Shown piece by piece: positions 1-64,000 of a stretch of 64,000 nt of DNA (the first letter of the stretch is position 1; the number at the start of each line of letters is the position of its first letter). The translations under genes and the position numbers were made by a program. The stretch lies in assembly GCA_964016885.1 (NCBI GenBank), contig OZ024743.1, forward strand, positions 111,042,001 to 111,106,000. The letters run 5' to 3'. The notes under the pieces are model-generated. The model did no database searches. It saw only the letters and a list, made by a program, of their open reading frames with translations, and was not told where the DNA came from. The stretch is from Eledone cirrhosa (lineage: Eukaryota).

Positions 1-600
1 TTTGAGAGCTTCGTACTACTCCTAAATCTATAAACAGGAAATCTCACCGGATGTTAGATGATACGTCTTGTAATTGTAATATTATTGGTAAGGCTTACCG
101 CTGGTACTAATAGGTTTCATATACATTTTATTAATCATTACTTCGTTGGTGTGTATGCTGGAGGTATTTACAAATGGAGGTAATTTCGGAATATTAGTAT
201 TAATCTTCTTACTAATATAGTTAGGAGAGTTGTAGAAGTAGATTCCTATATAATTAATTGCATCACCATACGAAATATACATGAGTTAACATAAATTCTG
301 GTGGTAATTTCATTTTGGTGATTAAACACCTCATTTCAATTATTTATGTAAATCTACATTTATATAGTTACTCAATTATTGTATAAAATGCAACATATGG
401 CAGTATTTAAATCTGTGTATTTAAATATCATGTTATGTATACATGTCTTTGGTTAGGTTTGAAGTGACGAGGCAGTTCAACATCCGTTAAATATAGGATT
501 TGACTTTAAACGCAAGCAACATCAACAATCATAAGCACGTATCCATGAGTTTGTACATACACAGCCAGTCAAACGTTTATAATAATCCTCTAAAATTTCC
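1..600 (-). pseudogene. Possible decayed parvovirus-like capsid (VP) C-terminal remnant (unit A)
   Basis: Broken frames give MKLPPEFMLTHV and YGDAINYIGIYFYNS. Position is downstream of, and on the same strand as, the NS1-like (6350-7640) and VP-like (3925-4300) remnants. Weak on its own. Confidence 0.25.
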
Positions 601-744
601 CTAAAATCTACAAGCTTAAAAAGTGTAAGATACGCAAATTATCAGAGTTCTACTTAAGGCACTGTATCAGCAGTTTGCTTGAAAGGAAACGCCATTGAAT
701 CGATCCTGGTACGTGTCTCGTATTTTTAATTGTCCATCCTAAAA

Positions 745-928
745 TAATTGATTTTACATTTGGCACAAGGCCAGCAAATACCCAGTACATTACTGGTACT
801 TTATTTTATCGACCCTGTAAGGATGAAAGGCAAAGTTGAACTCGGCAGGATTTGAACTCAGAATGGAAAGGGCGGTAACTCTATGCGTCAAAGCATGGTA
901 TATGACCCTCTACCGATACTGCCACATT
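745..928 (-). mobile_element. tRNA-derived SINE (dominant family in window)
   Basis: Reverse complement has A-box-like TGGCAGTATCGGT, B-box GAGTTCAAATCC, core ctttgcctttcatccttacagggtcgataaaataaagtaccagt and tail ggccttgtgccaaa. Confidence 0.9.
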
Positions 929-1759
929 GATCGTCGGGTGAGTTGAACACAGACAACTGAAAAAAATTGTGTAACATATTTTATCCTACATCAAAACTAT
1001 TCTGCAAATCCAGCAATGTTTCTTTTTACCGGTAGTATGATTAGTAGTGGAGTAAGACTTTGTATCGTAGAAATCTCTCTTGGCTAACGCAGTGCTGCAG
1101 TAAGCTGCCGATCTGTCAAAAACAGCCTTATATAAAGAATGATTAGAAATCCTAGTTCTGATTCGGATATATAATCTCCCGCATTTTACAATATATATAT
1201 GTATGTGTGTGTATATATATATAATTCTTTATAAAATATGGTGTAGTTTCAGCGAGAAAACTCATAAACTAAACTATAATAAAAGAAGGTTTGCGGGATG
1301 CATACGGTTTATTTCTTTTAACCAGTTAGTAAAATAAGTTGAATTACTTTGAATGAATAAGGAAAGAATATTACCTACTTAATGTACTAAATGTCGTAAA
1401 CATAAATAATTTCATAAAAATAAATAATTTAAAATTGATTTCTTTTCAAAGTTGCACTTCCGTTATATCGTTGCCACCACCACCACTTCAACTAACATAT
1501 AGAAAGCGAGTATGTGTGATGAGAGAGTTTGAGAGATTATGATTTTCTACACGCTGCGCGTATGAGGGTGCACATACATACATCTATATGTATGAGTATA
1601 TAACTATAATTGTGCAAACACAAACATATAAAAATACACCCTCACGGACATAATTCACAGAAATACACATACATTCACACATACATTTACACAAACACAC
1701 ACATAGCAGCGTACAGTGAAATTGGAAATGGGGGGGGGGGGGGTAAAACAAGTATAACG

Positions 1760-2445
1760 TTTTATTTATTTATTAACTCTTTTTTTTAAAATCATTTAAT
1801 ATAATGTTTACAGAATCAAAACACAAACAAATATAATATATACAAAGGAAAGGGAAAGTATACAAATAAAGAGTAAAAATACACAAGCAGGTAATACACA
1901 CATCTTAGGCCACAGAACAATATGCAGGCGAAAGAGTAGTAAAAGAGCCGCTACCAGAGCAAAATATACCAATATAACAAGGAGCACTGGGACACCTATC
2001 TAATATTTTTTGAGGCAGGCCAGTACGCTCGCTGGGTTACCTGGGATGATGGCGAGGCTGAGGTGCTGAACAACCAAGTGCCCTCACGAGCAATCACCAG
2101 TTAACTCTGTTTGGAGAGCCGCCAGTGAAAATAAGAATCTCGCTGTCAGTAGCCCGACTCCCCCAAACGTCTCGAACACACAGGCTGGATAATGCAGTTA
2201 GCTGACAGAACACGGTATTTTAGTATTTTGTTCTGTTCAGCTGCAGATGCTGTAGCTCTCGCTCTTACCGCTGCATCCAGAATGTGGGAAGAAGCAAAAG
2301 AGTCACTAACTGTGACGTCCCAGGTAAGGCACCTGCCTCTTGAACCGGAGCACAGAACAAAACCGTCATGTATTTTCCCATCAATTTCGGAGAACCCAGA
2401 CGGTTCCAAAGCTGAAGGGATGTCTACCCGTGTCAAAGTTCTTGA
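1760..2445 (-). mobile_element. CRE-clade non-LTR retrotransposon, 3' fragment (RLE endonuclease plus 3' UTR)
   Basis: ORF 2146-2436 LEPSG..DG...GRCLTWDVTVSDSFA...AEQNKILKY...QPV, continuing out of frame as ETFGG..LSLAIIPGNPASVL. This matches the CRE-type restriction-like endonuclease C-terminus. Confidence 0.8.
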
Positions 2446-2629
2446 GTGGTAATAGGACAGTATGTATATGTGCGCGCTTATGATATTTGTCGGCGTTCTT
2501 AAAGTAGAGATACGTGTGTGTGTGTCTCTGTTTTTAAGTTAGACATATATATGTGTGTATCCCTTTCATTCATTTTACACACACATACACATAGACACAG
2601 CGTGATGGACGGGTGGACAGAAGTCCTTC

Positions 2630-3090
2630 AAATTCATATACATGTGAATGGAGTTCTACTGAAGCAGTTAGAGAAGTTCAAGTATCTTGGAGCCGTGTTC
2701 ATGAGTGATGGAATGCAGGAGGATGAATTAAGTGCAAGAATTGCAAAAGCTGATGCAGTAATGCGCCAGCCTCAACATTCAGCAATCCGATGAAGGGGGA
2801 TAAGTGTAAAAGCCAAACTCGCTGTCTTCCTGGTGTTCCTGCCAACTCTTACCTAGGATCATGAATCTTTAGTAATGACCAACAGATTACAATTGCAAAT
2901 AAAATTGGCAGAAATGAGATTCCTCCGAAGGGTCTTTATAGTAACGTTACTCGATAAAGTGCATAACTCAGAGACCGGAGAGTCACTCCTGGTAGAGCAT
3001 TTCTGGTAGAGCTACTTCTCCGAATTGAGAGATCACAACTCCCATATGATGAGCCTGTGGTTAGAATGTCTCAGTAAATAATCGCTGGAC
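2630..3090 (+). mobile_element. RTE-clade LINE (Expander/Rex3-like) RT C-terminal fragment
   Basis: LKQLEKFKYLGAVFMSDG..ELSARIAKADAVMRQ..AKLAVF..AEMRFLRRV..LLRIERSQL, with stops. Confidence 0.85.
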
Positions 3091-3095
3091 ACATA

Positions 3096-3540
3096 AGAAA
3101 TAATTATTGTGGGTAAATGGTGGGTAAAATGATTATTGAGGGTAAAGTTGTTGCTAAACAGGTAGGTAAAATAATTATTGTGGGTAAAGTGGTAGGTAAA
3201 ATAATTATTGTGGGTAAAAAGGGGGGTAAAATAATTATTGTGGGTAAAAGTGGGTAAAATGATTATTGTGTGTAAAGTGGTGCGTAAAATGATTATTGTG
3301 AGTAATCTGGTAGGTAAAATAATAATTGTGAGTAGAAATGGGACCCCCCGAATAAAAAACGGACCCCTCGAATAAAAACGCCCCGTATAACCCCCTCCCC
3401 CCCAACAAAAAACGGATCTCCCCCAAATAAAAAATGGATCCCCCCAAATAAAAAACGGACGCCTAAATAAAAAACAAATGCCTCCCAAATAAAAACGGTT
3501 ACCCCCCCCCTCCCCAAATAATAAACGGACCTCCCCAAAT
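3096..3540. repeat. Two adjacent minisatellites (~30 bp aaataattattgtgggtaaagtggtaggta; ~21 bp ccccccaaataaaaaacgga)
   Basis: About 8 and about 9 degenerate units visible directly. They account for the low-complexity ORF 3033-3689. Confidence 0.85.
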
Positions 3541-3920
3541 GTCGGCCAACTACATTTTTCAGCCTGTGGCGTTCGAGACGTTTGGGAAAGTCGAGCTATT
3601 GACTGAGAGACTCCTATCTTCACTGGCGCCTTACTTAACAGAGGTAACTGGTGACACGTGAGGGCCCTTGGTTGTTCCAGTGCCATCACCCGAGGTAACG
3701 TCGCGAGCGTGCTGGCTTGCCTAGAAAATCATTAGAGAGGTTTCCCAGTGCTCCTCGCGATACTATTATCTTTCAATCTGGTAGCGGCTCGGTTGTCCAC
3801 CCCTTTCGCCTGCCTTTTGTTGTATGTGGACGCAGATGTGTGAGCCAACGACTTTGTTTACCTTTCCTTTATATTATAATTGTTTGTGCTTTCTTTCTGT
3901 AAGCATTGTATTATTATTGG
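3540..3920 (+). mobile_element. CRE-clade 3' fragment (same family as 1760-2445)
   Basis: SANYIFQPVAFETFGKV..EVTGD..AITRGNVASVL, then 3' UTR cccagtgctcct..ctggtagcggctc shared with 1760-2445 and 4870-5030. Confidence 0.8.
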
Positions 3921-3924
3921 CATT

Positions 3925-4300
3925 CAAGGATGGTAGGAGGATACATAGATTTCAAGTATTGCAAAGTTGTTGAAATATTGCATTAGTTTCATCAAACGCT
4001 CATCAAAATAGCGAAGGTAGTTGTAAAATGAAACTCACTAAATTCAATTTGGAACAACGGTAATCGATAGTTTGCATAACTCGTAGAATAGTATTTTGAT
4101 TGAGGAAGAGCCACGACTTCTTTGAATCGAGAAATGGTAAACCCATGTCCGATACTACGGACATAGGTTTACCATTTCTAAGCCCCAACACATCAAAATG
4201 TGACCCGGCTCTAGACAGCAAGCATAATGGTTGGAAAACATCAATGATCTCAATTAAATTGCAATTTCGTTATAACGTCGCATTGGTTATCTAAAATATT
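3925..4300 (-). pseudogene. Decayed parvovirus-like capsid (VP) segment (unit A)
   Basis: KSWLFLNQNTILRVMQTIDYRCSKLNLVSFILQ, then in another frame FNNFAILEIYVSSYHP. Resembles parvoviral jelly-roll W..hxxN...D(W/Y), KLxxxx and NN..h.hy segments. Confidence 0.4.
4130..4179. repeat. 22-bp inverted repeat hairpin (1 mismatch, 6-nt loop)
   Basis: agaaatggtaaacccatgtccg-atacta-cggacataggtttaccatttct. Confidence 0.9.
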
Positions 4301-4679
4301 CCTTCCAGGTTGTGCGTTCAATGGTTTACATTTTTTTCGGGTTCGATAAAATAGTATGTATCAGTCCAATACAGGGATCAATTGTCCTCTTTAACAAATC
4401 TTTATATTATTTCACACCAAAGAATATTCTCTAACTCACTAAATAATTATTTGGCAGCGTCCGAGACTTGTAGAGTGGAACGGCAGAAGCAGTGACTAAG
4501 AAACAAGCTATATTATAGGTCATCTCTTTATTTGCGACATAACATAAGACCGCGGCACATCATAACCCTTTTTCTTGAAAATATACCAAATATAATTATT
4601 TGCCACCATATAATGTAGAATAAGTGATTTGTTCCTTTTTTTCCAAGGATACGTAATTTTGCACTGTGGCTCTTTCCAC

Positions 4680-4850
4680 AATTATTACACTTACCATACC
4701 AGAAATTATCCAGTGCATTACTGGTACATTATTTTATCGACCTCGTAGGGATGAAAGGCAAAGTTAACCTTGGCGGGATTTGAACTCAGACTGTAAACGG
4801 ACGTAACTATCCTGGAAAGCATGGCGTCCGAACCTCTAACGATATTGCCA
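4680..4850 (-). mobile_element. tRNA-derived SINE copy
   Basis: Same core and B box as 745-928. Confidence 0.85.
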
Positions 4851-4869
4851 ATAATAATACAATGCTTAC

Positions 4870-5030
4870 AGATTGAAAGCACAAACAAATATAATATAAA
4901 GCCGTTAGCACACACATCTGGGACTACATACAACAAAAGGCCGGCGAAAAGGGTGGACAACCGAGCCGCTACCAGATTGAAAGATAATAGTATCGCGAGG
5001 AGCACTGGGAAACCTCTCTAATGATTTTTT
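4870..5030 (-). mobile_element. CRE-family 3' UTR fragment
   Basis: Reverse complement of 3725-3900 (gagccgctaccagattgaaagataatagtatcgcgaggagcactgggaaacctctctaatgat). Confidence 0.8.
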
Positions 5031-5169
5031 GTAGGGTAAATGTCCCAAATATGCTTCAAACTAACCATATAGTTCATTAGAAATTGACGCAGAAGCGGCA
5101 GACAAGAATGGGCTTCCTTGAGAGGACGAATATGTGAGATTTTGCAGCTATGAGGTGCATTTTCACTCC

Positions 5170-5930
5170 CGACTGCCAGTGTTTAGGGCATTTTCCAGAG
5201 ATCCAGGACATCTGCCATACAAGAATCCGCCACATAATACCTTATCTATGTAAAGTCTTTATCATATCGGGCCGAATTCTATCCTCACTTTCTGACATGC
5301 AACAGTTGAGCCCTTTAATTGCTCTTGTGACTTCCGACTCCTAGTGATTTGTCATTGCTCCCAGGTGCATCTTGTGTACACCAGAATATACTTTTGTGAC
5401 CGGGTTTAATAGATCAGCAAATTATTCTCTCCACATCACATATTTTTACCTCTCTGATGAGAGGAAAATTACAAACTTGTTCCTGATAGCATCTATGGTC
5501 GAGGACTTCTTATTACGAAGTTGGCGGATGGCCTGCCAGAACAATTTATTTGCTGCATTGAATTTGGATTTCCATTTAACTGCAAAGTCCTTCTATGTCC
5601 GAATTGTTGATGGTTTTACTATTTTACCGCAAGTACAAGAATGAGGATTTATTTCTAAACCGAACTTTGGTCGGATGACATCTTTGACCTCAGGCGAACT
5701 TTCAAGAGACAGAGTCTCAGTCTTAACTGTATACAGTCCATAATACAGTCTGACAGGATGCTGTTTGTGAGTATCCCTGATACCAGCTGTGCAGTCATAT
5801 CTTGCATCACACCTGGATAGTGGAGTTGTCATCTACTACCCAAATCTACAATGCAGAGCCACGAAAATTTGTTGAGGAAACCCTGACTATATGTAACCTG
5901 TAGTATCTAACCTCTTCTACTAGTTCCTAC
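5170..5930 (-). mobile_element. Degraded RTE-clade LINE fragment
   Basis: NKLFWQAIRQLRNKK and ESEVTRAIKGL..EDRIRPDMIK..SWISGKCPKHWQSGV, i.e. RTE linker and RT domain 0. Confidence 0.7.
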
Positions 5931-5959
5931 TCCATACATGAAAGATGTATGATGTTCCT

Positions 5960-6350
5960 GGTTCCAATTGACGTTTCTGCCCTCTAAGTTCTGTGTTCAA
6001 ATCCCTCTGTGGTCAACTTTCTTCCTTCTAAAATCGATAAGATAGAATGTCATTCAAATACTGGGTTGAAATAATTGAGTTTCCCCTCCCAACAAATTGT
6101 GGGCCTTGAGCCTAGAGTAAAACTCATTACATTACGCGGCACTGAAGGTTTGGCTGAGTTTTTAGAGCCTCCGACAAATGTATAGCACTGTTTCTTCTGG
6201 TTCTACCGTCTGAGTTCAAAACCCTACTATTTCACAGTCGCATTTCATCCTATAATGGTCAATCAAATAACGTAGCAGATATCTACTCGTTGCAATACAA
6301 ATCACTTTCTCTTTCCTCCAAATTGCTGGTTATGTATAAATCTTATAAGG
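5960..6350 (+). mobile_element. Two degraded SINE copies
   Basis: Two B-box remnants (gttcaaatccc, gagttcaaa) and tails gggccttgagcct and aattgctgg. Confidence 0.6.
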
Positions 6351-7640
6351 ACGTAAATTACGTCGTAGTATTCGTATACAGAAGAGGTAACATCGATGGA
6401 ACTGATGCGAGTATATTAATTATATTTATTTTATCAACAACGGAAGTATGAACTGTTACTGTTATTCACTTTTGAATTTTAATATAGATTACAGTGTATT
6501 GAAGCGAAATATTTCCAAAGCATTCATGGTGATGATCGATCGTTTTATCTAAGCCCGGTGTTTCATCATACGCAATTATAATGAAGCAAAGTTTGTATTC
6601 ATATCATATAATTTACTATGGCAAGCACAGGGCATTGATAGCGTAATGGCATCGACTTCCTTATTAACACTTATGGATGAATATTTATTAAACCCTTGTG
6701 ATATTAAAAAGAAATTGAGTGCACAGTTTAATGTTAAGTTTGTTACTAAAAGTAACACATGATGGTACACTTCAGCTGTATTTCAGAGAAGACACAATTG
6801 AAGACTTAGTGTTGTTATATAGATTCAGCTAAGCTTTAACTTGGTAAATGTAAGAAGAAAGGAGTTCAATCCATCAATATGACGTCCGTTTCTCGGGATT
6901 TGCATATGTATTTCTAATTATTAATAGATATTCCTCTTTTCTGGAAATAGGTTTTAATACCTAGCTGCTAATTTTAGCAAAAAGACCGATCAGATAGAGA
7001 TGCCGTCCTTCTTTGATAAACAAATAAAAATATGATACATTAGTATTCACTATCTGACTGGGCAAATATGAGTTAAGTGAAGTTGAAGTGTTAGAAGCGA
7101 AAAGCTAAAATGAATGTCACAGACAGCCAAGAGCTTCGGCATTTACTGCATTAGATATATATGCTGACATATATACATCCGTACAGGCATATGTAAGTAT
7201 ATTCAGGCATGTAAACACACTTTTCTTTTATATATGAAATTAAACAAGTTGACCTTATGTCTAAGTGCAGTATAGATTGTATAAATAAATATTGTTTGAA
7301 AATTCAAAACATTTTTAATGCAACTTTCTGACTTCCACTATTTTATCTACAACAAGGTGTTTACTTTCAATTAAATCTTTCAATGTCATCTTGTTGTTGT
7401 CTTTAAAAATTTAAAGTCCTTTGTTCTCCTAGCAATATATGTATGTTTTCTATGATAAAACTGAACCAGACTAAATCTTTTGACATCAAAATGCGTTCTA
7501 TCAATTCTTTCGGACTTTTAGTCTACGCTTGTCAACATTGATCTTTTATTCGCCTTCTTTTGCTATACATTCCGCAACACATCTGTACATCGAATGAAAT
7601 CTATTTGTTCGTTTCTTTCATTCTTTTTACTAGTATTATT
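6350..7640 (-). pseudogene. Decayed endogenous parvovirus/densovirus-like NS1 (HUH nuclease plus SF3 helicase), unit A
   Basis: In order: WFSFIIE-NIHILL (~7430-7475, one substitution from HUH HIH); LISQG..(decayed Walker A)..AITLSMP..NTNF; then after a frameshift IIAYDE (Walker B, 6562-6579), TIDHHHECF..IYIKIQK (motif B'), TSVVDKIN (motif C), VPSMLPLLYTNTTT. Spacing matches densoviral NS1 helicases. Confidence 0.6.
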
Positions 7641-8049
7641 AATAACAAAGCAGTTACTGCGACAGTGATTGTTGTTTTTTGTTGTTGTTGGTAATATTGT
7701 TTTACTGCTATTACATTTACTATTTTTGTTGTTGTTGATGTTGATGTTGTTGTTGTTGTCGATGTTGATGTTGTTGTTGTTGTTGTTGCGGTTGTTAATA
7801 ATAATAATATTATATTTGGTATTCAGTCTGTCAAGACATGAGTGCACATCGCTCCGTAAGTTTTGATAATTTTCACGTGCTTACATAGTATTCATTGTTA
7901 TATGATCTGTCTCAAACTATCTTTAGGGCTCCATACATTGCCCTATGAAAATGATACCCCGTAATTTTTGGCCCTTTGGCAAAAATATTCAAATTTTATT
8001 TGTATTTTCATGCCAACTACCGCAAAAGAAAATTAAAGGAGATATGTCC

Positions 8050-11000
8050 TTCTTGGAACTAGTTGTCTTGTGACGGCGACCAAATGTCGACTGTAATGGC
8101 AACCCACCCCAACAATGTCACCACAGTTATACCCACTTCACTACAGACAGACTTATCACGGATAACTGATACTCCCTGTGTTTTCTCCACCCTGTAGGCT
8201 AATCTGGAGTGTCCTCTCCAGGTGTATGGGGCAGGTTGTGTTGATAAGTGATCATAGAATGGATTGGCTGGATACAGGTCTGAGCCATGTGATTTGAAGG
8301 ACAGGATGTTGCCCATGCATCATGTCTCCTCTCTCCACAAGGCTGCTAGATCCGAAGGAGCAGCGAGGCTGCTACACTTTGGCAGCAGCGCTGTGACAGG
8401 AGCTGAGCTGCCAGAACGGAGTAGTAATCCATGACGAACTTCTTTAGGGGCTCCGACTCCGGATTTTTCCACAAGTTTTACTCCTGAAGCCTTCCCATCA
8501 TTGTATATCACCGCAAGGTAGCGGTGCTTTGGATTCAGAGTGAGTTGTCCTTCTCCTAGATGGAATAGCTGCCAAGGCTAACGACCTCCATTTGGCCCAA
8601 TGTGGCAGAGTTGCAGGGTAGCCAATAGTAGGACAATCCAGGGAAACCAGAACAACCTGACCTGACTGCAACCCACATATATACATGCTAATAGAAAGCC
8701 TTTGACTCACAAGGGTTCCTCCCCCCTTTGACAGCTTTTGTTTTCCGACCTGCAGGAGGTCCAATAATCACTCTCCTCACCACCGCAACCTGGTGGTGTT
8801 GTCGGTTTAGTCGCAAACGGCATGACTATTGAAAAGGTTGTACTGGGTTACATGTTACCTGTAGCACCCAGGAGTGACCTGACACTCATTTGGCATAAAG
8901 CAAGGACCCAGGTGTTGTTCCCGATGGCGGGAGAGATTTTCAGATCTCACTGAACAGCTATCACCCGCCTCAATCTGGGTAGCCCCTAGCTAGTAAAGTG
9001 TTGTCCCATCACAGTCTGCTTTCCTCATTGGGTGCATGGGGCTTAGGATTCATCCTAAGAGTAGAACGCAACCATTGCCGCAGGTAAAACAACCAAGCAA
9101 CAAAAAATACCATCTTTAAAAGCGGGAAATTGGAATATCCGTACAAAGATGAATGGCTTTTCCAACAACATACTGAACATGTGTGACGAGCTAAAGAGAC
9201 TGAACGTGGACATTCCCACCCATCAGGAAACGCGACTGGCTGACTCAGGTACACTGAAGGAAAATGACTACACATTCTACTGGCAGGAGCTCAGAAAAGC
9301 CAAGAGAGTATGGAATAGGCTTCGCAGGGAAGAACCACCTGCTGAGTATGGTAAAACGAGGGAATAACGTCTCAGAGAGACTTCTGACTCTCCGCCTCAA
9401 AACCATCGCAGTTCCCGTCGCCCTTCTCAGCGTGTATGCCGCAACGCTGCCGTCCACATCAGATACAAAGGATAGGTTCTATGAGAACCTTACATCCACT
9501 ATCAGCAACATCCCCAGCAGGGAACAACTCATTCTCCTTGGGGATTTCAATGCCAGAGTGGACGCAGATGATGACTCATGGTCCTCCTGCCTTGAACAGT
9601 TTAGTGTCGGAAACAAATAAATTACAATGGAGAGCGGCTTCTCGAGTTGTGCTCTTACCACAACCTGTGCTTCACCAACTGCTACTCCTACACAATTTTT
9701 CCTGGAGACATCCACGCTCAAAGCACTGGCAACAGCTGGATCTCATTCTGGTGAGACGTACCGTCATCAAGAACGTTCTCCACACACGCTCCTCCAACAG
9801 TGCAGACTATGACACAGACCACTCCTTGAAGAGAAGTGTGGAGCTCTACTCTGACCTCTACTCCAGACAGAACAACGTGTCCCACTCGGCTCTCGATGCT
9901 GTTAAGTACCTGCCTATCATGGAACAGCTTGATGCTGAGCCAACTTTGAAATAGCTCAACGAGTCCATTAAGAGCTGGGCCTCTGGCAAGGCCCCATCCT
10001 GGCAAGAAGGCGCTGTGCCACAGGACATGAGGGACGCTAACATCACTACTCTCTATAAGAAATTAAGAGAAAGAAGCGACTGCAACACATACAGGGGCAT
10101 TACCCTTCTCAGTGTCATCGGCAAGGTATTCGCATGGGTTATCTTGATCCGCCTACAGAAGCAGACATAGCATGTGTACCCAGTACCACAGTGCTGCTTC
10201 CGAGCCAAGCAACCTACAGTATACAGGGTATTCTACCCCCAACAACTCCAGAAGAAATGCAGGGAACAGGACATGCCCCTGCATGATGCTCCTATCGACC
10301 TCACCATGGCGTTTGACCTGGTTAGTAGAAACAGTCTCCTCAAATCCCCGCTAAAATTGGCTGTCCACTGGGATTGCAGAGAATGGTCGAATATTTCCAC
10401 ACCAACACGAAGGTGACAGTGCAGCTTAACGCGGGCCCCACTTTGTTATGCTGTTGAAGCTTGCATTCGGCACTGAAACAGCGGATCTTCCTACATACCA
10501 GATCAGACGAGAAGCTGTTCAACCTTTCTCACCTCCGAGCGAGGACAAAGGTACGTAAAATGCTCATTAGAGACATGATGTTTGCCGAAGATACAGCAGT
10601 TGCAACGCTCTCCAGCAAGCATCCCAGATGCTGATGGACCTCTTCTCCCAGGCACGCGGGCATTTTGGACTGCATTTTGTACTGCAGGCATTTGGGATCA
10701 TCAGCCTTGGGAAGACAAATGTCTCGGGACATAAGGGAGAGGCAACACCGATCAGCAAAATCGATGACAATGAGCTCGACGGCATCCATCAGTTCTTCCA
10801 TCATCAACAAACTCTCTTTGGACACAGAGCTTGACAGGATGATTGGGAAAGCATACACAGCATTTTCTCACCTCACAACTCGAGTCTGAACAAACCCCAA
10901 GCTAATAGTAAAGACCAAGATGGCTGTGTACGATGCCTGTGTCATCGGCACACTTCTGTATGGCAGTGAGACATGGCCCCCATATGCTAGACAGGAGAGG

Positions 11001-11535
11001 TGACTCGACACCTTCCATCTGAGAAGCCTGTGCTGTATCCGAAGTCTTTGTTCGTGCTGGCCTTCCCAGCATGTTTACCCGGTCCGACAGTTCAGACTCT
11101 GCTGGCTAGGACGTCCATCGGATGAATGATGGCCGCATCCCAAAAGACATCTTATATGGGGATATGGCCTCCGGAAAGAGAGCCACAAGCTGACCTCGTC
11201 TGCGATATAAGGACATTGTGAGATATGAAGGACATTGAGATGAACACAGATTCCTTTAAGGGCCTCGCAGCAGACCGGCCATGATGGAGAAACACCCTGA
11301 ATCAACACCTCAAATCGGGAGAGGAGTGTTTGATGACTGCAGCAGCGGACGTGAGAGCCCGGCGAAGTAGCGCAATAAATCCAACAGACCAGAGACCATA
11401 TACATATGTGTTCTCTGAGACTGAGACTGTCACTCACGTATATGTCTGTTTAGTCACCGGAGATGCTGCTCCAGCTAAGCTGACAACAGGATATTACCCA
11501 TGGTTTGCCTTGACCGAAGGATGCCTTAACTGAAA
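8050..11535 (+). mobile_element. RTE-clade (BovB-like) LINE, internally deleted pseudogene with long 5' UTR
   Basis: APE motifs WNIRT, YTFYWQ, PREYGIGFA, VYAATL, LGDFNARV, SWRHPRSKHWQQLDLILVRR; RT remnants (DLTMAFDLV, MFAEDTA); 3' end ccatggt...gaccgaaggatgcc. Many stops and frameshifts; 5' boundary approximate. Confidence 0.9.
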
Positions 11536-11539
11536 TTAA

Positions 11540-13062
11540 CAGACAAGACGCCCGCCGTCACCCACAAGATCATCAACGACAACAACAATAATAGAAACAA
11601 CAACAACGAGAATTACTGTAGCAGCAGCAGGACGAGCAGCAACAACTCCAACGATAACAACCGTAACAGCAGCAAGAACATCGACAATGACAACAATGAC
11701 AGCAACATCAACAGAAACGACTACAACAACAACATCAAAGGCAGCACTACTAACGTCACCACTATTAATTCTACCACCATGACAGACACAAAGCCCACCG
11801 TTGCCATCAACACTACACCAACAACAACGACAGCAGCAGCAACATCTACAACGAAGATGGTGACGACCACAGCAGCAACCACAGCAACAACTACAACGAA
11901 GACGATCGCGCCCACAACAACAACAGCAACAATGGCAATGACGATAACAAACAGCAGCAACAACAACAACATCGATGACTATGACAACAATAGCAGCAAC
12001 AACAACGACCACAACGATAAAGAGAGCAGCATCAACAACAACGGCAACGACAAAAACCAGGACAGCAATAGCTACGACAACAGCAGCAGCAACAATAGCA
12101 ACACAAAAAATGACATTTGCAGCTATGTTTCCGGAAACAACGGAACTGTTCAACATGGACTTCAGTGGAAGCAGCCAAACTTCTATAAGTATAGAAAACC
12201 TGGGCCAACATAAGTGTTCCGCCTGAGGTAATGGCAGCATCAGAGGGAAAGGCTTTCATATATTGACAGTAAGTCAAAAAGATAGAGCTGGCTCCTTCAT
12301 CCAATGTGGAGGTGCATCTGAAGGATTTGATGTTAGACATTCAACACGTGACAAGAGCGAAGGAATTTGGAAACATCTCGGGGAGGGTTAATAGCAAGTG
12401 CCTTGCAAAAAAATATCTCTGTTGTCCTCTGACCAATATATTTTGTTTCACGTTGGATGAAAGCACTGAAGATCCGCATTTAAGGAATCCCGCCAAAAAA
12501 ATAGACATCTCGTGGATCCTAGTCGGCGTAGTGCTAGAAGGAAGCGAAAGGCTCCTCGAAGTAAGAAGGTCCAGGAGAGGAAACTTGTCTGGCACCAGTC
12601 AAAAGGTACTTCTCCAGATCTCTGGCCTAATTCATCTGCCGGGTGGCGTGAGACTAAGGTCATATGTAATGGCATTTTGCCCTCAACAAAAAAAGTCACC
12701 TTCTACTGACGGCACCATAAACTCAACAGTAAGAAAAACAACAAAGAAGAGCAGCAGCATTTGCGCAAATGACAACACAACAACCAACAGCAGCTACTGA
12801 ATCACCACCACCACCACCGTTAACAATAAGAATAACAACAAATAAACCGACTCCAAAGCCGGCACACAGAAAAGCTATCCTTCTCCAACTCTCCATCTCC
12901 TCTACTAAACACAAACACACACACAGACCTCACACAAACATAAACACTCTGCCACTAACATCTTAAATATATATTGGGACATCCTACTCTTGATGTGAAG
13001 ATGATGGAAAAACCTTTCCTCTTCTTCTACTACTACTACTAATACTACTACTGCTGCTACTG

Positions 13063-13106
<44 letters not shown>

Positions 13107-14100
13107 GTTTCTTCTTCTTCTTCTTTTTTCTTTTTCTTTTTCCTCTTCTTCTTTATCTTCTTCTTCTTCTCAACTTCTTGTGGAAGGGGACAAGTTCAAT
13201 TGGTAAGGTGGTCCATCAGCTGCCCGTATCCTCTATGCAGAGGGCTTATTATGCCTTAGCTGATGATACACCAATTTTGGCTGAGGCTACAGCATCTGCT
13301 GGAATTCGTGAACGAAGAGCAGGTGCGGTCGCCGTTTGAGAGATTGTCCGACAGGTGTTATCTAATCTCCTCTCTTTGATTGAGCGCTTGTCATGCGCCT
13401 AGCGAAGAGGGATACAATTTGCCTGGTATCTGGAATGTTGTCATCCACTCACCATTAACAGCCGGGAAATGCGGTCAGTGCAATTTCAACTCTAGTGTTT
13501 CATAGAGATCTAGTTTTTGGAAAGTGCGAGTAGTTTCTCGACTAATGTCTCTGAGTCGACGAAATCAAACTAACAATTGTAAACCGGAGAAATTTCGAGC
13601 TGGGGTTAATGGAACATTTCCTGAACTACTCGGCAGTGTAACCGAGTGAGAATGACCTTACGGGACAATCTCTACAGGCACGCAAGTACTGTCTAACGAA
13701 CCTGTCCAAGATGTGCGCAGGTCGATGAAAAACTTCTGCATCATGTGGTGTTTTGTCGAATCTATCCTCTCGTACTCTTTTGGCAAGAAAACATGTTGGT
13801 TACAGTTGTCGGGCTGTTATAGTTGTGTGGTGCACGTGTCTGTATGTACTGAAGACAGACACTTTCTAATTTAATAACTCACTCATGAATGTGTTCAAGT
13901 TCCACTTGGAAAGGGAGGTGATGTTGGAGAGGAAAGTGTTAACCCTTAATGCATATGTTAATAGATGGTTGAATGTAGTGAAAATGGCTCTAGTGGATGA
14001 GCCTACAGTGGCGGTGCGTCTGTATCCTAGAAAGTTGGACTTTCCTATTGTGCTATGGTGTACAGCGTCAACTTTTCATTTTATATGGTTTCTCTAGTGT
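11540..14100 (+). mobile_element. Highly degraded Tx1/L1-clade LINE (ORF1 remnant plus ORF2 3' remnant)
   Basis: Thr/Asn-rich ORF1 start and knuckle remnant as in 42900-44898. 13200-14040 matches ORF2 end (VFKFHLEREVMLERKVLT...RWLNVVKMA vs 38762-38968 and 46216-47715). Confidence 0.75.
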
Positions 14101-14299
14101 ATCTTGTGATAATGTACTGAATGATATGTGCAATGTTCATTGTGTTATTCGCTTTAGTATTAATCTCGTATAGCATATGATGAGAGAGCTGGGTTGTTTC
14201 CTTATTATGTGTTTATAAAGTGTGGTTATTTGGCGTGGAGTTTTCTCTACTTCCCTTATACAAATGAATCGAACATAAATGATAACCATGGGGGGGGGG

Positions 14300-15419
14300 G
14301 GGGCTTTTCATAGCTCTACATTGGCCACTGTGTAGCATTTTGTTCATTTATATTGCTTACATGACTGTGTTCATATTTTCATCATTTTTAAAACTCTGGT
14401 AATTATTGGCCCTGATTTTAGTTACATGTCTTCGTCTCGTATATTAAGATTTCAAATGCCTTTGGCTTTGAGATCTTTTCAATTTCTGTTCAAGCACATA
14501 TTTATCGATACATATATCGTACATTATGAAGTTTAATTTTACTGTCGTCCAAGTTGAAGCGAAGAAATTCAATCTGTAATTTAAATCACGAAATTGTGGA
14601 AACCGCCTCAATGATGCCGTATATCTTGGTGGTTTAAGATAATTTTCCAGGGTTGCTCTCTGTATAGAATAGGTTTCAGGTTTGTATATGAGACCTTCTT
14701 GTGGTTACATCTAAATAGGTCGCACATGCATATATATTTGTATGAATGCATGTCATTTAAATCATGATATTATACACGGAAATAATATGTTACTAGTATA
14801 GACATATCTATATATTTACTCCCATACATATAATGGTATATTGTAGCCACTTAACGCCAAAATATTTCATAAACATTATTATTTTATCATAAAGATATTT
14901 AGATTTGACATTATCAACTGCATTAAAGGTTAGATTATTGATAAATATCTAAGAACCATGTTATCTGTGGTCTTTCTTGAAATTTTATTTCAAATGGTCT
15001 TTTTTATTAGCTGTTACTGAATTAAAGTGTTTGCATCGATCTTTACTGCGTGATTTGTGTTTTGTTTTCAACTTTATAGTTATTATACTGTTCATATTTT
15101 TAGAAATAGGCATGAATATATTTCTTTCTAAAAGGTGTATATCAATTTAAGTAGAGAGAAATGGATATGTATGCTTCAGCATGCAGCAATTGGCTAATAA
15201 GACATTCAAGCGAAACAATGATAAATATCTAAACTTAGTTTTGTCCTAAATCTGTTTTCATATTCTCCTATGCCATTAACATTTCCCAAGATAAGAATAC
15301 TGACTCATAATGGATAGAGAAGTCAACTATATTGCATCATATAACTAATTAGATATTTCGAGAATATAGCAACGATAAATCTTCATTGCGGCTAAGATAT
15401 AATTTCTGTAAATGGCGGC

Positions 15420-15482
<63 letters not shown>

Positions 15483-15590
15483 TATATATATACACACACA
15501 GCCACACAGACACACACACACACACACTCATATATATATAGATAGTTAGATAGATACATATATATAGATATAGATATAAATATACATACA

Positions 15591-15622
<32 letters not shown>

Positions 15623-15623
15623 G

Positions 15624-15671
<48 letters not shown>

Positions 15672-16043
15672 ATATATATGTATATATATATAAATATATA
15701 CACGCATATATATATATAAATATAGATGTATATGTGATTATTGTTATAAAAGCATTATTTCTGTATTTTCTGAATTATTTCAACTGATATTGCTGTTTAT
15801 TGAAATTGACAATTAATAACTATTTTCATTTAATTTAAATGACATGCGCATGCAGGCCTACTTATATCCACACACATACAGGCACAGACACAGGCACGAA
15901 CTCACACACAAACACACACACGTACACACACACACACATACACATATATATATATATATATATTATTTCTGATATATGTATTTATATATATATATTTATA
16001 TATATTATTATTTATAATATATATATTTATATATATATTTAGT

Positions 16044-16100
<57 letters not shown>

Positions 16101-16780
16101 TAGATAGAGAGAGAGAGGGAGAGTGAGAGAGTGAGAGAGTGAGAGAGAGAGAGAGAGAAAGAAATAGAGACAGGGGTAGTGAGAGATTAATACTTTGAGA
16201 AAGAGATAGCTACATTCAAATACATTCATCATATTAATATAAGTGTATTAATGACGTAAATAATGTTCTTAATATAGAGAGCGCATAACCTTCTCACATA
16301 TTTCCCCCATTGGGAACGTACTACTGTAATTTTCTCAACTGAAATTGATTCACTTCTGGCATATTAATTGGGGAAATTGTAAATCTCGCTTTCAAATACA
16401 TGCTAATTCTGTAAATGTATGTCGCATAAAGGGGTAATTGTAAGACTTGTTACTCTCTTCTTCGTTACTAGATGACATCGAATGACATGCATTATATATA
16501 GTAATTTTCGTCATGATAACAATGTATAACCCTCTAGAGCATCCCCTGCTATACCCTTTTCAATGTTATTACTTTGTCTTCCAAACGTCATTACACTATA
16601 TTTGGTGGGGATGCTTATTAGAATGGCAACGACATCATTGAGATACACACTTCGTTTCCAATCTTAGTTTTAGATATTTATATTTAATATTTCACTTTCA
16701 GCTTTCCATTTATATGAGAATAAGACAGAAGCATTTATGATACTATCACCAGTACTTATTCAATAACGGAATTGAAAATA
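14300..16780 (-). pseudogene. Decayed parvovirus-like element, unit B (NS1-like 15000-16780 split by microsatellite; VP-like 14450-14710)
   Basis: MHVIRCHLVTKKRVTSL (HUH-like); SILILGNVNG (Walker A-like); YPFLST..LLE..KTKHKS..VTANK (B/B'/C-like); then an ~86-codon open stretch ENYLKPPRYTASLRRFPQFRDLNYRLNFFASTWTTVKLNF. Confidence 0.4.
15423..16160. repeat. (TA)n/(CA)n/(GA)n microsatellite block
   Basis: Direct reading. Confidence 0.95.
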
Positions 16781-16965
16781 ATTGTTTCTACTTTTGGCAC
16801 AAGGCCAGCAATAACCGAGTGCATTACTGGTACTTTATTTTATCGACCCCGTAATGATGAAAGGCAAAGTTAATCTCGGTGGGATTTGAACTCAGATTGG
16901 AAAGGGCCGTAACTCTATGCATCAAAGCATGTCGTTCGACCCTCTACCGATGCTGCCAATCCATG
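16775..16965 (-). mobile_element. tRNA-derived SINE copy
   Basis: Full head, core and tail. Confidence 0.9.
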
Positions 16966-17099
16966 AAAATAATATTAAACATTCACTAGTATGATATGAC
17001 CTGATTTCTTTTCTCGGTACAGACGCTTTTTATAGATAACGTTACCTTCAATATATATCTTAATAACTAATACGTTCTAGCATAGAAATCTTCACTCTA

Positions 17100-19990
17100 C
17101 CTCTTCGTTGCTCACTCACTCGTGAGAGGGTGATAGAGGCAGAGCCATCAAACATTCCTTCCCATGAGTCTTGTCTGAAGCTACCATCTTAAACTGATCA
17201 AGCTAGATGGCCAATCGAGACCCCTCAATCTCATGGATGATATCCATCCATCTTTCTCTGTGGTCTAAACCTCGTTATCCTGCCGCGTGGTTTTGTCCGT
17301 GAAATCTGTCCAGCAATTCTATCCTGAGATATTCTAATCACATGCCTATGATATCGGGATTGCGATCACTCAATTCGGAGAAGCAGCGGCTCTACCTTCA
17401 GTGATTCTTTGATCTCCAAGCTACGCATTTTATCGTGTAGCGGCACTGAAAAACGTTTCCTTAAATCTGGTTTTCAGCCGCTTCTATTCACAACCGTATT
17501 CTTTCGGTCATTACTCAAGATTCATGATCATAGTTAAAGATTGGCATGAATAGCGAATTACATATTGTGAGTTTGGCTTTTACACCTACTTAAATTCTTC
17601 TTATAACAGAATGTTGATGCTGACGCTTTGCTGAATCAGCTCCTGCAGTTGTTGTACTTTGTTCAGCCTCCTGCGTTCCATCACGGCCCCCTGCTTCACT
17701 GTAACTCCAGTCACATGTATAGTGCACTGTGCAATCTTCCTTGAAAGTATGAGAGTCTCTGTTTTTGCAGCACTGATTTTCATTCAAGCCATGCCGCACG
17801 TGGGACCAAACCTTTCAAGTGCAAGACGAAGATCACCTTCCGTTAGAGTTAAGTAACCCCTTGGCGTCTGCAATTTCCCGCCCACAGAATTTACAACAGC
17901 AATTTGTGAGAACAATTCAACTTCGCTGCACATTGCAATCCTGTTCATCATCAGATGCCTTCGACCCGACAATCTCACCTCATCATTTTGTTACACACTT
18001 GGCGTAGATTTCGTCGGGGAAGCTTAACAAAAACGTCCCTCTGTAATTGGAACAATCTCTCTTGTCTTACTATTTAGAAAATTAGGATTATCACTCCCGA
18101 TTGCCATTGCTTGGGTGCCACTCCAGAGATCCAGGCTACATGATACACAGAGACAGTCAGAGAATACCTTCTCGATTAAGGTTTTTATGAACTCGAGCCA
18201 CTTTTCATCTACCCCAGCACCAATGCCATATTTCAGCCCTTTAAGTGGTATTGTAACCTCAGCTTCCAAAAGATTAATCACTGCTCCCAGATTCACCTCG
18301 TCTGCATCAGAATATGGTGTTGTGGTCGGTTTTATGAATCAGCAAAATATCTTCTCAACTTCGCGTGAATGCACCTTTCTGAAGAGAGGGGAACCCCTGA
18401 GACGTTTAAGATAGTAAGAGGAATTATTATAGACGTTTAAGATAGGTGGAGTAATTATTATTACTAAGTCGGTCAATGGTCTTCCAGAATAGTTTATTTG
18501 TTGCTCTGAAGTCTGACGCCAGCTTAACCCCAAAGTCCTCCCAAGGCTTAACATTGGAGGTATTTACGGTCTCTGCTGCGATACTTGTACTGCAAGTTCA
18601 AGGAGAAATGACTGCCAACTCAAACTTTCTAGGCTACCCTATTTGGCCTATATATTGTATCGAGTGATCCCCCTGACACCCAGTGCCAGAACAAGTATCT
18701 TTATCCCGCAGCATTTAACAGCTGACGCGAACAACGCTGAGATGAACAATCAATGCCCTCAGTTTGCTCAGAGAGATTTCTGAATTTGGATGTAATAGTA
18801 TCTGCATACACAATTCAGACATTTTTGTCCGCAAACGCTTCGCACCTTAACCTCTAGGTCACCCTGGAACGGCCAGCCAGTTTTGTGTGCTTCTTTTTTT
18901 TTAGGTACTCTGTAGTTGCAGATAATAGCTTAGAGCCTCTCTTGACAAGAACATCCAGCACAGAATAGAAGGCATCAAAGATAATAAGAACATAAATTAT
19001 TATTATCTGTCCCTGTTTCCCCTAATACCATGTATATTTATGGATGTCTCTGTGATGGAAGAAGTTATTTATAATAGAGATTACATTGCTAGAAGTGTCT
19101 TCTTAGGCCTATCCATTCGTATTGCGATAGGGATCGCCAGTCAAACCTTATCATATCAAGTGGCCAATGCCAACATGTGCATTGGAATCTCCCATCAGGA
19201 TACATGACTCAGCCTCAACTACATGTTGCAGTAACTTCATCAAGGAAGGATCTGTATTCAGATTATTTGTTTCATGCTTAAAATTTACACACTCACAGAG
19301 TCCTAACTTTCAGTCTAATCTTCTAGAAGCAAATACTCCCTCCTAATGGGCTCCAGTTCATAACACATTTTTGCAGCCGGAGGATTGTGAGTATCCCCAC
19401 TCCCGCTTGCACTGTTTTTTCTGGCACCACACCTGATTACTGAAGTTTCCATCTTCCATCCAAATTAACAGCACCTGAGCCCTCGAAATTTGTTGTTGAG
19501 GAAAACCTGATTATATCTATCCGGTAGCATGGAGCCTGGACCAATAGTTACAATTTCTTACCTCTAATGGTTGCAATGTTCCAGACTTCAATTGTCGAGC
19601 GTTGCTCCCTTCTGAACACTGTTTGTCGCCTCGGGATATGCGACTTTTGTCTGTCAATCTTACGCCTCCCAGGAATGGTAGCATTCCCATCGACAATTAT
19701 TGCGGCATGAAATGGAGAGTGCAATATATTTTTCGAACAGGCCCCTCTACCTAAGGCCTGAACACGTCCCTTGGTAACCCACGTGAAGGATGATGTGGAA
19801 TGTTTCGTTTTCGTTCCTTTTACCATATTGAAATTGTTTGGGGCCTTAGTTGCGCCAGTCACATATCCGCGAAGTCTATGTGTTGTTTAGTGGCAGCCTT
19901 TACTCGCCTCGCCATTACTACATCACTGGAATGTGAATGTTTTCTTGGGTACAACAGGTGTCACCCGTTACTCCATCTCCTCTTATAGTT
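17100..19990 (-). mobile_element. Degraded RTE-clade (Expander-like) LINE
   Basis: IEVWNIATIRGKKL (APE start), EVTIPLKGLKYGIGAGVDE, MKISAAKTETLILSRK, and 3' end related to 2630-3090. Confidence 0.8.
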
Positions 19991-20139
19991 TACTGTATTT
20001 GGTCCAGGGTTGCTTATTATTCTGGCGGCTATATTCTTTTATCGCAACTAACCATCATATATGTTGGGCGTATCGCTATTCGGCACGTGCGACTCGTGTT
20101 CTAGCAGAAAGGCTATGTCGAGAAAGATAGAAATATGAT

Positions 20140-21245
20140 TATATAAATTTAATATAACATGTAACTTCCATCCTAAGCTCCATAATTATTTTAATGATGT
20201 CAAATATCTATATATGGAAACCCCATTGCAAAGACTCCTTAAATATATGAATGATCGATTGACGGCAATCTATCAATAGGATGTATTTCGGAGATTGGAG
20301 ATGCCGCTGAAGTATCTGCGTATGAATATATCTTGCCAGACTAGAAAATGGAGTAATATAATGAAAGCTACCATACAATAAGTGATGTGTTGAGTTATGG
20401 GCGATGAAAGCAGTTCATGACGATTAATATGTAGTTCCTTGTTTAAAAATAATGTTGCAGTGAATCTATAACGAACACAATTTTGTAAATACATCTTATG
20501 TTGGCTTTACATCTAAAAAGTACTTACATGAAGCAATGGATACATAAAAGCATATTTCATTCTCGTAAGCTGCTTTTTTAAATACAAATCAACGCAAAAC
20601 CTGTAATTTACGCTCTCTCATTTTAAGAAAGAAAAGAAACATTCTATAATTTTCTCATGAAAGATCTCAAACTAAACATACTCAAACCATTCTTAGAAAT
20701 CTCATTGTGTACAATTTATAGAATTTACTGGATAAGCCACAGAAATGAATTCTATCATGATATAATATTCAATAATATCTTTCAGTTATACCTAAATATA
20801 CATTTGAAATTGTACCAACAAGAAAGGGCCTAATAACTACTCCACATATATTATAATCTTGCAACTCTCAGTCGAGGAATCTTAAATATGCGCAAATAGA
20901 TTGTGATTTTCATATCTGTTAAACCACTATGATCATATACAAACAGATCCCACTGTAGCGCAATAGCCTCTGGCGAAGTTTCTGTGAAGACGTTCGCTGT
21001 ATCAGCAAATTCTGCAGTGATTCATCCTACATCTTTCACTACTTTCCAATGAGAAAATAATGCTGTGTTGAAAAATTCATCGTCTGACTTATAAGCAAGA
21101 TCATTGCAGATTGAAGAGATGCACGTAAAAGCTTGTCACATAGACTTGGTTGGTTTCTAGAGGATGTGATCCTAGTTAATAATTCTAAATTATCCTCGTA
21201 CTCAAAAGTTATTTCATGATGACGAGATGAAAAATGCAGCACCTG
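20140..21245 (-). pseudogene. Decayed parvovirus-like NS1, unit C
   Basis: HYFLIGK..ESLQNLLIQRTSSQKLRQRL..KSQSICAYLRFL (nuclease-like); FLVWQD..LRSLCNGVSI..VILNLYNH (helicase B-C-like). Confidence 0.35.
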
Positions 21246-21564
21246 ATAAATGGATATTTTGTCAGGTGGATACAGATAGACTAGATGTTCGGCATTTCAC
21301 TGCCGTAGGCCTCATCCCTTACAGTCAAACTATATTTGTATCGTTGGTGAGGGCAGGATTGTGGAACTGTGTTTGACAACTACACTCAATCACCACCAAA
21401 AGCTTTCTAACCGTTCAAGCGGTGGGTTTCTCTCAATTTCTGGTTCAAGGCTGCAATGTTTTCTCATTCTCTCTTTCTTTCTCTCCTTCTCCCACATTTC
21501 TATCTATCGATCTTTCGCTTTTCACCATTATTCTAACTATCTATCTATCTATCTATCTATCTAT

Positions 21565-21696
21565 CCCCTATTGGGGAAAATCGACTAACTTTTTAAATTG
21601 CATTTGTGATAACATTTTACACGTTTTTATTGTATGTAAACTTCCCCCTTTGTATTTGTCCCATTCTTTTGTGCCCCTGTGGCTAATAAAGAAACA

Positions 21697-21730
<34 letters not shown>
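21565..21730 (+). mobile_element. Tx1-family 3' end inserted in a (CTAT)n array
   Basis: cccctattggggaa hairpin and ccctgtggctaataaagaaac terminus as at 39085-39235 and 47815-47962; flanked by (ctat)n. Confidence 0.75.
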
Positions 21731-21940
21731 CCTCTCCCTAGTCTTCACTATTTATTTCTCTTTCACTATTCTACACACCATCTTCCTCTTTATCGGAATT
21801 CCCACCCTTTCTCATAGTCTGGGACTTTCTTAGAGAAAACCACCAATATTTTCCTCCTCAGGTCTTCCAAATCGTTAATGTGATCCCTGTGCAAATTTTG
21901 GTCTTGTACAAGAAACAATGTAAAAGAAGAAGCCCTATTT

Positions 21941-22011
<71 letters not shown>
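21941..22011. repeat. (AGT)n microsatellite
   Basis: Direct reading. Confidence 0.95.
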
Positions 22012-23574
22012 TACATGATGATGATGGTGTTATTGGCAGTGAGGAAAAGAATGGAGAAATAAATATACCAGTATCATCAAGAATAGACGCTGCAGATTTA
22101 TAATACATGCTGTATTATATTTACGCTATCTATGCAGAATATATGTATGAAAAGAATAGAATATTTCAATCAATATTGCAGAAATGATAAACTTGAACAT
22201 GAACAAAAGATCACCGATAAGACATTCTTGACTCTGTTAACTTCCTCTACTATATTCGAAAAAAACTATCTTTTATATTATATTTTCTAATTTCAGATTT
22301 TTTATGTTCTCATTCTTCACATTTTACCGATCGGTTTATGTTTTTTTAATGTTGTTTTTCTTCACTTATCCGTAGACATCTAACCCATAGATGTTTGTTT
22401 CATTTGCATTGCCTTCCTATTTGTATACGCTATCTTGCAATTCAGCAAAATCAAAAAAATGGTTTAATTTTAATATACCATTTTCATTTTGGCTACCATG
22501 CTAATCGAATTGCCTAATATCTTCCAATAATAATACTTTTTGCAGGAGGTTTCAGATTTTGTTATAAGGGAACTATTTTCATTGTTAAATTAGCTCTCTT
22601 AGTGTTTGAGATGGATCAAATATTGGTAGTTAACTTCGAAATTTTGAACGATTGGTAACACATGATGTTGTCGATGATATTTGCTAATTAAAGTTATATA
22701 GCACACACAAATGTAATTTTGATAGTAGTATGATTGGTATCGAAGGGATTTGCACCAAGAAAGATCCACTCGGAGGAACGAGTCTGGGCACGTTTGTTTG
22801 TGGAAGGTCAGCAGTCGCCCATGCATACCAGTCGTCCCTCTCAACAATGCAATACAACAGCATAACTATATAAATTAGAAAAATAGTAATATTTAAATGA
22901 ACTAATTTCCATTTTTTGTTTTTGTAGAAAATAATAAAAATGTATTCAATGGAATATTTCTCCATGCAACGTTAGTCGTCATTGACCTGTAATTTTCTTG
23001 ATTGTTTACTTTGTTATTGCTATATTCAAAGCGTTCCATATTTACACTTGATAAACTATTCCTGGAACTACCATATCTGGAATTTCCTCTATATTTTAAG
23101 TCGGAGAGATATTTTGCTGCTAATACGAAAGAATTCACTGAAGATTGGGTATCGACTTCGGAAGTTTAAGTACAATGTTTTGTAACAATCGGGTGTAAAA
23201 TAATACATCTCCATTAATCAAAGTACTCTTTATGAATCGAATATGTATGTGACTTAGCGTGATATAAAATACAAATGAGAGATATCCTGGATGATATCTC
23301 ATGTTTACGTGAGAATGGATTCATTAAATACATAAATTAAAGTTAAATGTTCAGCCATTTGCCGTAAATAACATCAACTCGAACAGAACAATTCGGAACT
23401 TCTTTCCTTCGAACGAGTATCAATGGCAATAACATAAAGTAGCTTTACATTGCAATACAATAAAGCGACAGAGAAAGTTGGAAGGCGATGCTGTTTGCTC
23501 TCAAAGATGTAAAATCAAGTGATATTATGACGCAACGGCATTTTAGTTCTCATTTGGTCGATATTATTTTACCT

Positions 23575-23930
23575 TAGTGGCATTACTGGTACTTTATTTC
23601 ATCGACCCCGTAAGGATGAAAGGCAAAGTCCCGCCGAGGTTGACTTTGCCTTTCAAACTTACGTGGTCGATAAAATAAAGTACCAGTAATGCACTGGGTA
23701 ATTGCTGGCCTTGTGCCTAAAGTAGAAACAATTATTTTACCTTAGTGGCAGTGGATTGGCAGTATCGGTAGAGGGTCGGACGCCATATTTTCCAGCATAG
23801 AATTAAGTCCCTTTACGGTCTGAGTTCAAATCCCGTCGAGGTTAACTTTGCCTTTCATCCTTACAGAGTCGATGAAATAAAGTACCAGTAATGCACTGCT
23901 ATAATTGCTGGCCTAAACAATTATTTTACC
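23575..23930 (+). mobile_element. Tandem SINE pair, the first with a fold-back inverted core
   Basis: 23581-23630 is the reverse complement of 23641-23692; ttattttacctta recurs at ~23564, ~23732 and ~23921. Confidence 0.85.
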
Positions 23931-24220
23931 TTAAGATGCTACAAATATTCATTAATGTAGTAGATGAGGGACAAAATAATTAATACAACTATACTACATC
24001 TAAGGAAGAATGCATGAATTTATATGATTCATTTCAAAACGATTCAGATTAAATATACGCTGAATTAGTGATATAAATCGCAAATGGATATCATGAATTC
24101 GGAGCAGCTTTTGTGATACAATCATTATACAATCTTTAAAAAGACTATATAAATTGATTGCAATACTTGAAGCTAAACTTATCGATAATAGAACAGTTAA
24201 CAACTTATTAATTACAACTA

Positions 24221-24443
24221 GGGCGGTGGATTGGCAGTATCGGTAGAGTGTTGGACACCATGCGTTGCAGCATAGAGTTACACTCCTTTACGGTCTGAGT
24301 TCAAATCCCGCCGAGGTTAAATTTGCTTTTCAACCTTACTGGGTCGATAAAATAAAGCACCAGTAACGTACTGGATCGATTTAATCGACTTTCCCTTGCC
24401 CCCAAATTACTGGTCTTGTGCCTGAACCAGAAACCATTATTAT
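24221..24443 (+). mobile_element. Full-length tRNA-derived SINE (long variant)
   Basis: gggcggtggattggcagtatcggtag..gagttcaaatccc..core..cgatttaatcgact..tail gaaaccattattatt. Confidence 0.9.
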
Positions 24444-25441
24444 TGAATATATGTTTAGGTATCTATTTGATTTTTTATATTTGAAGAGTGGCTGTGAAAA
24501 TATAATTTGTCAAGCAATCTTCTCAGTTTCAGTTTGAATTGCAGTAATTATTGATAAATATGTTTCGATTTTAGTATATGTATATGGGATCGAATGCCTT
24601 ACATGAACAGTGATTATCTTAAACCTATCTAAAAGATTAATATAGAAAATCCAGCATATTCTTTTTTATAAATAAAGCAAACATTTACAAAATTACAAAG
24701 CGTTGGAATGAAGAACTTTTTTTTCTAAATTATTCTAATTGAGATCCCTTTATATTATAGGAACCAGGCGAAAAAATAGAAGGATTACTTGAGTATAATG
24801 CATAATGTTATTTGTTCCGGTTTTCTATGTTCTGCGGTCAAATCTCTTAGAGGTTAAATTTTATTTAATCCTCCAAGTTTCAGTGAGATTCATCGTTTCA
24901 AATATTGTTAAGGCCCACATACATAGCTCATGGTTTAGCAGATTGCACTGGCGCTACATGAAATAAAGTATCGAAACCAACATAATCGAAATCCCGAACT
25001 TACGAGGACGAGCCGAATGTTGACACTGCACTGTAACCTACGGGCGATATAACTGACATTGTTCATCTACCAACGATCACAATTGTTTTATGGAAAATTC
25101 GAGAAAATTTATATGTTAAACCTGAAAATATCTCGATAATTTCCTCAATGGAATCGATAAATGTACAATAACTTTTCTTTATTATAAGACTTACGATTGT
25201 AAAATTATACTAGCAAATATTTCAATTAACTTCACACAAAATGTCCATATATACAACTTCGGAAATGAAATGATACGAGTATATAATTACTTTATAGCAT
25301 ATTCATGCAAGTGACAATGAATATGTTACGCGTGACATAAAATCATGTCATTCTTATTATTTTTTAGACGTAAATGTACGTACATTGACTAAAATAGCAT
25401 AAGTGTGAAATAATAATTCTGATAATTATTTTCATGTCCTA

Positions 25442-25495
<54 letters not shown>

Positions 25496-25670
25496 ATAAT
25501 AATAAATTTGAAGACAAAAATCCAAAGAGTGCTCCACTGTATTCGCGTATGCTTGTGTATGTACGTACTTGGATGCGTGTATGTATTTATTTATTTCAAT
25601 TACCTCTGTATTTTATTTACTTTATTCTTAACTCTGAAGCGGAGCATCATTCAGTTTCCTAGTTAGAATT

Positions 25671-25943
25671 TTAGTCTACGACTTCAGCTATACCATGTAC
25701 GTGGTTTTGTCTTTGCGTGCAATTGTTCTCCATGCTCCACATATGACGTATTATCTTCGTTTTTTTTCCGTTCATTGCCAGAGAACGTCTCTATGAACCA
25801 CCTAAGAGAATATTAGTCTACGGCTTCTTTTATACCATAAACGTGGTTCTGTCTTTGCGTGTAATTGTTTTTCACCGCTCTTAATAACGACGTATTATAT
25901 TCGTTTTTTTCCCGTTCTTTGCCAGGGAACGTTTCCACGAACC
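25671..25943. repeat. Diverged 142-bp tandem duplication
   Basis: ttagtctacg...gaacca at 25671 and 25813. Confidence 0.8.
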
Positions 25944-26084
25944 AAAGTATCGTCTTCCTGTCTTCCTCCAGTTGCAACGTTTTTTGAAATATTCGCTTCT
26001 GCGTTTACAGATTGACTTTGTCAGTTTCAGAAGATCCCGTTAAGGGTGAGAGCAGCCATTCTTTGCTTAAACTTCAATATGTTA

Positions 26085-26137
<53 letters not shown>

Positions 26138-26269
26138 GTGAGGTTTTTTTTTACAAAATGAAAAATAACCGAGGTATCCTACACGAGTGAAAGTATAAAG
26201 AAAAAGAGATGAAATCGAAAATGCAACTGAAGTCTTATTTTTTTTTTAAATATATATATTTATTTGGTT

Positions 26270-26307
26270 CCTTTACCGGTTTCGCAGTTCTTCTGCTTTT
26301 CAAAAGG
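26270..26307 (-). ncRNA. Minimal type I hammerhead ribozyme in 3' pLTR (U3-A8 core variant)
   Basis: cctt-UUGAAAA-gcag aagaa ctgc-GAAA-ccgg-UA-aagg; palindromic stem III ACCGGU. Confidence 0.85.
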
Positions 26308-27108
26308 TGAGTTGAGATGGAGGGTCTGTGGTTTTTCTCACATCTGGTTGGTCTCTGAATGTTACTTGTTTTATATGGAAAAAGTGGCTCGAAATTCCAG
26401 GTTTTTCGAGAAGTAATTTGATTGGTTAGTCAATAATTATAATAAATTTCGCGCCAGTTCGCGTTAGAATAGTTCTTCAAATAAGAGAGGGGGTGGGGGG
26501 TTATCACATGTTGTTTTTTCATATATGAGTGTTTGAATTTCTTTTTACTTGAAAAAAGGAGGCTCACGAAGGCTTTTTTTTGGTTGGTTATAAATGAAAT
26601 TTGGCTGTCACGTGAACAAGTTTTTATTACATTTTTGCGCCCTTATTTGGAAAACTATTCTATTGTCTTTATAGTGAATGTTATGACAATGGAGAGATAG
26701 TGGTCAAGAGAAAAGGGATTGGGAGAAATGTTCTGGTTCAGTGAATATGGCCAGCTCGCCGGGGTGTCAGAGTTCAGATTTTCTATTGAGACTGAAGATA
26801 TGTATGTTTATTTGTGTGCTTGTGTGTGTGTATGTGTGTGTGTGTGTGTGTATGTGTGTATTGGAAGATGATTCTATTAGTAGAGATGGGGGAGGGAGTT
26901 GTGTGTGTGTGTATATGGGTGTTATGTGTGTGTGTGCGAGTATGTTAAGATGGAGAGAATATATATTTTGTGTGTGTGTATATATATGTGTGTAGGAAAG
27001 TGGTTCTATTAGTAGAAATGGGGAGGGAGTTGTAGGTGTGGGGGTTGTTATGTGTGTGTATGGGTGTTATGTGTGTGGGAGTATGGTTAGCATGTTAAGA
27101 TGAAGAGA

Positions 27109-27139
<31 letters not shown>

Positions 27140-27347
27140 GTGTGTGTGTATATGTGTGTGTAGGAAAGTGATTCCTTTAGTAGGAATATTTTTGAATGAA
27201 CATATTTTCCTTACTTTTTCGTGTTTGCTGTTGTATTGCCAGTGCAAACGTATGTTAAGGTTTATTTAGTTCGGGTTTTTATTTTCTAAAGTAGAAGGTG
27301 TTATGTGTGTGTATGTATGTCATATTGTGGTGTTGACATAATGTATA

Positions 27348-28856
27348 TTAAACCTTATTTAATGTTGGTCTATATTTTCGAATAAACATATTTTCCTTAT
27401 TTATTCGCATTTGTTCTGTTGTATTGTTAGCGCAAAGGTAAAATGGGAAGACTTGGAATTTGGGTGTCTTATTACTTGCGCAAATGTCTAGATGTGCACT
27501 TAGTGGTATCTGTCTCGTGGTTGGATCTCGTAATTGTTGGCGATGAACTGTCATTCTGTTTCTGAGTGTGAGTTTAGTTTGTCCTATATAATCTTCATTG
27601 CATCCTTTACATTTATTGGCATAAATTAGATTTTTTGATGAGCAAGTGAAGTGATTTTTTACAGTAACATTTTGTCCTGATTTCAATGTATACGTGTTGC
27701 CTTCAATGAGGTGAGTGCAGGTTCCACAATTAGAGCGACCACAATTTTTGATACTTGGTTGTGGGTTTGTGGTAGGTAATTTGGCATTGGTGAGTAATAT
27801 TTTCAGTGATTTTGGTTGTCTTTTGCTTTTGATTATGTTGTGTGTTTCAAGGGCTTTTTTTATTCTTGGGTTTTGTTTTAGTAGTGGGATGTTATTGTGA
27901 ATAGTGTTGTAAGCTTCCGCATTTCTTGGGTTGTGTGTTGAGATATATGATAGAATATTGGACGTACCTTGAATTTGTTTCTGTTTCCGTAATTCATCAA
28001 TGCCTATTGCTTTAGCCCTTTCTATTTCATTATTTATTAGTAATAGTGGGTACTCTCTCTCAAGTAGAATTTCCTTTAATTCTTGAAGTCTTTTATTTCG
28101 CGTTTCATAATTGGAGACAATTGTGCAAATTCTTCTTGCTAGGTTAAAAGGAATGTTCGTCTTCGTGTGCTTTGGATGGTTGGAGGTGAATAGCAGATAT
28201 TGTTTGGAAACTGTTGGTTTGTAGTGTATGTCAGTTTCGATATTTGTGTCTTTTTTTGTGATTAAGATGTCCAGAAATGGGAGTTGATCTTGGCTGTATT
28301 CCATTGTGAATTGGATGTGGTTATTGATGCCGTTTATTAAGTTTTTGAAATCCTTCAGTTGGTCGAGTGTGTGGGACCAAAGAATGAGGCAATCATCCAA
28401 GTAGCGTTTCCAATTCTCTGATAAATATTTGTGGAAGTTCAATCCGTATTTTGATTTGGACTGTTCATATATCTGGACTTCTAAGTATGCCATGACTAAG
28501 TTGGCATAAGTTGGAGCGGCTTTTGTGCCCATCGCAGTCCCCGATATTTGCTTGTAAGTATTGCCATCGAAATCAAAAAAGTTGTTCTGTAGGATGAATT
28601 TTAATCCCTCGGTGATGAAGTTTTTTTCTATTCTGTCAGTTATCTCATTGGGATATTTCTCTAGCCAGAATCCTATTGCTTCTAGTCCGTATTGGTGTGG
28701 GATCGTTGTGTAGAGATTCACTACATCGAAAGACACAATAACAGTGTCGTTGTTGACATGTTTGGGGAGGTGGTTTAAGAGGTCCAGATCGTCTCTTACA
28801 AGGCTTGGTATGTGTTTCAGTATTGGTTTCAGTAGTATGTCTATAAAGTTGCTCAA
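27348..28856 (-). CDS. PLE RT (C-terminal part), Cys-rich linker and GIY-YIG endonuclease
   Basis: SFDVVNLYT, GTAMG, RYLDD, LPFLD, YKPT; CGRSNCGTC linker (Neptune-type); NLIY..CKGC..YIGQT..LRNRMTVHR. Confidence 0.93.
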   Translation of the reverse strand: MSNFIDILLKPILKHIPSLVRDDLDLLNHLPKHVNNDTVIVSFDVVNLYTTIPHQYGLEAIGFWLEKYPNEITDRIEKNFITEGLKFILQNNFFDFDGNTYKQISGTAMGTKAAPTYANLVMAYLEVQIYEQSKSKYGLNFHKYLSENWKRYLDDCLILWSHTLDQLKDFKNLINGINNHIQFTMEYSQDQLPFLDILITKKDTNIETDIHYKPTVSKQYLLFTSNHPKHTKTNIPFNLARRICTIVSNYETRNKRLQELKEILLEREYPLLLINNEIERAKAIGIDELRKQKQIQGTSNILSYISTHNPRNAEAYNTIHNNIPLLKQNPRIKKALETHNIIKSKRQPKSLKILLTNAKLPTTNPQPSIKNCGRSNCGTCTHLIEGNTYTLKSGQNVTVKNHFTCSSKNLIYANKCKGCNEDYIGQTKLTLRNRMTVHRQQLRDPTTRQIPLSAHLDICASNKTPKFQVFPFYLCANNTTEQMRINKENMFIRKYRPTLNKV

Positions 28857-28899
28857 TCTGTGTGTTTCACATTGTGGGCCCGCTACAATTGGTCTTAAT

Positions 28900-29619
28900 T
28901 TAAGGTCTGTGGGGGTATTGTGTGTTCACGCAGGCTGAGGTGGATTGTTTACAGGCATCGTTGATTATTTTACATTTGTGGATCTTCGGAAGTCCGTAAA
29001 GGTTGCTGGTTTTGTATTCAAAATTTGTTAAATAATCGCGTTCCCTTTTAGTTAGGTCTTCCTGGTATCGATAAATCAGTGTGTTTAATTTGGTCATTAT
29101 TTTTGATTGCTGGTAGTTTTTTACTCTTTCATAGTAATTAGTATTTTGTAAGAGAGAGAACATAGAATTTTTATATTTTTCAGCCTCCATAATGACAACA
29201 GTACTTCCCTTGTCCGCTTCCTTAATTACAATGTCCGTATTGTTTTTTAGTTCATGGATAATCTCCCATTCCCTTCGACTTGTGTTGGGTTTGGGTTTAG
29301 GTTGCAGTAGTTCATGGTATGGGAAGGTAGCTATGTGGTCACAAAATTTGTCCAGAACTCTGTTTCTACCTTTTGTTGGGTTGTAGCTGCTTTTATTCCG
29401 TACAATTGATTCGTCGTTATTCTCCTTGTCAAAGAATTCCTCTGTGAGACGTAATTTTCTACAGAAGTGTGAGATATCGTCATTTATCTCGTTGGGGTTA
29501 GGGTATTGTGGTGTTGGTGTGAATTTCAGACCTTTGGAGATAATTTTTACTTGTTGGGCTGAGAGGTTTGTATTTGAAATGTTAATTATTTTCGGTTTTT
29601 CAAAATCGGTTTGTACCAC
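28900..29619 (-). CDS. PLE N-terminal/RT-proximal segment (frameshifted from 27348-28856)
   Basis: IINIS..LS..ISKGLKFTP, IVIKEADKGSTVVIM, YGLPKIHK. Confidence 0.9.
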   Translation of the reverse strand: MVQTDFEKPKIINISNTNLSAQQVKIISKGLKFTPTPQYPNPNEINDDISHFCRKLRLTEEFFDKENNDESIVRNKSSYNPTKGRNRVLDKFCDHIATFPYHELLQPKPKPNTSRREWEIIHELKNNTDIVIKEADKGSTVVIMEAEKYKNSMFSLLQNTNYYERVKNYQQSKIMTKLNTLIYRYQEDLTKRERDYLTNFEYKTSNLYGLPKIHKCKIINDACKQSTSACVNTQYPHRP

Positions 29620-30789
29620 CGGGTGTCGTGAGTCCTGTAGCCTTGGTCTAAAAAATGATTTTTCTGGACTGTTTTTTCATTGGTATTATTATATCTAATG
29701 GTATTTCCCCTGTTGTTGTGTGGTCTTGTATAGAAGTTTCGGACGTATTGAGGTTCGGTTTGATGATAGTCCGGGTTGTAGATTTGGTTCCTTTGTGTGG
29801 GTTGGGATCTACGGTTTTGGAACAGGCTCTGTGTGGGCAGGGGTCTACGGTTTTGGAATAGGTTTTGTGTGGGTTGTGATCTGCGGATCAGGTCCTGCCT
29901 TGTGTTCGGGGATCTTTGGTTTTTGTTAGTAGGGTTATAGTTTTGTCTATGGTTTCTGGGATTATCGTTATAGTTTTGCTGGGGGTATGTTGGACGTTTT
30001 GTTACTTTTTTTGTTATTTGTTGTGCATGTGGTGTGTGAGTTTTAGTTTGTTTTAAAAATGGGTTACCTGTATGTTGTTCATTTTTGAAGTCCATTTCGT
30101 AGTTGTTGAACCAGGTGGCGTTTTTTTCCCATCGCTGGAGGGATGTTAGTTCTTCATCCTCACAGTTTTCTTTCCAAAGTTTTAGGGTTTTTTTGTAGAG
30201 TAGGCCTTCAGAGTGCTTTGAGATTTCTGTGTCCATCTGTTGGTCGAGTGACTTGAATTTTTCTTCGTTGGAGTTGGCTCTTAATCGCAACAGTTCTATT
30301 TCTGTTTCAAATTTTTCCAATGCCATCTTTTCCCTAAGTCTTTGTTGGTTTTCTGGTTCATTCGGGATGGGTTTTATTTGGAGTTTTTTGGGGAGGATGA
30401 TTGGGGTAGAGTTTAGCCACTTTTCATATATGTCTGCCTTGCCATTATTTTTTAGGAGATTCCAAAGGGCGAATTTCCGGGCTGTGAGCTTTTGAGTCCA
30501 TATGTTGATTAGGGTGTTTTTCACTGAGTGGACATCTCGTAGATTGGGTTCTAACGGTTGTTCAAGCTTTTGGAGAATTGATGTTTCAATGGTTTCGATT
30601 AGCTTAGTTAATACTGGAGTAATATTCGTCTCTTGGGTATTTTCCTGTTTCTTCGTGGGGCCCTTTTTTATAGATGTGTATTTGGTCCACTTTGTTGGTC
30701 AAAATTGAGAGTTTAGAGGAAATCTCTTTGAGTTCATTTAAGATGTCCTGGTTCAGTGAGTTGTTGTTTTGTTGAGACTTTGGTGGCAT
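29586..30789 (-). CDS. PLE upstream helical/coiled-coil region with basic Q/N/R-rich tail (ORFs 30604-30789 and 29586-30524, probably one frameshifted frame)
   Basis: ATG at 30789 lies ~28 nt after the 5' pLTR. The 312-aa ORF is K/E-rich and helical, with repeated RRSQPTQNLFQN. Confidence 0.65.
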
Positions 30790-30953
30790 TTTCGGTCTTC
30801 GTGTGGTGGGTATATATTAGAAAGTGAGGTTTTTTTACAAAATGAAAAATAACCGAGGTGTCCTACACGAGTGAAAGTATAAAGAAAAAGAGATGAAATC
30901 GAAAATGCAACTGAAGTCTTATTTTTTTTTTAAATATATATATTTATTTGGTT

Positions 30954-30991
30954 CCTTTACCGGTTTCGCAGTTCTTTTGCTTTTCAAAAGG
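30954..30991 (-). ncRNA. Second copy of pLTR hammerhead (one stem II mismatch)
   Basis: cctt-UUGAAAA-gcaa aagaa ctgc-GAAA-ccgg-UA-aagg. Confidence 0.8.
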
Positions 30992-31262
30992 TGAGTTGAG
31001 ATGGAGGGTCTATGGTTTTTCTCTCATCTGGTTGGTCTCTGAATGTTACTTGTTTTATATGGAAAAAGTGGCTCGAAATTCCAGGTTTTTCGAGAAGTAA
31101 TTTGATTGGTTAGTCAATAATTATAATAAATTTCGCGCCAGTTCGCGTTACAATAGTTCTTCATATAAGAGAGGGGGGGTTATCACAGGAACCAAATAAA
31201 TATATATATTTAAAAAAAAAATAAGACTTCAGTTGCATTATCGATTTCATCTCTTTTTCTTT

Positions 31263-31410
31263 ATATATATATATATATATATATTTACATATATAATATA
31301 TATATATATATAATATATATAAATATATAATCTATATATACATATATATTCACATATATATATATGCATATGTTTATATATACATATGCATATATATATA
31401 TATGTATATA

Positions 31411-31490
<80 letters not shown>

Positions 31491-31547
31491 TATAAATACA
31501 CATATATATATATACACACACATATATATATATATACATATATATAT

Positions 31548-31581
<34 letters not shown>

Positions 31582-31585
31582 TATA
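31263..31585. repeat. (TA)n-rich microsatellite separating two PLEs
   Basis: Direct reading. Confidence 0.95.
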
Positions 31586-33495
31586 TAATCAACCAAAAAT
31601 CACCTAGAGGAAATCAAAATTGCTCCTGTAGAATCAAAAGTGAATGCCCATTACAAGGTAAATGCAACACCAAAGACATTGTATATGGGGCTAAAGTGAC
31701 AACCATCAGCAACAACCAACCAGCCACCAGTGAACGATATGTGGGTATGACGCAAGACAAATTGAAAACGCGTTATTACTCACATGTCGGAACCTTTCGA
31801 CATCCAGAAAAAAGATTTACAACAGCTCTGGCTAGCAGAATATGGGATTTGAAAGACCAAGGTATCCAATATAAAATGGATTGGTCAATTTTGAACCAAT
31901 CTAAAGAATATGCAAGATGAACAAGAAAATGCACGCTCTGCATAAATGAAAAATATTGGATTTTGCAAAACCTTAAATCACCAAAGACCTGCCTAAACAC
32001 AAAGACAGAAATTTTCACCAGTTGCCCACACATGAAATCACACCTGTTTCCAGCTCATATAAACTTAACACACTTTCAGATACTTATCCTCCATAAGCTC
32101 TTATTCTTCACTTAAATTATTGTCTTTAAGACTACCTTTTCTGATTTACTTTCATTTTTAACCTTTTAATTAATTTTATTTTTATTTTTATTTTTATTTT
32201 TATTTTTATTTTTACTTCACATCCACCACGACCCCCCCCCCATCCTTTACACTCGATTCACTTACCTAATATCTTCACTTTCCACCTTTTACTTCCATAT
32301 TTTATTCACTACCTAAATACAAATCTCACTTGCGTTTTCCACTCCATATATTTTCTGTTATTTCGCAGCCAATTTTATATTTTTATATTTGTACTCACTT
32401 ATTCACAAGGCTGTTTTTACACCCTGTATCTATGTGTCTGAGAGTCTTTACGTGTGTATACTTTCTGTATATTTACACGAACGCCTCCGTATGTGCGCGC
32501 GCGTGCGTGTATATATATATATGTGTATGTATTTGTGTTTTTATATCTGTGTTTTTACATCTATGTTTGTTTACATTCTTAGTTTTATGAGTGTGCATGT
32601 TAGCAGGTCAACGTTCGTGAGTGTATGTATGTGTGTGTGTGTGTACGTACTGCATGTATGGATATGTATGTGTGCGTATGTATATATACGTATATATATT
32701 TATGTGTGTGTATGTGTGTGTATACAGTCGCGTACGTACGCGTGATTATATATACATGGGCGATGTGTATGTATATATATATATATGTGCATCCTGTGTG
32801 TGTATGTACGCTTGCATACGCTTTTGTCTGCACGTATTGCGTGTATATATATATTTTTTTATAGATATATGTTTCTTTTAGATATATGTGTGTATGTACG
32901 CGTGTACCTTGTTTGTTTTCTTTTCTTTACTTTGCAATTTTTTCTTTCTAATTTATTGTTCCTATTTTTATAATTATATCGAGAATGATACTTTCTTTTT
33001 ACTATTACACTCCCTTACCTCTTTTTCTTCCGCATATAAGTGTACACGCGTGCGTGTGTGTTTATACGCGTGCCTTCATATTCTTATAATGTATCTAATT
33101 CCCTGTTTGTTTATGTATACCTGTCAAACAGACATTCATATCATGTCTGTGTCTATCGTTACATATACACAGATATACTTTCCCTTATACATATATTTAC
33201 GCACACATTTTCACTATACACACACATTTGTACATACTTACATATGTATATCTGTGAGTGTATATACATACATATACACACACCTAACTATATTTCTTTA
33301 AAAAATGTTCATATATTTTATATGTCTATTTTTCTTGCATTTCTTGAGGAGACTTTCCAAATATTTATCTATATTTTATATTGCTTCGTCCGACGAACGA
33401 ATGAAGATGTTTCTTTCGTATTCTTCTTATTCGGGAAACCTCTGGTAATGAGGTAATTATTTTGTATTGTTTCTATACATTATATAAATATATAT
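31585..33495 (+). mobile_element. 5'-truncated PLE of a second clade (Nematis-like): GIY-YIG domain plus long low-complexity 3' region
   Basis: [69 protein letters not shown]; one in-frame TGA at 31918-31920. Confidence 0.85.
33384..33453 (+). ncRNA. Type I hammerhead ribozyme (slightly decayed) at the 3' end of the Nematis-like PLE
   Basis: cttcgt-CCGACGA-a cgaat gaaga...tcttc tt attcg g-GAAA-cc tct gg-UA-atgagg; U4C change in core. Confidence 0.7.
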
Positions 33496-33829
33496 ACAGT
33501 TAAGGTGACAACAAACAGAGGTTCAAGGTGTATTATTACTTCCACGACTTATATGGAAATGAGGAAAAAAAGTTCGGCGAGTTGGTTTTTAGCTCTTTTT
33601 CAGCAGTAAAAACTAGTGACAGGAACCCATAGGATGGATAGAGAAAATAGAAATAGCCGAAGTTTAGTAACAAATTCGAAAATAAATTGTGTAAATAAGA
33701 CAAACTGCCTGGCAATCTTGGAACGCCAATTGAAATGGGTGTGTCTATTAGTGTCGATATTATGTGTGAGTGAATCTGTATGTTTAACCGTGTGTGTTTT
33801 TCTAACGTACTCGTATTGTATCAAGTATC

Positions 33830-34023
33830 TGAATTGACAGTATCGGTATAGTGTCGGCCGCCATGCTTTGCAGCAAAGAGTTACGGCCCTTTATGATCTG
33901 AGTTCAAATCCGGCCGAGGTTAACTTTGCCTTTCATCCTTACGGGGTGGATAAAATAAAGTACTAGTAATACATTGGAATAATTGCTGGCCTTGTGCCAA
34001 AAGTAGAAACAATTATTATTATT
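33830..34023 (+). mobile_element. tRNA-derived SINE whose (ATT)n tail abuts a Tx1 element
   Basis: Head, B box, core and tail gaaacaattattattatt. Confidence 0.9.
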
Positions 34024-37000
34024 GGCTGCCAGTCAGTAAAGTTGTATTTTTGGAGCTCCGAAAAAGTAGGAAATTTTCTGTTTATTTTTTTATTTTCATT
34101 TATAATAATTGTTGTATTCCCTGAAGAGTGTCGTAAGACTTCCGTCTTTGCCATGTGAAGGGGTGACTGTGTAACATTTGACCCTTTTGGCCCAAATATT
34201 TGAACATTTTTGTATCTAAAAAAAAATTCTGGAAAAAAAAAACATGGCTGGGCCACGCTACCCAACTTGAAGTCTGCTGTCGTGTGACAGTGACCAAAAT
34301 GTTGAGAGGAGGGAAGCGGCAGGTACATTGATTTATACTACAAATACATTTAGCAACATCACCACAAACAGCTTGAACAGTTGCAGCAGCGACACGAATA
34401 ACCTTAAAAAAAACTATGACAATACAAACCACAGCAGTAACAGCGACAACCAAAATACAGACAACAGAAATGATGACAACAAAAACAACGAAATTAACCC
34501 CACTAACCAGAACATAAACAGCGATAGCACCAACAGCAACAATACCAAAAGCCCCGACGGCGGCACCAAAGATATAACAAACTGCAACAGTGATAACAGC
34601 AACAACACCAACAAGAACAACGACAACAACATCACCACCAACGGCAAGAACATATTCGCTGCGGCAGCAGTCAAAAAGAGGCCATGCTTCAGCATGGATC
34701 TTTAGAACAAAGATGAAAAGTTGACCCAGTCCTGGAAGCTCATCAGGTAAGAGCAAACCTGGGCCAACTTAACTCGCCTGGTAGAAGCAGTGGAGCGCAG
34801 AACGGTTCATTATAGATGCATCTCAGCAAAAACCAAGAGGGCAGCTTTAATTGTACAAGCTGATGTCGAAGTCGCGTTCCGGTGCATCAGGGATGACACC
34901 GAATACATAGCGAGAGGCAGACAATACGGCAACATTTCGGCGCTGTTTAATTCAGAAGGTTTCGCTATGAAGCATGCTATGACACTTGCAAAACCAGCAA
35001 GTAATGTACCCATCCTTTATGGGAAAAAGATCCGCCCGTCTGCACATTCCCAGAATCGCACCAGGACTTCACATGTGGTGGCTTCTGAGGTGTGGGATTT
35101 TAGAGGGGACGGATACCGTCCCGATAGAAGTAACAAGAATTGCCAGAGATGACTGGTCCGGGGTTGACCTGGAGTTACTTCTCCAGATCAGGCAGGAGAA
35201 TGTAAAAAAAATCCCGGACCAAATCCATCTTCAGAACATCATGTCTGAGGGTTGAGGGCCGCATTGTTTCGTTTGTGAGGATAAAACCCATTTGCGAGCC
35301 TTCTGCCCTCAACTGCAAGGGGCCGAAGGGCTCCACTGTTGCCCACGCCGGGGCGAGGACTACAACTAACAACAGCACGGCCGAAACCACCAGCAACGAC
35401 ACAAATAGAAACACCACCACCAACATTGACCACCCAAATGTGATAGAAGGAAAGTTGCCAAAAAATACACACATCAATAAAAACATAAACACACACACAG
35501 ATACACCTACAGGCACAGGCCCATAATTTAGCAGTAGTGAAGACGAAGGAAAACCAAAATCCCCAAATATGCAAAAAAGGAAACACAAAACGAAAAAAAC
35601 TCAACCAAGCACAAAAACACTCAAAATAAAAAATGCAAACACCACCCACGCAAATATCACTAAACCTTGCCCCTCTATTTTAGCCTGTCAATATTACCGT
35701 ATTAAGAGTAGGACGTTTAAATGTTCGAGGCCTGAGATCGTCCTGGAAGCAGGGTCATCTGCTCAACGACCTCAGGTCTCTAGAAATGGATGTAATTTCC
35801 GTTAGCGAGACCAGGATTTCCGACACGCGCGCACTAGCCCCAGTTTCGACGACTATCAGATCTTAGCGTCTGTTAGTCGTCCGGGAATGCGAGGTGGGGT
35901 CTTAGTGCTGTTTAGGAAAGGCCCGAATCTAGAGGTAAGGTCGATCATCCGGGACCCGGACGATACGTTGGTGGTCCTGGATGTGAACAATAGCTAAGGT
36001 GGTGGACTAACGGTCTGACTTCTTTAGACGCCTGGAACCCTTCTGGTTACGTCTCGCCGTTTTCTGTTAGAGGGGGACTGGTAAGGCATCTTAGACGCAC
36101 GCTGTAACTATGTGGGAGTATGCGATATGAGCGGGGGTGCAAAAGCCTCAAGTACCTGATCAGCCAGTTCCAACTGTCTAACAGATACCGACTAGATTTC
36201 CCTAATACACCAGTATCGACTTGGACCAACCGCATGGGACCATCTATATCGTATATAGACAGGATATTCATTAGGAAAATAGACAGAAATAGTGTAAGCG
36301 GGCCACGTTTTAACACGGTCGCTTATTCAGATGACAATTTTGTGATCTGTATGGTCGACCTACATAAAACCTGGTTACTCGAAGCAGAACATGTCATTTC
36401 CGGCCCGTAATGCTTCAGGGACAGGGTCAATGATTTAGTTAAGAACAGGTTGACAGGGGGTGTCGTCAACATTGGATAGTGGGGGGGGGGGGGGGGGTCT
36501 CAAGAGAGGGATAGGGTTTAGCAAGAAGTAGCGTTAGAAAGAAATAGAAAGGAGGGGATATGGTTGATAAGTTAGACGAGGCTATTTGTAGTGGCATTGT
36601 AACTGACGTGCTAGCTGCGAGAAGGGCATTAGAACATTTCTTCAATGCGAAAGATGAAGGTTGCATTGTCAGAGCTAAGGCGCGTGCTCTGAGATACGAG
36701 GGAACCAAATCTGTGCGATGGGCCTGCGTGACAGAGGCGGAGCATGGTAATGAATCCTCGATTCAGTCTTTGACGAAACGAGACGACAACTAGCTGAGCG
36801 AGTCCAAGCGGATGTGTGAGGCCTTTCGCCAACATTTTACTCGGTTGTTCGGTGGAAGTGGCGGCTCAGAGACGGTGGCGGACATCAGTCCCTACCTCGA
36901 TGGCCTACGCTGAGCGCTGCGAAAGGGCGATTACTTCAGCCGAGATTCAGGATGCCTTTGTCGGCTGCATGAGGCACAAGTCACAGGCTTTGGATGGTCT

Positions 37001-39251
37001 GCCCTACGAGCTTTACGTAAATATGCCAGAATTGTTCTCCGATCTCCTCGAAGCACTCTACTACAACTGGCAGCAGAACGGGAGTATTCCCAGTTCTGTT
37101 AGCCGAAGCGTAGTGACACTGATAAGGAAAGACGAGAACAACAGGGACACAGACAATTTCAGGCCCATAACTCTGGTCAACACAGAGTTTGAGATTTTGG
37201 TCAAGGTGTTACCAAAGTGATTGGCACTTGTCGTCGAGGTTTTGACTGGGAAGGAGCAAATTTGCACAATCCCAACCAGGCCCACATACGACAACCTCCA
37301 CCTGATACGATACATCATAGAGAGGTGGGGTTCTGATCAATTCAGATAAATCGAAAGCATTCGATAGGGTCGAAGATCGGAACCTGGAGGCTGTCCTCAA
37401 GGCAGCTGGCTTCGGCCCCGTCTTCAGAACCTGGAATGCTGCAATGCACAGCGGCATTTGCTCATTGTTAGAGTTAATGGCCACCACTCTAAACCGTTCG
37501 GTCTGTCGTGAGTGCCCGCTCTCCTCCCTTCTGTACATATTGACTCTCGAGCCTATAATGCGGAAGCTGGAGCTGTTGCAGGGCCTCCCGGTCTCACCAG
37601 GACGCGGAAAGGCTGTGTTGGCTTATGCGGACGACATCATCGTGATGGTGTCGGACACCTCGGAAATCGAGGTGGTTGGCGACTTATTTGAGGAATATGA
37701 AAGGTTGACGGGAGCAAAACTTAACCTGGAAACGACATTGGGCTTGCAACTCAACACCTCGAGAGGCAAGTTCATGCCATCCAACAGCGTCGTTGTGCGC
37801 TGGTCGGACGGACCGGTAAAGTTGCTCGGGGTTTGGTTCGGGCCAGACCTCCAGGTGGATAAGAATTGGGATGAAGTCACGAGCAGGGTAGCCAGTCTCA
37901 CCCAAAAATGGGCTGCGATGAAGCTATCACTGAAAGGTCGGGTGGAGGTGGTGAATGCGTACATCGCTTCCACCATCTACTACCACCTGACTGTCATCCC
38001 TTGCTCCCGTTCGCGCCACGCCAACCTGGAACAGGACATCTTCATACTATTGTGGAGTGGACAGGGTCCGCTGGAGAGGCGGTCCAGCTGTTGCCAGCAC
38101 CCTCTACGTGGAGGGCTGGGCATGCCGTGGCTAATCATGCGCAGAAATGCGCTGAGGCTGCGGCATCACCAGATATTCTACCTAAACGGTGAACAGGTGT
38201 GGCCACCTTTTGTCAGAGCGTCCTTTGAGCAGCTCGTCTCTTTGACTGAGCTGCAGTTCTGGGTCAAGAAGAGACTGAGGCTGGGTGATTGGCATCTGGG
38301 ATGTTGCCCAGCATTCACTGACCTCTACCAGGCGGGCAATGCGTTCAGTGATACTTCTACTCTCGAGTTCTATAGAGGATTAGTGTGGGCAAGCATCGGA
38401 GAGGCTCTGGGCGTCGACGAACTCGAACTAAGCAGTCTGTTCCGGAGGATTTCGAGGCTGGGACGATGGAGGATTTCCAAAAATCCCTCCCTTGGTGGTG
38501 CTACCGGCGGGGCTTTGCACGTTCGAGATAAACTCTACAGGCACGGAAGTGCTGTCAGACGGACCCGCCCGAGATGGGCGCAGGGCGATGTAACCGTTCT
38601 GCACGCACTCGTGCAGTGTCCGTGCATTCCTGAGTTTTTTTAGTTATGTCGAACAGCTGTTGTCGCGTGTAGACCGGATCCGACAATGAACCGAAGCCAT
38701 AGTCAAGATCGACCCGCCGTATTCTTTTGGCTAGGAAGGGCAGGCAGTTGTCCTCTGTCTGGTGGCAGTAGCGAAATTGTTTGTATGGTGGACCAGGTTG
38801 AAAGAACTGAAGACAGACACTTTTCTCTTCGGCAAATCCCTCATCAACTTTTTCAAGTTTCACTTGGAAAGGAAGGTGAGGCTGGAGAGAAAAGTTCTGA
38901 CCCCCAGTAAATTTGCTGAATGGTGGGTGAATGTGGTGAGAATGACCCGTGTGAGTGGGCTACTCTAATCATGCGCCTATAGGTGGATTAATTTGAGTAG
39001 GAGAGGGGTGCCTTTCCCGGGTGCTCTCGAAGCGTTGGGTGGTTCAGGATTGGTGGGGTACCTAAGTGAACCCTGGGTGGTCATCCCCCCTATTGGGGAA
39101 TTTTCCTTGTATTTTTATTGTTATTTTGTTATTATTATTTATATCGTTTACACATTGTATATGTAAACCTCCACTGTACATGTCTTTTGTATTGTCCCCT
39201 GTATGTCGGCCCTTGTGGCCAATAAATGAAACTATTATTATTATTATTATT
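34024..39251 (+). mobile_element. Tx1/L1-clade LINE, full-length but decayed
   Basis: ORF1 remnants 34328-35700; APE (TWTNRMG..IDRIF); RT (DGLPYELY, NFRPITLVN, CPLSSLLY, AYADD); 3' aataaa plus (att)n. Confidence 0.92.
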
Positions 39252-42200
39252 ACAGTTGCATTTATCTGGCTTTATGTTCATACGAGTTATCACCAAGTCA
39301 CAACCAGTGACCTCAAGAGACAACAAGGTCCGCCATGTTGTAGAAAGAACATACATATTCACACATGCATCTTTAGTGTTTAGACTTGTGATGTACTTAT
39401 ATTGACAGAATCTTTCTTAGTATATGGGCAGTTCCCAATAGTACTATCTTTTGTATTTCTCCTATACGCGGGTTTCCTGGGATTTGCGATATGTAATCAT
39501 TAGACCCCTTAGGTATCATTCCCAGAGCGCCTACAACCACTGGTATTGTTTTAGTTCTCAATTTCCACATTTTTACAATTTCTATCTCCAAGTCCTTATA
39601 CTTGCTCAATTTTTCAAATGTTTTTATAGATACATTCTTGTCTATTGGAACAGACATATCAATTAGCAGGCATACCCTCTTTTGAAAGTCTTTCAATATT
39701 ATATCAGGTCTGTTTGCATCGATTTTTCAGTCTGTTTGGATGCTAAAGTTCCACAAGATTGAGATGTGATCTTTTTCAAGTATGGGAGGTGGTTGATGCT
39801 CCCACCAATTCTTTTGATGGGGCAGGTCAAAATGCTTACACATTATCCAATGTATGTATTGTGCAGCTGTCATGCCTGTTTAGGTATTCGGTTGGAGCTA
39901 TAGGACTGCACATTGAAATTATATGGTCAATGGTCTCTGGTTGTTTTTTGCATACACGGCATAATGGGCTGCCACCATTTTTTATTATGTTGGTTTGGTA
40001 ATTTTTTGTTGGCAGACACTGATCTTGTGCCGATATAATCAGTCCTTCAGTCTCCGATTTCAGTCCAGAGGATGCCAACCACTGATGGGTTAAAGTTTTG
40101 TCAACATCAGGATTGTTAGCTCGCTCTGGGTATTTTCCATACAGAGGCTTTTCTTGCCATTTCTTAGCCAGTTTCTGTAGCAGTTCTTTCTTTGCAGTTA
40201 CTTTTACCTGCTTTGCTTTTTCTGTGTTTTCCATTTCAGCAGTAAATGGGACTTCTGAAATTTGTAGTCCGTTACTGTATCTTTATGCATCTTTTGTAAT
40301 GGAATATGATCTTTAGATGCTTTCGTGTTTCAAAACGAGTTTGGTCATCCAATCATGTGATTCCCTTAGATATGTAGATAATCCAATTGTCGCAGTTTTC
40401 AACGCAATGTCTAACTGGATTAACCCACGTCCTCCTTCTTTCCTAGGGAGATATATTCTATCTATATCTGCCTTAGGGTGATGCATTCTGTGCATGGTTA
40501 AGAATTTTCGAATTTTTGTATCGAGCCTACGGATCTCTGTGCTTGACCAGTTGATGACATTGTAACTGTAGGTTACTACTGGTATGGCAAGCGTGTTTAT
40601 GGCATCGATCCTATTGCTTGCATTCAATTCCGTTCTTAAGATTGCTCTTACTCTGCGGTAACATTCCTTCCTTATCCTTTCCCTCATTGTCGAGTGCTTG
40701 ATTTCGTCTCCTTCACAAACACCTAGATATTTGTAAGTTTTTTCTTGATCAAGTTCTCTTATCACGTTCCCCCGATCAAGATTAATGTCTGAACTCTTCA
40801 GCAGCTTTCCTCTGGTGAACGTTGCTTTGGCGCATTTATCTAGTCCAAACTCCATTTTAATGTCATCACTGAACTGCTTCACAGTGGATAATAGCCCTTG
40901 CAATTGTTCATCATTTTTTGCAAATAGTTTCAGGTCATCCATGTAGAACAGGTGATTAATGGTTTTGTCATAGACTTTATATCCATGTTTTGTTTCATTA
41001 AGCATTTTACTTAATGGTATAAGTGCGATGCAGAATAAAAGCGGTGATAAAGAGTCACCCTGAAAAATTCCACAATTAATATTAACTTCTCCAGCTTCCA
41101 GTGATTTTGTTTCACTATTCAAAAGGAGTGTCGTTTTCCATGTCTTCATACTGAATGACAAAAACCTCCTGACAACGGGGGATACTTTGAAAATCTCTAA
41201 ACATTTTTCAATCCAACTGTGTGGCAAACTATCAAATGCTTTTTTATAATCTATCCAAGCAATCGATAGATTTTTGTGTCTATTATGACAATCTTCCAGT
41301 ATCATTTTGTTAACCAGAAACTGATCCTTACAGCCATATGAGCCTCGTTTACACCCTTTCTGCTCAATGGGAAATAGGTCATTTGTTATCAGGTGGTCAT
41401 ATGTGTATTCAGTTAGGACTGATGTTAAAATGTTATACATTGTGGTCAAGCAAGTTATCGGTCTGTAATTTTGGGGATTGTTTGTCTCATCATTCTTCGG
41501 AAGCAGGAATGTAATGCCGTTAACTAGCCATGAAGGTATCTTTTCTGGCTCCTTAACTATTTCATTGTAAAGTTGGGCTAACAGCTCATGAGACTCTGTG
41601 AAGGCATTTATCCAAAAGCTTTGTATTTTGTCTTTTCCTGGGGATTTCCATTTGCTGGTTTTTCTTAGAGCCAAGCGCAACTGTTCAACTGTTATATTTT
41701 CCCATGTTTGTTCCTCAAGGTGAGCTGTATCTTTCATTTGTCTGTCTATCCATGGGGCATGTATGTTATGAACTTTTTCTTCGGCCCAGATCATTTCCCA
41801 GAATTCTTGCATTTCCTCCTTGGGTGGTATTGATTTAGCAGTTATTGTTGACTTACCAATTTTTCTGTAGAAGTTTCTTTGGTTGTTTTTGAACATATTA
41901 TTGTCCTTATAGAATCTAGATCGTTTTTCACAGCGCCTTATACGAGCAGCTTTGGCCGACACTTTTTGCTTGATTATTTCTATCAGCATGTCTATGTCAC
42001 ATGTTCATTTTATACTGTACTTTTTTTTCAATTTTCTAAGTTTAGTTTGTTTAACATGTTCACCTACTTTATAGTTTGTTAAAATGTCTATGTCACATCG
42101 GAGAAGGTTTATTTGACGATTGATGTTCTCTTGCCAAGTAGATTTCTTGTGGGAATTCCTTTGTTTTTTCATCTTCACTCCACATAAGTGAGTGGTGACT

Positions 42201-42650
42201 TTAGCCGATGCATAATAGAGATGATTTAAATCAGTAATGTTTAGTTTGTTTGTGATGATAATGTTTTTGAGAATTATGTTAGTCTTGTGTATTATCTTTT
42301 GGTTCTGTTTGGAGTTCTGGATCTTAGGGAGGGTGTCTCGTTGCCCCATGTCAGATTCTTTCATTTTCATCCATTCGATCATAATTTCATCCTTCAAGTT
42401 GGCAAGTTCGTTCTCATTCATTTCTTTATCATTTACGATCTCATTATTTTCATTTGGAGTTTCATCCTGAGCATGCACTCCCTCCACTTTTTCGATCCTT
42501 TCTTTAATTTGTTCTGATGCCAGTGATTCCGCCCCAACCCTGGGATTCGAAGTGTCACATTTTTCCTCGTTTTCACTGACACATGTTTCATTTTCCCTTC
42601 GCTGACTTTGTGCTAATAGCTTTATCTGATCAATTTCTATATCAGTTAGT
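39252..42650 (-). mobile_element. R4/Dong-clade non-LTR retrotransposon (RT, CCHC, RLE), 5'-truncated and frameshifted
   Basis: ORFs 42005-42487, 40313-41989, 39836-40234 (CRVC..ETIDHIISMC) and 39397-39696 (CLLIDMS..KLSKYKDL..LLGTAHILRKIL); (TAA)n at both ends. Confidence 0.92.
40313..41989 (-). CDS. R4/Dong reverse transcriptase segment
   Basis: YRPITCL, IDYKKAFDS, GIFQGDSLSPL, FYMDD, YKYLG. Confidence 0.92.
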   Translation of the reverse strand: MLIEIIKQKVSAKAARIRRCEKRSRFYKDNNMFKNNQRNFYRKIGKSTITAKSIPPKEEMQEFWEMIWAEEKVHNIHAPWIDRQMKDTAHLEEQTWENITVEQLRLALRKTSKWKSPGKDKIQSFWINAFTESHELLAQLYNEIVKEPEKIPSWLVNGITFLLPKNDETNNPQNYRPITCLTTMYNILTSVLTEYTYDHLITNDLFPIEQKGCKRGSYGCKDQFLVNKMILEDCHNRHKNLSIAWIDYKKAFDSLPHSWIEKCLEIFKVSPVVRRFLSFSMKTWKTTLLLNSETKSLEAGEVNINCGIFQGDSLSPLLFCIALIPLSKMLNETKHGYKVYDKTINHLFYMDDLKLFAKNDEQLQGLLSTVKQFSDDIKMEFGLDKCAKATFTRGKLLKSSDINLDRGNVIRELDQEKTYKYLGVCEGDEIKHSTMRERIRKECYRRVRAILRTELNASNRIDAINTLAIPVVTYSYNVINWSSTEIRRLDTKIRKFLTMHRMHHPKADIDRIYLPRKEGGRGLIQLDIALKTATIGLSTYLRESHDWMTKLVLKHESI

Positions 42651-42653
42651 AAC

Positions 42654-42689
<36 letters not shown>

Positions 42690-42899
42690 GGCGACCTACG
42701 TAGGAAATCGTATTATCGTGAGCTCCGCAAAGGTTTGTTATTTCCGTTTGTTTAAAAATTGCCATTTATGGAAAATTTTATTGTAAACTGTTTATAAGCA
42801 CACATACATTGTTTTCCGAAAAGGACACCCAAAAAGATTGGGGCCTTGTGCCCAACATTTTAACTTTTATTATTATCCAAAATTTTCTTTGAAAAGAAA

Positions 42900-44898
42900 A
42901 TGGCTAATTCCCCTCTGCACGAAGCAGCTGAAAGCCTTCCTCACAAAATAACACCTCACACCGACACCACCATTGTAAATGTTACTACGTTTGCCAACAC
43001 AAAAAAACATATAAGCAGTAGCAATATTTTAAATTTGTCTCAGACAGACATTCATTTCCCGCCATTACCAATGACTGCAGGTGTTAAACCCTCCACCACC
43101 ACCACCACCGCGACAACCACCACCACCACCACCACCACCGCGACAACAGAAACAAAAGAAGAAAAAAATAAATTAACTCGTGACGTCGAAATGAAATCAA
43201 GCAAAATGGACTCTTCCTCACCAAAGACGACTGACGTCCCCACCACCACAACTGAAAATAAAATTAATATTAACGATAGCAACAACAACAACAATGACAT
43301 TATAAAACCGACCCTCAGTTTCGCCATCGTAGCAAAACAATTCGAAGCGTTCACGTTAACTCAAGAAGATTTAGAAAATGCCAAACAAATGCTAAAGAAA
43401 GACGGGTACAGGGTCAGCCTCACCCCCCCCCCCCCCCACACCTAATAAAATGGAGCATCGGCGCCTGTGCACCGTGTCGTATAGAACAATAAATGTAAAA
43501 TCGCGCCGAGTGGAACGGGCATCCGAGTCCCAAATCCAAAAAGCTTTGGGACATGTGTGGGCAAGAAAAACCCACATCAGACGTGGGCAAAAGTATGGAA
43601 CCGTGGATGTGTTCTTTGAGACACCAGAGGAGGCTAGAGAACACTCCATGGCCCCATTAAAAAGTGACGACCTCACACTCGTCCCAAGCTATTGTGGCCA
43701 GAGACTCGTAAAGATCAGGGTGACCCACGTTCCACCGGCCATCGAAATTCCCTGGCTAATAGCGGCTGTCCTCGCCGGCATCGAAGCCAACACGAAAATA
43801 ATAGCAGTAGCAAAAGAAAAGCAGGAAAACTGGTCCGGATCTGGGATGGAGCTCCTGATCCAAGCGGACCAAAAAAGCATTGAGGAGATCCCAGAGGTAA
43901 TAGACCTCACTGACGGCAGCCACCTCACGGTAATTGTCGAGGGCAGAAGACCTAGGTGTGTCGTTTGTGGTGAAGGAACCCACCTAAGGGCTTTCTGCCC
44001 TCAGGCTAAAAGGTTGAGGCCACCTCTCCTACCCACCCCAGTGACACAACCATCAACACCACCAGTAGCAGAGATGGCAGCAACAACTGTAGCAGCAACA
44101 ACAGAAGCAACTATAACAGCAACAACCCCAGCAACAGTAGCAAAACCAACACCACTACCACCACCAGCAAAACCAACACCACCACCACCCAACGCTTCAG
44201 AACTAGCACCAGCGCCTACACCATCCACCACACCACAACCAAAACTAACGGCTGTGGAGGATTTTCCACTCCCCGGCCTATCACAACTGGAGACAGATTG
44301 TGACGACGAGGAGTGGGAAACGATATCCGGAAAAAAAAAAGAAACCAAAAAAGAAAAAAATTCTCTTCCTTCCCCCTCCAAAAACAAAATACAGAGGGAA
44401 ACAAATAAACTAAGAAACAAAAAAGTTAGGACAGATATGCCACCATCCACACCAGCATCACCAACCCCATCAACCCAAACACCAACACCATCACCATCAT
44501 TATCCCCAGCACCACCATCACCTACACCACAAAAGTCACCAAAATGCGAACCAGAAACAAACCCACAACAAACGCAAACAAAACAAAACAACCAAAACGA
44601 TACACACTACACAGCATTAAATTTGAACAACAAGCAATTATTACACTACATCCAACACAACACCAGCATCACAGAAAAAGACTACACAACAACCCCAAAA
44701 TTCACACCACCTCCACACATACAAATCACGCGCATCACACAGAAAACGTACATGACACTAAAACAAAAATTCCCCAAAGACATCGGAGACTTCCGACAAG
44801 CACTCTCCAGGAGGATTTATAAGGACATCCTTCCTGAGGAGGCCACAAGCAGTGAAAAGGATGGAAAAGCCGTCCTTCCCCTACGAGAAGTAAGGTAA
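42900..44898 (+). CDS. Tx1 ORF1 (Thr-rich N-terminus, RRM-like region, CCHC knuckle, Pro-rich tail); split by a frameshift at the poly-C run ~43425-43438
   Basis: ORFs 42900-43445 and 43450-44898; CVVCGEGTHLRAFC (Cx2Cx4Hx4C). Confidence 0.85.
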
Positions 44899-44932
44899 GT
44901 GGTCTTTCCCATCTTTTCCACTCCTTTTCAAC

Positions 44933-46267
44933 ATGACCTCACTCAGAATAGGCAGCATAAATGCGCGTGGCTTGGGGTCGTCATGGAAGCAGGGCCACCT
45001 GTTCAACGACCTCAGGTCACTAAACATAGATGTAGTGGCCATCAGCGAGACCAGAATCTCCGAAGCACAGGCTTTCGCACCGATCTTCGGCGGCTACGAT
45101 GTGTACGCATCTCCCAGCCGTCCGGGATCGGGGGGAGGAGTTGCTGTGCTTTTTCGGAGAGGTTTGGATCTTGCCATACGGGCCATCCTCCTGGACCCAG
45201 AAGGTAAGTTGGTGGTGCTGGACGTGACCAGCGGAGACGGGCAAGCTTTCAGGTTAGTGGCCGTCTATGCCCCGACAGGAGCAGGGCGGCCTGATTTCTT
45301 CCGGCGTCTGGAGACCTTTCTTGGAACGTCCCGCTCTTTAGTGTTAGTGGGCGACTGGAACGGGATCTTAGATGCACGCTGGGATTGTGTGGGATTAGTG
45401 GACAGGGAAGGAGGGTGCAAGAGTCTCACCAACCTGCTCAGACGTTTTGAACTGTCTGACAGGTACCGAATGGATTTCCCGAATGTACCAATGTGGACTT
45501 GGACAAATCGCATAGGGTCATCCAGATCAGATCTAGATAGAGTATTTTGTAGGGAAATAGATAGGTCTAGCATAGGCTGTCCACAATTCAAGATAGTCAG
45601 CTACACGGACCACAAATTCGTGATCTGTGTGCTTGACTTAGATAGGCTTCATAGACGAGGACCCGGCTACTGGAAGCTAAACGCGTCCTTACCAGCGCGC
45701 AAGGCCTACAGAGACCGGATTAGCGAACTAGTTAAGCGGGCGTTGACGGGGGCCATCGTCAACAACAAGTGGTGGTTTGCTCTGAAAAGAGCAATTAGAA
45801 TAGAGTCCATTAGGTTTAGTAAGACTTTAGCAATAGAGAAAAATAGAGCAGAGGGAGAATTAGTTAGAAAATTAGATGAGGCGCTTAGCAAAGGCATCGC
45901 GACCGACGTACTTGCGGCGAAATTGGCCCTTGACCAATTCTTCAATGCAAAGCACGAAGGCTGCGTTGTCAGAGCTAGGGTGCGTGCTCTCAGACACGAG
46001 GGGACGAAAGCCGTTCAATGGGCCCGAGCGGCGGAGGCGCGTCGTGGCAACAAAGCCACGATCCGGTCTTTGGTGGACCACGACGGGCGCATGCTACTCG
46101 ATCCCGGGCAAATGTGTGAAGCTTTTCAGCGACACTTCGCTCAACTGTTCGGGGGCAGTGGCGGGCCGGATCGAGGGATGGACTTTAGTGTCACCTTTCG
46201 GAACCGTTCAACATCATGCGCTCGGTCTGCCAAGGATGTCCCCTCTCGTCCCTATTGTACGTATTGA
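44933..46267 (+). CDS. Tx1 ORF2 APE endonuclease and linker
   Basis: SINARGL, ISET, VYAP, GDWN, SDLDRVF, TDH, GPGYWKLN. Confidence 0.93.
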   Translation: MTSLRIGSINARGLGSSWKQGHLFNDLRSLNIDVVAISETRISEAQAFAPIFGGYDVYASPSRPGSGGGVAVLFRRGLDLAIRAILLDPEGKLVVLDVTSGDGQAFRLVAVYAPTGAGRPDFFRRLETFLGTSRSLVLVGDWNGILDARWDCVGLVDREGGCKSLTNLLRRFELSDRYRMDFPNVPMWTWTNRIGSSRSDLDRVFCREIDRSSIGCPQFKIVSYTDHKFVICVLDLDRLHRRGPGYWKLNASLPARKAYRDRISELVKRALTGAIVNNKWWFALKRAIRIESIRFSKTLAIEKNRAEGELVRKLDEALSKGIATDVLAAKLALDQFFNAKHEGCVVRARVRALRHEGTKAVQWARAAEARRGNKATIRSLVDHDGRMLLDPGQMCEAFQRHFAQLFGGSGGPDRGMDFSVTFRNRSTSCARSAKDVPSRPYCTY

Positions 46268-47715
46268 CTCTTGAGCCATTACTGCACAAACTGGAGACGT
46301 TGAGGGGGGTCCCGCGCGAACTAGGATGCGGAAGATCCGTGTCAGCATATGCTGACGATGTCACCGTAGTGGTGTCGAACGCCAAACACATCGAGGCGAT
46401 CGGCACTACACTAAGAGAATACGAAGCGGTGACAGGAGCAATGATCAACCAGGAAAAGTCAGTGGGCCTGCAGCTCGGCACCTGGAGAGGCAGGTCCATG
46501 CCGTCCAACAGCGTCGTCGGGCGCTGGACGGACGGACCGGTTAAATTGCTAGGGGTCTGGTTCGGTCCAGACCTCCAGACGGACAAAAACTGGGACGAGG
46601 TGACGAGCAGTGTGGCTTCTCTCACCCAGAAATGGGCCGAGAGGAAGCTATCCCTGAAAGGTCGAGCGGAGGTGGCGAATGCGTACATCGCATCCGTCAT
46701 CTACTACTGCCTGACCGTCGTACCTTGTCCTAAGCCCCGCCTGACTGCGCTGGAGCGTTTGCTCTTTCGCTTCTTGTGGAAGGGACGCGCTCCGATGGTC
46801 AGGCGGTCCATCTGCTGTCAACACCCGCTACGTGGAGGGCTGGGCATGCCGTGGCTTATGATGCGCAGACACGCGCTCAGGCTACGACATCTCCACCTCT
46901 TCCTCGACGGTGATCAGGTGTGGTCGCCGTTTGCAAGACACGTTTTTCCCCAGCTCGTCTCCTTGACGGAGCTGCAGTCCTGGGTCAAGCGAAGACCGAG
47001 AGGGAGCGCTTGGAGACTGGAATGTCTTCAGGCGCTGACAGCCCTCGACCAATCGGGCAATGTGATCAGTGGAAACTCCACCTTGGCGTTCTTTAGGGGA
47101 TTAGTGGAGGGGAAGAGCGACGACGTACTTGGAGAAACTCTAGGCGTCGACGAAAATCAACTAGCCAATCTCTTCGGAAGGACTTTCGGGCCGGGGCCTA
47201 TGGACAACTTCCAGAAATCCCTGGCCTGGCAGTGCTACCGAGGAGCTTTGCCAGTTCGGGATAAACTCTACAGGCATGGAGGTGCCGTCAGCCGGGCATG
47301 TCCGAGATGCGCGCAGGGCGACGAAACCGTCCTGCACGCACTCGTCCAGTGTCCGAGCATTGCTGACTTGTGGGTTTATGTCGAACACCTGCTGTCACGT
47401 GTAGGACCTATCCAGCTATCAGCTGAGTCCATCGTGAGGATTGCCCCGCCCCCTTCCTTTAGCCTGGAAGGGCAGGCAGTTTTTATCTGTCTGGTGGCCA
47501 TGGCGAAAGAGATAGTATGGTGGACACGTTTGAAAGGGCTGAAGACGAGCAGTTACCTCTTCGGTGATGCCCTGATTAACTTTTTCAAATTTTATTTGAA
47601 AAGGAAAATCAGGGTAGAGAGGGAAGTGCTCTCTTCCCAGCATTTTGTTGAAAGATGGGTGAGAGAAGCAAGTATGGCCCGAATGAATGGGCCTTCTCTG
47701 AGTATGTGTCTGTAA
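46216..47715 (+). CDS. Tx1 ORF2 RT C-terminal half and zinc finger
   Basis: QGCPLSSLLY, AYADD, LLGVWFG, GGLG, CPRC..ETVLHALVQC. Confidence 0.92.
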   Translation: MRSVCQGCPLSSLLYVLTLEPLLHKLETLRGVPRELGCGRSVSAYADDVTVVVSNAKHIEAIGTTLREYEAVTGAMINQEKSVGLQLGTWRGRSMPSNSVVGRWTDGPVKLLGVWFGPDLQTDKNWDEVTSSVASLTQKWAERKLSLKGRAEVANAYIASVIYYCLTVVPCPKPRLTALERLLFRFLWKGRAPMVRRSICCQHPLRGGLGMPWLMMRRHALRLRHLHLFLDGDQVWSPFARHVFPQLVSLTELQSWVKRRPRGSAWRLECLQALTALDQSGNVISGNSTLAFFRGLVEGKSDDVLGETLGVDENQLANLFGRTFGPGPMDNFQKSLAWQCYRGALPVRDKLYRHGGAVSRACPRCAQGDETVLHALVQCPSIADLWVYVEHLLSRVGPIQLSAESIVRIAPPPSFSLEGQAVFICLVAMAKEIVWWTRLKGLKTSSYLFGDALINFFKFYLKRKIRVEREVLSSQHFVERWVREASMARMNGPSLSMCL

Positions 47716-48799
47716 ATTAAAGGTGGAAAACTGGGAGAGGGCACTTGCCCTGGTGGTCAGGGCCACTGTGGTCTTTTAATGGGCTTTCTCCACAAATGTC
47801 CCTTGGAAGTCTCCCCCCTATTGGGGAATTTTTTCTTTGTTATTTTATTTCAACCTCTGTTTTTTTTACACGCAGAAATGCCCATTTGTACCGTCCTGTA
47901 TTGTCCTGTATTGTCCTTAATGTCTACTTTATGTGAACCCTTGTGGTTAATAAAGAAAACATTATTATTATTATTATTATTATTATATGCGGCTGATTTG
48001 AATATCAGTAGAGCATCGCACACCCTGTTTTGTGGCATATAATTACGACTCTTTACGTTCTGAATTCAAATCCCACCTTTCATATGTACGGGTTCGATAA
48101 AATAAAGTATTCGTAATACACTGGGGTCAATTTAATTGACTTACACATCCCCAAAAATGGTTGGACATATGCTTAACTTAGAAGCAATTATTATTATTAT
48201 TGTATTATATCATAATTATTTATGTTCATACACGGTACATAACTATTAAGTTTACATGGCCCAATATTGACCATACATCCAGGCTGTAAGAGATACATAT
48301 CATCGAAAGTAATGCGTTGAAAGTAAAAACGCTAGTTTACGGAAAACGTATTATAACAGGGAAATAACATCAAGTTGGCAATTTGAAATCGTAGACGTGT
48401 TATTGTTCGTAGGCTATAGCAGAATCATATTAACATGTGGTGGGCTCTAATATAGAGATGGTAATATTTCGTAAAGTATGAAGTATAGAAGTATAGATGG
48501 TATTATGTAAGTTTAAAAAACGAAAGAGAGCGGAAATATATTACGTAAGTATATTAATCAAAAGAAGGTGTTGAAAATCAATTGAATTTGTTGAGTATTT
48601 TCACGTGAACTTAGATAAATATTATAATAGTTCAGTTCTCTTCCCGATTGAGCAGCTTTCCTTTTCAATATTTTCCTTTATATATATATATATGATGTAT
48701 GTCTGCAACAGTCCAACAGAGATAACAAAGCAGACGACATAATACAATGAAGAAGTACATTATCAGTTTTACGCTTGATATAGTTGGAAAATATACATA

Positions 48800-49170
<371 letters not shown>

Positions 49171-49884
49171 ATTACACAATTATCAAAGTTATGTTCAAAC
49201 CATTTAATTGCTGACAATCGTTTCTTCCCAACTTTCGTTTGGGTTTCCATCGGAGTATTAGCAATGTGTGTACATATAACCAACCTCCTATTAAACTAAA
49301 CAATCATATAGATACATATATATTGATGTTGTGAACAACCGTTTCGTATGTACAGTGTGTAATGGATGCGACATATATTATACGAGAATTGTACAAAAAT
49401 AAAAATTAAAATTAAAAGTATAGAGTGGAACACATGCGACAGATAATATTAGACAATAGTCTAATAATTAAAGAGACTATGAGGACACTATGCAAGCCTG
49501 TAGGAAGTGCACATGCGTTAGTCATATATATGAGACGGAAGCCAGCAAAGGTATTAGGCATATATAAATAAATAAATACTGTATGGCAAAGGTATCGCAC
49601 AAAATACCAAGCAAATGTGTTACGGTGGATGTAATGTGATGTTAGTTAATGTAGTGTTCAACTTTGTATATGTTGAGAATATCAAGTTATTGTTATTTTT
49701 TCAATTACATGTGTTAAATTATATTGTACTTAATGTTTATATTGAATGTTTTAGTTAGTTCCTGCTCTTTAAAACACCTGATATTCTTACATTGAGCTAT
49801 TTCTCTTACTGGTAATTAGGTAGTAATAAATTACTGACCTTTCCTGTTTATAGTTGCCTATAGTATAAATAGTATCATTATAGC

Positions 49885-49990
49885 CGGGGTTAACTTTGCC
49901 TCTCATCCTTACAGGGTCGATAAAATAAAGTACCAGTAATGTACTGAGTAATTGCTGGCCTTGTGCCAAAGGTAGAAACAATTATTATTA
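49885..49990 (+). mobile_element. SINE 3' half
   Basis: Core and tail. Confidence 0.85.
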
Positions 49991-50022
<32 letters not shown>

Positions 50023-50383
50023 TAAAGTGTGGTAAGGAACCAGGCGGACCATAACGCACGAGAGTACTCGATTCTTTAGGTAGTAGAGTGAGTAATAGGA
50101 AAAGGTCCAGGCCACGGGGTCCTGAACCTTTTCCTATTTATATGTGTTTATATCTATATTATATATATATATATGTTTGACCGCTGCTCAGTCAATGATA
50201 AACATTGAGATCCGAATGAATTAACTGTGAATATAGAAATGATACCGAAGCGAAAACCGACCAAACAGTGAGGTATTCTGTTATTATTTCTGGCAATATT
50301 ATTACAACAATATGACCCTCTCCAAGTATAACAATATGTAAATATAGGTATACAATATGTATATATATATATAGAGAGAGAGA

Positions 50384-50436
50384 GAGATTCCTGATAATTT
50401 CTAAAGAATGAAACAGTTCTAGTCCTGTAGAATCTC
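50384..50436 (+). ncRNA. Type I hammerhead motif, family 3 (G8A), in a short microsatellite-flanked element 50384-50518
   Basis: gagattc-CUGAUAA-u ttc taaa gaa u-GAAA-cag ttctagtc ctg-UA-gaatctc. Confidence 0.7.
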
Positions 50437-50517
50437 ATCTATATTAAAACTGTTATACTCTGGTATGTATTGAGTACCATACTTATTGTGGTTACCTCCG
50501 ATTCAACCCGGAATAAC

Positions 50518-50552
<35 letters not shown>

Positions 50553-50736
50553 AGTATTTGCATATATATGTAAGTATTTGCATATCGAGTGTGTTCAGTC
50601 GGCCAGGCGTACCGAAAACGATAAGTTATAATAGAATGAAACGAAATTTCATTTCTCACTCTTTGTACGGCACTTACTTAAATGTAAGTATGTATGTATA
50701 CGTACATACATATATGTATACAGACGTACCGTAGTA

Positions 50737-50802
<66 letters not shown>

Positions 50803-50958
50803 CAGGTACACATATATATATGTACGTATCAGTTTAGCGGACGTTTATTATAACGCCCGCTTTGTCCGTTTGTAATTGTAAACAAACGGACAGCCTGATT
50901 TATGCCGTACGGTGTTAAGGCAACCACGTCACCTTTTTGTTCAACACTGACACAGGAA

Positions 50959-50999
50959 CGATGTACTAGTTTCAAGCTTCTTAGCTATCATTAGCACCG
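50959..50999 (-). ncRNA. Hammerhead, family 4, copy 1 (G5A)
   Basis: cggtg-CUAAUGA-u agct aaga agct u-GAAA-ctag-UA-catcg. Confidence 0.75.
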
Positions 51000-51237
51000 T
51001 ATACCCTTCTGCCAGATGGTTGAACGTTCGAAAGTATATACTTTCCTTATGAAAATTAACGGCTGAGCAGCCTAATTTGCATATCGAGTGAGTTCAGTCG
51101 GCCAGGCGTACCAAAAACGATAAGTTGTAATAGAATGAAAGGAAATTTCATTTCTCACTCTTAGACGGCACTTACTTAAATGTAATTATGTATGTATACG
51201 TACATACATATATGTATACAGACGTACAGTGGCATGC

Positions 51238-51268
<31 letters not shown>

Positions 51269-51422
51269 CATACAGGTACACATATATATATGTACGTATC
51301 AGTTTAGCGGACGTTTATTATAACGCCCGGTTTGTCCGTTTGTAAACAAACGGACAGCCTGATTTATGCCGTACGGTGTTAAGGTAACCGCGTCACCTTT
51401 TTGTTCAACACTGACAGAGGAA

Positions 51423-51463
51423 CGATGTACTAGTTTCAAGCTTCTTAGCTAACAACAGCACCG
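51423..51463 (-). ncRNA. Hammerhead, family 4, copy 2 (core decayed)
   Basis: cggtg-CUGUUGU-u agct aaga agct u-GAAA-ctag-UA-catcg. Confidence 0.7.
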
Positions 51464-51729
51464 CATACCCTTCTGCCAGATGGTTGAACGTTGAAAGTAT
51501 ATACTTTCCTTATGAAAATTAACGGCTCAGCAGCCTAATTTGCATATCGAGTGAGTTCAGTCGGCCAGGCGTGAGAAATGAAATTTTGTTTCATTCTATT
51601 ACAACTTATTGTTTTCGGTACGCCTGGCCGACTGAACTCACTCGATATGCAAATTAGGCTGCTCAGCCGTTAATTTTCATAAGGAAAGTATATACTTTCG
51701 AACGTTCAACCATCTGGCACAAGGGTATA

Positions 51730-51770
51730 CGGTGCTGATGATTGCTAAGAAGCTTGAAACAAGTACATCG
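51730..51770 (+). ncRNA. Hammerhead, family 4, copy 3 (intact core)
   Basis: cggtg-CUGAUGA-u tgct aaga agct u-GAAA-caag-UA-catcg. Confidence 0.8.
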
Positions 51771-51918
51771 TTCCTGTGTCAGTGTTGAACAAAAAGGTGA
51801 CGTGGTTGCCTTAACACCGTACGGCATAAATCAGGCTGTCCGTTTGTTTACAAACGGCCAAAGCGGGCGTTATAATAAACGTCCGCTAAACTGATGCGTA
51901 CATATATATGTGTACCTG

Positions 51919-51950
<32 letters not shown>

Positions 51951-51954
<4 letters not shown>

Positions 51955-52160
51955 TAAGAGGAATTCCAATTTTGTCTGATTTACTCGTTTTATTTACAAT
52001 CCTTTAAAATGTATGATGGTATTATAATGAAATAGTATGATAGAATATTAAATTCTAAGTGTTATTTGAACAAGTACTTTCATGCTTTCAAAATCTTCAG
52101 GTTCATGATATGTGGTGACAGTCAAGTTTGCAATTTTCAACTGTGAAATGTTCACAGTTA
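51951..52160 (-). mobile_element. PLE-type pLTR fragment with hammerhead family 5 (52067-52105)
   Basis: tgaac-CUGAAGA-tttt gaaa gcat-GAAA-gtac-UU-gttca; ~200 bp homologous to 58265-58450 in opposite orientation; ends in (TA)n. Confidence 0.75.
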
Positions 52161-52305
52161 AAATATGTATGTATACATGTATATATATATATATATGCAT
52201 AATACATGTACATGTATATATATATATATATATATGTATGTATGCATGTGTATATAAGTATGTATGATATATGTATATATCTATGTATGCATGTATATAT
52301 ATATA

Positions 52306-52880
52306 TGTCAGGTCACCAGTTGGTGCTACCGGTAACATGTATCCCAGTACAACTTGTCTCATGGTCGGGTCGTTGGCGACTAAACTGGCAACCCCACCAA
52401 GGTTTCTTGGTGAGGAGGGTGACTTTGGACATCCTGCAGGACTAAAAACAAAACCTGTCAAAGGGTAAAGAAGCTCTTAAGAGTTAATGCCTATCCAAAA
52501 TCACCCGGAGAGATAACCCCTTAGCCTTTGTCAAGGCAGAATTCTAGGAGAAGGAAAACTCTGATATAACACAGGCACCCTGATAGTATCCAATGATGTT
52601 GTTCTTTTTGGTAAATATCATTTTGGTTAAGAGAGTGGGTCTGGCTTTGTGCAGTGCCTTTGCTCTCTAGAAAAGCTTCAGGGCACAGTCATTGCTTTAT
52701 ATCTGGAGATCTCTCTGCACATGGTACAATGGGCCCAACACTATGTGTCAATAATTGCCACAAATGTAGTTTTCAAGTCGCTGGCTGGACTAAAAAGTCA
52801 CACTCGTTCAGCGCATCGGTAGGGGTTCTCCTACATGAATATAAATATTGGCCGTAACTCGAAAACGAGTTGGGAGCCAC
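52306..52880 (-). mobile_element. RTE/BovB-like 5' UTR fragment
   Basis: Reverse complement aligns with ~8690-8885 (tttgacag..cctgcagga.gtcca..gtttagtcgc..tactgg..acatgttacc.gtagcacc..gtgacctgac). Confidence 0.75.
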
Positions 52881-52881
52881 C

Positions 52882-52981
<100 letters not shown>

Positions 52982-52999
52982 TTGTTTTTTGTTTATTTT

Positions 53000-55400
53000 C
53001 AATTGTAACTATCGATAGCGTTCCATAGGTTTATGCGTTTGGTATCCTGGATATATTTTATTGTAGAATCGGCGGCTAAACAAATATAACAACTGTTTTT
53101 CGTCAATCTTTACACGTTAATAACTATAGACTGTTTGTTTGTACACATGTCTAATCGGTCTGAAATATATAAATCCCATACCATCCCAGACGGCTCCAAT
53201 ACAAAACTGTGTGTATGTAAAACTTACTAATATAAGCAATCTGATATTTTATGATTTTCCCTAACGTTCAAATAAGTTCGATATGAAATATTCAACTATC
53301 CTTAGTTTTGACATCTAACATTATCAGATTACGCTATTCGAACATTTCTACGATTACGAGACGTCAAAGTATTGTTGATGTATCATGTATGGTAATGTCT
53401 ATTTAGAAGGAAAGAAGACAAGAATAGTTTGACTTTCAAAAGTGAACATTTTATAATTTGCTATAATCAGAAACGTGTTGAATATTTCATGTCCCAACTG
53501 TAGGTGTTTCTTTATTTCATAGATTATCAATAGGTGATAATAAAAGCATCACTGCTCTATATTTAAATTTAATGACTTTCCATCGTGCGTTGATAAATAT
53601 GGGTAGAAGCACATACTATAATTAATTACAGTTGCCGTTGCATACTTCTTTGTACGCAGTGCCGTATTTAATGGAGGGAGCAAAGGGAGAATTTTCCCCA
53701 GGCTGCCTGCAGTGAAGGAGGGGTTGCACCAGTGACGGACGTAGCAATTTATTTGTAACTTCAGCTGGTTTTTAGTTGCAACATTGTTAATAGTTTTGAA
53801 TTGATTACATATATGCAACTAATTTATATGTATAAATTTGTTGCACAAAACTAACTTTCAAATGTAGAATTGTCGGATTTGGTGTGTATTCTAGTTGTTT
53901 GTGTATTAGGGCCCCCGAAACTTGAAGTGCCCCACGCCCCCTAATGCCTATATTCAACCCTTTATGTACGTTTCTAGATGCATTTGTATTCACTAGGTTT
54001 GATCTTTCAGAAACAATGTAGTTTATCATGCCTTTATATTTTTCACACAAAGCAGATTATGTGTCTGTTCCAGCGTTGTTGGTGCGATCGTGAAAGTAAT
54101 TAGTAATTAGTAGCGATAGATGGTTTTCTGAAAATTCCTAGGAAAACGAGTATTAGCAAGACGATGAAGTTTAATCAGGTGGCACCATGTTCCTATTAAC
54201 AAGCGGTTAGTCTATAAGCTAATGAAGAGGAACTACACACTCGCATTGATACACTTTACTGTTTTAGCATCTATGTGTGTGTATTTCTGTGTGTGTATGT
54301 ATTTATAAATACATACAAATTTGCGGGAAAATATAATTTGGAGCTCACATTATACTAAACATTATTGTAGATTTGTTCTATCATTATACAGATTTGTTTT
54401 CCTTATTGCTAACACAGTATTACATACCTAAAGGAAAGATTGTTATAGGTATCTAGCTGTGGCTACCAAAACTACAATGTAAGCTGCAGTGTGTCCTTTA
54501 CTGACATATCATGTCTCATATATGCAGTACATTTAAAATTGCAAAATGTGATTGTGTTATGACAAAATATGCAAGACTGGGCCTATGTAAAATTTAACAT
54601 ATAGATACTTTCATCATTATTCATATCAGCAGGGCATTTACGAAGGCATTCTTTCTGAAAATGTCCGTCAAATTTCAAGCCGTTTTCCTAGAACATTCCG
54701 TGTCGAGCATTGCGGTCTAGGATTTGTTGCACATATGTAAGCATAATGAGATCAAGGCTGAGTTGAATTTATTTACTCATAGCTGATATGGACTGAACAA
54801 CATGTGTATGTTTTAACTGATTTAGAACAGTCATTTCTATATTTCTTCATATTCAGCATGTTTTCTTTAATTAAAGTTTATATCCTACATTTTACCGCTT
54901 TATCCTACTTTTCCCATTGTCACTAAACGTGGAATGTACTCTGTTGGAAACCAAATATGACTGGTTTAGAAATATTTGATTTTAAGTATGTATGTAATGC
55001 AGCTTCTTTCTTTTTTATTTGATATGATTGTGTAAATAGTACGCTTGTTATTAAACGAACAGCCATACCGGTAAGAAACACATATATAGTTGTTAATTAA
55101 ATATTCGCTTGGTTTGAAGTGCGTTGTGAAAATACTGTGACAATTGAAAAAAACATTGCATTTTGACTGTATTCCAACTTGTATCATTAGACCCTGCATG
55201 ATTGCTATGCACTCATGTCTTTACTTTTCCATATATAAATATATAATATGCAGTATAAAATTTGAACAATATCATTTGATATATAAATATAGTCAGACGT
55301 TAAATCAATGCGACGAAGTCTACACAATATTTATATTTACTAGTACTAAGCATTTTCTTCTATAGTTGCAACGGCCCTAACCTAATAACATTTTATTTAT
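53000..55400 (-). pseudogene. Decayed parvovirus-like element, unit E (NS1-like 54330-55200; VP-like 53000-53650)
   Basis: ORF 54966-55199 QVGIQSKCNVFFNCHSIFTTHF (HUH-like)..SCITYILK (YxxK); then DLIML..QQILDRNA, KDTLQL, NNLSF..GKQICIMIE (Walker B-like); VP-like INYSMCFYPYL and KVKLFLSSF. Confidence 0.5.
53658..53962. mobile_element. Degraded hAT-like MITE
   Basis: Starts cagtgccgtattta; GC-rich subterminal gggcccc/gcccc motifs; decayed right end. Confidence 0.45.
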
Positions 55401-55552
55401 TTGGCAACATGGTAGCAGATTAGATCTGCGATTACATTTACCTAGAAACGTTTCACTTCTTCTAAATACATGATTTACTGCAATAAATGTGCACATTCGT
55501 GTATAATCGTATTTACATTCATATTATTATTAAAATCAGAAAACATTATTAA

Positions 55553-56130
55553 TGCTTTTCATCCTTACGAGGTCGATAAAATAAAGTACCAGTAATGTAC
55601 TGGGCAAATGCTGTACTTGTGCCAAAAGTAGAAACAATTATTAATATCATTGTTGGTGTTGTTGTTGTTTTGGCTACTACTGTCACTGCTGCTGCTATTA
55701 CTACTAACCACTACTACTACCACTACTACTGCTATTACTACTATCACTACTACTACTACCCCCACCATTACTACTAATACTACCACCACCACCGCCATTA
55801 CTACTACTACTACTATTACTACTACTACTACTACTACTACTGCTACTAGCACCATTACTACAATTACCACAAGTACTACTACCCCCACCAGTATTACTAC
55901 TACTACTACCACTACTACTACTACCACTACTACTACTATTACTACTAGTACTACGACCACCACCGCTACTACTATTACTGATATTACCACTAACACCACA
56001 ACTATTGCTACTAAAACTACTACTACTAATACTACTACTACTAATAATAATAATAATAATAATAATTGTTTCTACTTTAGGCACAAGGCCAGCAATTATC
56101 AGTGCATTACTGGTACTTTATTTTATCGAC
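55553..56130. repeat. (CTA/CCA)n microsatellite bracketed by two tail-to-tail SINE 3' halves
   Basis: SINE core/tail on plus at 55553-55643 and on minus at 56065-56130. Confidence 0.85.
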
Positions 56131-56149
56131 GCTTTTTATCGACACTTTT

Positions 56150-56305
56150 TGGAACGCTTCAAAAGTCATGCTTGCTGGGCACAGCAAGAACCCTCCGATA
56201 CGTCCTGAATATCTGAGGCTGCAGGTAGTGGCTTTATATTCATTTCAACAAACTTTACAGTTAACTAACAACAATGCCTGAGACTCAAACAACAATAATA
56301 ATAAT
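56150..56305 (+). mobile_element. R4/Dong-type extreme 3' fragment
   Basis: LQKSCLLGTARTLRYVLNI* matches IQKIVLLGTAHILRKILSI* of 39397-39696; short UTR and (aat)n tail. Confidence 0.7.
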
Positions 56306-56827
56306 ACTATTACCACTACTACCAATGCTACTATATACATATTACAAATATTACTATAAAGAAATTCGAGCACTGTCATATTAAGCCATTGTCGTATGTT
56401 TGAATTCAATTTCAGTTGCGTTATTATTCGTTTATATAGGATTTGGTGCGATGACAAATGTGAATTGGTATGGCACCGTGGAAAGGAAATATACTGATTA
56501 ATGTCGTGATATGAGTCCTACAGGTATAGAAGTAAGGAGAGAAATTAAATAATTTGTATTTAATTTGAAGAACTTCCAAATTCGATTATATGAAAGACTA
56601 ATTAGCCAACTATGTTTACATATCTGAGTTATTATAGACCTATACAATCTTAGTTTATCATTGTTGGCAGCGATAATCAAGAGTTTCATGAGACAATATA
56701 AAACATATTAAACTTAATATGTAATAGTGTAAGTAAAATTGCATGTAATATAATATTACATAGTGGAATTATAATGCGTTAAACTTAGTTTATTGTACAT
56801 ATCAAATGTATATAACAGTTATATGAA

Positions 56828-57170
56828 TAATTGTTTCTAATTCGGCACAAGGCCAGCAATTATCGAGTACATTACTGGTACTTTATGTTATCGACCCTGT
56901 AAGGATGAACGGCAAAGTTAACTGTTATATGAATAATGACATCAGAAAACGATATAATGGTTTCATATATAGGCAACAAGGTCAACCATTTTAGGGGAGG
57001 GGAAAAATGATTAAATCGACCGAAGTGCGTGATTGGTAATTTATTTATCGACCCCGTAAGGATGAAAGGCAAAGTTAAACTCGGCGGTATTTGAACTGAG
57101 ATCATAAAGGATTGTAACTCCATGCAGTAAAGCATAGATTCCGACTCTCTACCGATACTGCCTATCCACA
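56828..57170 (-). mobile_element. Two SINE copies (3' half plus full long variant)
   Basis: Core, tail and head motifs. Confidence 0.85.
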
Positions 57171-57479
57171 TACTTGATACTTTTATAATAATTACTTTAA
57201 AAAATATGCATAGTTATATACATGTATATGTATGTATATATATATATATAAAATATAGAAGTTTACATACACATAAACTAGACAGAGCCATATATATATA
57301 TATATATATATATATTGTATTTTAATTATGTCTCATAAAATAATACAACTGGCTATCCGCAACATACATATAGTTAGCACCCCAAACGTAAAATTGGGAT
57401 TATACTAAGGTATATCCTAATGTTTGTTGAGTGAGATGGAAGCCGATCGGAGCATTGCTTAAAGCTTTCTCTGTTAATG

Positions 57480-57520
<41 letters not shown>

Positions 57521-57789
57521 ATTGGCAATCCTTCACGGTGTGGCTCAATGACGAATTAATTAATTAAGTCAGAAACTTGTGATTGGTGCCTGACGGTGAG
57601 TAGGCTGGTTGCTAGAAAGCGCAGCCGAATACTGCCTAAAGTTTTACTCAACCTTACGGGAGTATATACAATATAGAAGTGTACATACACATAAACTAAA
57701 CAGAGCCATATATATATATATATATATATGTTTATTGGCAACAATTCACAGTGTGGCTCAATGACGAATTAATTAATCAACAATCAGAG

Positions 57790-58450
57790 CAATATATAAG
57801 AAAGTAAGTCCATAGAATCATTTGATATACAATATTTCTTCTCCCAATCAGCATAATCAACCTAATAAAAACATAATTTAAATGAGCCTATAAGTTTAAT
57901 ATGTACCTATGAAGAAATAATAGATAAATAAATTAAAGCTTTTTATCCACGATCCACAGCCACAGTATTGCTGAAAGTCTGTAGAAATTGACTAGACATA
58001 TAGTCACCCATACATAATTAAGTACACAATCAAAGTTAGAAGAAAAAATGTACATAAATGTACTAGAATCATATATTTACCCCCGAATGAAACCTCCGGG
58101 GGTAGAGTTTGATGCTTTGGATAGGGACAAATAGAAGTCGTTCGACATGATCAACCAACCGTGACGCCTAAACGAATCAGCTTTAGTAATCTAGTGAAAC
58201 CACTCACCGATTGGTCGAAATACCGTTTGCAAAACTTAGTATTCTGTAGCCCCTTTTAACTCATTATAGTTCAAAAATGCAAACTTGACTGTCACCACAG
58301 AATTTGAACCTGAAGATTGCGAAAGCATGAAAGTTTTGTTCAATTAACATTTAATATTCTACCTTACTATTTCATTATAATATCATTATAATTTTAAAGG
58401 ATTGTAAATAAAACGAGTAAATCAGACAGTTGGTATTCCTTTTATTAATA
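57790..58450 (+). mobile_element. Decayed PLE 3' end with hammerhead family 5 (58304-58343)
   Basis: ttgaac-CUGAAGA-u tgc gaaa gca u-GAAA-gtttt-gttcaa. Upstream SIAESL and INVLESYIY..KP resemble the end of a Poseidon-type GIY-YIG domain (weak). Confidence 0.6.
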
Positions 58451-58793
58451 TAATCTTCTATACACAACCATACACACTCGTGTATATTTATTTATATATA
58501 TATATATGTGTGTGTGGGTGTGTGTGGGCGTGTGTATGTGTATGTGCGTGTATGCGCGTGTGTGTGTGTATGTATGTGTATGTGTGTGCGTGTGTGTGTA
58601 TGTGGGTGTGTGTGTGTGTGTGTATCCCGGGTTCAATCGGAGTAACCACAGTAAGTAAGGTACTACTTAAGTAGATTTTACGTAACCTGGCCATTAAAAT
58701 ATATATATAGTGTTTTTACAACAATAAAATTCTAAGGGAACTTCACTAGTCCGGCTTCCTGTCATTTTATTCAAACTAATATATACATTCTTA

Positions 58794-59000
<207 letters not shown>

Positions 59001-59453
59001 AAGAATGTATATTCACGTGAATATCTGAGTATATGCATATATCGAGAGAGACTGTATATTTCAGAAAGAAAATATGACGTTATTTATATTCGATAATGTG
59101 TATCTCTAAAATATATTGCATAACATTTTATTTTCAGATAAGACTATAGATATACATTTCAGTATATATATAATTCTGCAAAATTGAATACTACTGCTCA
59201 GAATGTAGTAAAATCAAATCGTTAGGAAGAATGCTTCCGTTCCAACATATCTTGTAATTTAATAGCAAAGTTACGAATTGCTCTGCCTCAAGTAAATATA
59301 CTGTGCCTACCTTGCAAATCATTTTAGTATTTCCTTTATTAGAATATCTATAATCATACTTACTGCTATTTGTTATATTACTATCATTACTATTATTATG
59401 ATGATGAATATCATTATTATTATTAATAATAATATTAATGATACTATTCCCTT

Positions 59454-59521
<68 letters not shown>

Positions 59522-60533
59522 ATAGTAGTAACAGCAACAACAATAATATATATACATATATATAAACAATTTATGTTCGCTCATAACATGGTGGGTATCT
59601 AAATTTATTCGTCAGTATATAACGATAATATTATAATGATATAATAATATTATTGATACTCGAATCGTTTGCAAGCAAAATGCTTCAGACGAAAGCATAC
59701 ACGATCTCAATAAGGAGCAATAACTCCGAACATTTGTCAGTTGTTTTCGCTCAGCTACCACTGGAACAGGAGCATGACGCTGTCATCTAGATAACACACT
59801 TGGTGTATCTGTTAGAACACGAAAAGTGTGAAACACAGAATGTTCACTTTTCGTGTTCTAACATATATGCCTAGCTTCTTTAAAAAATTTTCGGGGATAG
59901 CCGTGGTGGTGGTGATCGTATGTCATTGGCTAATTTTCAACCAATCAGAGTACCTCTCTCTATATCTCTTCCACTGTTACTTACGCCTGTTTCTCTCTAT
60001 CTGTTCCGTCTCTATATATATCTCTTACTCTTTCGCTTTGCACTCCTCCCCTTCAATACCATCTCTCCCCCTCTCTATATATTTGTTACTCTATCGCTGC
60101 ACGCTCCTCTCCTTCAATATATCAATTACACACGCTTTACACTCCTTTATCCCCAGCGCCCCTATATATACACCCCCCTCTCCCGCATCTATATTTTAAT
60201 GTACCGTTGCACCGTGAATATATGTGTCTATATATATATATACATATATATTGTATATACACATTCATGTATGTATATACACTGGTTTTATGTGTGTATT
60301 GTAAATTTGTACTGTTAAAACACGAAACTAACATTCGATTGACACTTTGATTACCTGTACAGGCAATAGTTATTAGAATGCTGTTGAAGTGTGTATATAT
60401 TTTTGGGGGACATCCTGTATATACACACATTATATATAATACAATAAACAGATAAATACACACATATATATATGAGCTTATTTAATTATAAATATTGTGA
60501 ATTTTTAACTCAGTTCAATTATATATATAAATG

Positions 60534-60580
60534 GCTTCTACAGGACTAGAACTGTTTCATTCGAAAGAAATCATCATAAT
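60534..60580 (-). ncRNA. Hammerhead motif, family 3, copy 2 (C3A, 5' stem lost)
   Basis: AUGAUGA-u ttc tttc gaa u-GAAA-cag ttctagtc ctg-UA-gaa; 27 nt identical to 50406-50432. Confidence 0.6.
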
Positions 60581-61191
60581 ATTGAGAGGGGGGACTAGAT
60601 AAAATATTTCAAATCAAATGTGTATAAGTTATAAGTTAAAATGTATAAATAGAGACGATAGTGGAGGTATATCTGTTTAGTGGAACAGTAGACGATAGAA
60701 TTAAATACAGACGATAATCTCCCTTTAATGAAACAGCAGACGATAGAATTAAGGCAATTTAAATTTTAAGCATTTGCATTTTTGCCTTTCATCGTTACGG
60801 GGTCGATAAAATAAAGTACCAGTAATACACTGTCACTAGACGACTTTCAAATTGAATTGTTGGTTCCATTTCTTTAGTATTTTCAATTGTAGTTATCTAC
60901 TTAAAAAGCGTTACACGGTTAGAGACATAATTCGTAAGTTATATCTTCCCTATTAAACCATTGCATTATTTCGCCTACAATAGAACAAAAATGAAATGTT
61001 CTTTAAAGAAACAGGAATATAACTTTATAAAAAAAAAGTTGCATCCGCTTCTTTTATCATTGATAATTTTTTCGTTTTAATATTAATTGTTTTTTGTAGT
61101 TGTTTATATTAAAAATCTTACTGTAATATTTACTTAAACGAAGGCAAACATCTAAACTTATAGATTAATCTTGAGCGAAGGACTAGATAAA

Positions 61192-61264
<73 letters not shown>

Positions 61265-61649
61265 GAAGAATGATAAAATTTCAAGCAAAGAGTTTAATTA
61301 TGTATATTTTGTAATATTATTAACTAATTATTATAATTAACGCGCATATTTTGCTATCCTCAAACACGTTTACACATGGCATGAAATATAACTAATCCGA
61401 GATGGCTAGGTTTCATCTTCTAACTGGATAAACGAAATCCATTATGTCTTGACAACAACATGAGGTAACATTATGTTATTCACAGACACACTTTGTACAC
61501 TGTTCCATATCAGAATGTATTTCCTTCGTCACATTCACAAACAGTATTGAAAATATGTTCTTCGGCAAATAAAAATGTTTTGTTCATAATGTTTATTTCA
61601 ACTAGCGATTGCTCTACTTCACGCACGACCACCATAAATTAATGACCAG

Positions 61650-61832
61650 CTCAACACAAGTATTGGTAGAGCGTCAGACACCATGCTTTGCAGTATTGTT
61701 ATGGTCCTTTGCATTCTAAGTTCAAATCCTGCCGAGGTTAACTTCGACTTTCATACTTACTAATTCGATAAAATAAAGTACCAGTAATGGACTGCCGTAA
61801 TGGATTTGTGCCGAAAAATAGAAACACTATTA
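61650..61832 (+). mobile_element. SINE copy (decayed); another core fragment at 60775-60835
   Basis: Head, B box and core. Confidence 0.8.
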
Positions 61833-62382
61833 ATGTGCAATAAGAGCAAAATATAACGACATTGCTCAATTATTTTATCTAATGTTGTAATAACACAAGG
61901 AAATGTTGTTTGTGTATTTTTTTTTATATTTGCTCATAGGCTTTTACAATTTCGCTCAGCCAACAACTATTAAAAAGTGAGTTGCTTAAGATAACAATTT
62001 AATCACAAATTGTTGCTATCTTTTAATACACTCCAACAAGTCATCACATTATGTACAATAAAAACAAATCTTATTAATTTGCTCAGGGAATATAAAGAAA
62101 ATGTATATACACTGATAATTGCAAATGTATGTACATATTTTGTTTTTGTATTGTATATTTTATGTTTTCTATTATGTATAATATATTGATTTAATATTGA
62201 TTGTTTTTTGTAGTTGTTTATATTAAAAGTCTGAAAATATTTTTATACATCTTACACTAATATTTATAAGATAATTTATAATAACAATTACATAATCTAA
62301 TTACATTACAACGATAATTTATTATTAATATATATCCTGTTTAACTAGAGTTATTACAAGCGTTGCCTTAAAAAAATATTAA

Positions 62383-63339
62383 ACTAGACATGAAAAATGC
62401 GCAAGCTCAAAAGTGCCACAGAATGTTATAATAAACCTTCAAAAGTGTGGGACTAGAGTTGTTGCTAAAAAATATTGTAATCATTATATATCGTACATTC
62501 TGTGGCATCCTTTATAAAAATAGCTTAAACCAACGAAGCCTTTATTTTTACGCTATTTCACTTAGTTAATTCTTAGAGTGTAACATATAAAAATAAATAC
62601 ATCTATGTTTAATGTAATAACAGCTATAAATAATTACGTAATATTATTATCATATACTCATAGTAACAAAATAATTGTGTTGAAACTTAATATGATGCTT
62701 ATATGAACGATCAAATCTATAATGATAATTTCTTAAATATACTAATAGTAAAATAATTTAGTTATATATTGTTACATTTTCATAGAACTATAATATTAAC
62801 AATCGTATTGCATTATCAAATTTTTATCACTACAAACTTTCATATTGGAATTACCTTAAGCCACTTATTATTACTTCGCTTTCGTACTTTTACAGCTGTA
62901 GATATTGCGCTGTATCTTATATCTAATATCAATATCTCGTGGTAATTTGCATGAAGTGTAAAATAGGTTTATTAATAACTTTAATATGAAATGTATTATA
63001 CAGGGCTGCGGAGTCGGTCAAAAATTGACTGGCTCCAACTCAGGATCCGATACTCCATTATTTCCTAAATTTCAGCTCCGCAGCTCTGTTATTATATTAA
63101 TTAATTTATTTTATAGTTGTAAATCATATTTTTATATGTTACACTCTAAGAATTAACTAAGTGAAATAGCGTAAAAATAAAGGCTTCGTTGGTTTAAGCT
63201 ATTTTTATAAAGGATGCCACAGAATGTACGATATATAATGATTACAATATTTTTTAGCAACAACTCTAGTCCCACACTTTTGAAGGTTTATTATAACATT
63301 CTGTGGCACTTTTGAGCTTGCGCATTTTTCATGTCTAGT
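62383..63339. repeat. 213-bp apparently perfect inverted repeat pair (62383-62595 / 63127-63339) around an AT-rich spacer
   Basis: actagacatgaaaaatgcgc... and ...gcgcatttttcatgtctagt; no mismatch found by eye. Confidence 0.9.
63001..63088. mobile_element. 88-bp hAT-type MITE
   Basis: TIRs cagggctgcggag / ctccgcagctctg; 8-bp flanks gtattata / ttattata (7/8 TSD). Confidence 0.8.
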
Positions 63340-63478
63340 ATATATATCACTAACAAGAATAAAGATGTCGTGGAAATTTATAAATTCCTAAATGTATAAA
63401 TTTATTATAATAGATTGAAGTGAAAGGAGCTAGTGCGTGTGATTCTTATTGGCAACATGACCCTCCCAATCTATAACA

Positions 63479-63521
<43 letters not shown>

Positions 63522-64000
63522 ATAAAAATTATTTGAGTATATAGGCGTTCTTTGATTGCTTTTTTCTATATATATATATATATATATATATTTACATATA
63601 TGTATATATATATATATGTGTGTGTATATGTGTGTATGAATGTGTGTGTGCATGTGTGTGAGTGAGTGTGTGTGTGTGCATACGTATATATATAGGCAAC
63701 TGTGTGTATATAGATATACGATACAGATATTTAAAGGCATTTCATTGTTATGTTGCAGACAATTGACAATGTCGAGGTAGACATTTACATTTCTGATATT
63801 TCTTTATTCTTTATTGTTTTCAGTTACTGTACACCTGCGGTTATCTTATGATACAATTTTAAAAGAAAATGTCTAAATAGGTTTCCTCAATAACGTTCAT
63901 ATATGTAGAGCTGTGTTGTAAGACTTTACGTTGTTGCTGGGACCAATCTTTATTGCGAAAAGAAGAAAACAGTTTAGTATATTTGTTTATTGCAAGTAAT

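Follow-up and report, generated by a model that had tools for sequence, protein, structure and literature searches.

The systems closest to the locus considered here are insertions of EN+ Penelope-like elements (PLEs), in which the role of the hammerhead ribozyme is called unclear (PMC8557442; this and the other papers cited by PMC number are represented by excerpts). According to PMC4209133, minimal PLE hammerheads cleave poorly in vitro, and in vivo evidence is stated there to be absent. The U3-A8 variant of the core was described in the same paper for Cercyon and is called active in vitro in PMC3088659, where C at core position 4 is said to lower the in vitro activity. In the Poseidon element PAc, two internal starts of reverse transcription were found in vitro, with both strands cut and extended (PMC11167929). 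Within the excerpt of that paper, ribozyme mutants had no effect on insertion in vitro, and no RNA-seq reads ended at the PAc hammerhead site. Ribozyme cuts mark the 5' junctions of two other retroelements, R2 (HDV-like ribozymes, PMC3774820) and Perere-3 (twister variants, PMC8501958). A literature search that covered few subscription papers returned no report of PLE junctions at a hammerhead cut. If genomic arm ends were to pile up at the scissile bond, this would give simple in vivo evidence that can be read from the assembly of any animal without bench work.

The element and its hammerheads

The window, which is the whole 64-kb stretch of DNA analysed, contains a decayed element that lies on the minus strand from 31187 down to 26125 and is inserted in (TA)n. 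Positions around its 5' ribozyme are given below as offsets, with 30957, the first base 3' of the predicted cut, as offset 0. The following features were recorded:

26091..26130, no strand: (TA)n target, left flank (sequence)
26125..26508, minus: 3' pLTR, 4684 nt from the 5' copy, ending in (TA)n (alignment)
26270..26307, minus: second hammerhead copy, N17 = 26274 (pattern scan)
27348..29676, minus: reverse transcriptase (RT) and C-terminal GIY-YIG endonuclease with CX4CxxC linker and CCHH motif, frame break near 28911 (Pfam, alignment)
29586..30789, minus: upstream ORF, ATG at 30789, frame break near 30644, no Pfam match (ORF list, relatives' reads)
30811..31187, minus: 5' pLTR, offsets -230..+146, 96.6% identical to 26125-26508
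30811..30877, minus: one-sided 67-nt tail between the end points, outer end 30811 (50 X1 contigs and 261 X19 reads end at 30811 into (TA)n)
30878..30881, minus: inner end point (UAUA), start of the inverted arm and putative priming site (43 X1 contigs end here into (TA)n)
30954..30991, minus: minimal type I hammerhead, U3-A8 core, palindromic stem III (pattern scan and alignment)
30957..30958, minus: predicted scissile bond, N17 = 30958 (from hammerhead numbering, not an assay)
31180..31195, no strand: inversion junction with 1-nt microhomology, base 31187 being common to both arms
31187..31265, plus: inverted arm, offsets +1..+79 past the predicted cut, head-to-head with the element, 78/79 identical
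31266..31284, no strand: (TA)n target, right flank, TA-rich on to about 31583 (sequence)

The two pLTR copies are alike over 384 nt and each bears a hammerhead; they stand in partial tandem beside an adjacent inverted copy and a one-sided tail. This layout of an inverted arm and two pLTRs is of a known kind and ordinary for PLEs, and the second pLTR with its hammerhead (26125-26508) was absent from an earlier note on this DNA. Both flanks consist of (TA)n, and a target-site duplication is therefore unreadable here.

Pfam returned an RVT_1 match (E 9e-7; 29.2 bits, just below the cut-off of 29.6) and, C-terminal to the RT, a GIY-YIG match (E 8e-5). The RT-EN protein had 832 homologues in the search, the closest named one among the matches listed being an Octopus bimaculoides protein (77%, with 67% of the query covered), which makes an octopod the probable host, and C395, C400, C403, C439, C442, H461 and H478 are invariant across 39 aligned sequences. 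The CX4CxxC linker and the CCHH motif point to an EN+ PLE of Neptune type; by eye, their spacing resembles that in the Neptune rows of Fig. S2 in PMC8557442. Both frame breaks, near 30644 and 28911, were judged against the reads of close relatives. The upstream ORF of about 400 codons, which precedes the RT-EN frame, looks like a separate ORF1 because the homologues reach at most 783 aa among the 120 listed. The 3' UTR (26800-27320) contains internal repeats (26835-27019 with 26969-27187, and 27186-27252 with 27372-27440) as well as (CA)n and (TA)n runs.

In the hammerhead at 30954-30991, stem I has 4 bp, the core is UUGAAAA (U3-A8 variant), stem II has 3 bp (4 bp in the 3' pLTR copy), and stem III is the palindrome ACCGGU. 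The conserved core was thus found with positions 3 and 8 paired and with GAAA and UH, together with stems I and II and a palindromic stem III for dimer formation. An unpaired base between positions 9 and 10.1, frequent in minimal PLE hammerheads and outside the search descriptor, is absent, the G after A9 pairing directly. A strict hammerhead scan of the window matched the two pLTR copies only, and 20 shuffles gave no match with a palindrome of at least 6 and two looser matches in all. No hammerhead family was among the 22 Rfam matches in 24000-38000. In the predicted cofold of two copies, the palindromes pair and stem I does not; the active hammerhead fold differs from the predicted minimum-energy fold, and stem I is predicted to be weak (-1.7 kcal/mol as a duplex). 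GC content climbs from 0-13% to about 50% at the point of the junction and the cut. The cut had been placed between 30958 and 30957 in the earlier note, in agreement with the prediction of N17 = 30958 from hammerhead numbering.

Several other elements were observed in the window. A non-coding insertion at 50540-51951, unrelated to the main PLE, consists of two tandem units of about 497 bp and an inverted unit, with both ends in (TA)n and every hammerhead copy mutated; it looks like a retrozyme or a non-autonomous PLE, and its inversion junction lies at -144 and -194, upstream of the cut. On the plus strand, 31585-32070 is a 5'-truncated piece of another PLE with CxCX5C before a GIY-YIG-like stretch, as in the Hydra clade, and with no Pfam match. 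The stretch 62376-63347, bounded by 221-bp terminal inverted repeats (99%) with TA at both ends, is probably a non-autonomous DNA transposon. ORFs resembling those of non-LTR retrotransposons, with endonuclease/RT motifs by eye, occupy 37321-38960, 43396-47715 and 40313-43445, two of the copies being 74% alike.

The inverted arm and reads of close relatives

Alignment within the window bore out the claim that 31187-31265 is the reverse complement of 30878-30956 (78/79, gap-free, E 8e-34). The arm matches 26194-26272 in the 3' pLTR equally well, so either pLTR copy could have been its source. Base 31187 fits either arm, which sets the arm end at +1 or +2. The junction is thus adjacent to the predicted cut, as had been claimed, at a distance of 1 or 2 nt rather than strictly 1 nt. 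The junction contains no palindrome, and the two arms, sharing 1 nt, end 230 nt apart in element coordinates. The long arm traverses both hammerheads, uncleaved, and extends to a point 229 nt upstream of the cut; it contains the whole 79-nt sequence of the short arm.

Contigs and reads of close relatives from four runs were aligned to 27330-31186, and the ends reported are those among the matches listed, the top rows of a set with 813 further loose ends and 46 further joints. The 21 runs listed as containing the sequence included no RNA run, which carries no information on expression. UAUA occurs at both end points (30811 and 30878) and can pair with the (TA)n target. The inverted arm begins at a regular end point of the family, because 30878 is a recurrent end in the 43 X1 contigs. 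On the upstream side, the loose ends listed for X1 and X19 lie at +68, -33, -72 and -196, and no pile at 0..+2 was present among the own-family ends listed for these runs. A strand-changing joint in X19 connects -3 with -64 (120 reads, 2 starts, one probable locus), and a single X1 contig connects -6 with about -70; we infer that these joints are head-to-head. Both extend beyond the scissile bond, so that run-off could yield them only if extra bases were added. Among the ends listed, the own-family read data lean slightly against a pile at the cut.

In X4, the block 30956-30989 is kept and both flanks diverge (21+5 and 24 contigs). Compensatory stem I changes in X4 were not upheld on counting; only the conservation of this block stands. 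In X1, the depth is 0.2-1.1 million over the pLTR versus 2-85 thousand over the ORFs, summed contig depth not being equal to copy number. Over 30813-31186 the depth exceeds that of the ORFs by a factor of 10 to several hundred, and short pLTR-only copies therefore dominate. Some pLTR copies are apparently without the hammerhead core (joint 30952-30998).

Arm ends in related families

Relatives were sought in several collections. An alignment search of prokaryote assemblies gave 45 loci bearing PLE-like ORFs, which most likely represent animal DNA of the hosts carried along in these records; L248, L254, L268, L269 and L283 are long contigs of this kind that contain PLE ORFs together with hammerheads and satellites. 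Viral and prokaryote sequences, scanned by pattern, and one metagenome scan yielded 241 loci, of which none matched the element in BLAST, and single-protein locus searches and alignment in viral contigs found no relative of it. A loose hammerhead pattern applied to five assemblies returned mostly noise or satellite and was rejected. Two other assemblies, G001 and G003, are rich in minimal hammerheads (20 versus 1 in the control for G001 and 64 versus 5 for G003).

Nine hammerhead families from G001 and G003 were surveyed with short queries (-15 to about +60); five of these family searches scored 40 of their 43-81 candidates. The survey produced 152 de-duplicated arm calls, with segmental duplicates counted once and 3 calls at contig ends dropped. 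Ends in -20..+35 (41 arms, 29 insertions) were read by hand with the site known to the curator, because automatic 5'-end calls misplaced ends at palindromic junctions and in indel subfamilies. Microhomology was assigned to the arm by the same rule as for the window junction, L490 and L620-type interrupted copies were scored as long, and the null for the P values was uniform over positions. Families C and H, the L336 family and the G005 loci were kept outside the tally, and no match starting at the cut occurred among their matches listed. An RT match was found in tested loci of families A, B, E, F and N and in none of the tested loci of families M, K and J, which are assigned to PLEs, as presumed members, by their hammerhead, inverted layout and two 3' ends. 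Of 12 insertions checked in relatives, only 3-4 show a clear target-site duplication (L367, 14 bp; L368, 13 bp; L365, 8 bp; L517, 6 bp).

At loci with an intact hammerhead, inverted arms end at -819, -622, -262, -233, -130, -89, -43, -34, -31, -24 and +10; that is, none within 3 nt of the cut except the window's own. This tally was set aside as the main test because its selection misses insertions that are hammerhead-less on both arms.

In the survey, six of the 33 ends in -20..+20 fall exactly at offset 0, with 0.8 expected (P 1e-4); without two degenerate calls the count is 5/31 (0.8 expected, P 9e-4). The interval -1..+3 holds 11 of the 33 ends (P 0.0013), or 9 of 31 without the degenerate calls (P 0.0097), against about 4 expected, and 10 of the 29 insertions have an arm end there. 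The distribution steps at the bond, with 12 ends in 0..+4 versus one in -5..-1 (P 0.002). The interval -8..-12, in which the longer stem II would be expected to stall RT, holds just three ends. In +1..+3, the range of the window arm end, four ends were seen versus 1.8 expected, none of them at +1.

The exact ends are spread over three families, namely M (L364, L369, L552), K (L344) and F (L505). L344 is a solo copy of 51 nt that starts at 0 (98%), L369 starts at 0 after one extra base, and L505 starts at 0 next to a partner that retains the 3' half of the ribozyme. A 3-nt microhomology in L364 leaves its end at 0..+3, and the L552 call contains one mismatch. Without family M, the counts are 2/20 for exact ends (P 0.085) and 3/20 for -1..+3 (P 0.45). 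The histogram of breakpoints, named in the earlier note as a check, thus has its pile exactly at the cut in these related families, and its excess rests mostly on one family.

Seven inverted insertions of family M are hammerhead-less; in six of them one arm ends at 0..+2, and the partner ends differ. The insertions of this family sort into two classes: in one, neither arm extends upstream of 0, and in the other, each arm extends to -25..-46, as though the template RNA had offered two 5' ends. L371, L385, L372, L373 and L393 (G001) show a second class of ends at -41..-48, immediately upstream of the hammerhead, which may mark another RNA 5' end.

Family N mostly carries C at core position 4 (CCGACGA in 16 and CTGACGA in 1 of 39 arm calls, 8 being unreadable) and has no end at 0, which in this one family fits cleavage as the source of such ends. 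It does have a pile at -35..-38, on a short palindrome; hotspots therefore exist for reasons other than the cut. L526, L529, L537 and L550 (G003) of this family are perfect palindromic insertions centred on self-complementary words at -38 or +4, and the family is abundant despite its mostly C4 core. Ends of family J lie at -1 and -6..-2.

As judged from genomic sequence, the pile at the cut in related families suggests, without proving it, that the ribozymes cut in living cells, and in some PLE families reverse transcription probably does run off the end of a cleaved RNA.

Origin of the junction and comparison with known systems

The best reading of the window junction is run-off at a hammerhead-cleaved RNA end, to which a probability of about one half can be given. 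The geometry fits this reading, as the arm begins at an end point that recurs in the family and falls 1-2 nt short of the 5' end predicted for the cleaved RNA. Given the observed structure, the two recurrent end points, the position of the junction and the related-family pile, we infer priming at the end points, the use of two templates (or of one cleaved mid-reaction) and cleavage of the 30954-30991 hammerhead. The Neptune-type PLE would cut both strands of the (TA)n tract, and each cut 3' end would prime reverse transcription at UAUA in the pLTR RNA. Priming at +146 would give the 5-kb arm, copied across two hammerhead sites that were uncleaved or had been religated, and priming at +79 would end in run-off at the 5' end of hammerhead-cleaved RNA. 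The cDNA ends would then be joined head-to-head via the 1-nt microhomology, with loss of the last base. Because the long arm crossed two hammerhead sites, run-off would require either another RNA that was cleaved or a cut made while the reaction was under way. Both a protein dimer, predicted in PMC11167929, and a dimeric ribozyme might allow for this.

The junction could also be that of an ordinary short 5'-truncated inverted copy ending near the site by accident. Short arms are common, many such elements were scanned, the excess at +1..+3 is small (4 versus 1.8), and the own-family ends listed show no pile. The background of 0.0041 per nt per arm corresponds, for -1..+3, to 2% for each arm and 4% for an insertion, and for this reason a single junction is weak as proof. 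Against accident, 66-72% of the relatives' ends in -1..+3 are excess over the background, and the ends step at 0; for the window, accident is unlikely but far from negligible.

RT pausing on uncleaved RNA, with drop-off near the site where an AU-rich stretch gives way to stem I and the dimer stem III, would agree with the rise in GC content at this point (0-13% to about 50%) and with the own-family joints (-3, -6) and family J ends (-1, -6..-2) that straddle the bond. However, the relatives' pile lies exactly at 0 with almost none at -5..-1, no pile occurs at their longer stem II, and stem I is predicted to be weak here; pausing is somewhat less likely than accident. In the model of PMC3846280, self-priming fold-back on the antisense template sets the junction by local pairing. 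Palindromic junctions do occur in the relatives L550, L526, L529 and L537, but the window junction, with no palindrome and with arms that end 230 nt apart and share 1 nt, leaves fold-back very little credibility.

Run-off at a cleaved RNA end had been taken in the earlier note as a footprint, and hence as evidence, of cleavage in vivo. The geometry and the pile in relatives speak for the footprint, but the 31187 junction alone is no evidence of in vivo cleavage, and together with the pile it is not yet evidence that the 30954-30991 hammerhead cleaves. The junction position by itself is suggestive, and the pooled pile makes run-off worth a genome-wide blind test. A broader proposal, plausible but held with some doubt, is that minimal dimer-type hammerheads of EN+ PLEs cleave in the germ line and that cleaved and uncleaved RNA template one insertion. 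Run-off cDNA of the short 3' module freed by the cut, which carries both priming sites, would then form the inverted arm or a solo stub, and arm ends, including the window junction, would be a fossil read-out of cleavage by family. If this is true, inverted and long arms can derive from different RNA forms.

In L1 twin priming, an inverted 5' piece arises by priming from the second target strand and is joined through microhomology, and on one linear RNA the inverted and direct parts meet without a long overlap. The present locus shares with it a second-strand-primed inverted 5' piece, as proposed, and the microhomology join, but here the short arm is wholly repeated in the long arm. Because of this duplication, a single linear template cleaved at 0 is ruled out. 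With EN+ PLE insertions (PMC8557442, PMC3846280), the locus has in common the two direct pLTRs, the adjacent inverted piece, the tail at one end and the microsatellite target; in the excerpts of these papers, the tail is 30-40 nt compared with 67 nt here, and the junctions are not related to the hammerhead cut. The ribozyme resembles the minimal type I hammerheads of PLEs (PMC4209133) in its short stem I, palindromic stem III, G10.1-C11.1 pair and U3-A8 variant and differs from those described in that excerpt by the missing unpaired base before stem II and by a shorter stem II. PAc likewise combines two internal RT starts bounding a tail with a pLTR hammerhead, but its starts, as far as the excerpt goes, are not homologous to the target (PMC11167929), whereas both end points here lie at UAUA matching (TA)n. 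With R2 (PMC3774820) and Perere-3 (PMC8501958), the likeness is that genomic junctions are read as footprints of the cleavage of template RNA.
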